A stretch of DNA of 64,000 nucleotides, taken from NCBI RefSeq assembly GCF_024223415.1, contig NZ_CP100500.1. One strand, given 5' to 3'. Origin of the DNA: Escherichia coli (GTDB lineage: Bacteria; Pseudomonadota; Gammaproteobacteria; Enterobacterales; Enterobacteriaceae). Positions within the stretch are counted from its first letter, which is position 1; each line of letters starts with the position of its first letter. Shown here piece after piece: positions 1 to 64,000 of this stretch. A program made the translations under genes and the position numbers. A model generated the notes under the pieces. It made no database searches and had not been told where the DNA came from. It saw only the letters and a program-made list of their open reading frames with translations.

Positions 1-1251
1 TTGTTGCTGAATATGGGGTCAACCCACGGCCTGGCGATGGTCTTTTCCATGCTGCTGGCGGCGATTATCTGGAACCTGGGAACGTGGTTCTTCGGTTTAC
101 CGGCCTCCAGTTCGCACACCTTGATTGGTGCGATTATCGGCATCGGTTTAACCAACGCGCTGTTAACCGGCTCATCGGTGATGGATGCGTTAAACCTGCG
201 TGAAGTGACCAAAATTTTCTCCTCGCTGATTGTTTCCCCTATCGTCGGCCTGGTCATTGCGGGAGGCCTGATATTCCTGCTGCGACGCTACTGGAGCGGA
301 ACGAAAAAGCGTGACCGTATTCACCGCATTCCGGAAGATCGCAAAAAGAAAAAAGGCAAACGTAAGCCGCCATTCTGGACGCGTATTGCGCTGATTGTTT
401 CCGCTGCGGGCGTGGCGTTTTCGCACGGCGCTAACGACGGGCAGAAAGGGATCGGCCTGGTGATGCTGGTACTGGTGGGGATTGCCCCTGCTGGCTTCGT
501 CGTCAATATGAACGCGTCCGGCTATGAAATTACCCGTACCCGCGATGCCGTTACCAACTTCGAACACTACCTGCAACAGCATCCTGAACTGCCGCAGAAG
601 TTGATTGCGATGGAACCTCCATTGCCTGCGGCATCGACTGATGGCATGCAAGTAACGGAGTTTCACTGTCATCCGGCAAATACCTTTGATGCGATTGCGC
701 GCGTTAAAACGATGCTGCCAGGCAATATGGAAAGTTACGAGCCGTTAAGCGTGAGTCAGCGCAGCCAGCTGCGCCGCATTATGCTGTGCATCTCTGATAC
801 CTCCGCGAAGCTGGCGAAACTGCCAGGCGTCAGTAAAGAAGACCAGAACCTGCTGAAAAAACTTCGCAGCGATATGTTAAGCACCATTGAGTACGCTCCG
901 GTGTGGATCATCATGGCGGTAGCACTGGCGCTCGGCATTGGCACCATGATTGGCTGGCGTCGTGTAGCGATGACCATCGGTGAGAAGATTGGTAAGCGCG
1001 GCATGACGTATGCGCAAGGCATGGCGGCACAAATGACGGCGGCAGTGTCTATCGGTCTTGCCAGTTATATTGGGATGCCCGTCTCCACAACACACGTCCT
1101 CTCGTCTGCAGTTGCAGGGACGATGGTGGTGGACGGCGGTGGGTTACAGCGTAAAACGGTAACCAGCATCCTGATGGCGTGGGTATTTACTTTACCGGCG
1201 GCGATTTTTCTTTCTGGTGGGCTGTACTGGATAGCATTGCAGTTGATTTAA
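1..1251 (+). CDS. pitB: Low-affinity inorganic phosphate transporter, PiT family (5' end truncated by window edge)
   Basis: ORF runs from window start; polytopic membrane protein matching PitA/PitB family; pitB rather than pitA inferred from synteny with yghT/yghS/yghR downstream. Confidence 0.8.
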
Positions 1252-1299
1252 CCTTCCTGAAAATGCCCGGTCCTGGCGATCGGGCATTTCCATTTTTGG

Positions 1300-1992
1300 C
1301 TAGTGATAACCACGCGCGGTCATAAAATCCGTAATCGCTTTTTCTGCATCAACCAGCACCTGTTCCAGTGGCTGATTGGCATCGATATCAACCAGTTGTG
1401 CACCACCAAAGGTTAACTGTGGCGTTATGGCAATCTTCCTCGCCAGCGATTCCCGTTTATGGTCGGGTTTACGCATGCAGGCAACTTCAAGGTCAACATT
1501 GAGTTTGATGACCAGATCAGGCTTATGGCTCGCCATCCAGTGAAACGCTTTACGTTCCTGGCTTGCCAGCCATGAGACAAAACGACCACCTTCAACGTTA
1601 GGTGGGAACACCGTACCATCGTAAGCGCCAGGAATTTGGTCCTGAGGATAACGGTCGGTTAGAACAATTAACCCGCGACGACGACAGGCAAGCATATGAC
1701 GAAAGCGCAGTAAGCGACGGGCGACAAACGCTGTAATTACCAGCGCCGGAACTGGTCCTGGCAATTTTTTTGCTGTTTTCACCTGATTTCGTTCAATTGT
1801 TTTATGTAAGGATTTTCCCATCAACGGTAATTTTGTCACTGCACGACCGACATTTCCGGCTTGTTTTCCTAAATGAACTCTTTCGGCAGCACCATATTTT
1901 TCGACAACGGTAATGAGATGTTCACACACCGTTGACTTGCCTGAACCATCGCTACCAATAACGGCAATTAATGGAGGTGTTATTGACTGCAT
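1300..1992 (-). CDS. yghT: P-loop NTPase / putative kinase, YghT-like
   Basis: 230 aa; N-terminal Walker [14 protein letters not shown]; paralogous to the two following genes; position matches recalled K-12 pitB-yghT order. Confidence 0.7.
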
Positions 1993-2165
1993 GAATATAT
2001 CCTTAAATTTAAATATCCATCCAAAATATTTATTTGGTTAATATGTTTTTATGAAAGCGTAATTCAGGTCAATGTCACAATTAACCATTGTCACAATAAG
2101 GTTGAACGGATATTCTGAGCACGGACCACGTAATATTCAATACATTATTTACTGCCGGGTTTTTC

Positions 2166-2879
2166 GTGAATCAACGTAATATGTCAATAATTAATTCCAC
2201 GCCAGTGCGTGTTATTGCCATTGTAGGATGTGATGGTTCAGGTAAATCGACCCTCACGGCAAGCCTGGTAAATGAACTGGCAGCAAGAATGCCAACAGAA
2301 CGCATTTATCTCGGGCAATCGTCCGGGCGAATTGGCGAATGGATTTCACAGCTCCCTGTTATTGGCGCACCTTTTGGGCGTTATCTGCGAAGTAAAGCGG
2401 CACATGTGCACGAAAAGCCCTCAACACCGCCTGGCAATATTACTGCACTGGTTATCTATCTGCTTTCCTGCTGGCGGGCGTACAAGTTTCGCAAAATGTT
2501 GTGTAGAAGCCAGCAAGGCCATCTGCTCATCACCGACCGCTACCCGCAGGTTGAAGTGCCGGGTTTTCGCTTTGATGGCCCGCAATTGGCAAAAACCACG
2601 GGCGGTAACGGTTGGATAAAAATGTTAAGGCAGCGCGAGTTGAAGCTGTACCAATGGATGGCGTCTTATTTACCCGTATTGTTGATTCGTCTTGGCATTG
2701 ATGAGCAAACCGCGTTTGCGCGTAAACCTGACCACCAACTGGCAGCGTTACAGGAAAAAATCGCCGTTACGCCGCAACTGACATTCAATGGCGCAAAGAT
2801 CCTTGAACTGGATGGTCGGCAACCAGCCGATGAAATTCTGCAAGCGTCACTACGCGCAATTCACGCCGCGCTTTCCTGA
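2166..2879 (+). CDS. yghS: P-loop NTPase / putative kinase, YghS-like
   Basis: 237 aa; Walker A IAIVGCDGSGKST; shared DRYPQ and RKPDH motifs with neighbours. Confidence 0.7.
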   Translation: MNQRNMSIINSTPVRVIAIVGCDGSGKSTLTASLVNELAARMPTERIYLGQSSGRIGEWISQLPVIGAPFGRYLRSKAAHVHEKPSTPPGNITALVIYLLSCWRAYKFRKMLCRSQQGHLLITDRYPQVEVPGFRFDGPQLAKTTGGNGWIKMLRQRELKLYQWMASYLPVLLIRLGIDEQTAFARKPDHQLAALQEKIAVTPQLTFNGAKILELDGRQPADEILQASLRAIHAALS

Positions 2880-2910
2880 TCACCAAAATGGATAGGGGAT
2901 GATTTAACGA

Positions 2911-3669
2911 ATGGATGCACTACAAACACAAACTGTTAATAGTACAACCGCGCCGCAGCCCAACTACATTCCGGGGCTGATTGCGGTGGTCGGGTGTGAT
3001 GGCACCGGTAAATCCACACTGACCACCGACCTGGTGAAATCGCTGCAACAACACTGGCAAACCGAGCGGCGCTATCTGGGGCTGCTCTCCGGCGAAGACG
3101 GCGACAAAATCAAACGATTGCCGTTGGTTGGCGTCTGGCTGGAACGGCGACTGGCGGCCAAATCCTCGAAAACCCAAAGCATGAAAACCAAATCTCCGGC
3201 GCTATGGGCGGCGGTGATTATGTACTGCTTCTCGCTGCGAAGAATGGCGAATCTACGCAAGGTTCAGCGACTGGCGCAAAGTGGCGTTCTGGTGGTCAGC
3301 GATCGCTTCCCGCAGGCTGAAATTTCGGGCTTTTATTATGACGGACCGGGGATTGGCGTCGAACGTGCGACCGGGAAAATCAGCATGTTTCTGGCGCAGC
3401 GCGAACGGCGTTTATACCAAAAAATGGCGCAATATCGCCCGGAATTAATTATTCGCCTGGGCATTGATATTGAGACTGCCATCTCCCGCAAGCCTGACCA
3501 TGACTATGCCGAGCTGCAGGACAAAATCGGCGTCATGTCGACGATTGGTTATAACGGCACAAAAATTCTTGAGATTGATTCCAGAGCGCCCTACAGCGAA
3601 GTGCTGGAACAGGCACAGAAGGCGGTTTCTCTGGTTGCCATCGTTTCTGACCGCCGAAGTTTAACTTAA
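2911..3669 (+). CDS. yghR: P-loop NTPase / putative kinase, YghR-like
   Basis: 252 aa; Walker A IAVVGCDGTGKST; same conserved blocks (DRFPQ, RKPDH) as yghS/yghT. Confidence 0.7.
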   Translation: MDALQTQTVNSTTAPQPNYIPGLIAVVGCDGTGKSTLTTDLVKSLQQHWQTERRYLGLLSGEDGDKIKRLPLVGVWLERRLAAKSSKTQSMKTKSPALWAAVIMYCFSLRRMANLRKVQRLAQSGVLVVSDRFPQAEISGFYYDGPGIGVERATGKISMFLAQRERRLYQKMAQYRPELIIRLGIDIETAISRKPDHDYAELQDKIGVMSTIGYNGTKILEIDSRAPYSEVLEQAQKAVSLVAIVSDRRSLT

Positions 3670-3714
3670 GGCTGGCGGGATACTTTTTACTATCAACGAT
3701 AAGGTCAGGCTGAA

Positions 3715-5064
3715 TTGGCGGGTTTTAACATCAAACATTGGTTTGCAGATGGCGCGTTTCGCACCATTATTCGCAATAGCGCCTGGTTAGGCTCCAGTAA
3801 TGTCGTGAGCGCCTTGCTGGGGCTGTTGGCGCTCTCGTGTGCCGGTAAAGGGATGACGCCCGCCATGTTTGGCGTACTGGTGATTGTGCAATCGTACGCC
3901 AAGTCGATCAGCGATTTTATTAAGTTTCAGACATGGCAGCTGGTGGTTCAGTACGGAACGCCAGCCTTGACCAACAATAATCCGCAGCAATTTCGCAATG
4001 TCGTCTCATTTTCCTTCTCGCTGGATATCGTCAGCGGCGCGGTGGCGATTGTCGGCGGCATTGCCTTACTGCCATTCCTTTCCCATTCATTAGGTCTGGA
4101 TGACCAAAGCTTTTGGCTGGCGGCGCTGTATTGCACGCTCATTCCTTCAATGGCTTCCTCCACGCCGACCGGCATTCTGCGTGCGGTAGATCGCTTTGAT
4201 TTGATTGCTGTACAGCAGGCGACGAAACCTTTTCTGCGCGCAGCGGGGAGCGTCGCAGCCTGGTATTTTGACTTTGGTTTTGCGGGTTTTGTTATTGCCT
4301 GGTACGTGTCGAATCTGGTTGGCGGCACCATGTACTGGTGGTTTGCCGCGCGCGAATTACGCCGCAGAAATATCCATAACGCCTTCAAATTGAATCTGTT
4401 TGAGTCTGCCCGACACATTAAAGGCGCGTGGAGTTTTGTCTGGTCAACCAACATTGCCCACTCCATCTGGTCGGCGCGTAACTCGTGCAGCACAGTGTTG
4501 GTGGGGATCGTGTTAGGACCCGCTGCCGCCGGGTTATTTAAAATCGCCATGACATTCTTCGACGCCGCCGGAACGCCAGCGGGTTTGCTGGGTAAAAGTT
4601 TTTACCCAGAGGTGATGCGTTTAGATCCGCGCACCACCAGACCGTGGTTGTTAGGTGTGAAGTCCGGTTTACTGGCGGGCGGAATCGGTATTCTGGTGGC
4701 GCTCGCGGTGTTGATCGTCGGCAAGCCGCTCATTTCGCTGGTGTTTGGCGTTAAGTATCTCGAAGCGTATGACCTGATTCAGGTGATGCTGGGCGCAATT
4801 GTGATTTCGATGCTGGGTTTCCCGCAGGAGTCATTGCTATTGATGGCGGGAAAACAGCGCGCTTTTCTCGTGGCGCAAACCATCGCCTCAATCGGCTACA
4901 TCGTATTGCTGTTCATGTTCTGTCATCTGTTTGGTGTGCTGGGAGCAGCGTTTGCTTACTTCGGTGGGCAATGTCTGGACGTGGCGCTCTCGTTAATTCC
5001 AACCTTAAAGGCATTTTTTCAGCGCCATTCCTTGCTTTATAACGCAGCCGGAGAGAAATCCTGA
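3715..5064 (+). CDS. yghQ: Polytopic inner-membrane protein, MOP-type flippase-like (YghQ-like); start codon uncertain
   Basis: Long hydrophobic ORF with multiple predicted TM helices; ORF track start is a TTG so the true start may lie downstream; stop overlaps next gene start (ATGA at 5062-5067). Confidence 0.55.
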   Translation: MAGFNIKHWFADGAFRTIIRNSAWLGSSNVVSALLGLLALSCAGKGMTPAMFGVLVIVQSYAKSISDFIKFQTWQLVVQYGTPALTNNNPQQFRNVVSFSFSLDIVSGAVAIVGGIALLPFLSHSLGLDDQSFWLAALYCTLIPSMASSTPTGILRAVDRFDLIAVQQATKPFLRAAGSVAAWYFDFGFAGFVIAWYVSNLVGGTMYWWFAARELRRRNIHNAFKLNLFESARHIKGAWSFVWSTNIAHSIWSARNSCSTVLVGIVLGPAAAGLFKIAMTFFDAAGTPAGLLGKSFYPEVMRLDPRTTRPWLLGVKSGLLAGGIGILVALAVLIVGKPLISLVFGVKYLEAYDLIQVMLGAIVISMLGFPQESLLLMAGKQRAFLVAQTIASIGYIVLLFMFCHLFGVLGAAFAYFGGQCLDVALSLIPTLKAFFQRHSLLYNAAGEKS

Positions 5065-5888
5065 TGATGAGAAAATATTTCCCGCTTGAGGCGAGCGGGC
5101 GTCTATTTGTTGCGATTGAAGAAGATGATGTCGTTGATGCACAGGTTAGTTTGCCGCCGACTATTGCACTAAGTTGTACCACCGAAATCATTCATGATAA
5201 TTACGCGTTATGCCTGCAATTCTGGCTCAATGGCGTTAATCGTCAGGAATTACTGCGTTTAGTTCGCAAACAAGCCAAAGGCGATGAGCTGACTGCTGAT
5301 GAGCGCAAACAATTTAAATACATGCGAGCGCGCTACAAGCACCTGCGTTTTGCGCAACGGCTGTATTTAAAGAAGCATCAGGCCGGATTTTTATTCGGCA
5401 AAACGACCGTTTTTCTGGGACGTTTTCAGGACGGGTTTCGTAACGGTAAGAAAAATATTGTGTCGTATTACGGCAACCTGTTACGGATTTATTTAAGCTC
5501 TCCGGTCTGGTCGTTGGTGAACTATTCATTACGCCATAGCCAGTTAGAAAGCGTAAGCGGTTTTATTGCCTATCGGCAAAAGCAAATGCATGCCCTGAAA
5601 GAGATAATTGCCAAACCGCGACTAACCGGCAGGGAATTTCATGATGTGCGAAAAATCATCAGCCAGCAGGTTTCTTATTACGACACCTTAAGATCGCTTG
5701 ATCCTGAAAATAAAGAGGCGTTACAGATTTCCCGTTTCCTCGCCGCCATTAATGGCCTGATGGGGGATAAACACGACGACATGGTGGCGGATGATATGGA
5801 AAACCGCCAGTCGTATGATGCACCGGTGGCGCAGGATAGCGATATTCGCCAGCGCTTAGAGCTGCTGATTTCGCGTTTTCCGCTATAA
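5064..5888 (+). CDS. Hypothetical protein (274 aa), translationally coupled to upstream flippase-like gene
   Basis: Intact ORF with ATG overlapping the upstream stop; no recognisable motif. Confidence 0.4.
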   Translation: MMRKYFPLEASGRLFVAIEEDDVVDAQVSLPPTIALSCTTEIIHDNYALCLQFWLNGVNRQELLRLVRKQAKGDELTADERKQFKYMRARYKHLRFAQRLYLKKHQAGFLFGKTTVFLGRFQDGFRNGKKNIVSYYGNLLRIYLSSPVWSLVNYSLRHSQLESVSGFIAYRQKQMHALKEIIAKPRLTGREFHDVRKIISQQVSYYDTLRSLDPENKEALQISRFLAAINGLMGDKHDDMVADDMENRQSYDAPVAQDSDIRQRLELLISRFPL

Positions 5889-5896
5889 CCGGAGCA

Positions 5897-6460
5897 ATGA
5901 TGTCATCTCGTTTGATTATTGCGCTGATTATCATGCTCTTAGCCCCGGGTGTGCAGGCACACAATTTCGTCACTGGCAAAACGGTTACCCCTGTTTATAT
6001 TCAGGAAGGCGGCGAGCTGCTTCTGAATAGCGACGACGAAATTCACTACCAAAAGTGGAACAGCACACAATTGGCGGGAAAAGTCCGCATTATCCAGTAT
6101 ATCGCCGGGCGTAAGTCGGCGAAGAAAAAGAACTCACTGTTAATTAAAGCGGTTGAAGCGGCAAACTTTCCGCAGGATCGTTTTCAGCCCACCACCATTG
6201 TGAACACCGATGATGCCATCTTTGGTACTGGCTATTTTGTTGTTGGCAAAATCGAAAAAAATAAACGCCGCTATCCGTGGGCGCAATTCGTTATCGACGG
6301 CAATGGACAGGGACGCGTTGCCTGGCGCTTGCCGGAGCAGAGTTCAACCATTCTGGTGCTGAATAAAGCCGGGCAAATTCAGTGGGCAAAGGACGGCAGC
6401 CTGACGCCGGTAGAGGTAGATCATGTCATTGCGCTGGCGCAGAAACTGATCAATGAATAA
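5897..6460 (+). CDS. Secreted/periplasmic protein with N-terminal signal peptide (possibly YtfJ-like)
   Basis: N-terminus MMSSRLIIALIIMLLAPGVQA is a typical Sec signal peptide; 187 aa soluble remainder. Confidence 0.45.
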   Translation: MMSSRLIIALIIMLLAPGVQAHNFVTGKTVTPVYIQEGGELLLNSDDEIHYQKWNSTQLAGKVRIIQYIAGRKSAKKKNSLLIKAVEAANFPQDRFQPTTIVNTDDAIFGTGYFVVGKIEKNKRRYPWAQFVIDGNGQGRVAWRLPEQSSTILVLNKAGQIQWAKDGSLTPVEVDHVIALAQKLINE

Positions 6461-6490
6461 AAAACTCAAAGGATTGAGGGCGTTAGTGAG

Positions 6491-7561
6491 ATGAAGCTGG
6501 TTGAACACTACATCATGCGTGGTACGCGCCGTCTGGTGCTGATTATCGTCGGTTTTCTGATCTTTATTTTCGCCAGCTACTCCGCACAGCGTTATCTGAC
6601 CGAAGCGGCAAATGGGACATTAGCACTTGATGTTGTGCTAGATATCGTTTTCTACAAAGTGCTGATTGCACTGGAGATGTTGTTACCTGTTGGACTGTAT
6701 GTGTCAGTTGGCGTGACGCTAGGGCAGATGTATACCGACTCGGAAATTACCGCTATCTCTGCGGCGGGGGGCAGTCCGGGACGCTTGTACAAAGCCGTTC
6801 TTTATCTGGCGATACCGCTAAGTATTTTTGTCACCCTTCTGTCGATGTATGGTCGTCCGTGGGCTTATGCGCAGATTTATCAACTGGAGCAGCAGTCGCA
6901 GTCGGAGCTGGATGTTCGCCAGTTGCGGGCAAAGAAATTTAACACTAACGATAACGGACGAATGATCCTTTCGCAGACGGTTGATCAGGATAATAATCGC
7001 CTGACTGACGCGCTGATTTATACTTCTACTGCCAATCGAACCCGCATTTTCCGCGCCCGTTCGGTTGATGTGGTTGACCCATCACCCGAGAAACCGACTG
7101 TTATGTTGCACAACGGCACTGCCTATCTTCTCGATCATCAGGGTCGTGACGACAACGAACAGATCTACCGTAATCTGCAATTACATCTGAATCCGCTGGA
7201 TCAAAGCCCTAACGTCAAACGCAAAGCGAAATCGGTCACGGAGCTGGCGCGCTCCGTCTTTCCAGCCGATCATGCCGAACTGCAATGGCGACAAAGCCGT
7301 GGCCTGACAGCATTGTTGATGGCGCTGCTGGCCATTTCATTAAGTCGGGTAAAACCGCGGCAGGGGCGATTTTCAACATTATTGCCACTGACGTTGCTGT
7401 TTATTGCCATTTTTTATGGCGGCGACGTCTGCCGTACGCTGGTGGCTAACGGCGCGATTCCCCTCATTCCTGGTTTGTGGTTAGTACCCGGACTCATGCT
7501 AATGGGCCTGCTGATGCTGGTCGCACGCGACTTCTCTTTGCTGCAGAAATTTTCCCGATGA
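6491..7561 (+). CDS. LptF/LptG (YjgP/YjgQ) family permease
   Basis: 356 aa; N-terminal region and TM topology typical of LptF/LptG family; paired with a second paralog immediately downstream. Confidence 0.6.
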   Translation: MKLVEHYIMRGTRRLVLIIVGFLIFIFASYSAQRYLTEAANGTLALDVVLDIVFYKVLIALEMLLPVGLYVSVGVTLGQMYTDSEITAISAAGGSPGRLYKAVLYLAIPLSIFVTLLSMYGRPWAYAQIYQLEQQSQSELDVRQLRAKKFNTNDNGRMILSQTVDQDNNRLTDALIYTSTANRTRIFRARSVDVVDPSPEKPTVMLHNGTAYLLDHQGRDDNEQIYRNLQLHLNPLDQSPNVKRKAKSVTELARSVFPADHAELQWRQSRGLTALLMALLAISLSRVKPRQGRFSTLLPLTLLFIAIFYGGDVCRTLVANGAIPLIPGLWLVPGLMLMGLLMLVARDFSLLQKFSR

Positions 7562-8637
7562 ATGTTTTCAGTCGCTATTTAATCCGTCATCTCTTTCTCG
7601 GTTTTGCCGCCGCCGCAGGGCTATTGCTGCCGCTTTTTACCACCTTCAACCTGATTAACGAACTGGATGATGTCAGCCCGGGCGGTTATCGCTGGACTCA
7701 GGCGGTGCTGGTGGTGCTAATGACCTTACCGCGCACACTGGTCGAACTTTCGCCGTTTATCGCCTTATTGGGAGGGATTGTTGGCCTGGGGCAGTTATCG
7801 AAAAACAGTGAGCTTACCGCCATTCGCAGCATGGGGTTTTCTATCTTCCGTATTGCACTGGTGGCGCTGGTTGCCGGGATATTGTGGACTGTTTCGTTAG
7901 GCGCGATAGATGAGTGGGTAGCGTCGCCGTTGCAGCAACAGGCGCTGCAAATCAAATCGACCGCCACTGCGTTGGGGGAGGACGATGATATTACCGGCAA
8001 TATGCTTTGGGCCAGGCGCGGTAATGAATTTGTAACGGTGAAATCGCTGAACGAGCAGGGCCAGCCGGTGGGCGTGGAGATTTTTCATTATCGTGACGAT
8101 CTCTCGCTCGAATCCTACATTTATGCACGCAGTGCCACCATTGAAGACGACAAAACGTGGGTCCTGCATGGTGTGAATCATAAAAAATGGCTGAATGGCA
8201 AAGAAACGCTGGAAACATTAGATAATCTTGCCTGGCAATCGGCCTTCACCAGTATGGATCTTGAAGAGCTATCGATGCCGGGGAATACTTTTTCTGTCCG
8301 TCAGCTTAATCATTACATCCATTATTTGCAGGAAACCGGGCAACCCAGCAGCGAATACCGCCTTGCACTGTGGGAAAAACTGGGGCAACCCATCCTGACC
8401 CTGGCGATGATTTTGCTGGCTGTGCCGTTTACCTTTAGTGCCCCGCGCTCGCCAGGGATGGGTAGCCGTCTCGCTGTAGGCGTCATCGTTGGCTTACTCA
8501 CCTGGATCAGCTATCAAATCATGGTCAATCTGGGATTGCTATTTGCGTTAAGCGCACCTGTTACCGCGCTCGGTTTACCGATAGCGTTTGTGCTGGTGGC
8601 GTTGAGCCTGGTGTATTGGTATGACAGACAACATTAA
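7558..8637 (+). CDS. LptF/LptG (YjgP/YjgQ) family permease, second paralog
   Basis: ATG at 7558 overlaps the upstream stop (ATGA); N-terminus MNVFSRYLIRHLFLGF typical of the family; ORF-track start at 7477 is probably an upstream extension. Confidence 0.6.
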   Translation: MNVFSRYLIRHLFLGFAAAAGLLLPLFTTFNLINELDDVSPGGYRWTQAVLVVLMTLPRTLVELSPFIALLGGIVGLGQLSKNSELTAIRSMGFSIFRIALVALVAGILWTVSLGAIDEWVASPLQQQALQIKSTATALGEDDDITGNMLWARRGNEFVTVKSLNEQGQPVGVEIFHYRDDLSLESYIYARSATIEDDKTWVLHGVNHKKWLNGKETLETLDNLAWQSAFTSMDLEELSMPGNTFSVRQLNHYIHYLQETGQPSSEYRLALWEKLGQPILTLAMILLAVPFTFSAPRSPGMGSRLAVGVIVGLLTWISYQIMVNLGLLFALSAPVTALGLPIAFVLVALSLVYWYDRQH

Positions 8638-8671
8638 ACCCGCCGTGGCGCAACACCACGGCGGGCTCACA

Positions 8672-9844
8672 TTACTGCTTCAGAGTAGCAAATGCCTGAA
8701 TGATGGCATCGATTTGCTCACGACTGTGGGCAGCGTTTACGCTACAGCGCAGCAGCGTGATGCCTGCAGGCGCGGCAGGTGGCAGGATAAGATTCACATA
8801 AACGCCCAGCGAAATAAGCTCGCGCCAGATGCGTAAACCTTCCTCTTTCGAACCGATTATTACCGGCACTACCGGACTAATATGTGAACTTAACTCATAA
8901 CCCAGTTTTTGCAGACCGTCATACAGATGGTTGGCGTTATCCATCAGCTTTTGCCGCAGCTCTGGTTGTGTGGCAATGGTTCTTAACGACGAGCGCACGG
9001 TCGCAATGCAGGACGGAGAAGGAGAGGCGGTAAAAATATACGGGCGGCTGCCGTAGCGCAGCACTTCCATCGCTTCCGAACCGACAGCAAAACCGCCAAT
9101 CGAGGCCAGACTTTTACTGAAGGTGCCAACGATAATATCCACATCATCTTCAACGCCGACAGCTTCAGCCAGTCCGCGCCCCGTTGCGCCTAACACGCCA
9201 AACGAATGCGCTTCATCGACAATCAAATAACCACCGAGACGACGTTTGATATCAACAATTTCCGCCAGCGGCGCAACGTCACCGAGCATGCTGTAGATAC
9301 CCTCAACGATGATAATCGCCTCTTTCGCCCGTTCACCGAGGCGAACCATGCGCCGTTCCAGATCTTTAGCATCGTTATGGCGGAAACGAATAATTTCCGC
9401 GCCACCGAGAGAACAGGCGTCATAAATACTGGCGTGGCTGTCAGCATCCAGTAACACCACGGCGTTATGGTCGGCAAGTGCGCTGATGACGCCTAAATTA
9501 GCGGTATAACCGGTTGAAAAAACGATAGCGGTAGGGCGATTGAAAAACTCAGCAATCTCTTTCTCTAACGCCAGATGCGGCGCATAACTGCCGTTTGCCA
9601 TACGAGAACCGGTGGTGCCGGTGCCTTGGGCCGCTAACGCTGCCTGACCTTCGGCGATGGCATCATGATTGAAGGTTAATCCGAGATAATTATTGGTCCC
9701 GGCCAGAATCACTTTTTTATTGCCGATCCGGCCTTCGGTGGCGGAATACACTTCATCAATACAGGTGCCAAACGGTGTTAACCCGTTGTCACTAAATTGC
9801 AGTCGCTCGCCAGCAAGGCGCGCATATTTATCGTATAGCCCCAT
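8672..9844 (-). CDS. PLP-dependent alpha-oxoamine synthase, serine palmitoyltransferase-like
   Basis: 390 aa; PLP-lysine block GTFSKSLASIGGF, which resembles the SPT signature more than BioF/Kbl; start overlaps ACP stop. Confidence 0.6.
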   Translation of the reverse strand: MGLYDKYARLAGERLQFSDNGLTPFGTCIDEVYSATEGRIGNKKVILAGTNNYLGLTFNHDAIAEGQAALAAQGTGTTGSRMANGSYAPHLALEKEIAEFFNRPTAIVFSTGYTANLGVISALADHNAVVLLDADSHASIYDACSLGGAEIIRFRHNDAKDLERRMVRLGERAKEAIIIVEGIYSMLGDVAPLAEIVDIKRRLGGYLIVDEAHSFGVLGATGRGLAEAVGVEDDVDIIVGTFSKSLASIGGFAVGSEAMEVLRYGSRPYIFTASPSPSCIATVRSSLRTIATQPELRQKLMDNANHLYDGLQKLGYELSSHISPVVPVIIGSKEEGLRIWRELISLGVYVNLILPPAAPAGITLLRCSVNAAHSREQIDAIIQAFATLKQ

Positions 9845-10092
9845 TATTTATTCTCCAGCCATGGAAGTAGAGTTTCCATTAATTGCGCAGGGGTTTTGAC
9901 ATCCAGCAGAATATTAATAGGAATGGAAATATCGAATCTGTCTTCCAGCATCATTAAGAGATCCATCACTTTGATCGACTCCAGGCCAAGATCGTTGACG
10001 AGATCGCTGTCGGGCTTAATTTCCACACCGTTTTCGACCAAATCCTGTAAACAGGAAAGGATGTAATCCATTACTATTTCACGATTTACCAT
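9844..10092 (-). CDS. Acyl carrier protein
   Basis: 82 aa; phosphopantetheine attachment-like motif DLGLESIKVMDL. Confidence 0.6.
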   Translation of the reverse strand: MVNREIVMDYILSCLQDLVENGVEIKPDSDLVNDLGLESIKVMDLLMMLEDRFDISIPINILLDVKTPAQLMETLLPWLENK

Positions 10093-10123
10093 AGAAACGT
10101 TAACACACCTTTAAACAAGACAA

Positions 10124-11038
10124 TCAAAATAGCCCGTTGCGTAATGCGTGTTCCAGGCTAATCCCGGGAAACCAATTAATATCTTCAGAAATACGGTTAT
10201 TACTTGCCGACCAGTCGGCGTGGGTTAATTCACGAATTTTCGAGCGGGTCAGCATAGGTTCTTTACCTGCCAGGCGACTCAACGCGGTACTGATATCCGC
10301 AAGGCAGGTGAGTACCGGCAGAGGAATGCCAACCATCCGCACAGAACCACAACGGGCGTCGGCGGCAAGCTGTCGTACGCGTTGCCAGTCATAGCCGCCA
10401 GCGACGCCATCGCATAATTCATAGGTTTGCGTCTGTACAGTTTCGGCGCTTAACCACTGACCCACTGCTTGCGCAAAATCGGTGACGTGCAGGAAAGAGA
10501 GTTGTGTATCTGGCGCACCAAGTCGTGGCAGCAGGCCGCGCAGCATCCAATAAAACAGCGGTTTTAACTCTTTATCGCCGGGACCATACACGGCTGTCGG
10601 GCGAAAAACGCCCAGCGTAATTTTGTCAGCCATTGCAGTCAGCCGTTGTTCGGCGACGTATTTGGAATTTGCGTACCAGGAGAGTTCGGGATGGCGCGCC
10701 GCCAGCGAAGAGATAAACAGAAAACGTTGGCAAAAGCCGCTCTCTTTTGCTGCTTGCATCAGGCGCAGGCTGCCGTCAACGTTACAGTGGGTAAAAATCT
10801 CTTCTTTGTGTCCGCGCACTTGCCCGGCGCAATGGACCACCGCGCTGGCTCCGGCAACCAGTTCGCTAAGCGAATGTGTATCTTCCAGCGAACCGCGCAC
10901 CCAAGTAAGATTATCATTGACGTGAGCGCGGGCAGTACGCGTCAATGCGCGAACGTGAAAGCCGCGGGCGAGCAGGTTATCGATAATATATTTACCGATA
11001 AACCCGGTAGCGCCCGTCACCGCGACAGTTTGATTCAT
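10124..11038 (-). CDS. NAD(P)-dependent epimerase/dehydratase-family reductase
   Basis: Rossmann motif VAVTGATGFIGKYI directly after internal Met; ATG at 11038 overlaps stop of upstream ligase gene (ATGA). ORF-track N-terminal extension to 11248 considered spurious. Confidence 0.6.
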   Translation of the reverse strand: MNQTVAVTGATGFIGKYIIDNLLARGFHVRALTRTARAHVNDNLTWVRGSLEDTHSLSELVAGASAVVHCAGQVRGHKEEIFTHCNVDGSLRLMQAAKESGFCQRFLFISSLAARHPELSWYANSKYVAEQRLTAMADKITLGVFRPTAVYGPGDKELKPLFYWMLRGLLPRLGAPDTQLSFLHVTDFAQAVGQWLSAETVQTQTYELCDGVAGGYDWQRVRQLAADARCGSVRMVGIPLPVLTCLADISTALSRLAGKEPMLTRSKIRELTHADWSASNNRISEDINWFPGISLEHALRNGLF

Positions 11039-12783
11039 GCCAGGGATTCCTGCACATGAAGACTGGCAGCATAAGCCTTCTGATAACGTTTTTTCGCTTC
11101 CGCACGGGCAGGCTTGCCGGAGGACGTTCGGGGAATACTGTGGGGCGGCAACAGATCGATAGCCGCGGTCACGCCAAATTCGCTTTGGATCCGTGCTGCC
11201 AGCGCGTGGATAAGCTGCCCGCGACGTTCTTCGTCGCTGATCCGACACTGGATCTGCAAAATGATTTTTTCCTGGGCGGTAACAAAAGCAATCGCATCGC
11301 CAGAATGAATTTCCGGTTCCTGTTCCGCTATATATTCAATATCCTGCGGCCAGATATTACGGCCACGAATAATAATCAGATCTTTAATGCGTCCGGTGAC
11401 ATACAGATAACCGTCCAGCAGATAACCGAGGTCGCCGGTGTCTAACCAGCCCGTCGCGGCAATCTCGTCTTGCGAAGCCTGGTCGCCAAAGTAACCGCTC
11501 ATCAGGCTAGGGCCGGAGATGCAAATATGGCCTACCACACGTTCCGCGACAGGTATACCTGCTTCATTGCGGATTTCAATGCCATGTTCCGGCAACGCTT
11601 TACCGCAGTTGACGAAAGTCGATACGGCGCGTGTCTCTGCACCCGGCGCGACGGCTTTACCCTGATATTCGAGGATGTCGCGATCCACTTCGTTAACCAC
11701 AACCCCGGAGGCTTCATCAGAGAAGCTGACAGCCAGCGCATTTTCTGCCAGTCCGTAGCACGGCATGAAAGTTTTATTGTCAAAGTTAACCTGACGGAAA
11801 CATTCAGCGAATTGATGGAGTTGTTCTGCGGAGATGGGTTCTGCACCAATACCAGCGACGCGCCAGCAGGAAAGATCCAGTTCAGCGAGATCTTTTTCAT
11901 TCACGCGGCGCTGGCACAATTCATAGCCAAACGGCGGCGCAACGGAAACGGTGCCGCGATTTTTACTGATCAATTTAAGCCATTGCAGAGGACGCATGGC
12001 AAAATCCTGAGTGCGCAAATAATCTACTGAAAGTTGCGTGGCGACGGGGGTCAGGAGAAAGCCGACCAGTCCCATATCATGGTAGAAAGGCAGCCAGGAG
12101 ACGCAGCGGTCGCCAGGGCGTAATTTAATGCCGTCGTGGCTTATAGCACGTAGATTAGCCATCACTTCGCGATGGGTGATAATGACGCCACGGGGAAAAC
12201 GGGTGCTGCCGGAGGTGTACTGGAGGTAGGCGATATCGTCCGGAACTGGGCGCTGGAGCGCAACATCAGCTTCCGGTAATGCCTTAAACCAGGCATGGCT
12301 TAATACATGCAATTCGGGGTTGTTATGCGTGGCGGCATTGACCAGCGGCAACCACTCATCACCAGTGATAATGGCAGCGGGCTGGCAACTTGCCAGTAAA
12401 CCCTGCAGTTTGGCGCTCCAGGAATCCCGCTGACCGACGCCCATTGGAATCGCCAACGGGACGGCGACTAAGCCGGCATACTGGCAGGAAAAAAAAGCCT
12501 CTACGAACCCGCTACTGGTTTCGGCAATCAGCGCCACGCGATCGCCTTTTTTCAGGTTTAGCGATAACAACCGCTTCGCACCAGCTTCGGCACGCACTTT
12601 TAACGTCTGATATTCCAGTTGATCTTCAAGTTGGCAACGTCTGTCATAAAAATTCATTCCAGCGCTACTCAGAGCGGCGTAGTCCAAAGCATCAACCAGC
12701 GTTGGAAAATCGGCATAGCGCATAGGTAGGGAATGCGTAAAGATTTTATTAGACATATACACCACGAAAAAATTGGATATCAA
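11035..12783 (-). CDS. Fatty acyl-AMP ligase / acyl-CoA (or acyl-ACP) synthetase, ANL adenylating superfamily
   Basis: 582 aa; adenylate-forming enzyme blocks (YLQYTSGSTRFPRGV, GYGLAE-like, C-terminal conserved lysine region); first gene of a 4-gene minus-strand operon. Confidence 0.65.
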   Translation of the reverse strand: MISNFFVVYMSNKIFTHSLPMRYADFPTLVDALDYAALSSAGMNFYDRRCQLEDQLEYQTLKVRAEAGAKRLLSLNLKKGDRVALIAETSSGFVEAFFSCQYAGLVAVPLAIPMGVGQRDSWSAKLQGLLASCQPAAIITGDEWLPLVNAATHNNPELHVLSHAWFKALPEADVALQRPVPDDIAYLQYTSGSTRFPRGVIITHREVMANLRAISHDGIKLRPGDRCVSWLPFYHDMGLVGFLLTPVATQLSVDYLRTQDFAMRPLQWLKLISKNRGTVSVAPPFGYELCQRRVNEKDLAELDLSCWRVAGIGAEPISAEQLHQFAECFRQVNFDNKTFMPCYGLAENALAVSFSDEASGVVVNEVDRDILEYQGKAVAPGAETRAVSTFVNCGKALPEHGIEIRNEAGIPVAERVVGHICISGPSLMSGYFGDQASQDEIAATGWLDTGDLGYLLDGYLYVTGRIKDLIIIRGRNIWPQDIEYIAEQEPEIHSGDAIAFVTAQEKIILQIQCRISDEERRGQLIHALAARIQSEFGVTAAIDLLPPHSIPRTSSGKPARAEAKKRYQKAYAASLHVQESLA

Positions 12784-13126
12784 AAATAAAATGACAATAA
12801 TGCGGTGGATTATATAGGCATAAAAGATAAATGAGATAGTATTTTCATCGGTGTGAAAATGAACATTGATTTAAATAATGAGTTTAAGTTTTTTGTTTTT
12901 ATTGTGAATGATATTTAATTTATGAATATATTAAGAAGAAGCCTTGTCCGGTCGCCTTAAATCGACAAAAGGCATTGTGGCGCTTCTGCGTAGTCGCTGA
13001 CCCTATCGTAATCATTAATAAATACTATTTATTCGTCGTTTGTATTCATTGGGTTGATTATTAAGATGCCGTTCGTTGCTGTTGCAACCTGTTTTTCACC
13101 GTTAATTATTTGTTACCCACAGAACT

Positions 13127-14269
13127 ATGGAATGCGATCTGCTGATGATCAAAATTGAAAAAGTAATTAATAAAAACGACCTTAAGGCATTTATCGCTTT
13201 TCCGTCATCACTTTATCCCGACGATCCAAACTGGATACCCCCTTTATTCATTGAACGCAGCGAGCATTTGTCTGCGAAGAATCCGGGGACGGACCATATC
13301 ATCTGGCAGGCGTGGGTGGCAAAAAAAGCGGGGCAGATAGTTGGGCGTATTACCGCGCAAATAGATACCATGCACCGTGAGCGTTACGGTGAAGATACCG
13401 GTCATTTCGGAATGATTGACGCCATTGATGATCCGCAGGTTTTTGCCGCGTTGTTTGGCGCAGCGGAAGCGTGGTTGAAGTCACAAGGTGCAAGTAAGAT
13501 CAGCGGGCCTTTCAGCCTGAATATCAATCAGGAAAGCGGATTACTGATTGAAGGTTTTGACACACCACCCTGTGCGATGATGCCACACGGCAAACCGTGG
13601 TATGCCGCGCATATTGAACAATTGGGTTATCACAAAGGCATTGATTTACTGGCGTGGTGGATGCAGCGAACCGATCTCACTTTCTCTCCGGCGCTAAAAA
13701 AACTGATGGATCAGGTGCGTAAAAAGGTGACCATTCGCTGCATCAATCGCCAGCGGTTTGCCGAAGAGATGCAGATCCTGCGTGAGATTTTCAACTCTGG
13801 CTGGCAGCACAACTGGGGATTTGTGCCGTTTACCGAACATGAATTCGCGACCATGGGCGATCAACTTAAATATCTGGTGCCGGACGATATGATCTACATC
13901 GCTGAGATTGATTCTGCACCCTGCGCGTTTATTGTCGGCTTGCCGAACATCAACGAGGCGATTGCCGATCTGAACGGATCGCTCTTTCCCTTCGGCTGGG
14001 CAAAATTGCTGTGGCGTTTGAAAGTCAGCGGTGTGCGAACTGCACGAGTACCGCTGATGGGCGTGCGGGACGAGTATCAGTTCAGCCGCATCGGCCCGGT
14101 GATTGCGCTGTTATTGATTGAAGCCTTACGCGATCCGTTTGCCCGCCGGAAGATCGATGCGCTGGAGATGTCATGGATCCTCGAAACCAATACAGGCATG
14201 AATAACATGCTGGAACGCATTGGGGCGGAGCCGTACAAGCGTTACCGATTGTATGAAAAGCAGATTTAA
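13127..14269 (+). CDS. yghO: YghO-like acyltransferase (GNAT-like fold?), intact
   Basis: 380 aa intact ORF divergent from the ligase operon across an AT-rich intergenic region; corresponds by position to yghO, recalled as a pseudogene in K-12. Confidence 0.5.
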   Translation: MECDLLMIKIEKVINKNDLKAFIAFPSSLYPDDPNWIPPLFIERSEHLSAKNPGTDHIIWQAWVAKKAGQIVGRITAQIDTMHRERYGEDTGHFGMIDAIDDPQVFAALFGAAEAWLKSQGASKISGPFSLNINQESGLLIEGFDTPPCAMMPHGKPWYAAHIEQLGYHKGIDLLAWWMQRTDLTFSPALKKLMDQVRKKVTIRCINRQRFAEEMQILREIFNSGWQHNWGFVPFTEHEFATMGDQLKYLVPDDMIYIAEIDSAPCAFIVGLPNINEAIADLNGSLFPFGWAKLLWRLKVSGVRTARVPLMGVRDEYQFSRIGPVIALLLIEALRDPFARRKIDALEMSWILETNTGMNNMLERIGAEPYKRYRLYEKQI

Positions 14270-14275
14270 TACCAG

Positions 14276-15028
14276 CTAACTCTGGTTCATCTCCAGCGGC
14301 ACCGCCGAGCGAATCAAATGGTGGCCTTCCAGCTCGATATCGTGGAGATTCTTTTTCACGGTCCGCACATGATCGCGTGCTGCGCGCTGGGCGACGTGCG
14401 GCAGCCGCTGCAACACCGCGTTGTAGATCCGCGCATGCTGGCGATCGATCTGCTTTTTTTGCTGTGGTCGATGGTAGAGATTATTTACGCTGGCAAACAC
14501 TGAATTAAACATCAGGTCGGTCAATGATTGCAGCGTAAACACCAGCACCTGATTGTGAGAAGCCTGACAAATGGCGAGATGGAAAGCGTGATCCAACTGC
14601 GCATGTTCGATCAGCGAAATCTCTTTGTTGTTCTCACTGGCGGCGAGCATTTTTTCATAACAGCGGGTTATCACAACAAAATCAGCCTGCGTTCCCAGCG
14701 TTGCCGATTCGCCCTCCAGCAATGCGCGAACGTCGAGCAGATCGTACAGCGTTCGCGGCTGCGTGCTGAACAGATGAATTAGCGGGCTGGTGTCCTGCAC
14801 CCGATTAAGCCGTGCGACACGAGAATCGCGACCCTGCGCCGTTTCAATAATCCCGCGCCCGCGCAGCACGGTCAGCCCTTCACGCAGTGCGGAGCGTGAG
14901 AAGCCGAGCTTTTCACACAGTCGACGTTCCGAGGGAAGCGGCTGACCGACCTTCAGTACGCCGTCGATAATTAACCGTTCGATACTCTCTGCAACCACTT
15001 CGCAAATAGGGCGACGTTCATCTTTCAT
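14276..15028 (-). CDS. glcC: GntR/FadR-family transcriptional regulator of the glycolate operon
   Basis: Start taken at internal Met MKDERRPI...; wHTH N-domain and FadR-like C-domain; divergent from glcD. Confidence 0.85.
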   Translation of the reverse strand: MKDERRPICEVVAESIERLIIDGVLKVGQPLPSERRLCEKLGFSRSALREGLTVLRGRGIIETAQGRDSRVARLNRVQDTSPLIHLFSTQPRTLYDLLDVRALLEGESATLGTQADFVVITRCYEKMLAASENNKEISLIEHAQLDHAFHLAICQASHNQVLVFTLQSLTDLMFNSVFASVNNLYHRPQQKKQIDRQHARIYNAVLQRLPHVAQRAARDHVRTVKKNLHDIELEGHHLIRSAVPLEMNQS

Positions 15029-15278
15029 TCCCGGACCTCGTGCACAGGTAGGACCAATTTTTCTGTTCTTAACTCGCAAAACACGCACATCACGTAAGTG
15101 ATTATGTTACATCAATTTAACATTGAGTTAACCAAGACAAGGTCACAGAGCTGGAAAAAAAATGGTCTGACCGGTAGCTAAAGAGATAGACGAAAACGAA
15201 AAGCCCGCTTAATAACTGTTCACAGAAGCAGCGCGCAAAAATCAGCTGCCACACAACACAACTAAGCGAAGCCTACTC

Positions 15279-16778
15279 ATGAGCATCTTGTACGAAGAGC
15301 GTCTTGATGGCGCTTTACCCGATGTCGACCGCACATCGGTACTGATGGCACTGCGTGAGCATGTCCCTGGACTGGAGATCCTGCATACCGATGAGGAGAT
15401 CATTCCTTACGAGTGTGACGGGTTGAGCGCGTATCGCACGCGTCCATTACTGGTTGTTCTGCCTAAGCAAATGGAACAGGTGACAGCGATTCTAGCTGTC
15501 TGCCATCGCCTGCGTGTACCGGTGGTGACCCGTGGTGCTGGCACCGGGCTTTCTGGTGGCGCGCTGCCGCTGGAAAAAGGTGTGTTGTTGGTGATGGCGC
15601 GCTTTAAAGAGATCCTCGACATTAACCCCGTTGGTCGCCGCGCGCGCGTGCAGCCAGGCGTGCGTAACCTGGCGATCTCCCAGGCCGTTGCACCGCATAA
15701 TCTCTACTACGCACCGGACCCTTCCTCACAAATCGCCTGTTCCATTGGCGGCAACGTGGCAGAAAATGCCGGCGGCGTCCACTGCCTGAAATATGGTCTG
15801 ACCGTACATAACCTGCTGAAAATTGAAGTGCAAACGCTGGATGGCGAGGCACTGACGCTGGGATCGGATGCGCTGGATTCGCCTGGTTTTGACCTGCTGG
15901 CGTTGTTCACCGGATCGGAAGGTATGCTCGGCGTGACCACCGAAGTGACGGTAAAACTGCTGCCGAAGCCGCCCGTGGCGCGGGTTCTGTTAGCAAGCTT
16001 TGACTCGGTAGAAAAAGCCGGACTTGCGGTTGGTGACATCATCGCTAATGGCATTATCCCCGGCGGGCTGGAGATGATGGATAACCTGTCGATCCGCGCG
16101 GCGGAAGATTTTATTCATGCCGGTTATCCCGTCGACGCCGAAGCGATTTTGTTATGCGAACTGGACGGCGTGGAGTCTGACGTACAGGAAGACTGCGAGC
16201 GGGTTAACGACATCTTGTTGAAAGCGGGCGCGACTGACGTCCGTCTGGCACAGGACGAAGCAGAGCGCGTACGTTTCTGGGCCGGTCGCAAAAATGCGTT
16301 CCCGGCGGTAGGACGTATCTCCCCGGATTACTACTGCATGGATGGCACCATCCCGCGTCGCGCCCTGCCTGGCGTACTGGAAGGCATTGCCCGTTTATCG
16401 CAGCAATATGATTTACGTGTTGCCAACGTCTTTCATGCCGGAGATGGCAACATGCACCCGTTAATCCTTTTCGATGCCAACGAACCCGGTGAATTTGCCC
16501 GCGCGGAAGAGTTGGGCGGGAAGATCCTCGAACTCTGCGTTGAAGTTGGCGGCAGCATCAGTGGGGAACATGGCATCGGGCGAGAAAAAATCAATCAAAT
16601 GTGCGCCCAGTTCAATAGCGATGAAATCACGACCTTCCATGCGGTCAAGGCGGCGTTTGACCCCGATGGTTTGCTGAACCCTGGGAAAAACATTCCCACG
16701 CTACACCGCTGTGCTGAATTTGGTGCCATGCATGTGCATCACGGTCATTTACCTTTTCCTGAACTGGAGCGCTTCTGA
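15279..16778 (+). CDS. glcD: Glycolate oxidase FAD-linked subunit
   Basis: 499 aa; FAD-binding PCMH-type domain (RGAGTGLSGGA); first gene of glcDEFGB. Confidence 0.9.
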   Translation: MSILYEERLDGALPDVDRTSVLMALREHVPGLEILHTDEEIIPYECDGLSAYRTRPLLVVLPKQMEQVTAILAVCHRLRVPVVTRGAGTGLSGGALPLEKGVLLVMARFKEILDINPVGRRARVQPGVRNLAISQAVAPHNLYYAPDPSSQIACSIGGNVAENAGGVHCLKYGLTVHNLLKIEVQTLDGEALTLGSDALDSPGFDLLALFTGSEGMLGVTTEVTVKLLPKPPVARVLLASFDSVEKAGLAVGDIIANGIIPGGLEMMDNLSIRAAEDFIHAGYPVDAEAILLCELDGVESDVQEDCERVNDILLKAGATDVRLAQDEAERVRFWAGRKNAFPAVGRISPDYYCMDGTIPRRALPGVLEGIARLSQQYDLRVANVFHAGDGNMHPLILFDANEPGEFARAEELGGKILELCVEVGGSISGEHGIGREKINQMCAQFNSDEITTFHAVKAAFDPDGLLNPGKNIPTLHRCAEFGAMHVHHGHLPFPELERF

Positions 16779-17830
16779 TGCTACGCGAGTGTGATTACAG
16801 TCAGGCGCTGCTGGAGCAGGTGAATCAGGCAATTAGCGATAAAACGCCGCTGGTGATTCGGGGCAGCAATAGCAAAGCCTTTTTAGGTCGCCCAGTCACC
16901 GGGCAAACGCTGGATGTGCGTTGTCATCGCGGCATTGTTAATTACGACCCGACCGAGCTGGTGATAACCGCTCGTGCCGGAACGCCGCTGGTGGCGATTG
17001 AAGCGGCGCTGGAGAGCGCAGGGCAAATGCTTCCCTGCGAGCCGCCGCATTATGGTGAAGAAGCCACCTGGGGCGGGATGGTCGCCTGCGGGCTGGCGGG
17101 GCCGCGTCGCCCGTGGAGCGGTTCGGTCCGCGATTTTGTCCTCGGCACGCGCATCATTACCGGCACTGGAAAACATCTGCGTTTTGGTGGCGAAGTGATG
17201 AAAAACGTTGCCGGATACGATCTCTCACGGTTAATGGCCGGAAGCTACGGTTGTCTTGGCGTGCTCACTGAAATCTCAATGAAAGTGTTACCGCGACCGC
17301 GCGCCTCCCTGAGCCTGCGTCGGGAAATCAGCCTGCAAGAAGCCATGAGTGAAATCGCCGAGTGGCAACTCCAGCCATTACCCATTAGTGGCTTATGTTA
17401 CTTCGACAATGCGTTGTGGATCCGCCTTGAGGGCGGCGAAGGATCGGTAAAAGCAGCGCGTGAACTGCTGGGTGGCGAAGAGGTTGCGGGTCAGTTCTGG
17501 CAGCAATTGCGTGAACAACAACTGCCGTTCTTCTCGTTACCAGGTACCTTATGGCGCATTTCATTACCCAGCGATGCGCCGATGATGGATTTACCCGGCG
17601 AGCAACTGATCGACTGGGGCGGGGCGTTACGCTGGCTGAAATCGACAGCCGATGACAATCAAATCCATCGCATCGCCCGCAACGCTGGCGGTCATGCGAC
17701 CCGCTTTAGTGCCGGAGATGGTGGCTTTGCCCCGCTATCGGCTCCTTTATTCCGCTATCACCAGCAGCTTAAACAGCAGCTCGACCCTTGCGGCGTGTTT
17801 AATCCCGGTCGCATGTACGCGGAACTTTGA
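16778..17830 (+). CDS. glcE: Glycolate oxidase FAD-binding subunit
   Basis: 350 aa; start overlaps glcD stop; FAD-binding domain homolog. Confidence 0.88.
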   Translation: MLRECDYSQALLEQVNQAISDKTPLVIRGSNSKAFLGRPVTGQTLDVRCHRGIVNYDPTELVITARAGTPLVAIEAALESAGQMLPCEPPHYGEEATWGGMVACGLAGPRRPWSGSVRDFVLGTRIITGTGKHLRFGGEVMKNVAGYDLSRLMAGSYGCLGVLTEISMKVLPRPRASLSLRREISLQEAMSEIAEWQLQPLPISGLCYFDNALWIRLEGGEGSVKAARELLGGEEVAGQFWQQLREQQLPFFSLPGTLWRISLPSDAPMMDLPGEQLIDWGGALRWLKSTADDNQIHRIARNAGGHATRFSAGDGGFAPLSAPLFRYHQQLKQQLDPCGVFNPGRMYAEL

Positions 17831-17840
17831 GGAGCAGGCT

Positions 17841-19064
17841 ATGCAAACCCAATTAACTGAAGAGATGCGGCAGAACGCGCGCGCGCTGGAAGCCGACAGC
17901 ATCCTGCGCGCCTGTGTTCACTGCGGATTTTGTACCGCAACCTGCCCAACCTATCAGCTTCTGGGCGATGAACTGGACGGGCCGCGCGGGCGCATCTATC
18001 TGATTAAACAGGTGCTGGAAGGCAACGAAGTCACGCTTAAAACACAGGAGCATCTCGATCGCTGCCTCACTTGCCGCAATTGTGAAACCACCTGTCCTTC
18101 TGGTGTGCGCTATCACAATTTGCTGGATATCGGGCGTGATATTGTCGAGCAGAAAGTGAAACGCCCACTGCCGGAGCGAATGCTGCGCGAAGGATTGCGC
18201 CAGGTAGTGCCGCGTCCGGCGGTCTTCCGTGCGCTGACGCAGGTAGGGCTGGTGCTGCGACCGTTTTTACCGGAGCAGGTCAGAGCAAAACTGCCTGCTG
18301 AAACGGTGAAAGCTAAACCGCGTCCGCCGCTGCGCCATAAGCGTCGGGTTTTAATGCTGGAAGGCTGCGCCCAGCCTACGCTTTCGCCCAACACCAACGC
18401 GGCAACTGCGCGAGTGCTGGATCGTCTGGGGATCAGCGTCATGCCAGCTAACGAAGCAGGCTGTTGTGGCGCGGTGGACTATCATCTTAATGCGCAGGAG
18501 AAAGGGCTGGCACGGGCGCGCAATAATATTGATGCCTGGTGGCCCGCGATTGAAGCAGGTGCCGAGGCAATTTTGCAAACCGCCAGCGGTTGCGGCGCGT
18601 TTGTCAAAGAGTACGGGCAGATGCTGAAAAACGATGCGTTATATGCCGATAAAGCGCGTCAGGTCAGTGAACTGGCGGTCGATTTAGTCGAGCTTCTGCG
18701 CGAGGAACCGCTGGAAAAACTGGCAATTCGCGGCGATAAAAAACTGGCCTTCCACTGCCCGTGTACCCTACAACATGCGCAAAAGCTGAACGGCGAAGTG
18801 GAAAAAGTGTTGCTTCGTCTTGGATTTACCTTAACGGACGTTCCCGACAGCCATCTGTGCTGCGGTTCAGCGGGAACATATGCGTTAACGCATCCCGATC
18901 TGGCACGCCAGCTGCGGGATAACAAAATGAATGCGCTGGAAAGCGGCAAACCGGAAATGATCGTCACCGCCAACATTGGTTGCCAGACGCATCTGGCGAG
19001 CGCCGGTCGTACCTCTGTGCGTCACTGGATTGAAATTGTAGAACAAGCCCTTGAAAAGGAATAA
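17841..19064 (+). CDS. glcF: Glycolate oxidase iron-sulfur subunit
   Basis: ATG at 17841 (MQTQLTEEM); two 4Fe-4S Cys clusters (CxxCxxCxxxCP). ORF-track start at 17652 overlaps glcE and is rejected. Confidence 0.88.
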   Translation: MQTQLTEEMRQNARALEADSILRACVHCGFCTATCPTYQLLGDELDGPRGRIYLIKQVLEGNEVTLKTQEHLDRCLTCRNCETTCPSGVRYHNLLDIGRDIVEQKVKRPLPERMLREGLRQVVPRPAVFRALTQVGLVLRPFLPEQVRAKLPAETVKAKPRPPLRHKRRVLMLEGCAQPTLSPNTNAATARVLDRLGISVMPANEAGCCGAVDYHLNAQEKGLARARNNIDAWWPAIEAGAEAILQTASGCGAFVKEYGQMLKNDALYADKARQVSELAVDLVELLREEPLEKLAIRGDKKLAFHCPCTLQHAQKLNGEVEKVLLRLGFTLTDVPDSHLCCGSAGTYALTHPDLARQLRDNKMNALESGKPEMIVTANIGCQTHLASAGRTSVRHWIEIVEQALEKE

Positions 19065-19068
19065 AAAA

Positions 19069-19473
19069 ATGAAAACTAAAGTCATTCTTAGCCAGCAAAT
19101 GGCGAGTGCAATTATTGCCGCAGGTCAGGAAGAGGCGCAGAAAAATAACTGGTCTGTTTCCATTGCTGTTGCCGATGACGGCGGTCATCTGCTGGCGTTA
19201 AGTCGCATGGACGATTGCGCGCCGATTGCGGCTTACATCTCCCAGGAGAAAGCGCGTACCGCCGCGCTGGGGCGTCGTGAAACTAAGGGCTATGAAGAGA
19301 TGGTGAACAACGGACGTACCGCGTTCGTGACTGCGCCGTTATTAACGTCGCTGGAAGGCGGCGTACCGGTTGTTGTTGATGGGCAAATTATTGGTGCCGT
19401 GGGCGTTTCTGGTTTAACCGGAGCACAGGATGCGCAGGTCGCGAAAGCGGCAGCAGCGGTGTTGGCGAAATAA
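19069..19473 (+). CDS. glcG: GlcG (heme-binding-like, DUF336 family)
   Basis: 134 aa from ATG at 19069 (MKTKVILSQ), matching recalled GlcG length. Confidence 0.8.
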   Translation: MKTKVILSQQMASAIIAAGQEEAQKNNWSVSIAVADDGGHLLALSRMDDCAPIAAYISQEKARTAALGRRETKGYEEMVNNGRTAFVTAPLLTSLEGGVPVVVDGQIIGAVGVSGLTGAQDAQVAKAAAAVLAK

Positions 19474-19494
19474 GCGAAAACGAGGAGAGAAACA

Positions 19495-21666
19495 ATGAGT
19501 CAAACCATAACCCAGGGCCGTTTACGCATTGACGCCAATTTTAAACGTTTTGTGGATGACGAAGTTTTACCGGGAACAGGGCTGGACGCTGCGGCGTTCT
19601 GGCGCAATTTTGATGAGATCGTTCACGATCTGGCACCAGAAAATCGTCAGTTGCTGGCAGAACGCGATCGCATTCAGGCGGCGCTTGATGAGTGGCATCG
19701 CAGCAATCCGGGGCCGGTAAAAGATAAAGCGGCCTATAAATCTTTCCTGCGTGAACTGGGCTACCTGGTGCCGCAACCGGAGCGCGTGACGGTGGAAACC
19801 ACGGGCATTGACAGCGAAATCACCAGTCAGGCGGGGCCACAGCTGGTGGTTCCGGCAATGAACGCCCGCTACGCGCTGAACGCGGCGAACGCTCGCTGGG
19901 GCTCACTGTACGATGCGTTATACGGCAGCGACATCATCCCGCAGGAAGGGGCGATGGTCAGCGGCTACGATCCGCAACGCGGTGAGCAGGTTATCGCCTG
20001 GGTTCGGCGTTTCCTCGATGAATCTCTACCGCTGGAAAACGGCAGCTATCAGGATGTGGTGGCGTTTAAGGTGGTCGATAAACAATTACGCATCCAGTTG
20101 AAAAATGGTAAAGAAACCACGTTACGTACCCCGGCGCAGTTTGTCGGTTACCGTGGCGATGCCGCTGCGCCGACCTGCATTTTGCTGAAAAATAACGGCC
20201 TGCATATTGAACTGCAAATTGATGCCAACGGGCGGATTGGCAAAGACGATCCGGCGCACATCAACGATGTTATCGTCGAAGCGGCCATCAGTACCATTCT
20301 CGACTGCGAAGATTCGGTCGCGGCGGTTGATGCGGAAGATAAAATCCTGCTGTACCGCAATCTGCTGGGCCTGATGCAGGGGACTCTGCAAGAGAAAATG
20401 GAGAAAAACGGTCGACAAATCGTGCGTAAACTGAATGACGATCGTCATTACACCGCCGCCGATGGCTCTGAAATTTCTCTGCACGGACGCTCGCTGCTGT
20501 TTATCCGCAACGTGGGTCATTTGATGACCATTCCTGTGATTTGGGACAGCGAAGGCAATGAAATCCCGGAAGGCATTCTTGATGGCGTCATGACTGGCGC
20601 GATTGCCCTCTATGATTTAAAAGTGCAGAAAAACTCGCGCACTGGCAGCGTCTATATTGTGAAACCGAAAATGCACGGTCCGCAGGAAGTGGCGTTCGCC
20701 AACAAACTGTTTACCCGCATTGAGACAATGCTCGGTATGGCACCGAATACCCTGAAAATGGGCATTATGGATGAAGAACGTCGGACCTCGCTGAACTTGC
20801 GTAGCTGTATCGCTCAGGCGCGCAACCGCGTGGCGTTCATCAATACCGGTTTCCTCGACCGTACCGGCGATGAAATGCATTCGGTGATGGAAGCTGGCCC
20901 GATGCTGCGTAAAAATCAGATGAAATCGACGCCTTGGATCAAAGCCTACGAGCGTAATAACGTGCTTTCCGGTCTGTTCTGTGGGCTGCGCGGTAAAGCG
21001 CAAATTGGTAAAGGCATGTGGGCAATGCCGGACCTGATGGCAGACATGTACAGCCAGAAGGGCGACCAACTGCGTGCCGGGGCAAACACAGCCTGGGTTC
21101 CGTCACCAACCGCTGCTACGCTCCATGCGCTGCACTACCACCAAACCAACGTACAGAGCGTGCAAGCCAACATTGCCCAGACCGAGTTCAATGCTGAATT
21201 TGAACCGCTGCTGGACGATCTGCTGACTATTCCGGTTGCTGAAAACGCTAACTGGTCGGCGCAAGAGATCCAACAAGAGCTGGATAACAACGTGCAGGGG
21301 ATTCTGGGGTACGTGGTGCGCTGGGTGGAGCAGGGGATTGGTTGTTCAAAAGTGCCGGATATTCACAATGTGGCGCTGATGGAAGACCGCGCAACGCTGC
21401 GTATCTCCAGCCAGCATATCGCCAACTGGTTACGTCACGGTATTCTGACCAAAGAACAGGTGCAGGCGTCGCTGGAGAATATGGCGAAAGTGGTTGATCA
21501 GCAAAACGCTGGCGATCCGGCTTATCGTCCGATGGCGGGGAATTTCGCTAACTCGTGTGCTTTTAAAGCTGCCAGCGATTTGATCTTCCTCGGCGTGAAA
21601 CAGCCAAACGGTTATACCGAACCGTTATTACACGCCTGGCGTTTACGCGAAAAAGAAAGTCATTAA
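19495..21666 (+). CDS. glcB: Malate synthase G
   Basis: 723 aa; N-terminus [31 protein letters not shown] characteristic of malate synthase G. Confidence 0.9.
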
Positions 21667-21677
21667 TAGCGTCAAAA

Positions 21678-21707
21678 AAGCCCCGGCAAGTTTTATTGTC
21701 GGGGCTA
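21678..21707 (+). terminator. Candidate stem-loop after glcB
   Basis: GC-rich inverted repeat agccccggcaag...ttgtcggggct just after the stop; weak U-tract. Confidence 0.4.
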
Positions 21708-22020
21708 TGATAGTAACTGCGGTAGTACATTTATCCCGGAAATAACCGGAGCGATTATCAGGGTTTAACAATATTAAATACCCGTAGCGCATTACTAGCG
21801 GGCCTAAAACAACAATATGGACATCTTAACGATACTCTGCGCCTGCGTGTGCGGAACAGAAACCCTTACCCGATATACTTGTTATGCCAGAGGTAGCAAT
21901 TGCGTTAGCGGCGTACTGTTGCTGTAAAGTATAACGCCTATATTTTACAGTTCAGTCCTCTTTTGCTTATTACAACCTTAAGTATATCAAGCATATAAAG
22001 ATAATAAGAGACTGAACAAT

Positions 22021-23703
22021 ATGGTTACCTGGACCCAAATGTATATGCCGATGGGAGGACTGGGGCTATCCGCTCTGGTCGCCCTGATCCCGATAATATT
22101 CTTCTTCGTTGCACTCGCGGTATTACGTCTGAAAGGACATGTCGCTGGAGCAATAACCCTTATATTATCTATCCTGATTGCAATATTCGCCTTTAAAATG
22201 CCGATTGATATGGCATTTGCTGCTGCGGGCTATGGCTTTATTTATGGATTATGGCCAATTGCGTGGATTATTGTCGCGGCGGTGTTCCTGTATAAATTAA
22301 CCGTTGCCAGCGGGCAGTTCGATATTATCCGCAGCTCGGTTATCTCCATCACCGACGATCAGCGTTTGCAGGTGTTACTGATTGGTTTCTCCTTTGGTGC
22401 GTTGCTGGAAGGAGCGGCTGGCTTTGGTGCCCCGGTGGCGATTACCGGTGCGCTGCTGGTGGGCCTGGGCTTCAAACCGTTATACGCGGCGGGGCTGTGT
22501 CTGATTGCCAATACTGCGCCGGTGGCGTTTGGTGCGTTGGGCGTGCCGATTCTGGTCGCCGGTCAGGTAACGGGAATCGATCCGTTCCACATTGGCGCAA
22601 TGGCGGGGCGTCAATTACCGTTCCTGTCGGTTCTTGTGCCGTTCTGGCTGGTAGCAATGATGGACGGCTGGAAAGGGGTGAAAGAGACGTGGCCAGCGGC
22701 GCTGGTTGCTGGGGGAAGCTTCGCTGTCACTCAGTTCTTTACCTCTAACTATATTGGTCCGGAACTGCCGGATATTACTTCGGCGCTGGTGAGTATCGTC
22801 TCACTCGCTTTATTCCTTAAAGTCTGGCGGCCGAAAAATACCGAAACGGCAATCAGCATGGGACAATCCGCAGGTGCGATGGTGGTAAATAAGCCATCTT
22901 CTGGCAGTCCCGTGCCTTCAGAATATAGTCTGGGGCAAATCATTCGAGCGTGGTCACCGTTTTTAATCTTAACGGTGCTGGTCACCATCTGGACCATGAA
23001 GCCGTTTAAAGCGTTATTTGCTCCGGGCGGCGCGTTTTATTCACTGGTGATTAATTTCCAGATCCCTCATTTGCATCAACAAGTGTTGAAAGCGGCACCC
23101 ATTGTCGCCCAACCAACGCCAATGGATGCGGTGTTTAAATTCGACCCCCTCTCGGCTGGCGGCACCGCTATTTTTATTGCGGCGATTATCTCTATCTTCA
23201 TCCTCGGCGTGGGCATCAAGAAAGGGATTGGCGTCTTTGCCGAAACGCTAATTAGTCTGAAGTGGCCGATATTGTCGATTGGCATGGTGCTGGCGTTCGC
23301 TTTCGTCACCAACTATTCCGGCATGTCCACCACGCTGGCGCTGGTACTGGCAGGTACAGGCGTGATGTTCCCGTTCTTCTCACCGTTTCTCGGCTGGCTG
23401 GGCGTATTCCTTACCGGCTCGGACACCTCCTCTAACGCCCTGTTTGGTTCACTGCAATCGACCACGGCGCAGCAAATCAACGTCTCTGACACTCTGCTGG
23501 TGGCAGCAAATACCAGCGGCGGCGTAACTGGCAAGATGATCTCCCCGCAATCTATCGCCGTGGCCTGCGCCGCGACGGGCATGGTGGGCCGAGAATCTGA
23601 ACTGTTCCGCTACACCGTGAAGCACAGTCTGATTTTTGCCAGCGTTATCGGCATTATCACGCTGTTGCAAGCGTATGTGTTTACCGGGATGTTAGTCTCG
23701 TAA
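22021..23703 (+). CDS. glcA: Glycolate/lactate permease (LctP family)
   Basis: 560 aa polytopic membrane protein of the LctP family immediately downstream of glcB. Confidence 0.88.
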
Positions 23704-23711
23704 ATCAATAA

Positions 23712-23748
23712 AGCCGGATGATCGTCAATATCATCCGGCTTCATTTAC
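23712..23748 (+). terminator. Rho-independent terminator after glcA
   Basis: Inverted repeat agccggatgat-cgtcaat-atcatccggct followed by a T-rich tract. Confidence 0.6.
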
Positions 23749-24187
23749 ATTATTCTGTCTTATTAATTGAAAATCATTTCTCGCTTTATTATCCATGCAG
23801 CAATAATGTTTTGCGTTCAGATAACCTGCTAAATAATTAAGAGCGTGAGGACATCTATTTTTTTATCACGCAAAACAAGTCTGTATTAATTATGTTCGCT
23901 TGATGAGCAAACACCGTTCTATCTGTTGCTTTTGCAATCTTAATCGTTAAAACTACCAACGAATTTATATAGTTACGTTGTGAAATGTTGTTAATTTTTT
24001 GTTTATTGAAATTTCGTAAAAATAGCCAGATAGACATCGTATAGGGGTTATTCTTATAAATTTCACCTGTTTTCTATCAATGATGTCGTTTTCTTAAGAA
24101 TGGAGGAAATTATTAAAGAAGATAAAGCATAAAACTATTTCTCCCAGTTACGAATTTTTTAACATTGTTTTGTCACTTGCGTTATTA
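23749..24187 (+). promoter_or_regulatory. AT-rich upstream regulatory region of sslE
   Basis: ~440 bp markedly AT-rich, ORF-poor stretch ahead of sslE; typical of silenced/regulated promoters of secreted virulence factors. Confidence 0.35.
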
Positions 24188-27100
24188 ATGAATAAGAAAT
24201 TTAAATATAAGAAATCGCTTTTAGCGGCTATTTTGAGTGCAACCCTGTTAGCCGGTTGTGATGGCGGTGGCTCCGGATCTTCCTCCGATACGCCGCCTGT
24301 AGATTCTGGAACAGGGTCTTTGCCGGAAGTGAAACCTGATCCAACACCAAACCCGGAGCCGACGCCTGAGCCAACGCCGGACCCAGAGCCTACGCCAGAA
24401 CCGACACCTGATCCTGAACCAACACCAGAACCGGAGCCAGAACCTGTTCCTACGAAAACGGGTTATCTGACCCTGGGCGGAAGCCAGCGGGTAACTGGTG
24501 CTACCTGTAATGGTGAATCCAGCGATGGCTTTACATTTAAACCTGGCGAGGACGTTACTTGCGTGGCGGGTAACACGACAATTGCCACCTTCAACACTCA
24601 GTCAGAAGCTGCGCGTAGCCTGCGTGCGGTTGAAAAAGTGTCGTTTAGTCTTGAGGACGCTCAAGAACTGGCGGCTTCCGACAATAAGAAAAGCAATGCG
24701 GTTTCGCTGGTAACGTCCAGTAACAGCTGTCCGGCGGATACAGAACAGGTTTGCCTGACGTTCTCCTCGGTGATAGAGAGTAAACGTTTCGACTCGCTGT
24801 ATAAGCAAATCGATCTGGCACCGGAAGAGTTCAAAAAGCTGGTCAATGAAGAGGTGGAAAACAATGCTGCGACCGATAAAGCGCCATCAACTCATACTTC
24901 ACCGGTCGTGCCCGTCACCACGCCGGGAACAAAACCGGATCTGAACGCTTCCTTCGTGTCGGCTAACGCGGAACAGTTTTATCAGTATCAACCCACTGAA
25001 ATCATTCTCTCCGAAGGCCGACTGGTGGATAGCCAGGGATATGGTGTTGCTGGCGTCAACTACTACACCAATTCAGGCCGTGGCGTGACAGGGGAAAATG
25101 GTGAATTTTCCTTTAGCTGGGGCGAAACCATCTCCTTTGGTATTGATACCTTTGAACTGGGGTCAGTGCGCGGCAATAAGTCGACCATTGCGCTGACTGA
25201 ACTGGGTGATGAAGTTCGCGGGGCGAATATTGATCAGCTTATTCATCGCTATTCGACGACCAGGCAAAATAATACCCGTGTTGTGCCGGACGATGTACGC
25301 AAGGTCTTTGCCGAATATCCCAACGTGATCAACGAGATTATCAATCTCTCGTTATCCAACGGTGCGACGCTGGATGAAGGTGAGCAAGTTGTTAATCTGC
25401 CAAACGAATTTATTGAGCAGTTTAATACGGGTCAGGCCAAAGAGATCGATACCGCGATTTGTGCGAAAACCGATGGTTGTAACGAGGCTCGCTGGTTCTC
25501 GCTGACGACGCGCAATGTTAATGACGGCCAGATTCAGGGCGTTATTAACAAGCTGTGGGGTGTGGATGAAGATTACAAATCGGTGACGAAATTCCACGTC
25601 TTTCATGACTCTACCAACTTCTATGGCAGCACTGGTAATGCGCGCGGTCAGGCGGTGGTGAATATCTCCAACGCGGCCTTCCCAATTCTGATGGCGCGTA
25701 ATGATAAAAACTACTGGCTGGCGTTTGGCGAAAAACGCGCCTGGGATAAAAACGAGCTGGCGTACATTACGGAAGCGCCTTCTCTTGTTGAGCCGGAAAA
25801 CGTTACGCGCGATACCGCCACCTTTAACCTGCCGTTTATTTCGCTGGGGCAAGTCGGTGAGGGCAAACTGATGGTTATCGCTAACCCGCACTACAACAGC
25901 ATTTTGCGTTGCCCGAACGGTTACAGCTGGAACGGGGGCGTTAATAAAGACGGGCAGTGTACGCTCAGCGGTGATTCAGATGACATGAAGCACTTCATGC
26001 AGAACGTACTGCGCTATCTGTCCGACGATAAATGGACGCCGGACGCGAAAGCCAGCATGACCGTAGGCACCAACCTGGATACTGTCTATTTCAAACGTCA
26101 TGGTCAGGTTACAGGAAACAGCGCTGAGTTCGGCTTTCATCCGGATTTTGCGGGTATCTCTGTTGAGCATTTAAGTAGCTATGGCGATCTCGACCCGCAG
26201 GAAATGCCGCTGCTGATCCTCAACGGCTTTGAGTATGTGACTCAGGTTGGTAATGATCCTTATGCAATCCCGCTGCGTGCAGATACCAGCAAACCGAAGC
26301 TGACTCAGCAGGATGTGACCGATTTGATCGCCTATATGAACAAAGGTGGAGCGGTGCTGATCATGGAAAACGTGATGAGCAATCTTAAGGAAGAGAGCGC
26401 GTCTGGTTTTGTGCGTCTGTTGGATGCTGCAGGTCTGTCAATGGCACTGAACAAGTCGGTGGTGAATAACGATCCTCAAGGGTATCCGAACCGCGTTCGT
26501 CAGCAGCGCGCAACGGGCATTTGGGTCTATGAACGTTATCCTGCCGTAGACGGTGCGCTGCCGTACACCATCGATAGTAAGACAGGGGAAGTTAAGTGGA
26601 AATATCAGGTAGAAAACAAACCTGATGACAAACCGAAACTGGAAGTTGCCAGCTGGCAGGAGGAAGTTGAGGGCAAACAGGTAACGCGTTATGCCTTTAT
26701 TGATGAGGCGGAGTTTAAAACAAAAGAGTCTCTGGAGGCTGCAAAGGCAAAAATCTTTGAGAAGTTTCCTGGATTACAGGAGTGTAAGGACTCGACATAT
26801 CACTACGAAATCAACTGTCTGGAATACCGTCCTGGTACGAAAGTTCCGGTAACCGGTGGCATGTATGTTCCGCAGTATACGCAACTGAATCTCAGCGCCG
26901 ATACTGCGAAAGCGATGGTGCAGGCGGCGGATTTAGGCACCAACATTCAGCGTCTGTATCAGCACGAGCTTTACTTCCGTACCAATGGTCGCAAAGGTGA
27001 GCGTCTGAGCAGCGTCGATCTGGAACGTCTGTACCAGAACATGTCGGTCTGGCTGTGGAATAAAATTGAATATCGCTATGAAAACGACAAGGATGACGAG

Positions 27101-28747
27101 CTGGGCTTTAAAACGTTCACCGAGTTCCTGAACTGCTACGCCAATGATGCTTATGCAGGCGGCACCAAGTGTTCTGCAGATCTCAAAAAATCGCTGGTCG
27201 ATAACAAGATGATCTACGGTGAAAGTAGTGGCAAAGCGGGCATGATGAACCCGAGCTATCCGCTCAACTATATGGAAAAACCGCTGACGCGCCTGATGCT
27301 GGGGCGTTCCTGGTGGGATCTGAACATCAAAGTTGATGTCGAGAAGTATCCGGGAGCGGTATCGGCTGAAGGTGAGAAGGTTACTGAAAGCATCAGCCTG
27401 TACTCGAATCCGACCAAATGGTTTGCGGGTAACATGCAATCAACCGGCCTGTGGGCTCCGGCTCAGAAAGAGGTCACCATTAAGTCCAATGCGAACGTTC
27501 CTGTGACCGTCACCGTGGCGCTGGCTGACGACCTGACCGGACGTGAGAAGCATGAAGTTGCGCTGAACCGTCCGCCAAGAGTGACTAAAACGTACTCTCT
27601 GGACGCTAGCGGTACGGTGAAGTTCAAGGTGCCTTACGGTGGCCTGATTTATATCAAGGGCAATAGCTCTACCAATGAATCTGCCAGCTTCACCTTTACT
27701 GGCGTGGTAAAAGCACCGTTCTATAAAGACGGCGCATGGAAAAACGATCTGAACTCACCGGCTCCGCTGGGTGAGCTGGAATCAGACGCTTTCGTCTATA
27801 CCACACCGAAGAAGAACCTGAATGCCAGCAATTACACTGGCGGACTGGAGCAATTCGCTAACGATCTGGACACCTTTGCCAGCTCGATGAATGACTTCTA
27901 CGGTCGTAATGAAACGAGCGGTAAGCACCGGATGTTTACCTATAAAGCATTGACGGGACATAAACATCGTTTCACAAACGATGTGCAGATCTCCATCGGT
28001 GATGCGCACTCGGGTTATCCGGTAATGAACAGCAGCTTCTCGACGAACAGCACCACGCTGCCGACGACGCCGCTGAACGACTGGTTGATCTGGCACGAAG
28101 TAGGGCACAACGCCGCAGAAACGCCGCTGACTGTTCCAGGCGCGACCGAAGTGGCGAACAACGTGCTGGCGCTGTACATGCAGGATCGCTATCTCGGCAA
28201 GATGAACCGTGTCGCTGACGATATTACCGTCGCACCGGAATATCTGGAGGAGAGCAACGGTCAGGCATGGGCGCGTGGCGGTGCGGGTGATCGTCTGCTG
28301 ATGTACGCACAACTGAAGGAATGGGCAGAGAAAAACTTTGATATCAAGAAATGGTATCCAGAAGGCTCTCTGCCAGCGTTCTACAGCGATCGTGAAGGGA
28401 TGAAAGGCTGGAACCTGTTCCAGTTGATGCACCGTAAAGCGCGCGGCGATGATGTTGGCGACAAGACCTTTGGTGGCAAGAATTACTGTGCCGAATCCAA
28501 CGGTAACGCTGCGGACACGCTGATGCTGTGTGCCTCCTGGGTCGCTCAGACGGACCTTTCCGCATTCTTTAAGAAATGGAATCCGGGCGCGAATGCTTAC
28601 CAGCTGCCGGGGGTGAGCGAGATGAACTTCGAGGGCGGCGTGAGCCAGTCGGCTTACAACACGCTCGCGGCGCTTAATCTGCCGAAACCGCAGCAAGGGC
28701 CGGAAAATATTAATCAGGTTACCGAGCATAAGATGTCAGCCGAGTAA
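24188..28747 (+). CDS. sslE: SslE/YghJ lipoprotein, M60-like zinc metalloprotease (mucinase), T2SS substrate
   Basis: ATG at 24188 (MNKKFKYKK); lipobox LLAGC; Pro/Thr-rich PEPTPEP linker; HExxH zinc motif WLIWHEVGHNAAE near C-terminal domain; upstream of pppA-yghG-gsp. Confidence 0.85.
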   Translation: MNKKFKYKKSLLAAILSATLLAGCDGGGSGSSSDTPPVDSGTGSLPEVKPDPTPNPEPTPEPTPDPEPTPEPTPDPEPTPEPEPEPVPTKTGYLTLGGSQRVTGATCNGESSDGFTFKPGEDVTCVAGNTTIATFNTQSEAARSLRAVEKVSFSLEDAQELAASDNKKSNAVSLVTSSNSCPADTEQVCLTFSSVIESKRFDSLYKQIDLAPEEFKKLVNEEVENNAATDKAPSTHTSPVVPVTTPGTKPDLNASFVSANAEQFYQYQPTEIILSEGRLVDSQGYGVAGVNYYTNSGRGVTGENGEFSFSWGETISFGIDTFELGSVRGNKSTIALTELGDEVRGANIDQLIHRYSTTRQNNTRVVPDDVRKVFAEYPNVINEIINLSLSNGATLDEGEQVVNLPNEFIEQFNTGQAKEIDTAICAKTDGCNEARWFSLTTRNVNDGQIQGVINKLWGVDEDYKSVTKFHVFHDSTNFYGSTGNARGQAVVNISNAAFPILMARNDKNYWLAFGEKRAWDKNELAYITEAPSLVEPENVTRDTATFNLPFISLGQVGEGKLMVIANPHYNSILRCPNGYSWNGGVNKDGQCTLSGDSDDMKHFMQNVLRYLSDDKWTPDAKASMTVGTNLDTVYFKRHGQVTGNSAEFGFHPDFAGISVEHLSSYGDLDPQEMPLLILNGFEYVTQVGNDPYAIPLRADTSKPKLTQQDVTDLIAYMNKGGAVLIMENVMSNLKEESASGFVRLLDAAGLSMALNKSVVNNDPQGYPNRVRQQRATGIWVYERYPAVDGALPYTIDSKTGEVKWKYQVENKPDDKPKLEVASWQEEVEGKQVTRYAFIDEAEFKTKESLEAAKAKIFEKFPGLQECKDSTYHYEINCLEYRPGTKVPVTGGMYVPQYTQLNLSADTAKAMVQAADLGTNIQRLYQHELYFRTNGRKGERLSSVDLERLYQNMSVWLWNKIEYRYENDKDDELGFKTFTEFLNCYANDAYAGGTKCSADLKKSLVDNKMIYGESSGKAGMMNPSYPLNYMEKPLTRLMLGRSWWDLNIKVDVEKYPGAVSAEGEKVTESISLYSNPTKWFAGNMQSTGLWAPAQKEVTIKSNANVPVTVTVALADDLTGREKHEVALNRPPRVTKTYSLDASGTVKFKVPYGGLIYIKGNSSTNESASFTFTGVVKAPFYKDGAWKNDLNSPAPLGELESDAFVYTTPKKNLNASNYTGGLEQFANDLDTFASSMNDFYGRNETSGKHRMFTYKALTGHKHRFTNDVQISIGDAHSGYPVMNSSFSTNSTTLPTTPLNDWLIWHEVGHNAAETPLTVPGATEVANNVLALYMQDRYLGKMNRVADDITVAPEYLEESNGQAWARGGAGDRLLMYAQLKEWAEKNFDIKKWYPEGSLPAFYSDREGMKGWNLFQLMHRKARGDDVGDKTFGGKNYCAESNGNAADTLMLCASWVAQTDLSAFFKKWNPGANAYQLPGVSEMNFEGGVSQSAYNTLAALNLPKPQQGPENINQVTEHKMSAE

Positions 28748-28751
28748 GCCT

Positions 28752-29190
28752 GTATGCCGGATAAGGCGCTCGCGCCGCATCCGGCATGAAATAAGGCGCA
28801 CCGGGTCAACACATATGCCCGATGCGCAAGCTTATCGGGCCTACAGAGAGGGAAAGCTGCGTTTATTTGCGTTGGCAGACACCTGTAGGCCGGATAAGGC
28901 GTTCACGCCGCATCCGGCATGAAATAAGGCGCACCGGGTCAACACATATGCCCGATGCGCAAGCTTATCGGGCCTACAGAGAGGGAAAGCTGCGTTTATT
29001 TGCGTTGGCAGACACCTGTAGGCCGGATAAGGCGCTCGCGCCGCATCCGGCATGATATAAGGCGTATCGGGTTAACACATATGCCCGATGCGCCATCTTA
29101 TCGGGTCTTCAGGGAAAGCCGCGATTACTTGCGTTGGCAGATACCTGTAGGCCGGATAAGGCGTTTTACGCCGCATCCGGCAAGTTACAA
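28752..29190. repeat. REP/BIME cluster: four REP palindromes with ~120-140 bp tandem repeat units
   Basis: Repeated gccggataaggcg...cgccgcatccggca palindromes and near-identical ~125 bp units; these create spurious duplicated ORF N-termini (28822 and 28955 ORFs share identical first ~30 aa). Confidence 0.8.
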
Positions 29191-29206
29191 CAAACAACCT
29201 TTAACC

Positions 29207-30016
29207 ATGCTTTTTGATGTTTTTCAGCAATACCCTGCGGCGATGCCCATCCTGGCAACCGTCGGAGGATTAATCATCGGTAGTTTTTTGAATGTGGTGA
29301 TTTGGCGTTACCCCATCATGCTGCGCCAACAAATGGCGGAGTTTCATGGTGAAATGCCGAGTGCGCAGTCAAAAATAAGCCTTGCGCTACCGCGTTCGCA
29401 CTGCCCACATTGTCAGCAGACCATCCGGATACGTGACAATATTCCGCTGCTCTCCTGGCTGATGCTCAAAGGGCGCTGCCGTGATTGTCAGGCGAAAATC
29501 AGCAAGCGTTATCCGCTGGTGGAGTTATTGACGGCACTCGCTTTTTTGCTGGCGAGCCTGGTGTGGCCGGAAAGTGGATGGGCGCTGGCGGTGATGATAT
29601 TATCCGCCTGGCTGATTGCCGCGAGCATCATCGACCTCGATCACCAATGGCTGCCCGATGTTTTTACTCAGGGCGTATTGTGGACGGGACTAATTGCGGC
29701 ATGGGCGCAGCAGAGCCCGCTCACGCTACAAGATGCAGTCACCGGCGTCCTGGTGGGGTTTATCACTTTTTACTCTCTGCGCTGGATAGCCGGAATAGTT
29801 CTGCGTAAAGAAGCATTAGGCATGGGCGATGTATTATTGTTCGCCGCTTTAGGTAGTTGGGTGGGACCGTTATCACTGCCCAATGTTGCTTTAATCGCCT
29901 CATGCTGCGGCCTGATATATGCCGTTATTACAAAAAGAGGATCAACCACACTGCCTTTTGGACCGTGTTTAAGTCTGGGCGGTATAGCAACACTTTATCT
30001 ACAGGCATTGTTTTAA
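29207..30016 (+). CDS. pppA: Prepilin peptidase (type 4 prepilin-like leader peptidase/N-methyltransferase)
   Basis: 269 aa from ATG at 29207 ([10 protein letters not shown]); Cys-rich CPHCQ...CRDCQ zinc motif and polytopic peptidase domain; upstream ORF-track extension is repeat-derived. Confidence 0.85.
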
Positions 30017-30081
30017 TGATAACCACGTCATTATCAAAGTGACATTTTAACTCTTATTAATAACCTTAGAGATTATTTACC

Positions 30082-30492
30082 ATGTCGATAAAACAAATGC
30101 CAGGGAGGGTATTAATATCGCTATTGTTGAGCGTTACAGGATTATTAAGTGGCTGTGCCGGCCATAATGAAAATGCCAGTTTACTGGCGAAAAAACAGGC
30201 GCAAAATATCAGCCAAAACCTGCCGATTAAATCTGCGGGATATACCTTAGTGCTGGCACAAAGTAGCGGCACGACGGTAAAAATGACCATTATCAGCGAA
30301 GCGGGTACTCAGACCACGCAGACACCTGACGTCTTTTTAACCAGCTATCAACGACAAATGTGCGCTGACCCAACGGTGAAATTAATGCTCACTGAGGGAA
30401 TTAATTACAGCATAACGATTAATGATACACGTACAGGTAACCAGTATCAGCGGAAACTGGATCGTACCACCTGTGGAATAGTCAAAGCATAA
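30082..30492 (+). CDS. yghG: T2SS-beta pilotin lipoprotein (GspS-beta / YghG)
   Basis: 136 aa; lipobox LLSGC; located between pppA and gspC. Confidence 0.7.
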   Translation: MSIKQMPGRVLISLLLSVTGLLSGCAGHNENASLLAKKQAQNISQNLPIKSAGYTLVLAQSSGTTVKMTIISEAGTQTTQTPDVFLTSYQRQMCADPTVKLMLTEGINYSITINDTRTGNQYQRKLDRTTCGIVKA

Positions 30493-30509
30493 CGTCGGGT
30501 AGATATAAA

Positions 30510-31469
30510 TTGGCGCGGGTTGTTTTTCGTGACGCACGAATTTATCTCATTCAATGGCTGACAAAAATTCGTCACACTCTTAACCAGAGACAATCTCTTA
30601 ATACAGACAAAGAGCATCTGCGAAAAATTGCACGCGGGATGTTCTGGCTGATGCTGCTTATTATTTCTGCAAAAGTGGCGCATTCACTCTGGCGTTATTT
30701 CTGCTTTTCTGCGGAATATACGGCGGTTTCCCCATCGGTGAATAAACCGCCCCGTACGGATGCAAAAACGTTCGATAAAAATGACGTGCAATTAATCAGC
30801 CAGCAAAACTGGTTTGGCAAATATCAGCCCGTCGCCGCACCGGTAAAACAACCCGAACCTGCACCTGTGGCCGAAACGCGTCTTAATGTGGTGCTGCGCG
30901 GGATCGCCTTTGGTGCCAGACCCGGCGCGGTTATTGAAGAAGGTGGCAAACAGCAGGTCTATTTGCAGGGGGAACGGCTTGGTTCTCACAACGCGGTGAT
31001 TGAGGAAATCAACCGCGACCATGTGATGCTGCGCTATCAGGGAAAAATAGAGCGCCTGAGCCTGGCTGAAGAGGAGCGTTCCACCGTTGCCGTGACCAAC
31101 AAAAAAGCTGTCAGTGACGAAGCAAAGCAAGCTGTTGCTGAACCTGCTGTCAGTGCGCCAGTTGAGATCCCGACTGCCGTGCGTCAGGCACTGGCGAAAG
31201 ATCCGCAGAAAATTTTTAACTATATCCAGCTTACGCCTGTGCGTAAGGAGGGAATTGTCGGTTATGCAGTGAAGCCGGGGGCAGATCGTTCTCTGTTCGA
31301 TGCCAGCGGTTTTAAGGAAGGCGATATCGCCATTGCGCTAAATCAGCAGGATTTCACTGATCCACGAGCAATGATTGCTCTGATGCGGCAGTTACCTTCA
31401 ATGGATTCCATTCAACTTACGGTTTTACGCAAGGGTGCGCGCCACGATATTTCCATCGCGCTGCGCTAA
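30510..31469 (+). CDS. gspC: Type II secretion system protein C (start uncertain)
   Basis: Single N-terminal TM helix, first gene of the gsp operon immediately upstream of gspD. Confidence 0.65.
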   Translation: MARVVFRDARIYLIQWLTKIRHTLNQRQSLNTDKEHLRKIARGMFWLMLLIISAKVAHSLWRYFCFSAEYTAVSPSVNKPPRTDAKTFDKNDVQLISQQNWFGKYQPVAAPVKQPEPAPVAETRLNVVLRGIAFGARPGAVIEEGGKQQVYLQGERLGSHNAVIEEINRDHVMLRYQGKIERLSLAEEERSTVAVTNKKAVSDEAKQAVAEPAVSAPVEIPTAVRQALAKDPQKIFNYIQLTPVRKEGIVGYAVKPGADRSLFDASGFKEGDIAIALNQQDFTDPRAMIALMRQLPSMDSIQLTVLRKGARHDISIALR

Positions 31470-31498
31470 CCGCATTTAATCCAGGAGAATCATTCATC

Positions 31499-33559
31499 GT
31501 GTTTTGGCGTGATATTACGTTGTCGGTCTGGCGTAAGAAGACAACTGGCCTCAAAACAAAAAAGCGTTTACTGCCGCTGGTGCTGGCAGCGGCATTATGC
31601 AGTTCACCGGTCTGGGCGGAAGAAGCCACTTTCACCGCTAATTTTAAAGATACCGACCTGAAATCGTTCATCGAAACCGTCGGCGCTAACCTTAATAAAA
31701 CCATCATTATGGGGCCGGGCGTACAGGGGAAAGTGAGTATTCGCACCATGACCCCGCTCAATGAACGCCAGTATTACCAGCTATTCCTTAACCTGCTGGA
31801 AGCACAGGGGTATGCCGTCGTACCGATGGAAAACGACGTGCTGAAGGTGGTGAAATCCAGCGCTGCGAAAGTCGAGCCGCTGCCGCTGGTCGGTGAAGGC
31901 AGCGACAACTACGCGGGCGATGAAATGGTCACCAAAGTAGTGCCGGTACGTAATGTGTCGGTACGCGAGCTGGCACCGATTCTGCGCCAGATGATCGACA
32001 GCGCAGGCTCAGGCAACGTTGTTAATTACGATCCCTCCAACGTGATTATGCTCACCGGACGCGCCTCCGTTGTGGAGCGGCTGACGGAAGTGATCCAGCG
32101 TGTGGATCACGCGGGTAATCGCACTGAAGAGGTGATCCCGCTGGATAACGCCTCGGCTTCGGAAATCGCCCGCGTGCTGGAAAGCCTGACTAAAAACAGC
32201 GGCGAGAACCAGCCTGCGACGCTGAAATCTCAAATTGTCGCCGACGAACGCACCAACAGTGTGATTGTCAGTGGTGACCCGGCCACGCGGGACAAAATGC
32301 GCCGTCTGATCCGTCGGCTGGACTCAGAAATGGAGCGCAGCGGCAACAGCCAGGTTTTCTATCTCAAATACAGCAAAGCGGAAGATCTGGTCGATGTGCT
32401 GAAGCAGGTCAGCGGCACGCTCACGGCGGCTAAAGAAGAGGCGGAAGGCACCGTCGGTAGCGGGCGTGAGGTTGTCTCCATCGCCGCCAGCAAACACAGT
32501 AATGCCCTGATTGTTACTGCGCCGCAGGACATCATGCAGTCGCTGCAAAGCGTGATTGAACAACTGGATATTCGCCGTGCTCAGGTGCACGTCGAGGCGT
32601 TGATCGTGGAAGTTGCCGAAGGTAGCAATATCAATTTCGGCGTGCAGTGGGCGTCGAAAGATGCCGGATTAATGCAGTTTGCTAACGGTACGCAGATCCC
32701 TATTGGTACGCTGGGGGCAGCCATTTCTCAGGCGAAACCGCAGAAAGGCTCGACGGTGATCAGTGAAAACGGCGCTACCACCATTAATCCGGATACCAAC
32801 GGCGATCTCTCCACGCTCGCCCAGCTTCTTTCCGGCTTTAGCGGTACGGCGGTTGGTGTGGTGAAAGGCGACTGGATGGCGCTGGTGCAGGCGGTTAAAA
32901 ACGACTCCAGCTCTAACGTGCTCTCCACGCCGAGCATCACCACGCTGGACAACCAGGAAGCCTTCTTCATGGTGGGTCAGGACGTTCCGGTATTAACCGG
33001 CTCTACCGTTGGCTCCAATAACAGCAATCCTTTCAATACAGTAGAAAGGAAAAAAGTCGGCATCATGCTGAAAGTCACGCCGCAGATTAACGAAGGTAAC
33101 GCGGTACAGATGGTGATTGAGCAGGAAGTCTCGAAGGTGGAAGGACAGACCAGCCTCGACGTGGTGTTTGGTGAGCGCAAACTGAAAACCACCGTACTGG
33201 CTAACGATGGCGAGCTGATCGTGCTTGGCGGTCTGATGGACGACCAGGCGGGAGAAAGTGTGGCGAAAGTGCCGTTACTGGGCGATATCCCATTGATTGG
33301 TAACCTGTTTAAATCGACGGCGGATAAAAAAGAAAAACGTAACCTGATGGTGTTTATCCGCCCGACCATTCTGCGTGACGGTATGGCGGCAGACGGCGTG
33401 TCGCAGCGCAAATATAACTATATGCGCGCCGAGCAGATCTATCGCGATGAACAAGGCTTAAGCCTGATGCCGCACACCGCGCAGCCGGTACTGCCAGCGC
33501 AAAACCAGGCCTTACCGCCGGAAGTACGCGCGTTCCTCAATGCCGGGAGAACGCGTTAA
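31499..33559 (+). CDS. gspD: Type II secretion system secretin
   Basis: 686 aa; signal peptide, N-domains and C-terminal secretin domain ([15 protein letters not shown]). Confidence 0.85.
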
Positions 33560-42554: not shown

Positions 42555-44786
42555 CTAGTTCTCTACCATCAACCGGGCAAGCTTGGCAAAAATCGAACAC
42601 TTGCTGCTTTCACCGCTCCTGAGCATATCCAGGGTAAAGCTATTGAGATAAACGCCAGTTAACGGGTGGCTAAATACATCTACGGCTTTGCCTTGGGCAT
42701 CCCATATCAGCAGATTTTCCACCAGGTTAGGCCGTGCAATAGTAGGATTTGTAGGCTGGGCATCGCTTACCAGAACAAATACACCATTCTCATGCGGTTG
42801 CAGATAAATATGGTGATGCTTCATCTTTTGCGCTTTGGTCAGCGAGTCGTATTTCGAGCGGCCAGGTGATATCAGATAGGGCAGTACGTTTTGATCCGGT
42901 TTTGCAGAGCGGGTGATGGCGTACCCGTTAAATTTATCCCCTTTACGCTCTGCCAGAGTTTTTTCTTGTTCCTGATAAGCGTATGAATCGACGATATTAA
43001 ATTGCGCCGGGCCAATCAGGCGCGGTACGCGGGAGCTGTTGTAGGTGGTAAGCAGGACATCTGCTGTGTGGTCGTAGAGATAGAAGCTTTTGTCGAATAA
43101 TTTCTTTAATCGTCCCAGAGAGGGGGGATCAACAGACAGATAGTCTAATTTACCTTCAGCGATCCCGGTATCAACCACCCTAAGTTGGCCGTGTTCTATT
43201 TTTAGTTCGACATATCCAAGCAGGGGGAGATAGCTTTTCGTTTTGCGTACTGCATAGGCGGTATAGTGCCCGTCCGCCAAATCTGGTAGTGGGATGTGAT
43301 GCTGATTGAGTAAGCTCTCTTTGAACCATAGCTCGGTTTTTGTTCGGCGAACCTTACTGTTAAGTAAGGTAACTGCTGACTTGAGACGACTGTGAGGCTT
43401 CGTAAGATCGATTTCGTATTGAGTAGGGTTGCTTGTCAATTGTTCATTAATAAAATCAATCGCATCCAACAACTTGTGATCAATATTCATACCCTGTAAG
43501 ACTACGGGCAGAGGTTGCTGATTTAGCCACCCTTGCAAACGATCTAGTTTAAGCTGGGTATAAGTATCCCAATTGAGTTCGGGTTGTTTTCGGGCGTCGG
43601 CAAAGGCCGCATAGAAATCATTGTACTCAACAGATTCATTATCTTGCTGGCGGATGCTGTTGCTCCGCTCTTCATCTACTGCATTGAGTACCAGAATAGA
43701 TGTACTGGCAGGCAGCTCAGAAAAGCCGGTTTGCTGAGAATGTTTAAGCGACGCCAGAGGCCAGAGTTGATACCCGGGGAACTGGATGGCTAATGTGTCA
43801 AAGAAATAAGCTTCTTGCGTGGCGCTAAATTCGACGCCGTTATTAACCACCAACAGCGTATTAGTCAGTTGTTGATCGAGGTCGGTAGCGAACTGATTGA
43901 CCTCGTGGGTGGCCTGAAATGCGATAGGCTGATGCGGGATCTCTAGTTCACTGAGCCGCTCGCAGGCGGCATTCATGACCACGTTATAGGTATAGGCCTG
44001 GCATTCACCATAGCCGCTGCGCTCACGAAAAAAGTCCAGTTTGCTATCCCGGGCATCGAGTTTGCGCCGGGCTTTGAGCCGACGATTATCGATGTTAAAC
44101 CACACGCAGGTATCGTCCAGAGAGAGATGCAATTCATCCTCCGGTTCGACCAGAAATTTTCGTTTGTGCAGGGTAAAGGCGAGTTCGTTATATTCTGATG
44201 CATAAATGTCGAGTTCGAATGCCTCCATCACTCCAGTGCCGCTTTTCTGCGTGACGGGCTGACTCAGGCGAGCGTTGAGATAGAACGTAGAGTTGAAGTA
44301 GGTTGGCGGTACCGAAAAGCGCTCGCTGGCTTGTTCCAGCATTACCATTTTCAAATGCAGACTGAACAATCCCTGAATCAGGCGAGATAAATCATAATTT
44401 TCAGCTGTGAGTCGCTGGCAAAGCGTTTCAATGCGTTCTGCCAAAGTCCGATGCGCTAGGCTGTTCGGTGCAGCAGCAGGCGCCAGGAAAAAAAAGACGT
44501 GATGGTAATTGGGTAAGCAATGCAGCTCATATTTTACTTCCTGTCCGGCCTCAAGCCCAAGCTTCTGCCGCACGCAAGTTTTTACCTCCTGATGAATTCG
44601 CGCATAGTAATCAGCGGATTTTTCTTTTCGCTCTTTAGTAAAGTGCTGAACCATAAAGTCTATCGTATAGATATTAGATACCGGGGCCAATAGACGCTGG
44701 ATTGTTGTCAGCTGATCTTCTTCAAGCTTGATCAAATTGGTACGGGCAATCGGAGTATCCGTCAGCTCATTCAGATTAGGGATCAT
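42555..44786 (-). CDS. Hypothetical 743-aa protein, last gene of the five-gene island operon
   Basis: Intact long ORF; start overlaps stop of the upstream 1583-aa gene (4-nt overlap); no motif I can assign. Confidence 0.6.
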   Translation of the reverse strand: MIPNLNELTDTPIARTNLIKLEEDQLTTIQRLLAPVSNIYTIDFMVQHFTKERKEKSADYYARIHQEVKTCVRQKLGLEAGQEVKYELHCLPNYHHVFFFLAPAAAPNSLAHRTLAERIETLCQRLTAENYDLSRLIQGLFSLHLKMVMLEQASERFSVPPTYFNSTFYLNARLSQPVTQKSGTGVMEAFELDIYASEYNELAFTLHKRKFLVEPEDELHLSLDDTCVWFNIDNRRLKARRKLDARDSKLDFFRERSGYGECQAYTYNVVMNAACERLSELEIPHQPIAFQATHEVNQFATDLDQQLTNTLLVVNNGVEFSATQEAYFFDTLAIQFPGYQLWPLASLKHSQQTGFSELPASTSILVLNAVDEERSNSIRQQDNESVEYNDFYAAFADARKQPELNWDTYTQLKLDRLQGWLNQQPLPVVLQGMNIDHKLLDAIDFINEQLTSNPTQYEIDLTKPHSRLKSAVTLLNSKVRRTKTELWFKESLLNQHHIPLPDLADGHYTAYAVRKTKSYLPLLGYVELKIEHGQLRVVDTGIAEGKLDYLSVDPPSLGRLKKLFDKSFYLYDHTADVLLTTYNSSRVPRLIGPAQFNIVDSYAYQEQEKTLAERKGDKFNGYAITRSAKPDQNVLPYLISPGRSKYDSLTKAQKMKHHHIYLQPHENGVFVLVSDAQPTNPTIARPNLVENLLIWDAQGKAVDVFSHPLTGVYLNSFTLDMLRSGESSKCSIFAKLARLMVEN

Positions 44787-47700
44787 GATACTTTTCCTTT
44801 AGTCGGCAACTTTTCTACACCCAGCAGGGTTAGTAACATTGGGTTTATATCCAATGTCATGCGCAGTTTCGAGTTTTCCTGAGCGCGTCCGCTCTCTCGA
44901 TTTTTGGGCTGATAATACTGGTAGTCAGTTTGCAACAGGTTGAGGTAGTGGATCGTGTGATCCACATTATCCTGCCACATCAGATTATTAGGGTTCTGGC
45001 TGTAGGCGACGTTCAGATAGATAAATCGAATACGTTCATAACGGCCTGCCAGCGCCGTCTGGAGCTGTTTCTGCCCCTCAGTATCCGCCTTTTGGCTGGC
45101 GATATTACGGATCTGGCGAATCTTGTTGTCGCTTTTCTCAAGCGTTTCTTCTGCCCGCGTCAAATCGTCCAACTGTGTCGCCCAGCGCTTAACGTCGATG
45201 CAGAGCAGGTCGTCGCCCACTTCAATAAAGCGGTCAAAAAACTCATAGACCAGCGGTTCAAGGCGTTCAAACACCTGCTGGTCGGAGAGTGGGGTAACAC
45301 CATAACTTTTTAGCACTTTATCGAAGAGATATTCACCGACATTGCCTTTGAGCAACGGAACTAGCCTGGGGTTGGGTACCCATTTTTTGAATGCCTTTTC
45401 CTGGATGTTGTCACATTCACGAATCAACTCGCCGACCAGGTTGCCGGGGGTAAAATCGACATCGTTTCTATACTGCGGAAAGAGGGTGAGCTCTGGCCGG
45501 TACTCTCTTGCGCCGCCAGCGAAATCCGACAGGGCGGAATAATCTCTGTGGGCAAGTCCATCCGGGCCGCGTTTGTGGCAAAGTAAAATCGTTTGATTCC
45601 CTTGCTGACGATCGATAAACAGAGCGTCGTGAACAGATTGCATTTGTCGATTGGCGGTATACAAGGGATTAGCCTGGAGTTTTGCCAGCCAGCGCTGGGG
45701 ATCGGTAAAGGAGTCAGGATCGCGGAATAAATTACATATCTCGAGATAATCGAGATTGCCAGCGCGTACCTTATTAATCCAGTCGGTTTTAAGGACACGT
45801 TTGTGAATTTCATCGATGCGGCGACCATTCGCGACGATAGCTTGCTCAAACGTCAGTCGCTGTTCCGCATTATTGAATGACTGGCCCTGACTCAGCTTTT
45901 CGCACTCCTCCATGAGTCGGTGGTTAAGCAAAGACATACTTTCTGATACCACCTCGTTACCGCTATCTTCACTAAGAGCGGCGAACTGAAATGCAACATT
46001 ACGGAACACATCGCGGGGTAAAAAGATTTCTGTTTTCAATAGAGTGTCGCGACGCTCGACTCGCCCTACGGCCTGCACGACGACTTTGAATAAGCTCATA
46101 TCATGTTCGGCCATTAACAGGCGATAGTTTTCGCCGTGGGCGAAATTAACGTTGAAATCGGCCAGCTTGTGGACGGTAATATCGTCATCGGCGTAGTGTT
46201 TAAGCACGGTAACGTAGTTAGGTAATGTATTGAGGTTGCCGCTGTTGTCCTTTACTTCGCTGTAAAACGAGGAGTTGATGAGCACTAAGCGCTCAAAATC
46301 GACATCCAGACGTGGTGCATTGATATCATTAATATCGCCGTCATGGTATTTAACAAAGTAGTTGAGGCCGGTACCCGCACTTTTATAACTGCTCATAAAT
46401 ACCAGTACGGTATTGCTGTTCTGGAGATAGGTTTCTTGCCTGATATCTTCGACATTAGCCAGTGGTGAATCGAAAAAGACCAAATGGACGGTGTGACGCC
46501 CTTTGAATGGGGTAAAGGTCAGGATCTGGTCATGTTTCTTACCGTTATCCGTTTTTTCATCGCACCGGGAGTGCATACCGTACTGCTGACGCCAGGTTGT
46601 CTGGTGCGTGCGCCAGGCGCTGATAAAGGCCCGCTTAAACGTCCCTGAAAGTGACAGAATCAGGCTGTTTTTACCCTCCCAGGCGGCAAGCAGTAACGCT
46701 TCCAGTTCCCGCTGGCACTGACGCCGTTTATAGGTATTTTTCAGGTCGTATTCCAGCGGTTTCTTCAGCGCGTCGAAAAAGTTGTCATACGTCCTGCGAT
46801 AGATTTCACAATTTTGGTAGATATCGGTCAATTTTAACTGCTTATCATCGAACACCCTGAAGTCTACGTTGCGGATACTGGCCCTCAACCCGCGTAATGC
46901 CTTAAGCGTATCGATATCTGCCTTTTCGCGTTCAACGACCCGGTAGCCAAGGTCGCGGCTATAGTGCGCCAGGAAGTGACGATTGAAGTTACCGTTTTTG
47001 GTGTGGCTAAAACCGCTGGTGGCGCTAAGCCCAATTACTTTATTGTGCGTGCCGGTTAATAAACGCAGCAGCATGGCTTCAGGCAACTCTTGTACCAGAT
47101 CCATCTCGAACGCCAGAATAATTGTGCGCTCGGCTCCCCTGTTCACGTAATTGAGTTCAGCTATCGGCGTCATCGTGAATACGGTTTTGGGTTGCAGGTA
47201 AGTGTAGAAATGATCAATCAACAAGTTTTTATCGGTGGTGCGATCGAAGATATGTCGCACCACGCCGGCTACGTTATTGGCTGCGTCAACAAACTGGCCC
47301 AAAGGCGTATTCTGGCTGCTGGAGTTGTCCTGGCCACCATTCTTTACCCAGCGCTTAAAGTGCCGGTTGGTGATTTCAGAACAGGCGGCGAGGATGACGG
47401 AGACCAACTGGAACAGATCGTGCAGAGTGGGGTTGGTGTCATTGGCATCATTTTCGACTTCGTAATACAGTTCGGTGCGCGTTATGTCGCCTTCGCTGTT
47501 GCGCATGCGAATGCGTTTCAGCCCTTCTTCATTGACGTACATTTTGGGGTTAAAGCTGAATACGTTGCGGGTGATTGAGATGATGCGTTCGGCGGCGTCG
47601 CCGTTGACTTCAAATGCCCCTAACTGGTCACGAAACATCTCCAGGATCGATCCCAGCCTTGTACCGGGGGATAGTTCGCACTTTTCCGCCAGTAAATTGC

Positions 47701-49534
47701 GCAGAGTAGTGATGAATTTGACCATCTCTTGCTCAAAGGTCGTTTGCGCTTCTTTGGGCTTGTTTCGGCGTTCTAAGCTGAGTACCGCGTTGTGAATACG
47801 TCCTGCGACGGAAATAACGTGCGCCAGGTTATTTTCCTGTGTGATTAGCTTTACATGGCATGTTTCTTCAAGGCGAGTGTAGGCTTCATGTAGTTCATCA
47901 ATGATCACCGTAAAACGAATATTTTTCTGGCGAAAAGGACAATCTGGATTGCGTCTGAAGTGTTCGTCGCGAAGATAGGTAACCTGCCCGGTATGACCGG
48001 CTGCCGCAACGGTGCTAATCTGTGGATCTTTGGGAGTCAGCTTACCGCCAATCAGCAAGTCGAAACCTACGGACTCAAAACGCACACCTTCGCCTCGCTG
48101 ACGAGGCGCCAGTCGGTAAGTTGATGTGTCGAACTTATTCGTGGTCATTAATAGCACTGACGGGCGGTACTGGCAAACTTCGAAAGGCAATACCTGTTTG
48201 ATAAGCTCGAAATAGACTTCGTGTACGCTTATCTTAGGTTCAAGCTTTCCTGGTTTTCGTGCTGTCTCCGCGTTTTGCATTCGCTCTTGCCGCGCCTGGA
48301 GCCCGCGACGAATGTACTCTTTAATGGAAGCTTTTTCACTATCTGGTCCAAATAGTAATTTACAGGCTGACTCAATCGTATTGCGGATACTGTGACGGCA
48401 GTTTTTTAGCTGTTCTTCGAGAATTTCTCTTTCGTAGTTGGTATCCTGAGAACCGTATGTTGTCAGCTTTTTTAACTGCTCTTCACAGCGATCAATTTGT
48501 AAGACATGATAATTGAGCGAACGAATAGCGCCGCCGATATATTTGCTGCCTTTCGCCCCTTCGTACCACTGAATATAGCTGTCGCGGTTTTTCAGACCAG
48601 AGGCCCAGTCCATAAAGTCGAGGTCGGCAACATCCTTACGGGAGAGAACGCAAATGAACTCGCCGCTAGCGGCCAGAATTTTCTCTTTCTGACTGCTGTC
48701 CAGGTCGATTTGTGATTTTTGCGGTGACATGAATAGCAGGTTGGTAAAGCCACCTTCAGGAAACAGATCGTCTGACTTTTGGGTTTTGGCGAAGCGCTCC
48801 AGATATTCGACATACCCTTGGATCACGCCATAGCTTTTGCCGAACCCCGTGCCGTCGGAACTGAAGATGACCTCAGCGCCATCACGTTCATGCACGTGGT
48901 AAAGTTGAGAGACTTGGGCGCGACAGGCGTTAATCTCTTTAATCAGCGTTATGTCAGGAATTTGCCTAGAGATGAGATCTTGCAGATTATTATTGATATT
49001 TTTCTCTCCAACACGCTCACACTTGCGGTAACTATTGATGGTTATTTGGCCGCTGTCGATCAGAATCTTTTCCACCTGTATGGGGGCAAGATGCAAGGCT
49101 GTCGCGATTTCATTGATAGTATTGGACAGTGGTTCGTGTGGATTGCTAATCGTGAAGTGGTTTAGTGCTGCCGCAACGGTATCTGGATGCAATGCTTTTC
49201 TGAGGGTGGGAAAGGTGAGGCTGTAATCGTATAGCGCCAAATCATTGCTTATCAGGCAGCGAAACAGTTGTTTAGTGGGATCGCCACCAGGACGGCTGGC
49301 AAATCCCAAGATTTTTGCCTGTTCGAGGCGATAAAGCAATGCTGCGGCATCGCGGTCAGGTGAGTCAAATGCATCGTGGAGCTGCTGGCTAAATGGCATT
49401 GTGGCATTCAGCCGGTTATGGCTGACCAGCGCGGAAAAGAGCTGACGCACCAAGGTTAGCAGCTTACAATCTTCCTCTATAGTCCAGCTTTTTCTCATTC
49501 TTCTTCCCCTTAATATAAATGCCCCTGCAACCAC
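44783..49534 (-). CDS. Very large (1583 aa) SF2-helicase-like P-loop NTPase
   Basis: Walker A-like DGTGFGKS, DExH-like Walker B FTVIIDELHEA, SAT-like motif III LSATSGF, motif VI-like QAVGRVERR, spread over large insertions; overlaps upstream helicase gene by ~25 nt. Confidence 0.65.
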   Translation of the reverse strand: MVAGAFILRGRRMRKSWTIEEDCKLLTLVRQLFSALVSHNRLNATMPFSQQLHDAFDSPDRDAAALLYRLEQAKILGFASRPGGDPTKQLFRCLISNDLALYDYSLTFPTLRKALHPDTVAAALNHFTISNPHEPLSNTINEIATALHLAPIQVEKILIDSGQITINSYRKCERVGEKNINNNLQDLISRQIPDITLIKEINACRAQVSQLYHVHERDGAEVIFSSDGTGFGKSYGVIQGYVEYLERFAKTQKSDDLFPEGGFTNLLFMSPQKSQIDLDSSQKEKILAASGEFICVLSRKDVADLDFMDWASGLKNRDSYIQWYEGAKGSKYIGGAIRSLNYHVLQIDRCEEQLKKLTTYGSQDTNYEREILEEQLKNCRHSIRNTIESACKLLFGPDSEKASIKEYIRRGLQARQERMQNAETARKPGKLEPKISVHEVYFELIKQVLPFEVCQYRPSVLLMTTNKFDTSTYRLAPRQRGEGVRFESVGFDLLIGGKLTPKDPQISTVAAAGHTGQVTYLRDEHFRRNPDCPFRQKNIRFTVIIDELHEAYTRLEETCHVKLITQENNLAHVISVAGRIHNAVLSLERRNKPKEAQTTFEQEMVKFITTLRNLLAEKCELSPGTRLGSILEMFRDQLGAFEVNGDAAERIISITRNVFSFNPKMYVNEEGLKRIRMRNSEGDITRTELYYEVENDANDTNPTLHDLFQLVSVILAACSEITNRHFKRWVKNGGQDNSSSQNTPLGQFVDAANNVAGVVRHIFDRTTDKNLLIDHFYTYLQPKTVFTMTPIAELNYVNRGAERTIILAFEMDLVQELPEAMLLRLLTGTHNKVIGLSATSGFSHTKNGNFNRHFLAHYSRDLGYRVVEREKADIDTLKALRGLRASIRNVDFRVFDDKQLKLTDIYQNCEIYRRTYDNFFDALKKPLEYDLKNTYKRRQCQRELEALLLAAWEGKNSLILSLSGTFKRAFISAWRTHQTTWRQQYGMHSRCDEKTDNGKKHDQILTFTPFKGRHTVHLVFFDSPLANVEDIRQETYLQNSNTVLVFMSSYKSAGTGLNYFVKYHDGDINDINAPRLDVDFERLVLINSSFYSEVKDNSGNLNTLPNYVTVLKHYADDDITVHKLADFNVNFAHGENYRLLMAEHDMSLFKVVVQAVGRVERRDTLLKTEIFLPRDVFRNVAFQFAALSEDSGNEVVSESMSLLNHRLMEECEKLSQGQSFNNAEQRLTFEQAIVANGRRIDEIHKRVLKTDWINKVRAGNLDYLEICNLFRDPDSFTDPQRWLAKLQANPLYTANRQMQSVHDALFIDRQQGNQTILLCHKRGPDGLAHRDYSALSDFAGGAREYRPELTLFPQYRNDVDFTPGNLVGELIRECDNIQEKAFKKWVPNPRLVPLLKGNVGEYLFDKVLKSYGVTPLSDQQVFERLEPLVYEFFDRFIEVGDDLLCIDVKRWATQLDDLTRAEETLEKSDNKIRQIRNIASQKADTEGQKQLQTALAGRYERIRFIYLNVAYSQNPNNLMWQDNVDHTIHYLNLLQTDYQYYQPKNRESGRAQENSKLRMTLDINPMLLTLLGVEKLPTKGKVS

Positions 49535-51708
49535 TCCGTCACGCGTTCAATATTAAAAGCACGTAATCCATATTCCTGCGTCAGCAACGTCTCGGGTAAA
49601 TACTCATCATATTTTTCGAGGCACTTTTCAACGATGCTTTCGGCAAGACGGGATTCGTAAGGTAGCCCTTCCTGAAGTGCGCTGAATAACGCTTGTTTAA
49701 CCTCCGAGACCGTAGTTTTTTCTACTTCAACCACACCAGCAAATGAGCCCGCCTTGAAACCGCGTTGGATAAGTAATGCCGACAACGTGTTTACGGTTTG
49801 ATCGCCTAGCCAGGGAAGAATGTAGACATGCTGTCTCTGCTGAATAAAACATTCCGAAGCCAGATTATTGTTGCGAAAACAGTGCAGCCCTTCATCAAAC
49901 AGGTTTTTGGCCGTGGTATCGGCAAAATCGGCCTTGCGATTGCCAACGGTGATGCGGTAGTCGCCTTCCCGATAAATAGTGAGCATTTCTTGGCGGACGA
50001 CATCATGAATGGACATCCCTTGTCCGCCAAATAACGGCGGCTGCCCACCCTTTGTCGCCTCGACATAAATAACTTTTTTATCACTATCGATATCGGTTAC
50101 CTTCCAGCGTCGACCGCCGAAAATAATGTGTTGATCAGGCATCAGTGGGGAATCAACGGGAATGGAGCCCAGTGTTTTGCTCCCCGCCACAATGCGAAAC
50201 TCTTCCGGCGTGCTGAACACGGCGTAGAAGGTGTATTGATTTACCTGACGTTCGCCCTCGACGCCCAGAACCAGTTCGCCGCTTGAGAGCTGGGTCAGAA
50301 ACTGGTGCTCCCCCATATGTTTCAATAACGTTTTGAAGTCATAGATCCGGACTTTCTGAAATGGCCCTTGCAGGCATAGCTGTGACCAGATCTGATCCGC
50401 ACGCACGCCTCCCCACTGCGCCACGATCGCCAGGATCTGATGGAACAGGGTGGAATAGTGCATCTGCCGGGTATCAGCTGGCTCAAACCATTTGTTGCCG
50501 ATAAGTAAGCGGATCATGGCCAGCGACTGAACAAGCTGAAGCCTGAGCTGGTCGACAATGCCTGATGTTGGCGTCAGTTCATGTTCGGCAATCAGCATTC
50601 TCAATACGGCAGGCGAGTCGCGCCGACCGGAGCGTCCCATTCGCTGACGCAGGCTGGCTACGGAATGGGGGGCGGTAACTTGCACAACGGAGCTGACTTT
50701 ACCGATGTCGATGCCAAGCTCTAACGTCATCGTACAGATGGCGGTGGTGGGTAAGTTGCCTTGTTGAAGCCTCTGTTCCAGCGTTTCACGCAGATCTCTG
50801 GACAGAGATCCGTGATGGGGAAAGAACTCATTGGGAACGATGCTCGCTTCACTGAGATCGCTAAGCGTGGCGGCAATGCTTTCGGTCCGTTTGCGACTAT
50901 TAGCGAACACCAGATGGGAATCACCACGACAGAGGCGAAAGATATCATGGCAGATTTGCGTCTCTGCCGACGGTGGAGATTGCTGGCCCGAGGTGGTCAG
51001 CGGTTCCAGATAACCTTTCACCTGTACTTTTAGCGTGGCGTGAGTCTGACTGTCGGTAATAATGTCACAGGGCAGACGTTGATTTGGCCGCAGAGATAAC
51101 GGCACCTGTTCCAGTTCCCCCAGCGTTGCGCTGAGTGCGACTCGGGGGACTGGATTGTTGATTCTTCCCAGCAGGTGATCGACTCGATTTAACAGAGAGA
51201 GAAGCTGCATACCCCGCTCAGAACCGATGAAAGCATGGAATTCATCAATGGCGATATATGCCAGTGGCGCGAAAGCCTGCTTTAACCATCCCGCATTGCG
51301 GATCAGCATCGCTTCCAGCGATTCCGGGGTGATAAGCAAAATACCGGCAGGATTCTTCTTTGCTTTCAGCTTTTTGCTCTGCGCAACATCACCATGCCAG
51401 GGCGTGACCGGCATCTCCAACGCATCACCGAGGTTTTCCAGCCTTCGATACTGATCGTTAATCAGGGCCTTAAGCGGGCTGATGTATAAAATGCCAAAGC
51501 CGCCCTGAATATCCGCAATGGCAGAACAGGCGGGCAGGAAAAACGCTTCTGTTTTACCTGCGGCAGTCGCGGCGCTGATCAGAACATCCCGATCGCCCGC
51601 TAATATCGGTGAAACGGATTTTTTTTGCAGTTCCCTGAGATCGGCCCATCCCTGCCGGTATATCCACTTCTGTATCCGTGGATCCAGCCGCTGGTATTCG
51701 TTCATCAT
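49510..51708 (-). CDS. DEAD/DEAH-box superfamily 2 helicase, Lhr-like
   Basis: 732 aa; Q-motif region, Walker A AATAAGKTEA, Walker B IAIDEFH, SAT-like LSATL, motif VI QRMGRSGRR. Confidence 0.75.
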   Translation of the reverse strand: MMNEYQRLDPRIQKWIYRQGWADLRELQKKSVSPILAGDRDVLISAATAAGKTEAFFLPACSAIADIQGGFGILYISPLKALINDQYRRLENLGDALEMPVTPWHGDVAQSKKLKAKKNPAGILLITPESLEAMLIRNAGWLKQAFAPLAYIAIDEFHAFIGSERGMQLLSLLNRVDHLLGRINNPVPRVALSATLGELEQVPLSLRPNQRLPCDIITDSQTHATLKVQVKGYLEPLTTSGQQSPPSAETQICHDIFRLCRGDSHLVFANSRKRTESIAATLSDLSEASIVPNEFFPHHGSLSRDLRETLEQRLQQGNLPTTAICTMTLELGIDIGKVSSVVQVTAPHSVASLRQRMGRSGRRDSPAVLRMLIAEHELTPTSGIVDQLRLQLVQSLAMIRLLIGNKWFEPADTRQMHYSTLFHQILAIVAQWGGVRADQIWSQLCLQGPFQKVRIYDFKTLLKHMGEHQFLTQLSSGELVLGVEGERQVNQYTFYAVFSTPEEFRIVAGSKTLGSIPVDSPLMPDQHIIFGGRRWKVTDIDSDKKVIYVEATKGGQPPLFGGQGMSIHDVVRQEMLTIYREGDYRITVGNRKADFADTTAKNLFDEGLHCFRNNNLASECFIQQRQHVYILPWLGDQTVNTLSALLIQRGFKAGSFAGVVEVEKTTVSEVKQALFSALQEGLPYESRLAESIVEKCLEKYDEYLPETLLTQEYGLRAFNIERVTEWLQGHLY

Positions 51709-53021
51709 AATCTGAAGTCGGCCAGACCGTCCTCATCGGCATCTTCTGCCGATGTTATTTCATCCATATCACTGGGTTTTTCTTCCGCGATCGCGACACC
51801 GGCGATTAACTGTGACCACTGAATGGATGGGTTTTGTTCCAGCACGGCCAGCATATCCAGGAAGGCTTTAATCGTGTTTCGTGGCGTACGGAAATAGGCA
51901 TCGCCAATAGTGTTGCTACAGTGGCGTAAAAATGCCGTCAGAGCATCATCAGGAACCAGATACTTATCCGCATCGCCGCCGGAATAAACGTGACGAAGGT
52001 TTTTCAACAGAATATAGAGTTCTTCCGGCGTCAGGCTGGCTAAGTGCAGGGAAGGGGACGAATAATCAATGACACCAGCCCGCTGAGCGAAGCTATTTTC
52101 CGCCAGTCGGGACTGGAGCGCTTCGTAGCTGTACAACCCCTTGCGCGGATCGAACAGGAATTCTGGCGTACCGCCAAGTAAAAAACCGATATATTCAGCC
52201 GTCCCTTGCAGGCAGTCATTCAGAATACGCAGTATCTGTTCATAGTTGGCAACGCGGGCCTGAGTGTTACTGAGCTTATACAGATTGACCATCTCATCCA
52301 GATTCACCAGCAGACCCGCGTATCCGGCCTGACGGACAAACAGGCTCATCAGCTTTAGCGAATCGTAGAAAGAGGCATCAGAAATAATGGTGCGCACACC
52401 CAGATCGTTACGGGCGTCGGTTTTCGTGGTGTATTCACCTCTTAGCCAGCGGATGGCATTTGATTTCAATGTCTCATTATCCTGCTCGTGGCCCTGCCAG
52501 TAACATTCAATGACTTTGGCGAAATCGTAACCGCCAACCATATCAGACAGGGCGGCGAGCTTTTGGTGAATAATCGTCGGAACTGACACATTTGTACTTT
52601 CTGCTTCTTTTCTGGCTTCCGTGATAAAGCGCTCAACCACGCTTAATAATGCGTTTCCATCCGGCTTATTTCGGGTGGATAGATTTTTCATTAGCTCGGA
52701 GTAGAGGTTACGCGCCTGCCCACCCGTCGCGTGGATGCGCCTGTCCGGGGATAAATCGGCGCTGATTGTCACCAGCTTTTTTTCTAGCGCAATTGAGCGC
52801 ACAACGCTTAAAAAGAATGTCTTACCTGAGCCATATTCCCCAATAATCAGCCGGAGTCCTGCGCCGCCATCAGCGATACGCTCAATATCCTGATACAGCG
52901 CTTTTATTTCGTTGACCCGGCCAACCTGAATGTGCTGAATACCAATTTTAGGCGTAACACCTGACTTCAGTGACTGAATAATAGCGTCTCTTTCTTTGAG
53001 ACGAATACGAATGCCAGACAT
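51705..53021 (-). CDS. P-loop ATPase (438 aa), BrxD/DUF2791-like
   Basis: Walker A LIIGEYGSGKTF and Walker B-like LLVNLDEM; start 4 nt downstream of the TerB-like gene stop, stop overlaps helicase start. Confidence 0.65.
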   Translation of the reverse strand: MSGIRIRLKERDAIIQSLKSGVTPKIGIQHIQVGRVNEIKALYQDIERIADGGAGLRLIIGEYGSGKTFFLSVVRSIALEKKLVTISADLSPDRRIHATGGQARNLYSELMKNLSTRNKPDGNALLSVVERFITEARKEAESTNVSVPTIIHQKLAALSDMVGGYDFAKVIECYWQGHEQDNETLKSNAIRWLRGEYTTKTDARNDLGVRTIISDASFYDSLKLMSLFVRQAGYAGLLVNLDEMVNLYKLSNTQARVANYEQILRILNDCLQGTAEYIGFLLGGTPEFLFDPRKGLYSYEALQSRLAENSFAQRAGVIDYSSPSLHLASLTPEELYILLKNLRHVYSGGDADKYLVPDDALTAFLRHCSNTIGDAYFRTPRNTIKAFLDMLAVLEQNPSIQWSQLIAGVAIAEEKPSDMDEITSAEDADEDGLADFRL

Positions 53022-53024
53022 AAA

Positions 53025-55352
53025 TTATCCTTTGAGTTCTTGTGCAATTTCCAGGTCAACGTAAATATCATCGTCATCATCAAGCACCGGGGCGTCAACC
53101 TGTTCGAAAGACCAGTCATTAATTGCTTCAATCGCGCCGCTTAGCATCAAATTAAACTGCTGGCATAGCTCAGCGACTTCGTTTCGCGCCCAGCGTTCTT
53201 TTTCCTGCAAACGTTGGTAAAGTTGATGATGTGCTTCATCAAGACCTGCGCCAGCGTGTGGCGGGATCTCCGCTGGGGATTCGTCTGCGGGTTCATCTTC
53301 GGTGAAGATGGTGTTCAGTAACTGGCGTACGTCCGTTGTGTCGGATTCATGACGGGCAAGGATCCGTTCATCAAGAGAAAACGCGCCGCTCGTCGCTGAT
53401 GGGGTTTGTAACGTAGCTGTCGGAGTTGTTTCTGCGGTTGACAGTCGGTGGATATCGCTGGTAACGGCACTGCTGTCCAGACCGAGGCTGGCGTAGATTT
53501 TTTCCAGTTGTTTGATTTCAGCCGGATCGATTTTTCCATCTGCGCAGGCGACGCTGATAATCACGTTGCCAATAGTGGATTTATCTTTATCGCTGAGTTG
53601 CTCAATTTTACCTTTCAGACCAGCCTGATTTGCAGGCGTATTGAGCCGCCAGGTGAGGTAGGCGTGCAGCGAACGTTTTTCTGTTGGCGACAGCGCATCG
53701 TTATGATTAATCGTTTTCTCCAGCGCGGCCTGTTCAGCAACATCCACGCGCTTGTCCATTTGTGCAATCATGGCACCCAACCGAAGCGCCACAGAGACTG
53801 ACGTAAATTCCGCCGACGGTACGTAGAATTCCGCATGCCCTTCAGGAAATAAAACAAGATGACCTTCTGGATCCGGTCTGACAAGGTGATAGCGCATATC
53901 CGGCGCAATGCCGTAGCCTGCTCGCCGGGCGAAATTTTGCATCAGCTCGGCTTCTTTCTTATTAATCTTATCCGGTACAGGCATACCCAGTCTGGCCCAG
54001 AAATCAGCCACTGTCGCCAGTCCTGAATGTTCACGGATTTTCTCATCTGCCCAGTGTTTAAATTCAGCAAATAGACGTTCTGCATCTTCGGTCAGTATTT
54101 CATCGGGAAGCAGCATGATGGCGGCGACATCACTTGGTGAGGCATCTTTTTTACCGAGATAGCGACTGTAGGCATCCAGCGCGTTGATACAGGATTCTGC
54201 AACAGAAATTAATTTCTGAACTGGGGCTTTTAAAACGCTGGGATCGGGAAGATCCATCTGTTTTTTTACCTGAAGTTCCCGAAGCGTACCACTGGCGGGG
54301 GTATAGCTTAAATACAACCGTGTTTTATTGGGTTTGACGACAATACCGTCACCGTATTTTTGAGTATAACGCTGTTTGAATAATGCGGAAAATTCAGCAT
54401 GACATCGACGGGCAGGCGTGCGCAGGGTGTAATCAGGAAAATAGTATATCCATGCCAGTGCCAGAGCGGCACAAATAGGTTGTCCTTTATCGACCACAGT
54501 CGCTAGATTTAATCTGAACAGTAATGAACTCCTCGATGAGAAATATTCGTTTTCGGTATATATAGAAAGCAACTTCGGTCGGAGAACGATCATCATTTCC
54601 AGCAACTGCGTTGCATAATGCCGGAAGGAACCGCTTGCCTGAAATACGGTTCTCAGGCGCGATATCTCTTCGAATAATGCTTTGAATTCATCGTCAGAAA
54701 TGGCTTCTTGTGTGCCATCGGCCAGTACGCGGCGTTCTAGACCGTAAAAATAGATAAAAACATAGCCAACGGGGCAGCTCGCATCGCTGCGATCGCTTGC
54801 CAGCCAGTCAAGATAGGCGCCACGGCAGCGAGGGGAGAGTGTGGCAAAGCTGGGCCAGTATCCCAGTGACTCATCATAATAATGCCGTGAACCAGGCTCG
54901 ATGGGAAAAGCGTCATTAACCAGCGAAGCGTCGGAGTCATCGTTATAAAGATATCCATATTCTCCTGATGAATGTGTTTTTAACCGCCCGCCGAAATAAA
55001 AATAACCGTGATTAATGACGACATTTTGAATGGTGATGCTTTCTCCCGGTTTGACCCATCGCGCTGGAGTGGTATTGCTACGGGCGGCGTTTTCTCGTGA
55101 CGGCTGGCGGCTGGTGCTGTATTCAACCGTCTGCCCGTTCACAAAAGTAAAGGTTGCCAGTTCGTCATCATCGGAGGCCTGAGAATGCATATTTGTCATG
55201 CTGTTATCTGGCTTATTGAGAGATTTCTGTCGAGATGAATGATTTATTTTGGTGATGATTTTGTTGTTTACTCTGGGGGGCGGCGATTTTTTCTTTTTGG
55301 AAAACAGAAGCCAGATAACCGCCAGCATAATAACAAATATCCAGAAGCCCAT
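53025..55352 (-). CDS. Membrane-anchored 775-aa protein with TerB-like C-terminal region; first gene of the operon
   Basis: ATG at 55352; N-terminal TM helix FWIFVIMLAVIWLLF followed by a KKKK stop-transfer; C-terminal block VACADGKIDPAEIKQLEKIYASLGL resembles TerB/DjlA-N-type helical domains. Confidence 0.55.
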   Translation of the reverse strand: MGFWIFVIMLAVIWLLFSKKKKSPPPRVNNKIITKINHSSRQKSLNKPDNSMTNMHSQASDDDELATFTFVNGQTVEYSTSRQPSRENAARSNTTPARWVKPGESITIQNVVINHGYFYFGGRLKTHSSGEYGYLYNDDSDASLVNDAFPIEPGSRHYYDESLGYWPSFATLSPRCRGAYLDWLASDRSDASCPVGYVFIYFYGLERRVLADGTQEAISDDEFKALFEEISRLRTVFQASGSFRHYATQLLEMMIVLRPKLLSIYTENEYFSSRSSLLFRLNLATVVDKGQPICAALALAWIYYFPDYTLRTPARRCHAEFSALFKQRYTQKYGDGIVVKPNKTRLYLSYTPASGTLRELQVKKQMDLPDPSVLKAPVQKLISVAESCINALDAYSRYLGKKDASPSDVAAIMLLPDEILTEDAERLFAEFKHWADEKIREHSGLATVADFWARLGMPVPDKINKKEAELMQNFARRAGYGIAPDMRYHLVRPDPEGHLVLFPEGHAEFYVPSAEFTSVSVALRLGAMIAQMDKRVDVAEQAALEKTINHNDALSPTEKRSLHAYLTWRLNTPANQAGLKGKIEQLSDKDKSTIGNVIISVACADGKIDPAEIKQLEKIYASLGLDSSAVTSDIHRLSTAETTPTATLQTPSATSGAFSLDERILARHESDTTDVRQLLNTIFTEDEPADESPAEIPPHAGAGLDEAHHQLYQRLQEKERWARNEVAELCQQFNLMLSGAIEAINDWSFEQVDAPVLDDDDDIYVDLEIAQELKG

Positions 55353-55535
55353 TCCTTGCCCTTAATCGCTGATAACGCTTCCCGGCATTGTTCTACGATA
55401 GGCAAAGGCGGTAAGCATAAAACTGGAAGAGAGATCGTAAAATGATACCGCGAATGGGCTAGAGTACAAGCATAAAAACCCTATTATTCAAAAGGATTAT
55501 GTCATATGGCTGGGGGAGCAATTGGCAGGACCAGG
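55353..55535 (-). promoter_or_regulatory. Putative promoter/5' UTR region of the five-gene island operon
   Basis: 183-bp non-coding gap between the abiEii stop and the first operon gene; all five downstream genes overlap or abut. Confidence 0.3.
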
Positions 55536-56642
55536 TTATACCTCTGAATCACGCATAAAACGATTGATTTCATCTTGCGCATGACGAAGACGATCGGCAA
55601 TGTCAGCAAATCTGTCAGGCTGATGAAAGAACATTCCCCCTTCCACCGCCGTTTGATGATCCCCGGCGATCGCTGCGAACCGTTCAGCATCGTCAGGCAA
55701 CAGTTGCAGGTTTCCGACAATCACCTGAGTAAAATCCACACCCGGCACAGACCAGCGACGTTGCTTCATCTCGACCACATTGCGCATGGCTTCCAGCGTT
55801 TCATAGGGGCTGGCAAAATGATTACTCAGCAGACAATCCACATCATACCAATGGCGTGCCAGTCGGGCCGGATTTGGCGCTTTGGTTTGCGTGCAGAACT
55901 GGTGCAGCGCCGTCAGCTTTTCCCAAAGAATATAACCGGTGTCATAAGCGTTTACGGTCGCGGTGGGTAACTGGAGTGTATCCATGCCTGCGATCCCGGA
56001 CAGATAGCTTACAACAGGCATCAGATCGGTTGGCTTGCCACGATTTCGTCCGCCAAATTCCAGCAGAATATGATCGCGCTGATAGGCCATACTGTCTTCT
56101 TTCACCCGTGGGAAATAGATATCGACTTTTTCGCCACCACTGTCGGGTTCCATTTTTGCTTCAAGGCCCGGAATTTCATAAGTCTGAAAGCGTTGGTTTA
56201 ACCGTTCTGCCAGCGCGTTTGTCCATTCTGTTAAGCGCTCTTGCTGCTGCTCTCTGAACCGGCGATTCTGGCTGTTATTTAGCGTGCTTTGCTCCCATGC
56301 CTGCTGTTCTTCCTCTTCTGAGTGGCCTGCCAGATCGGCCCAGTGAACAGAAAGATCGATATCTTCAGAAAAACGCTCAATCACGTTCCAGCATTTGCTT
56401 AACGCCGTTCCACCTTTAAACGCGACAGATAAACCTCCCAGCAGCTCCTCATTAAAAAGTAACCGAAGGATCTCCGTTACCCAGAGATCCTTTTCCAGAA
56501 AGCTGGCTCCCAGCCCGGAGGGATGCTGCTGCGCCGCGTAAGAGAGGATTTCCTGAAGCTCGCGACGTTGTGATGCGCTCCGGTAGTAATCAAAAATGTC
56601 CATCAGAGCGCCTTTTGCAACGTTATCAGCTGCGAGCGCCAC
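55536..56642 (-). CDS. AbiEii/AbiGii-family nucleotidyltransferase toxin (type IV TA / abortive infection)
   Basis: 368 aa; nucleotidyltransferase block FKGGTALSKCW...RFSEDIDL; overlaps upstream antitoxin-like gene. Confidence 0.7.
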   Translation of the reverse strand: MALAADNVAKGALMDIFDYYRSASQRRELQEILSYAAQQHPSGLGASFLEKDLWVTEILRLLFNEELLGGLSVAFKGGTALSKCWNVIERFSEDIDLSVHWADLAGHSEEEEQQAWEQSTLNNSQNRRFREQQQERLTEWTNALAERLNQRFQTYEIPGLEAKMEPDSGGEKVDIYFPRVKEDSMAYQRDHILLEFGGRNRGKPTDLMPVVSYLSGIAGMDTLQLPTATVNAYDTGYILWEKLTALHQFCTQTKAPNPARLARHWYDVDCLLSNHFASPYETLEAMRNVVEMKQRRWSVPGVDFTQVIVGNLQLLPDDAERFAAIAGDHQTAVEGGMFFHQPDRFADIADRLRHAQDEINRFMRDSEV

Positions 56643-57262
56643 GCGTGAAGCGCAGGCTCATTCATCAACTTTCCGGCAATCTGCCGTGCTTTAGCGGACG
56701 GGATGCTCAGCCGATGAAAAGCATTCTTCAGCGTTTCCAATGGGGTATGTTGCTGATCCAGACTCAGCAAACCGCGCATCAGCTCTCCTTCAGGCCGGTT
56801 CAGCCAACGTAACCGACTTGCTGATTTATGCTGGATCCGTACCCGCTCATTGCCGACGCGGAATTCTCGCGTAGGGCCGTTTGACCAGTAGATGCGTTTA
56901 ACTGGCGCCTGCGTTTGCAGCCCCAGCCGGTAAGCGGCTTCCAGCCCCTGAAGGGTGATTTTGTAACCACGCTCTTTTGCCCATGCGGCGGCAACGGCAT
57001 TGGCGCTGGCAACAACGTTAACAGAGGGGATGTTTTTCAACGGCTTTGGCCGGGAGTAGAAACCGCGTTCAACCCGGACCAGCAGGCCTTCTTTGACCAG
57101 ACGGCTCATTGCCTGTTGTACCGACGCACGGCTTCCCAGCGAGTAAAACCCGCTGATGGAAAAGGGGATGCCACGCTTCATGCGGTGAACCCGCTGGCGG
57201 GCCAGAGCGGCAACAGACATTGATTCTCCTGTACTGACGTTTTCATTGATATGTATTTTCAT
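56603..57262 (-). CDS. AbiEi-family antitoxin / transcriptional regulator (start uncertain, possibly internal Met near 57220)
   Basis: ~200 aa protein with N-terminal wHTH-like region, overlapping the AbiEii gene start by ~40 nt in the typical AbiEi-AbiEii arrangement. Confidence 0.6.
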   Translation of the reverse strand: MKIHINENVSTGESMSVAALARQRVHRMKRGIPFSISGFYSLGSRASVQQAMSRLVKEGLLVRVERGFYSRPKPLKNIPSVNVVASANAVAAAWAKERGYKITLQGLEAAYRLGLQTQAPVKRIYWSNGPTREFRVGNERVRIQHKSASRLRWLNRPEGELMRGLLSLDQQHTPLETLKNAFHRLSIPSAKARQIAGKLMNEPALHAWRSQLITLQKAL

Positions 57263-57418
57263 TATATCCCTTGTGTAGCAAGGAGTCTAACCTAAAAAAT
57301 GTCAGTAATATTCATTCTATGACAATGTTTAAAATGGCAGATATCAGTGAGGTAGCTTGCTGTAGGAAATTCCGACGATAAAATACCCACATACAGCAGG
57401 CGGTGATAAGGATATAGC

Positions 57419-59614
57419 ATGAGCATTCTCTCCATCCACGGCGTTCGCAGTTATCAGGGCGAAAGGCCAGTGGAGTTCGACTTGAGTAAGTATGTCACTC
57501 TTATCTATGGACAAAACGGCTCAGGAAAATCAACCGTTTCTGGTTACTTTTATAAGCATGGTCGTCCAGATTACAGCCAGTGCAGCCTGCGACCTCCACT
57601 GGATATGAACTACCTGGTGTTTAATCAGGAGTATGTAGACGATATTTTCAGCCAACCTTCTCAGCCGGGCATTTTCACTTTAAATAGTGAAAATGCAGAA
57701 ATTAAAACTGAAATAGATGCTCTGGAAGCGGAGAGTAAAGTTTTGTTTGCCCGGCGTGATGCTTTGGACGTGCAAAAACGCGACGTTGAGGGCATGGAAG
57801 AAAGTATTAAAAATGGCTCCGCAAAACAGATTTATAGTTCTACCGCAGAAATCAGAAAAACAGATTTATGGGATTTGATGTCTGGAACTAAACAGACCGA
57901 CAAACTTTTTCAGACCATCCTTGAACACACTGAAGTCGAAGATACTTCGACGCAGGAATTAACCGAAGAACTACACCGACTTGAAGCCAGTAAAGGCAAC
58001 CCTTACGCTTTGCTCGAAGCATTGCCAGCATCCCCTTTGAATGACAATGATATTGCGCTATTGATGCAACCTCTTATTCCAGCAGGTGATAGCCGTCTTG
58101 CTGCCGCAATTAACCAATTGGGCAACATTGACTGGGTGAGGAATGGACAGCAGTGGCTGAGTGATGACATTTGCCCATTTTGTCAAACGCCGATAGATGC
58201 CCGGCAACTTCAACAGGAAATCACTGCCCTTTTTGATACCTCATGGGAAGCTGCGATGGACCAGTTGCGGGAACTTCAGGCGCGATATCAATTCTGGCAC
58301 GATAAACCCGAACATATGCGGCAGTTAATAAAAACGTGTCCGTTAGTTGATCAGGAACATCCTGTTTATCTCTATCTACTTGAACTGGAGCAGGCGTATC
58401 AAAGAAATAAATTGCATATCGATGAGAAATTGACATCACCCTCTGCGTCGATTGCTGTTGAGGATCTTTCTGCTCTGGCTGGCAATGTCTCTGTGCAGAT
58501 AGCCAGTATTAATACAATAATAAGCGAACATAACCGAAAGGCTGAAAATTATCAGACTGAACGGGTTAGACTGAAACAGAGACTACTCAGTCATATCCGA
58601 AAACTGGCTACCGATACGATAATTAACCATGATGAACAACTAGCAGAACTTGCTGAAAAATTGGCAAAATTAACGGTGTCTCGGGATGAAATTACGGCCC
58701 AGCTTGATACGCTGAACGCAATTATTCGCGGTAAATCCAGCCTGATCGTCAATACGCAGGAAACGATTGAACGTATTAATCACAGCTTGGATAGCCTTGG
58801 AATCACTGGATTCCGCATTGCTCCCTATGACGATCGGGATGATTATCGTCTGGTGAGGGAAGGTGAGAACAGCGATACGCCTGTTTTTAGTAGTCTGAGT
58901 GAAGGGGAAAAGACGCTGATTGCTTTTCTCTATTTTCTGGAGACTTGCACAGGGAGAAAAAGTCGTGATGACAATGACCAACGAAAACGTTTAATTGTCA
59001 TTGATGATCCTATATCCAGCCTGTCGCAAAACTATGTTTTTGAAATAGCATCGTTGATCCAGCATCAGGTTATACGTGCCAGAATTGGTGAGAAAGTGAT
59101 TATTCTGACGCACAGCCTGTTTTTCTTTCAGGAGTTACTGCTTTCTGCGGAACGGAAGAAAAGGGCAGCGGGTTCTTGCCCACCAGAATGGACGCTTTAT
59201 CGGGTATCCAAATCCTTACATAGTTCTGCTTCCCTTGTTTCCGAAAAAGAATTACTGAACGACTATCAGGCACTCTGGTATGTCTTACGCCACGCCCAAA
59301 AAGATGACATTGCCAGTGTGGTGATCCCAAATACGATGCGGCAAATCCTTGAATACTATTTTGGTTTTTCGGGGAAAAGTGAGACGCTTCACCGGGCGCT
59401 TGAAACACTGGCGAGCGGGCCTGAAGGTGAACCTGGTTTCCGTATATTTGCTCGTTATCTAAATCGACATTCTCACCAGGATGCCCGCAATATCTCTCTT
59501 CATGAGGGGGCTTCGGTTGAACGCTATCTTACCTGGTTTAAGAAAGTATTCGAGGCGGCAAAGGATGAAGAGCATTACACATCAATGATGGAAAAGACGA
59601 CACAAACGACCTGA
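57419..59614 (+). CDS. RloC/PrrC-like ABC-type ATPase with coiled-coil zinc hook; candidate anticodon nuclease
   Basis: 731 aa; N-terminal Walker A GQNGSGKST, long predicted coiled coil containing CPFCQ (CxxC hook), Walker B/D-loop LIVIDDPISSLS, C-terminal RQILEYYFGF...H block reminiscent of PrrC/RloC nuclease motif. Confidence 0.55.
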   Translation: MSILSIHGVRSYQGERPVEFDLSKYVTLIYGQNGSGKSTVSGYFYKHGRPDYSQCSLRPPLDMNYLVFNQEYVDDIFSQPSQPGIFTLNSENAEIKTEIDALEAESKVLFARRDALDVQKRDVEGMEESIKNGSAKQIYSSTAEIRKTDLWDLMSGTKQTDKLFQTILEHTEVEDTSTQELTEELHRLEASKGNPYALLEALPASPLNDNDIALLMQPLIPAGDSRLAAAINQLGNIDWVRNGQQWLSDDICPFCQTPIDARQLQQEITALFDTSWEAAMDQLRELQARYQFWHDKPEHMRQLIKTCPLVDQEHPVYLYLLELEQAYQRNKLHIDEKLTSPSASIAVEDLSALAGNVSVQIASINTIISEHNRKAENYQTERVRLKQRLLSHIRKLATDTIINHDEQLAELAEKLAKLTVSRDEITAQLDTLNAIIRGKSSLIVNTQETIERINHSLDSLGITGFRIAPYDDRDDYRLVREGENSDTPVFSSLSEGEKTLIAFLYFLETCTGRKSRDDNDQRKRLIVIDDPISSLSQNYVFEIASLIQHQVIRARIGEKVIILTHSLFFFQELLLSAERKKRAAGSCPPEWTLYRVSKSLHSSASLVSEKELLNDYQALWYVLRHAQKDDIASVVIPNTMRQILEYYFGFSGKSETLHRALETLASGPEGEPGFRIFARYLNRHSHQDARNISLHEGASVERYLTWFKKVFEAAKDEEHYTSMMEKTTQTT

Positions 59615-61132
59615 TTAACAACAGAAGAGGACCATCACCCCGGGATTAACCGTTAGCAGTTCGGCAAAGAGCGCATGTGCTGGCACACGTGCTCCCAGCG
59701 ACCAAAACGGAAACGCAGATACTGGTGAACCAGCACAGTTTTCTGTTTCATACCGGGCTCCTTTCTTTCGACGCCGACAAGCTGTCGGCGAGCCCCGTAC
59801 ACCTCGTACGAGCGTGACTATCGTGTAGAGGCTAAGGATCCCGGGGGATGGCTTCCGCTATCGTAGGCGATTTCATTTGATGATTCAATCTTTGCTTTGG
59901 ATAACAATTAATTGAGATGGTCGTATTTTAGTATTAGCACTGTATGTCTTAGCTATAGTGCTGCTGAAATGACCAATTCGGGAACCGTGATGGTTTCCTG
60001 GAAACTCTCTTGCTTATTTTACGATGCTGGCCGATTATCACAAAACGTTGCTTAAACGCTGATTGGATATGGTGCTTTGTGGCAGTCATTCGCTTGTCTG
60101 ACGTTGCCATGGCTTACATTTGATGTAGCCAATGTAGAAGCCGCTTGGTGAATTGTTCTATGACATGGTCTACTACTTCGTTGTGGAAAATGAAGATGCG
60201 GTACCGGGTATGTACCATTGATGGTGAGAGGCTTATCGACGAATGGACCGTACGATATTGCTTGGCTGGAAAGGTGTGTGAAGCATTGTAGATTTACATT
60301 CACAAAATCGCGAGAAAATCTACAAACAACTCTATTTCCAGAAAAATGAGTTTCCCCTTTCTGCGCCAGAAATAAAGGCGTAATCTCCCTCCTGCACTAT
60401 GTTGTCGTGGACAACTCCCTTGCTTCATGGTCTGCAAGAAGCCCCTGATTTATCAGGATGACCAGCCCTTTCTACCGGTACGACCTCCGCAATACCGGAA
60501 CGCGAAAGCGTTTGAGGCTAAGAGTACATACACATGAACGGCTCCATCGTCATCGCTTAACGGCAACAGCCTTCACCGGCTGAACGGCCTCTCTTTGCCG
60601 GAATTTTCCTGGCCCACTTATACCCTGCTGATAACCAGCGCCTTTTTACATGACGGGCTGCGGCCTGCATTGCCGAAGGCTTTGCTGCCGCGTGACCGTC
60701 ATCCTGCACCAGAGTGTTAATTTTCAGACCCTGCGCCAGACCAGGGCGTCAGTCGCTCACGCGCAGTGAGAGACTGACGCCCGCAGAAATTTCCATCTGC
60801 ACCAGTCATATCAACTGTTCCAGCCACAGGCGAGCTTCTGACGTCGCTTTTCAGCATTTATCTCAACCATTCATTCACAAAAGGAGAACATGAGCCAGTA
60901 CCGGAGGAGGACCACCAGGACGGTCCGGGGGATGACCAGCTCACGCTGGCGGCTGCTCTGAGAGCACAACCGATACCCCGCAAAACCTCAACAGCCGTCG
61001 CCCCGGCGCTCAGGTACTGCTCGCAGCCCCGACAAAAATCAGGGGCTATCGGCCTACGCGCCGGGGAAAGCTGTATCCGTTGTTTGTTGTGGTTTTGTGA
61101 AAATCAGGAGCGAGAGAAGAGGAAAACGTAAA

Positions 61133-62014
61133 ATGGGTATGCTGGAAAGAGAGATGAAAAACCTGGCGCGGCAGGCTGGCGGGTCGCACAAGACTGTCCA
61201 TGACCGTATCGCCATGGCAGGACGTTTCTGCGAACGCCTGATGGAACTGAACGTTCAGATACGCTATGTCCACCATTTAAAGGCGAAGCATATTGAGGCG
61301 TATATTCAGATGCGGCTGGCGCAGGGGATTCAGAAAAATACGCTGCATAACGAAACGGCGGCTATCCGTAAAATCCTGACGCAGGCCGGGCGCGAAAAGC
61401 TGGCGCAGAGTGAACGGATATCGAATAAATCGCTGGGGCTGGCTGGCGTATCCCGCAATGGTACGCGGAAAGCCATCACGCCGGAATATTATCAACAGAT
61501 GGCAGAGGCTGCCCGGCTGAAAGATGCGGGGCTGGCGGCGGCGCTGGAACTGACGCGGCTGATGGGGCTACGCTCTCAGGAGGCAGTACGCTGTTCCGGT
61601 TCGCTGAAAACCTGGCGCGAAGCACTGGAGAAAGGTGATACCCGGCTAACCGTGGTACTCGGTACCAAAGGTGGACGGCCCCGTGACACGATTATTCAGG
61701 ATACTGGCGCAGTTAAACAGGCGCTGGATAAGGCCATCGTGGTGGCAGAACGGCGCAACGGCAGGCTGATTGATGCGGCGAGCCTTAAACAGGCAATGAA
61801 ATACTGGCGCAACCAGACTTTGCGTATGGGGCTGACGGGCAAATACTCCCCGCACTCACTGCGCTACGCCTGGGCGCAGGACGATATCTGCCGGTATCTG
61901 GCGCAGGGGTTCAGCGAAAAAGAAGCGCTGGCGATGGTGGCAATGGACCTAGGGCATGGCGACGGGCGTGGTCGCTGGGTGAAGCAGGTGTATGCACGGA
62001 ATGATGAAGCGTGA
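61133..62014 (+). CDS. Small tyrosine-recombinase/integrase-like protein
   Basis: ATG at 61133 preceded by a GAGG RBS; C-terminal HSLRYAWAQ box and RGR region resemble catalytic boxes of phage integrase family; unusually short. Confidence 0.45.
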   Translation: MGMLEREMKNLARQAGGSHKTVHDRIAMAGRFCERLMELNVQIRYVHHLKAKHIEAYIQMRLAQGIQKNTLHNETAAIRKILTQAGREKLAQSERISNKSLGLAGVSRNGTRKAITPEYYQQMAEAARLKDAGLAAALELTRLMGLRSQEAVRCSGSLKTWREALEKGDTRLTVVLGTKGGRPRDTIIQDTGAVKQALDKAIVVAERRNGRLIDAASLKQAMKYWRNQTLRMGLTGKYSPHSLRYAWAQDDICRYLAQGFSEKEALAMVAMDLGHGDGRGRWVKQVYARNDEA

Positions 62015-62195
62015 TTTTTTGCTGGCGCAGCGAAAGGAAAAAGGCCAAAGGGTAAAGGTGGGTTAAGGGTAACAGCTCCTTACCGGAAAGGGCCAAAGGG
62101 TTGGGACTGGCGCAGATCGACGTCTATCCACGGATATCTGGCGCAAATAAAAAGCAGATCCCTGATGCAGTGGATCTGCTTTCCGGCATTGTCCG

Positions 62196-64000: not shown

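Follow-up and report, generated by a model that had tools for sequence, protein, structure and literature searches.

The window, the 64,000-nt stretch of Escherichia coli DNA that was analysed (contig NZ_CP100500.1), has on its plus strand an open reading frame at 61097–62014 which proves to be real and which in its longest form begins with a GTG and specifies 305 aa. Translation most likely starts at the ATG at 61133, used by RefSeq/PGAP and by all homologues, and the product is then a 293-aa protein (WP_000525605.1; 61133–62014). A Shine-Dalgarno-like sequence, GAGGAAAA, lies 8 nt 5′ of this ATG inside the GTG extension. The extension itself (61097–61132, plus strand) is unconserved among homologues and is probably untranslated leader outside the protein. 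Existing annotations of the gene are generic only (‘DNA-binding protein’ or ‘integrase domain-containing protein’).

As the preliminary description had noticed, the frame is opposite in strand to a P4-type island integrase gene (62196–63502, minus strand; Arm-DNA-bind_3, Phage_int_M and Phage_integrase domains). The two are convergent, tail-to-tail, with the integrase gene 182 bp downstream, and between them is a perfect 11-bp hairpin (an inverted repeat at 62151–62182, not strand-specific) that is likely, from its form, to be a bidirectional terminator. The P4-type integrase is the island's true integration enzyme. It is, however, inactivated by a frameshift near 63044–63047 that splits it into two frames with complementary Pfam halves, and PGAP labels it ‘frameshifted’.

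The island is at pheV, occupies 41120–63648 (22.5 kb) and has the 293-aa gene at its end. Its left direct repeat (41120–41142, minus strand) is a pheV tRNA 3′-end remnant that matches the 3′ end of tRNA-Phe at 21 of 23 positions, where no such match is expected by chance. The right repeat (63627–63648, minus strand; tggtgccggactcggaatcgaa) is a pheV 3′-end remnant with a 1-nt deletion and adjoins the integrase. Another island comes after it, so the islands are in tandem. The cargo includes the defence systems Shango, AbiE and PDC-S06. Other island frames show no match to known relaxase or mating-pore families, and two large ones match nothing. The regulatory module of sister islands, made up of the C4/isrK RNA, a 153-aa protein and HTH_35, is missing. 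With that module gone and its integrase frameshifted, the island is probably no longer able to excise, although the 293-aa gene and the cis elements upstream of it are intact.

Fold, active site and selection

The N-terminal part of the 293-aa protein matches PF12834, a SAM-like core-binding domain (118 bits, E 2.4e-34), and the C-terminal part matches the catalytic domain PF12835, Integrase_1 (196 bits, E 3e-58). The DNA_BRE_C superfamily includes PF12835 (PMC8371274). PF00589 (Phage_integrase), the model first proposed as a check on the fold, stays below gathering (15.0 bits against 27.1), and the strong match is to its sister family PF12835. The XerC and XerD equivalogs of NCBIfam are not reached (TIGR02224, 21.1 against 335; TIGR02225, 14.0 against 330). 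The suspected lack of an arm-binding domain is borne out, with no match to PF13356 or a related model in this protein and a PF13356 match in the adjoining P4-type integrase.

An AlphaFold (AF2) model of the protein has a pLDDT of 97.2. Foldseek against the PDB matches it to XerA, lambda Int 75-356, XerH, IntI4, Tn1549 Int and Cre, with E down to 1e-5 and TM of 0.55–0.64 for most and ~0.4 for XerA, and the match to Xer, lambda Int and Cre spans both domains. Against PDB sequences the protein alone gave no match, and the family profile had XerA as its best match (E 0.003). The protein belongs to the tyrosine recombinase superfamily, with its DNA breaking–rejoining fold, and the earlier recognition of an integrase fold was sound.

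The HSLRY box on which that recognition was based is H241-S-L-R244-Y245 (61853–61867) and the RGR region is G274-H275-G-D-G-R-G-R (61952–61975). The RKHRHY set, whose conservation had also been put forward as a check, is complete: R147, K179, H241, R244, H275 and Y287 (codons on the plus strand at 61571, 61667, 61853, 61862, 61955 and 61991, respectively) are kept at 98–100% in 108 diverse relatives, the nucleophilic Tyr287 at 99%. The protein terminates 6 residues beyond this tyrosine, and 6 residues is also the median tail across the family. In Cre, XerD and lambda Int a C-terminal segment is swapped between subunits in the recombination tetramer; since the present proteins end about 6 residues past the tyrosine, the family is without such a subunit-exchanged segment.

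XerC/XerD, Cre and XerH resemble the 293-aa protein in size (~290–340 aa), in having core-binding and catalytic domains and in the RKHRHY site. They differ from it in that it has a 3-residue insertion between H275 and Y287, almost no tail after the tyrosine, a sub-threshold PF00589 score and another integrase alongside. With the P4/CP4-type tRNA-targeting integrases, one of which adjoins it, it has the superfamily in common, but it is ~120 aa shorter, has neither PF13356 nor Phage_int_M and belongs to another Pfam family.

The gene was at first thought unusually short for an integrase. Its family, however, is uniform in length: at 50% identity it falls into 834 clusters, whose representatives are mostly 285–320 aa and align end to end. 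Simple two-domain arm-less tyrosine recombinases such as XerC/XerD are usually about this size as well, so the description as short does not hold. Nor is the gene a relic of another element, as had also been suggested, because its dN/dS against seven homologues is 0.16–0.31, which is purifying selection. Its frame is unbroken, and across ~20 E. coli genomes the region is 99.8–99.9% identical. In a set of 5426 complete E. coli genomes, about 840 (15%) have a match to the gene together with its upstream region. Salmonella has the family in great abundance, and plasmids also carry members of it.

The conserved upstream region

A full-length EFASI motif (Rfam RF02957) is present at 60890–61023 on the plus strand, 110 nt 5′ of the start codon (112.7 bits against a gathering threshold of 51.2, E 1e-23). 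Nine other loci with the homologous gene have sequence that reaches far enough 5′ of it, and in every one of them EFASI closely precedes the gene (60–122 bits); the pairing of motif and gene holds down to 41% protein identity. The outer stem of EFASI covaries. The EFASI alignment folds similarly on either strand (−17.2 vs −15.2 kcal/mol). Two small frames that overlap the motif, of 23 aa (ATG 60890) and 59 aa (60714–60893), are rejected as genes because their length and frame are unconserved in other loci.

Further 5′, 350–390 bp upstream of the start codon, is a conserved GC-rich hairpin (60743–60783, an inverted repeat without strand assignment) with an invariant GCGTCA(C)...(G)TGACGC base. 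It is present in 10 of the 12 loci first looked at and also in two added afterwards, L019 (the O157:H7 TAI island) and L020 (an ICE at pheV in E. coli MS1170). Its stem is 12 bp; 94% of alignment cells are paired (7 distinct sequences), five pairs have compensatory changes and none of 500 shuffles comes up to this. Just 5′ of it is a nearly invariant 47-nt block, GACGGGCTGCGGCCTGCATTGCCGAAGGCTTTGCTGCCGCGTGACCG (60652–60698, likewise unstranded), kept in loci of E. coli, Klebsiella and Serratia with proteins no more than 61–73% identical, while the flanking intergenic DNA diverges.

The hairpin is bracketed by three direct plus-strand copies of the 9-mer CTGCRCCAG (60704–60805; copies at 60704, 60731 and 60797). 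There is a fourth copy at 60361, and seven inverted ones are at 61316–62208. The whole window has 20 copies where 1.35 are expected, and 11 of these are inside 1.85 kb. The switch of strand is repeated in five other loci. An inverted pair of the 9-mer with a 5-bp spacer is ~700–750 bp upstream in loci L006 and L010; its counterparts in the window and L004 are degenerate.

The conserved upstream block starts at ~60293 and takes in a degenerate STAXI-like segment (60400–60545, plus strand; STAXI RF01728, 18.2 bits against a gathering threshold of 40.5). Loci L015 and L020, both of ICE type, and the TAI island (L019) have a full STAXI at the same relative position. Rfam describes EFASI as lying between STAXI and an integrase gene; the full-score EFASI of the window has such a gene after it and the degenerate STAXI-like segment before it. 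Rfam gives neither motif a function and calls the neighbour simply ‘integrase’; here the neighbour is of the PF12835, or MpsA-like, family, and there is an extra conserved hairpin between STAXI and EFASI beyond what Rfam describes. No link of EFASI or STAXI to a PF12835 mobilization module was found in the searchable literature, where ‘STAXI’ itself retrieved psychology papers only.

No sigma-70 promoter-like site was found in 60200–62250, and the terminator excess there is unconvincing. The stability of the whole leader as RNA is not unusual (z = −1.0). A 178-bp upstream fragment is present alone in hundreds of E. coli genomes; considered as an independent oriT, it was set aside as a truncated relic.

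Kinship with MpsA and the setting of related genes

[quoted passage not shown] This MpsA matches PF12835 (43 bits against a cut-off of 23) and misses the PF12834 threshold, which the 293-aa protein exceeds. BLASTP aligns the two proteins at 24% identity over both domains (E 3e-7), and hhalign of the family profile with MpsA gives 98.7% (E 2e-16), again over both domains, with all six catalytic residues aligned. By these comparisons the 293-aa protein is a distant homologue of SGI1 MpsA (S020), an atypical, tyrosine-recombinase-type “MOB_M” relaxase. PMC10484663 takes PF12835 as its signature of the MpsA type. The preliminary description did not have an MpsA-like mobilization enzyme among its options.

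SGI1 transfer requires MpsA, and its oriT is upstream of mpsA (PMC6414798). TraI of the helper is dispensable there, MpsA essential (PMC6414798). The nic site of MpsA has never been mapped (PMC6414798). An essential sgm-sRNA is encoded between oriT and mpsA (PMC9299015), and recombination of SGI1 is served by int/xis of its own (PMC8409611). The present locus has several features in common with that of SGI1. The proteins share PF12835, two-domain homology, an aligned active site and a tyrosine near the C-terminus, and each gene is on an integrative mobilizable island with a separate integrase. In each there is a GC-rich hairpin cis region ~300–450 bp upstream, then a structured RNA element and then the gene. 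The GCGTCAC hairpin at −390 to −350 corresponds in position to the minimal SGI1 oriT (~−428 to −305), and EFASI occupies the position of sgm-sRNA. The hairpin is a candidate for a relaxase-binding or nic-proximal repeat of an oriT.

There are also differences. Identity is 24%, and the MpsB partner is absent: tblastn for MpsB was blank in the window and in seven related loci, and the 181-bp spacer directly downstream of 62014 has no frame. The oriT/sRNA regions are dissimilar, with blastn between the upstream regions giving chance 9–10-mers only and the EFASI and STAXI models giving no match in the SGI1-type oriT/sRNA region. The probable helper here is an MPF_G ICE, versus an IncA/IncC plasmid for SGI1. 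MobK (pIGRK) and TcpM (pCW3) are likewise tyrosine-recombinase-fold proteins that act at oriT, a role that for the 293-aa protein is predicted. They are described as without a core-binding domain, whereas the 293-aa protein has one. Nicking by MobK depends on its catalytic tyrosine (PMC8152469).

According to a 2026 preprint, MOB_M outnumbers every other relaxase type on the chromosomes of E. coli, Salmonella and Klebsiella; its members are frequently annotated as integrases, 96% adjoin an integrase, and their genes are in MPF_G ICEs or relaxase-only islands (10.64898/2026.01.13.699239). The setting given there is the picture at the 61133–62014 locus. The MOB_M seed accessions of that study were absent among the family cluster members listed.

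All eight chromosomal island or ICE loci with readable flanks have a separate integrase alongside the gene (islands of E. coli, Klebsiella, Serratia and Pectobacterium, and an MPF_G ICE), which would make an integration role for the 293-aa protein redundant. A 14-kb Burkholderia plasmid has a canonical recombinase besides its family gene. The MPF_G ICE L020, whose protein is 49% identical, shares with the window both its pheV target and the order hairpin, EFASI, gene. It has full STAXI on both sides, its order STAXI-hairpin-EFASI-gene lying between the mating-pore (MPF) operon and anti-restriction/ArdC genes, with the second STAXI following the gene and preceding the anti-restriction and ArdC genes. 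Elsewhere it encodes a TraI-domain (MOB_H-like) relaxase. The window island, by comparison, has only the gene, the degenerate STAXI-like stretch and defence cargo. The PF12834+PF12835 gene type of L020 is probably the ‘MOB_M’ gene of the ICE SGI-4, of which ORF86 is a TraI-type relaxase (PMC6543542). As MPF_G ICEs with the gene carry a TraI-type relaxase, the gene is not needed there as the only one. In the TAI island the cis module is present without the gene; the preprint puts TAI in its oriT-only class and gives the oriT there 60% identity to that of SGI-4, which has been localised by experiment (10.64898/2026.01.13.699239).

A mobilization function and its alternatives

The 293-aa protein and its upstream elements most likely help in the conjugative transfer of the defence island, not in its integration. 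More specifically, there is about an even chance that the gene at 61133–62014 (plus strand) specifies an MpsA-like, ‘MOB_M’-type mobilization (relaxase-like) enzyme with its oriT region alongside, and not an island integrase. Nicking, oriT function, the part played by EFASI and the identity of the helper are what we infer. The neighbouring P4-type integrase put the island, defence cargo included, into pheV. On the proposed course of events, the 293-aa protein would bind a cis region ~330–480 bp upstream of its own gene, made up of the 47-nt block, the CTGCRCCAG repeats and the GCGTCAC hairpin. Tyr287 would nick one DNA strand, and the DNA would be passed to a type IV secretion system that a helper element provides, the helper being most plausibly an MPF_G-type ICE that bears the 49%-identical copy of the module. 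EFASI may act as a required or regulatory RNA or structured leader, in the manner of sgm-sRNA. More tentatively, EFASI, STAXI and the GCGTCAC hairpin between them may be the oriT/mobilization-control region of a widespread PF12835 (MOB_M-type) module, with EFASI as the counterpart of sgm-sRNA. Such a module would be common to MPF_G elements and the small islands that hitch-hike on them, among them defence islands like the present one and TAI, which keeps the cis part only. Counted against a relaxase are the lack of MpsB, the low identity to MpsA and the absence of DNA likeness to the SGI1 oriT/sRNA region, together with the fact that the RKHRHY residues and core-binding domain would be equally needed by a working recombinase.

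The TraI-type relaxase of gene-bearing MPF_G ICEs is a further point of this kind, and leads to a function linked to conjugation though not as a relaxase. The protein might be an accessory that binds oriT and recruits helper TraI, or an early enzyme of the leading region, made in the recipient, that rejoins, resolves or in some other way processes the incoming strand. On this view STAXI and EFASI would be elements of single-stranded DNA, for example ssDNA promoters or priming sites. In L020 the gene is followed by the second STAXI, anti-restriction and ArdC genes, which are typical of leading regions. The similar folding of EFASI on both strands would fit, as would an Rfam note, quoted in PMC12370729, that STAXI may act as single-stranded DNA. 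This function is nevertheless unlikely: SGI1 needs MpsA and not helper TraI (PMC6414798); binding as an accessory needs no fully conserved active site, yet the tyrosine is almost invariant; and small islands of the window type carry no TraI.

A conventional Xer/Cre-like recombinase of double-stranded DNA, acting in multimer or cointegrate resolution, in inversion or as a second integrase, is similarly doubtful. The two-domain fold with its likeness to the lambda Int core, XerH, IntI4 and Cre, and the complete active site, are just what such an enzyme would have. The opposite orientations of CTGCRCCAG on either side of the gene, the inverted pair in L006 and L010 and the presence of the family on plasmids, where resolution enzymes are common, also point in this direction. 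The inverted core-like site is, however, degenerate in the window and L004, the family lacks a C-terminal tail for subunit contacts in a synaptic tetramer, and the Xer equivalog scores are far below their cut-offs. Every island or ICE locus with readable flanks has a dedicated integrase, and the Burkholderia plasmid already has its canonical recombinase. MpsA, the closest relative that has been characterised, is required for the transfer of an element with its own int/xis (PMC8409611).

Recombination directionality factors are small DNA-binding proteins without the tyrosine-recombinase fold. The suggestion that the protein is a non-catalytic factor of that kind, or another regulatory factor, or a decaying relic might seem to suit a generically annotated gene beside a broken integrase in a seemingly immobilised island, but it is very improbable and largely refuted already by the selection data, the intact frame, the uniform length of the clusters and the full active site, which directionality factors lack, in a protein whose gene is conserved alongside a cis-acting module.

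Annotation that delimits mobile elements should not take the 293-aa gene for a second integrase. If the mobilization function is true, genes for an ‘integrase domain-containing protein’ by tRNA-island integrases would be markers of conjugatively mobilizable islands. The spread of defence and virulence islands without a recognisable relaxase would then be explained, and EFASI and STAXI would gain a concrete, testable function.

A two-domain tyrosine-recombinase fold

The window is E. coli chromosome, its segment 60500-63600 matching about 20 complete genomes at 99.8-99.9% identity. The open reading frame reported at 61097-62014 in the preliminary description is present, its longest frame being 305 aa from a GTG. 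All homologues have ATG as first codon and a Shine-Dalgarno-like GAGGAAAA lies upstream of ATG 61133, so the protein is taken to be 293 aa long (61133-62014, + strand); this ATG is also the first codon of the RefSeq entry (WP_000525605.1, 'integrase domain-containing protein'). In the numbering of the 305-aa frame, residues 13-103 match PF12834 (Pfam, E 2.4e-34) and residues 114-262 match PF12835, Integrase_1 (E 3e-58). PF00589, the family proposed earlier, gave 15 bits against a threshold of 27.1, PF12835 being matched instead, and XerC/XerD equivalog models gave 14-21 bits (cut-offs about 330).

The HSLRY box noticed at the outset is H241-R244-Y245, and the accompanying 'RGR' region is located after H275. 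The catalytic residues R147, K179, H241, R244, H275 and Y287 are 98-100% conserved among 108 diverse representatives, as are the family-specific R108, E150 and R184. The protein had been called unusually short, but its size is normal for its class, as the 1508 matches to this widespread family in 90% clusters are chiefly Enterobacterales proteins of 289-295 aa, and its 834 clusters at 50% identity align from end to end. Nor is it the relic that was suggested, given this residue conservation and a dN/dS of 0.16-0.31 against seven homologues. The top PDB matches to an AlphaFold2 model (pLDDT 97.2, input of 110 sequences) are without exception tyrosine recombinases, with both domains aligned (XerA, lambda Int 75-356, XerH, IntI4, Tn1549 Int and Cre); PDB searches with the sequence and the family profile found no solved structure of a close relative. 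The gene product is predicted, from model and conservation, to be a functional, catalytically complete, arm-less two-domain enzyme of tyrosine-recombinase fold. What was first observed, the frame and its boxes, thus stands, and its interpretation was right in part only.

Conserved elements 5′ of the gene

DNA similarity among related islands extends from about 800 bp 5′ of the start codon to the stop codon. It takes in a nearly invariant 47-nt block (60652-60698), 3′ of which there are direct copies of the 9-mer CTGCRCCAG, two at a spacing of 27 nt, and a hairpin (60743-60783) with an invariant GCGTCA(C)/(G)TGACGC base and a remainder that covaries. In seven distinct sequences 94% of the cells of its 12-bp stem are paired and compensatory changes involve five pairs; 0 of 500 shuffles equalled this. 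The Rfam element EFASI (RF02957) comes last, at 60890-61023 (112.7 bits versus 51.2). The nine other gene-bearing loci whose sequence reaches far enough upstream all have it directly 5′ of the homologous gene, a pairing that holds down to 41% protein identity. Rfam places EFASI downstream of STAXI (RF01728) and upstream of integrase genes with no function given, and mentions for STAXI a possible action in the form of single-stranded DNA (PMC12370729).

The conserved 3′ segment of EFASI, CCCCGGCGC (61001-61014), can pair with GCGCCGGGG (61053-61066), which lies 40 nt further 3′; the pairing would enclose a small hairpin, and a T-rich tract comes next. Most loci keep this possible alternative leader structure (L012, a comparison locus, has a G-U). 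A 178-bp fragment matching 60490-60667 occurs alone and unannotated in another locus (L007 7001-7174) and in several hundred other E. coli genomes; it reaches into the conserved block, where it breaks off, and is a remnant of a module that has been lost.

CTGCRCCAG has 20 copies in the window versus 1.35 expected, with 11 of the 20 within 60361-62208, an enrichment around the gene of about 30-fold. Four + strand copies are 5′ of the gene and seven − strand copies inside or 3′ of it, a strand switch that recurs in five other related loci. Some in-gene copies encode Leu-Ala-Gln; the intergenic ones need a different explanation.

The island and related elements

A 22.5-kb island is framed by two remnants of the 3′ end of pheV, one at 41120-41142 and one, with a 1-nt deletion, at 63627-63648 (a second island, with an EAL-domain gene, a CbtA/CbeA module and ireA, lies in tandem past the window). 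Convergent with the gene is a P4-type integrase (62196-63502, − strand), its frame split by a frameshift near 63044-63047. The cargo is a defence cluster of Shango (SngA 53025-55352, SngB 51705-53021, SngC 49510-51708), AbiE (AbiEi 56603-57262, AbiEii 55536-56642) and the PDC-S06 AAA_13 ATPase (57419-59614), together with two large ORFs of no assigned family that adjoin the Shango genes (743 and 1583 aa; 42555-49534, − strand) and gave no Pfam or PADLOC match. Among the island ORFs with a family match there is no relaxase or mating-pore protein. The Rfam C0719 RNA (299 bits; 21721-21942, − strand) lies in the window's core-genome portion, and isrN (72 bits; 42025-42161, + strand) inside or beside an IS3 element at the left island end.

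One backbone is common to the sister islands of E. coli, Klebsiella, Serratia and Pectobacterium. It consists, in order, of the C4 and isrK RNAs, genes for a protein of 153 aa and for an HTH_35 protein, a non-coding stretch of 0.6-0.9 kb, the homologous gene, a convergent integrase and a tRNA. The window island is without the part from C4 to HTH_35, and therefore looks immobilised. In two sister islands with the same cargo (L005 9001-10353, L010 4787-6139), isrK, C4 and the genes for the 153-aa and HTH_35 proteins separate the AAA_13 gene from the conserved stretch 5′ of the family gene. The 678 bp at this place in the window (59615-60292) are for the most part unrelated; this replacement suggests that a regulatory or immunity module was lost.

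In the E. coli MS1170 MPF_G ICE at pheV (L020), a mating-pore operon is followed by STAXI, the hairpin and EFASI, and then by a gene whose product is 49% identical to the window protein. After this gene come another STAXI, the anti-restriction and ArdC genes, a gene for a protein with a TraI domain, an integrase and tRNA-Phe. A metagenomic ICE fragment (L015) has the same order, beside a TraG_N gene. The second STAXI of L020 (15753-15908), directly 3′ of the PF12835 gene and 5′ of the anti-restriction and ArdC genes, recalls the single-strand elements of leading regions. The O157:H7 tellurite/urease TAI island carries a gene-less copy of the module (L019 7003-7783: STAXI 134 bits, hairpin 7406-7444, EFASI 48.9 bits), from which the PF12835 gene is absent and after which IS66 fragments come next. 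A 2026 preprint classes TAI islands as oriT-only hitchers and gives 60% identity between their oriT and that of ICE SGI-4, an element that carries a MOB_M gene and whose oriT was localised by experiment (10.64898/2026.01.13.699239). This lends the oriT reading of the module indirect support.

A possible mobilization role and its alternatives

PF12835 serves as signature of MpsA, the atypical relaxase of Salmonella genomic island 1 (SGI1) (PMC10484663), and the protein belongs to the known PF12835/MpsA-like 'MOB_M' family. SGI1 transfer requires both MpsA and MpsB, and its oriT is upstream of mpsA (PMC6414798), with an essential small RNA encoded between the two (PMC9299015). MOB_M is reported to be the commonest relaxase type on E. 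coli, Salmonella and Klebsiella chromosomes; its members frequently carry an integrase annotation, 96% of their genes adjoin an integrase, and the settings are MPF_G ICEs or relaxase-only islands (10.64898/2026.01.13.699239).

MpsA for comparison was from an SGI1-type mpsA-mpsB pair on a contig of marine Rheinheimera nanhaiensis (L002 508-1773, NZ_BAFK01000015), where the genes and oriT region are almost identical to Salmonella SGI1 at the primer sites checked; the first nine mpsA codons are those of the published primer, its Tyr is at 319, and the mpsB product starts MEKWVRERS. This MpsA scores 43 bits against PF12835, its residues 40-311 align with 21-276 of the window protein (24% identity, E 3e-7), and hhalign against the family profile gives a probability of 98.7%, N-terminal domain included; the likeness of MpsB to that domain is weak. 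Counted from the start of mpsA, the SGI1-type minimal oriT spans about -428 to -305; counted from the start of the gene, the hairpin region here spans -390 to -350, and EFASI holds the position that sgm-sRNA has in SGI1. There is no sequence similarity between the window upstream region and the SGI1-type oriT/sRNA region, and the parallel is positional only.

There is about an even chance, judging from sequence, that the protein is a relaxase-like mobilization enzyme, which would work at a candidate oriT upstream. This is favoured by the homology to MpsA, the constant pairing of the gene with a separate integrase, a module common to ICEs and small islands, a C-terminal tail of very few residues past the catalytic Tyr (family median 6) and the presence of a canonical recombinase besides the family gene on a small Burkholderia plasmid. 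However, MpsA, its nearest characterised relative, shares just 24% identity with the protein; an MpsB counterpart is absent from the window, and gene-bearing MPF_G ICEs also encode a TraI-type relaxase (L020; PMC6543542). These points give some room, though not much, to another conjugation-linked role, as an accessory or recipient-side factor and not a relaxase. A conventional recombinase role has, from sequence, a similarly modest probability, and a recombination directionality factor or a relic has little probability. The proposed link between the mobilization module of the gene and EFASI, STAXI and the GCGTCAC hairpin may be a new one, and it lends itself to direct testing.

Follow-up and report, generated by a model that had tools for sequence, protein, structure and literature searches.

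The RNA motifs EFASI (Rfam RF02957) and STAXI (RF01728) are themselves already known. EFASI is reportedly one of the candidate structured RNAs of Weinberg et al. 2017. In Rfam it is typed 'Gene; sRNA', and the part of the Rfam description that is quoted in a study of vesicle RNA calls it 'likely' trans-acting and gives its place as 5′ of an integrase gene, with STAXI several hundred bp further upstream (PMC12370729). STAXI was described by Weinberg et al. 2010 (PMC2864571), and RT-qPCR has found RNA of both motifs in vesicles of E. coli (PMC12370729). The two have stayed orphans ever since 2017 (EFASI) and 2010 (STAXI). Here we describe both in relation to an apparently blank stretch of an E. 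coli genomic island, lying in a 64,000-nt piece of contig NZ_CP100500.1 that was analyzed as a whole (hereafter the window). The blank can now be explained: half of it is debris, and half is a known RNA module belonging to the neighboring recombinase gene. Nucleotides 59640–60292 are a non-functional spacer, and nucleotides 60293–61132 are a conserved, structured non-coding module of ~840 nt on the + strand.

The core of the module is an EFASI copy (60890–61023, + strand) that covers the full model, positions 1–133, with 112.7 bits (E 1.7e-23) against a gathering score of 51.2. In sequence and fold it agrees with the family, and it lies where Rfam describes the motif, 5′ of an integrase gene, with a STAXI-type element, here below threshold, several hundred bp further upstream; nothing sets it apart from the other members. 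Stem P1 encloses a multi-stem core, in which ACCUCAAC is unpaired and invariant. In a covariation alignment of 77 distinct sequences fitted to the Rfam model, 93.4% of the cells of the consensus structure are paired, vs 30–45% in slid controls, and compensatory changes on both sides occur in 25 of the 35 pairs. The wobble balance is 70 G·U cells to ~18 A·C cells, with one constant C·A position set aside, and GNRA and UUCG loops occur among the variants of the module. The folding z-score was rejected as a test of strand, being uninformative (−4.07 on the + strand, −4.25 on the − strand). The unpaired stretches ACCUCAAC and CCGCAA are invariant, with neither an intramolecular nor an mRNA partner detected. 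As an anti-Shine-Dalgarno for the ribosome-binding region of the recombinase gene, ACCUCAAC was rejected, the longest complementary run averaging 4.81 nt vs 4.67 nt in shuffled sequences, and so no simple sequestration mechanism is visible.

The gene that follows (61133–62014, + strand) is intact and encodes a tyrosine recombinase of 293 aa with the domains Integrase_1 and Phage_int_SAM_2 (Pfam E 2.7e-58 and 1.5e-34). Across 35 homologues, the most distant of them 32% identical, residues R147, K179, H241, R244, H275 and Y287 do not vary. The AlphaFold model (pLDDT 90.3) is a two-domain Xer/Cre-like fold lacking an arm-binding domain, and the structures it matches best are those of XerA, lambda Int, IntI, XerH and Cre. 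In the window, 109 nt separate the end of EFASI from the start codon. When loci were gathered across Enterobacterales through the recombinase protein alone, EFASI was found upstream of the gene and on the same strand in 80 of the 80 testable loci, testable being those having upstream sequence; the distance from its end to the start codon is 54–117 nt (78 loci). Plasmids of Pantoea and Klebsiella show the same linkage, with a protein that is only 47–50% identical. Of 178 E. coli genomes, 161 have the motif contiguous with the gene, and orphan copies of EFASI were not encountered. Distant homologues from Thiothrix and Paraburkholderia (32–38% identity) have no EFASI. The initial annotation had made a comparison with P4-like satellites. 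The island does have a P4-type integrase (Arm-DNA-bind_3, Phage_int_M and Phage_integrase; 62196–63502), split by a frameshift, but the module, which is found on plasmids too, belongs to the different, Xer/Cre-like recombinase gene, and the likeness appears loose. No tRNA gene is present in the window; the relatives sit at tRNA-Asn or tRNA-Asp. The cargo beside the stretch consists of defense-type genes.

Pairing at the 3′ side of EFASI extends beyond the Rfam model. The segment CCCCGGCGC (61001–61009) is drawn unpaired in Rfam, yet it pairs with GCGCCGGGG (61058–61066, + strand) in a newly recognized long-range helix of 9 bp that is absent from the model. The helix crosses stem P1, so a pseudoknot or an alternative fold is expected. 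It was found in 78 of 78 loci, with 7.5–9 of the 9 pairs formed vs a shuffled mean of 6.3. In a structure-independent MAFFT alignment, 94% of the helix cells pair, vs 29–55% in slid controls, and three pairs carry compensatory changes (in 27, 18 and 13 sequences). Directly 3′ of the Rfam model lies a variable hairpin, AGCCCC-N11-GGGGCU (61025–61047, + strand), and a hairpin of unrelated sequence takes its place in all lineages except the L005 type. Across the loci the helix ends 15–74 nt before the start codon, a range that makes a single uniform mechanism unlikely; in some lineages it is followed by a U-tract, and in others it abuts the ribosome-binding site. In six loci it ends 15–16 nt before the AUG, with GAGG 4–5 nt after the helix, which leaves no room for a terminator and a promoter. 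The combination of helix and U-tract was rejected as a general intrinsic terminator, of the kind that would end an sRNA gene, since only 14 of the 78 loci have six or more U among the 12 nt that follow the helix and the AUG follows so closely in those six. After EFASI in the window, no terminator was called on the + strand.

Upstream of EFASI, the conserved module starts with block A (60293–60399, + strand), which is 75–92% conserved in ~30 loci of several genera. It holds AAAATCNACAAACAAC, TTTCCCCTTTCTGCGCCAG and a −10-like CGTAAT (60379–60384) just 5′ of a STAXI-like element. Better promoter-like hexamers occur at the same place in other loci, 5′ of canonical STAXI; for block A the assignment as a putative promoter is weak. 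In sigma-70 promoter scans, the window and three relatives had no excess of hits over shuffled sequences, and no convincing promoter for the leader emerged; one hit, TTGACT-18-AATATT in locus L087, lies just 5′ of STAXI. The STAXI-like element itself (60400–60545, + strand), about 345–490 nt upstream of EFASI, is degenerate. It scored 18.2 bits (E 0.12) in a 651-nt search, where the gathering score is 40.5 bits, and an 8-kb Rfam search of the window returned no STAXI hit at E≤1. It resembles STAXI in position, in the first hairpin UGUUGUCGUGGACAAC (UGUUGUC...GACAAC) and in the first pseudoknot unit, which aligns well, but its later units appear to have decayed and align with low posterior probability. 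At the homologous position, L016 reaches 42.0 bits and L004 28.5 bits, and STAXI is above threshold in the homologous loci L016, L056, L060, L080, L087 and L088. The window's copy is a decayed relative, and by Rfam's threshold a non-member. At the STAXI position of L050 there is a radC motif instead. A candidate second pseudoknot, CCGGUA/UACCGG with CCUC/GAGG, was noticed by eye only at 60470–60520.

Between the STAXI-like element and EFASI, several folded elements follow on the + strand. Two small hairpins (60599–60611 and 60626–60640) have co-varying stems in relatives according to RNAalifold on 38 sequences; the promoter/terminator scan flagged the one at 60626–60640 as terminator-like. Block C (60653–60713) is a nearly invariant extended hairpin of ~60 nt, ACGGGCUGCGGCCUGCAUUGCCGAAGGCUUUGCUGCCGCGUGACCG...CUGCACCAGA, with pairing predicted at 60654–60698 by RNAalifold; its core motif is found in 34 of 77 loci, and its apical loop in relatives is GCAA, GUAA or GACA, of the GNRA type. 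A long hairpin with a 17-bp stem (60744–60782) lies 100–150 nt upstream of EFASI in almost all lineages. Its base, GCGUCA(C/G)...(C/G)UGACGC, is conserved, its distal stem co-varies with compensatory pairs, and the GCGTYAC/GTGACGC pair stands at a fixed offset in 68 of the 77 loci. A TCTGAC motif (60837–60842) and a Shine-Dalgarno-like AGGAG (60882–60886) are also conserved, the latter near-invariant at 3–9 nt 5′ of EFASI. No conserved small ORF was found 3′ of the AGGAG box across the loci, and a leader peptide beginning at an NUG after the box was rejected, as the start varies (AUG, UUG, GUG, CUG or AAG) and the length ranges from 2 to >50 codons. Long-range pairing of AGGAG with the conserved UCUCCCUCCU (60378–60387) was rejected as well, because the partner is absent in most lineages.

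The initial annotation had found no convincing ORF in this stretch, and our search agrees. Between the stop of the AAA_13 ATPase gene (59614) and the start of the Integrase_1 gene (61133), the longest ORF has 83 aa (60052–60303, minus strand) and the remaining ones all have ≤59 aa. None of the nine largest ORFs matches Pfam at E≤1, a search of 5.8 billion proteins gave no homologue of the 83-aa ORF, and the PGAP/RefSeq annotation of 20 near-identical E. coli genomes contains no CDS in the stretch. A tblastn comparison of 18 neighbor proteins of related islands with 59400–61200 detected no remnant of any neighbor gene. The only matches there came from RefSeq 'hypothetical proteins' that fall on the conserved non-coding module, with strand and frame differing among them; they were judged to be spurious calls reflecting the nucleotide conservation of the module, and were rejected as pseudogene remnants. 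These searches showed neither an ORF nor a frame-corrected ORF with homologues or a domain match in the stretch. The first part (59615–59935, + strand) is the 3′ flank of the ATPase gene and lies outside the conserved leader. It is 97.2% identical to the sequence 3′ of the same gene in 11 further E. coli genomes, which then diverge, and an inverted-repeat search located in it a hairpin (59676–59737) followed by GTTTTCTGTTTC, and another hairpin (59773–59791). The next ~360 nt (59936–60292, no strand) are a lineage-specific filler of lower GC content (0.41–0.45), present only in the 20 near-identical genomes. The left part of the stretch gave no match to plasmids and phages. Where the filler sits, related islands have hypothetical, HTH and toxin-antitoxin genes, which it evidently replaces.

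With a confidence slightly beyond even chances, we propose that the module is a structured 5′ leader that acts in cis on the recombinase gene, and is not a free small RNA. The Integrase_1 mRNA would carry the whole of 60293–61132 as its 5′ leader, and the amount of recombinase would be set jointly by EFASI's core and the 9-bp helix. In lineages with the ribosome-binding site right beside the helix, the step controlled would be the initiation of translation; in those with a U-tract after the helix, it would be read-through of transcription. Such platforms at a U-tract or a ribosome-binding site are, by analogy, the pattern of riboswitch-like leaders. The motifs themselves, their co-variation, the fixed linkage to the gene and the 9-bp helix are demonstrated; we infer that RNA, not single-stranded DNA, takes up the fold, that module and gene share one transcript, and that the module has a regulatory role. 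If the control answers a signal, it would bear on when islands at tRNA genes rearrange or move.

Small RNAs, a regulatory operator and degraded genes had each been suggested for this stretch in the initial annotation. The first suggestion, alone of the three, is supported, in that the Rfam covariance search finds EFASI, plus the sub-threshold STAXI-like element, but a cis-acting leader is favored over a free sRNA. An independent sRNA acting in trans would have its own promoter, would be terminated before the recombinase gene, and would owe its adjacency to shared mobility. The Rfam type and the wording 'likely function in trans', in the portion quoted in PMC12370729, speak for it, as do the EFASI RNA found in vesicle RNA (PMC12370729) and the E. 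coli of the L005 type, in which a GC-rich helix of 9–10 bp is followed by UGUUUGUUUUUUG in the manner of an intrinsic terminator. However, at all 80 loci EFASI keeps its strand and its place with respect to the start codon, the conserved structure continues for at least 150 nt further upstream in all lineages, and the promoter scan found no promoter-like site directly upstream of EFASI, nor between EFASI and the recombinase gene. In several lineages, moreover, only 15–21 nt lie between the helix and the AUG and there is no U-tract, so the gene must be transcribed through EFASI. We regard the free sRNA as unlikely, and a role in cis appears more likely than the trans role given by Rfam. Degraded genes combined with a 10-bp palindrome serving as an operator are extremely unlikely. 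Genes have been lost at this place, as related islands carry the hypothetical, HTH and toxin-antitoxin genes there, but the negative tblastn and Pfam searches and the largest ORF without a homologue leave no protein-level remnant to call a degraded gene. The palindrome, TTGTAGATTT-N20-AAATCTACAA (60286–60325, no strand), does exist, with arms at 60286–60295 and 60316–60325 that are 10/10 complementary across a 20-nt spacer, although the arms had been reported one base out of register. It had also been called long, which it is not; the 17-bp hairpin at 60744–60782 is much stronger. For 1.46 kb the palindrome is mildly unexpected, as 4% of shuffled versions of the region have one or more perfect 10-nt inverted repeats with arms 3–50 nt apart, and in our own reading of the sequence it overlaps a promoter-like TTTACA-N15-GAAAAT. 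About 3.7 perfect 10-nt inverted repeats are expected per shuffled 64-kb window, and therefore a reader scanning 64 kb meets such repeats by chance. The repeat spans the breakpoint between filler and module: homology to other genomes begins at 60293, with the left arm in lineage-specific DNA and the right one inside AAAATCNACAAAC, a conserved motif. L002, L005 and other relatives sharing the module of the right arm do not have the repeat; this lack of conservation argues against an operator. The repeat is not the functional feature here, and is probably a chance juxtaposition.

Two further explanations concern what the fold is made of and what it serves. The folds might be those of single-stranded DNA, arising for instance while an element is transferred by conjugation, and might work as a priming signal, as a single-strand promoter or as a recombination site that the neighboring recombinase uses in folded form. 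This possibility was raised for STAXI by Weinberg et al. (PMC2864571), and conjugative elements of the MPF_G type are enriched in STAXI (PMC5587801). On a Pantoea plasmid, itself typed MPF_G, the module belongs to an array whose genes all run in one direction, the last being a zincin-like (ArdC-type) gene. The basal stem of the long hairpin is conserved in sequence as if recognized by a protein, and tyrosine recombinases are known to act on folded single strands. Nevertheless, the wobble pairs of the G·U type favor the mRNA-sense strand, whereas a single-strand promoter for the gene would need the fold on the template (antisense) strand, as inferred from the F-plasmid Frpo model. The GNRA and UUCG loops of the variants are RNA-stabilizing motifs, an argument also made in PMC2864571, and a DNA site needs no fixed distance or orientation to a start codon; folding as DNA is accordingly held to be quite improbable. 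Alternatively, the RNA from the gene's own 5′ region could be a working partner of the recombinase, a scaffold or guide, instead of a regulator. The obligatory pairing of RNA and gene across 47–100% protein identity, on chromosomes and plasmids alike, would suit a partner, as would the large ornate fold, in which the invariant unpaired ACCUCAAC and CCGCAA find no detected pairing. Other Breaker-lab orphan motifs beside mobile-element enzymes have proved to be RNA cofactors. We know of no tyrosine recombinase that uses RNA, however, and the protein model is an ordinary two-domain Xer/Cre-like one with no extra domain. The unpaired stretches are invariant, not variable as in programmable guides, and the Thiothrix and Paraburkholderia homologues do without EFASI. 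That an RNA of ~330–840 nt, comprising the hairpin, EFASI, the 9-bp helix and STAXI upstream, is an obligatory scaffold or site-selecting subunit is by analogy conceivable and very improbable; if true, it would be the first case of an RNA-dependent tyrosine recombinase.

Known systems resemble the cis-acting leader proposed here in part. IS110 recombinases work with bridge RNAs, and IscB works with omega-RNAs, once known as the HEARO motif. In both, as here, a structured RNA of >150 nt always accompanies a mobile-element DNA enzyme, directly 5′ of its gene; unlike in those systems, the enzyme at this locus is a tyrosine recombinase, and the unpaired RNA segments are invariant and not element-specific. 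The integron attC sites with IntI and the CTX phage attP site with XerCD share with the module the co-varying hairpins, the conserved stem bases and an adjoining tyrosine recombinase gene, and IntI is among the structural matches of the window's recombinase model. Here, in contrast, the wobble asymmetry and the GNRA/UUCG loops point to a sense-strand RNA, and the fold is multi-branched and tied to a start codon. Riboswitch-like pseudoknot leaders such as SAM-II and preQ1-II seem similar in having a conserved core and a helix whose 3′ strand lies beside the ribosome-binding site or a U-tract; the leader at this locus is far longer (~740 nt) and has multiple domains. Compared with its Rfam description, the EFASI family can be redescribed by its fixed linkage to Integrase_1 at 54–117 nt, by the conserved hairpin and AGGAG box upstream of the model, and by the pairing of the 'unpaired' CYCYGGCGY with a segment 18–40 nt past the 3′ end of the model. 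For two orphan motifs, this linkage, the extra helix and its approach, in some lineages, to 15 nt from the AUG give a concrete model, in which a structured leader would control the Xer/Cre-like recombinase of genomic islands.

The ORF-poor stretch at 59640–61096 is bounded by the stop codon of an AAA_13 ATPase gene (57419–59614) and the start codon of an 'integrase domain-containing' gene (61133–62014, + strand), which encodes a Xer/Cre-like tyrosine recombinase. Only short overlapping ORFs are found between them, the longest of 83 aa (60052–60303, minus strand) and the others of at most 59 aa. None of the nine largest gave a Pfam match at E≤1, and no homologue of the 83-aa ORF is present in a collection of 5.8 billion proteins. 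The entire 1.5 kb occurs at 99.7–99.8% identity in 20 complete E. coli genomes, and PGAP annotates no gene inside it in any of them. The lack of convincing ORFs reported in the initial annotation is thus borne out, with no intact CDS annotated in these near-identical genomes.

The two halves of the stretch differ in distribution. By megablast, the whole stretch is present in only 20 of 5,426 complete E. coli genomes, and the right part, from about 60293 on, is found at about 93% identity in more than 100 further ones; under more sensitive search settings pieces of it are recovered from 810 genomes. To the left, 59615–59935 has a 97% match 3′ of the same ATPase gene in 11 other genomes, which diverge beyond this segment. 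The segment 59936–60292 is lower in GC, is restricted to the 20-genome lineage and has no match among plasmids or phages. The same position in related islands is occupied by hypothetical, HTH, HigA and MazEF genes. The stretch had been suggested to hold degraded genes or an operator. No protein-level remnant of those island genes was found in 59936–60292, and we regard this reading of the stretch as the least probable of all. The adjoining DNA (56603–59614 and upstream; 1–12015 of L001, the locus of a near-identical genome) carries defence-like cargo comprising a DUF6088/AbiEii pair, the AAA_13 ATPase, a TerB-N protein, an ATP-binding protein and a DEAD/DEAH helicase.

The 10-nt inverted repeat noticed initially does exist, with arms TTGTAGATTT (60286–60295) and AAATCTACAA (60316–60325) and a 20-nt spacer, the arms having been placed one base off. 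It is short rather than long as was claimed, and a 17-bp hairpin at 60744–60782 is much stronger. When the 1.46-kb region is shuffled, only 4% of the shuffles contain a comparable repeat; a shuffled 64-kb window is expected to hold about 3.7. The repeat straddles the junction of unique and conserved DNA, its left arm lying in the former and its right arm in a conserved AAAATCNACAAAC motif, and it is missing from relatives that share the conserved module. It is regarded as a by-product of the rearrangement that made the junction; the palindrome is incidental, and the observation is otherwise correct.

The conserved non-coding module (60293–61132) contains a single strong Rfam match, the EFASI RNA (RF02957) at 60890–61023 on the + strand, which scores 112.7 bits (gathering score, 51.2). 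EFASI stands for 'Enterobacteriaceae, Frequently Around STAXI and Integrases'; the Rfam text quoted in PMC12370729 places it several hundred bp 3′ of STAXI and upstream of integrase genes, and describes it as likely acting in trans with function unknown. A STAXI-like element (RF01728) was found at 60400–60545 by permissive search, at 18.2 bits and under the 40.5 threshold. At the homologous position STAXI scores 42.0 bits in Klebsiella spallanzanii (L016) and 46–93 bits in Serratia, Prodigiosinella, Yersinia, Pantoea and Klebsiella loci. In an Affinibrenneria locus (L050, 3358–3492) a radC RNA motif of 47.1 bits lies upstream of EFASI in the usual place of STAXI, and therefore the two motifs may be interchangeable upstream modules. 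A Pantoea plasmid (L087) has a second strong STAXI (4443–4593, 83.6 bits) 3′ of the recombinase gene, preceding same-strand hypothetical genes that end in a zincin-like (ArdC-type) gene; STAXI there has the appearance of an element repeated between the genes of an array resembling a leading region. Further Rfam matches above threshold in the window are C0719 RNA (21721–21942, minus strand, 299 bits) and the isrN Hfq-binding RNA (42025–42161, + strand, 72.2 bits).

EFASI accompanies the recombinase gene. Loci were gathered through the protein alone by scanning one genome per GTDB species, yielding 79 loci at 57–90% protein identity in Escherichia, Klebsiella, Citrobacter, Salmonella, Brenneria, Pectobacterium, Dickeya, Serratia, Xenorhabdus, Photorhabdus and others, and also in Yersinia pestis. 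A covariance model built from the EFASI of the window and the Rfam structure matched 80 of 84 sources; in the other 4 the gene lies at the very start of the fetched DNA. All matches are on the strand of the gene and just upstream, with 54–117 nt from the EFASI 3′ end to the start codon. STAXI and EFASI also precede plasmid homologues of 47–50% identity (Pantoea, Klebsiella), and neither is found upstream of homologues at 32–38% identity (Thiothrix, Paraburkholderia). Within E. coli, 178 genomes have any match; in 161 of them EFASI is contiguous with the gene's first 288 nt, the remaining matches being too diverged for judgement, and no orphan EFASI copy was seen among the 178. In many genera the module is accompanied by the C4 antisense RNA, often with isrK and the c4-a1b1 target motif. 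It occurs on either side of the recombinase gene, 1.3–2.3 kb upstream of EFASI (L003–L005, L007, L009, L013, L016, L020, L031, L044) or about 1.1 kb downstream of the gene start (L056, L060, L073, L080), and the lineage of the window has lost this C4 portion.

In 77 distinct sequences aligned by fitting to the model, 93.4% of cells of the Rfam EFASI fold are paired, versus 30–45% with slid partners, and compensatory changes occur in 25 of 35 pairs. Excluding one constant C.A position, G.U cells (70) outnumber A.C cells (about 18), which favours folding of the + (mRNA-sense) strand. A 9-bp helix lies outside the Rfam model: CCCCGGCGC (61001–61009), conserved and unpaired in the Rfam drawing, pairs with GCGCCGGGG (61058–61066). 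The helix is found in 78 of 78 loci. On a structure-blind MAFFT alignment 94% of its cells pair (slid controls, 29–55%), and three pairs switch from C-G to U-A (or G-C) in 27, 18 and 13 sequences. Because its 5′ strand lies within P1, the stem enclosing the EFASI core, and its 3′ strand outside, the helix is either an H-type pseudoknot with P1 (two-nucleotide linker) or an alternative to P1. A hairpin of variable sequence separates EFASI from the helix 3′ strand in all lineages but one.

Conserved structure extends upstream. In 68 of 77 loci a long hairpin lies 100–150 nt 5′ of EFASI. It combines conservation at the base (GCGUCACUUU...AAAGUGACGC) with co-variation in the distal stem, the window carrying the compensated variant GCGUCAG/CUGACGC. 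It is followed by a TCTGAC motif and by a near-invariant AGGAG box 3–9 nt before EFASI, for which no conserved pairing partner was found. No conserved leader peptide was found, nor any pairing of the invariant ACCUCAAC with the ribosome-binding region. In Enterobacteriaceae and the Brenneria group, block C (60653–60713) forms a nearly invariant 60-nt hairpin with apical loop variants GCAA, GUAA and GACA, and the same region has more small co-varying hairpins and up to 4 copies of CTGCRCCAG. The four direct copies in the leader of the window (60361–60369, 60704–60712, 60731–60739 and 60797–60805) could be a protein-binding site or helix strands; such copies keep conserved offsets in 28–39 related loci and are missing from Pectobacterium, Yersinia and Xenorhabdus lineages. 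A 680-nt segment is more stable than shuffles (z −4.07), as is its opposite strand (z −4.25), so folding stability says nothing on the strand. RefSeq 'hypothetical protein' calls over the leader in relatives (L003 5074–5223, L004 4951–5373, L005 5353–5706) differ in strand and frame, have Arg/Ala-rich low-complexity products, and look like spurious calls on GC-rich structured RNA. Many loci (L003, L012, L016, L018, L020, L026, L029, L031, L036, L038, L040, L042–L045) have, about 45 nt upstream of block A (60293–60399), a conserved GGGAGAAGGCAAGCGAAGCGCGGCAG segment with a long hairpin on its 5′ side; the window, L002 and L005 lack it, so the ancestral module may have reached further 5′ than 60293.

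The recombinase gene encodes 293 aa with Pfam domains Phage_int_SAM_2 and Integrase_1. R147, K179, H241, R244, H275 and Y287, which from the Xer/Cre pattern we take to be the catalytic set, are invariant in 35 homologues at identities down to 32%. The structure, predicted with confidence (pLDDT 90.3), lacks an arm-binding domain; its matches are XerA, lambda Int (over the core plus catalytic domains), IntI, XerH, Cre and Tn1549 Int. Just past the gene is a convergent P4-type integrase (62196–63502, minus strand; Arm-DNA-bind_3, Phage_int_M, Phage_integrase), split by a frameshift into two overlapping ORFs (63044–63502 and 62196–63047) and labelled 'frameshifted' by RefSeq in a near-identical genome. 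This integrase, the one proper to the island, is probably non-functional; the small recombinase gene is intact. Related islands share the order tRNA-Asn or tRNA-Asp, P4-type integrase, recombinase gene, EFASI and toxin-antitoxin genes, though ARAGORN found no tRNA in the window (1–64000). In a near-identical genome (L001, 16158–23535) a second CP4-type island (CbtA/CbeA, RadC, antirestriction, DUF932) follows the integrase, and the islands therefore appear to be in tandem.

The 3′ strand of the 9-bp helix ends 15–74 nt 5′ of the start codon. Loci of the Sodalis, Acerihabitans and Brenneria types have GAGG 4–5 nt and AUG 15–16 nt after it, too short a distance to accommodate a terminator and a new promoter; transcription of the gene in these loci must therefore pass through EFASI. 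In the L005-type E. coli lineage the helix is followed by the intrinsic-terminator-like UGUUUGUUUUUUG, 27–37 nt before AUG. In the window, the interval from EFASI to the gene contains no promoter-like site. A −10-like CGTAAT (60379–60384) aligns with better promoter-like hexamers just before canonical STAXI elsewhere; promoter scans performed no better than chance. A conserved fold joined, by lineage, to a ribosome-binding site or to a terminator-like tract has the pattern of a cis leader, and this pattern together with the lack of a promoter-like site favours such a leader. On balance we lean towards a long structured 5′ leader, from about 60390 to 61132, that would be made ahead of the recombinase gene and set recombinase output in cis.

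Alternatively, EFASI could be a free small RNA, as Rfam holds. Small RNAs had been raised in the initial annotation, and the 112.7-bit match supports an RNA; the terminator-like lineages fit a free one, and EFASI was detected by RT-qPCR in vesicles (PMC12370729). The fixed geometry to the gene and the lineages with 15 nt to AUG do not fit, so the cis leader is favoured and a free small RNA is unlikely. It is more doubtful still that the folds act as single-stranded DNA, a role mentioned as a possibility for STAXI by its discoverers (PMC2864571) and in keeping with its enrichment in conjugative elements (PMC5587801) and with the gene array of the Pantoea plasmid, which resembles a leading region; both the bias of wobble pairs to the sense strand and the GNRA/UUCG loops argue against it. 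An RNA subunit or guide of the recombinase, by analogy with the IS110 bridge RNA or the IscB omega-RNA, finds support only in the obligatory RNA-gene pairing and the unexplained invariant loops, and we consider it highly improbable.

New here are the 80/80 linkage, the helix missing from the Rfam model, the conserved upstream hairpin and the argument for cis action. These are modest new facts on an orphan RNA family, and they make the function of EFASI testable. The conserved half itself is a cluster of known motifs and is ordinary for such islands.
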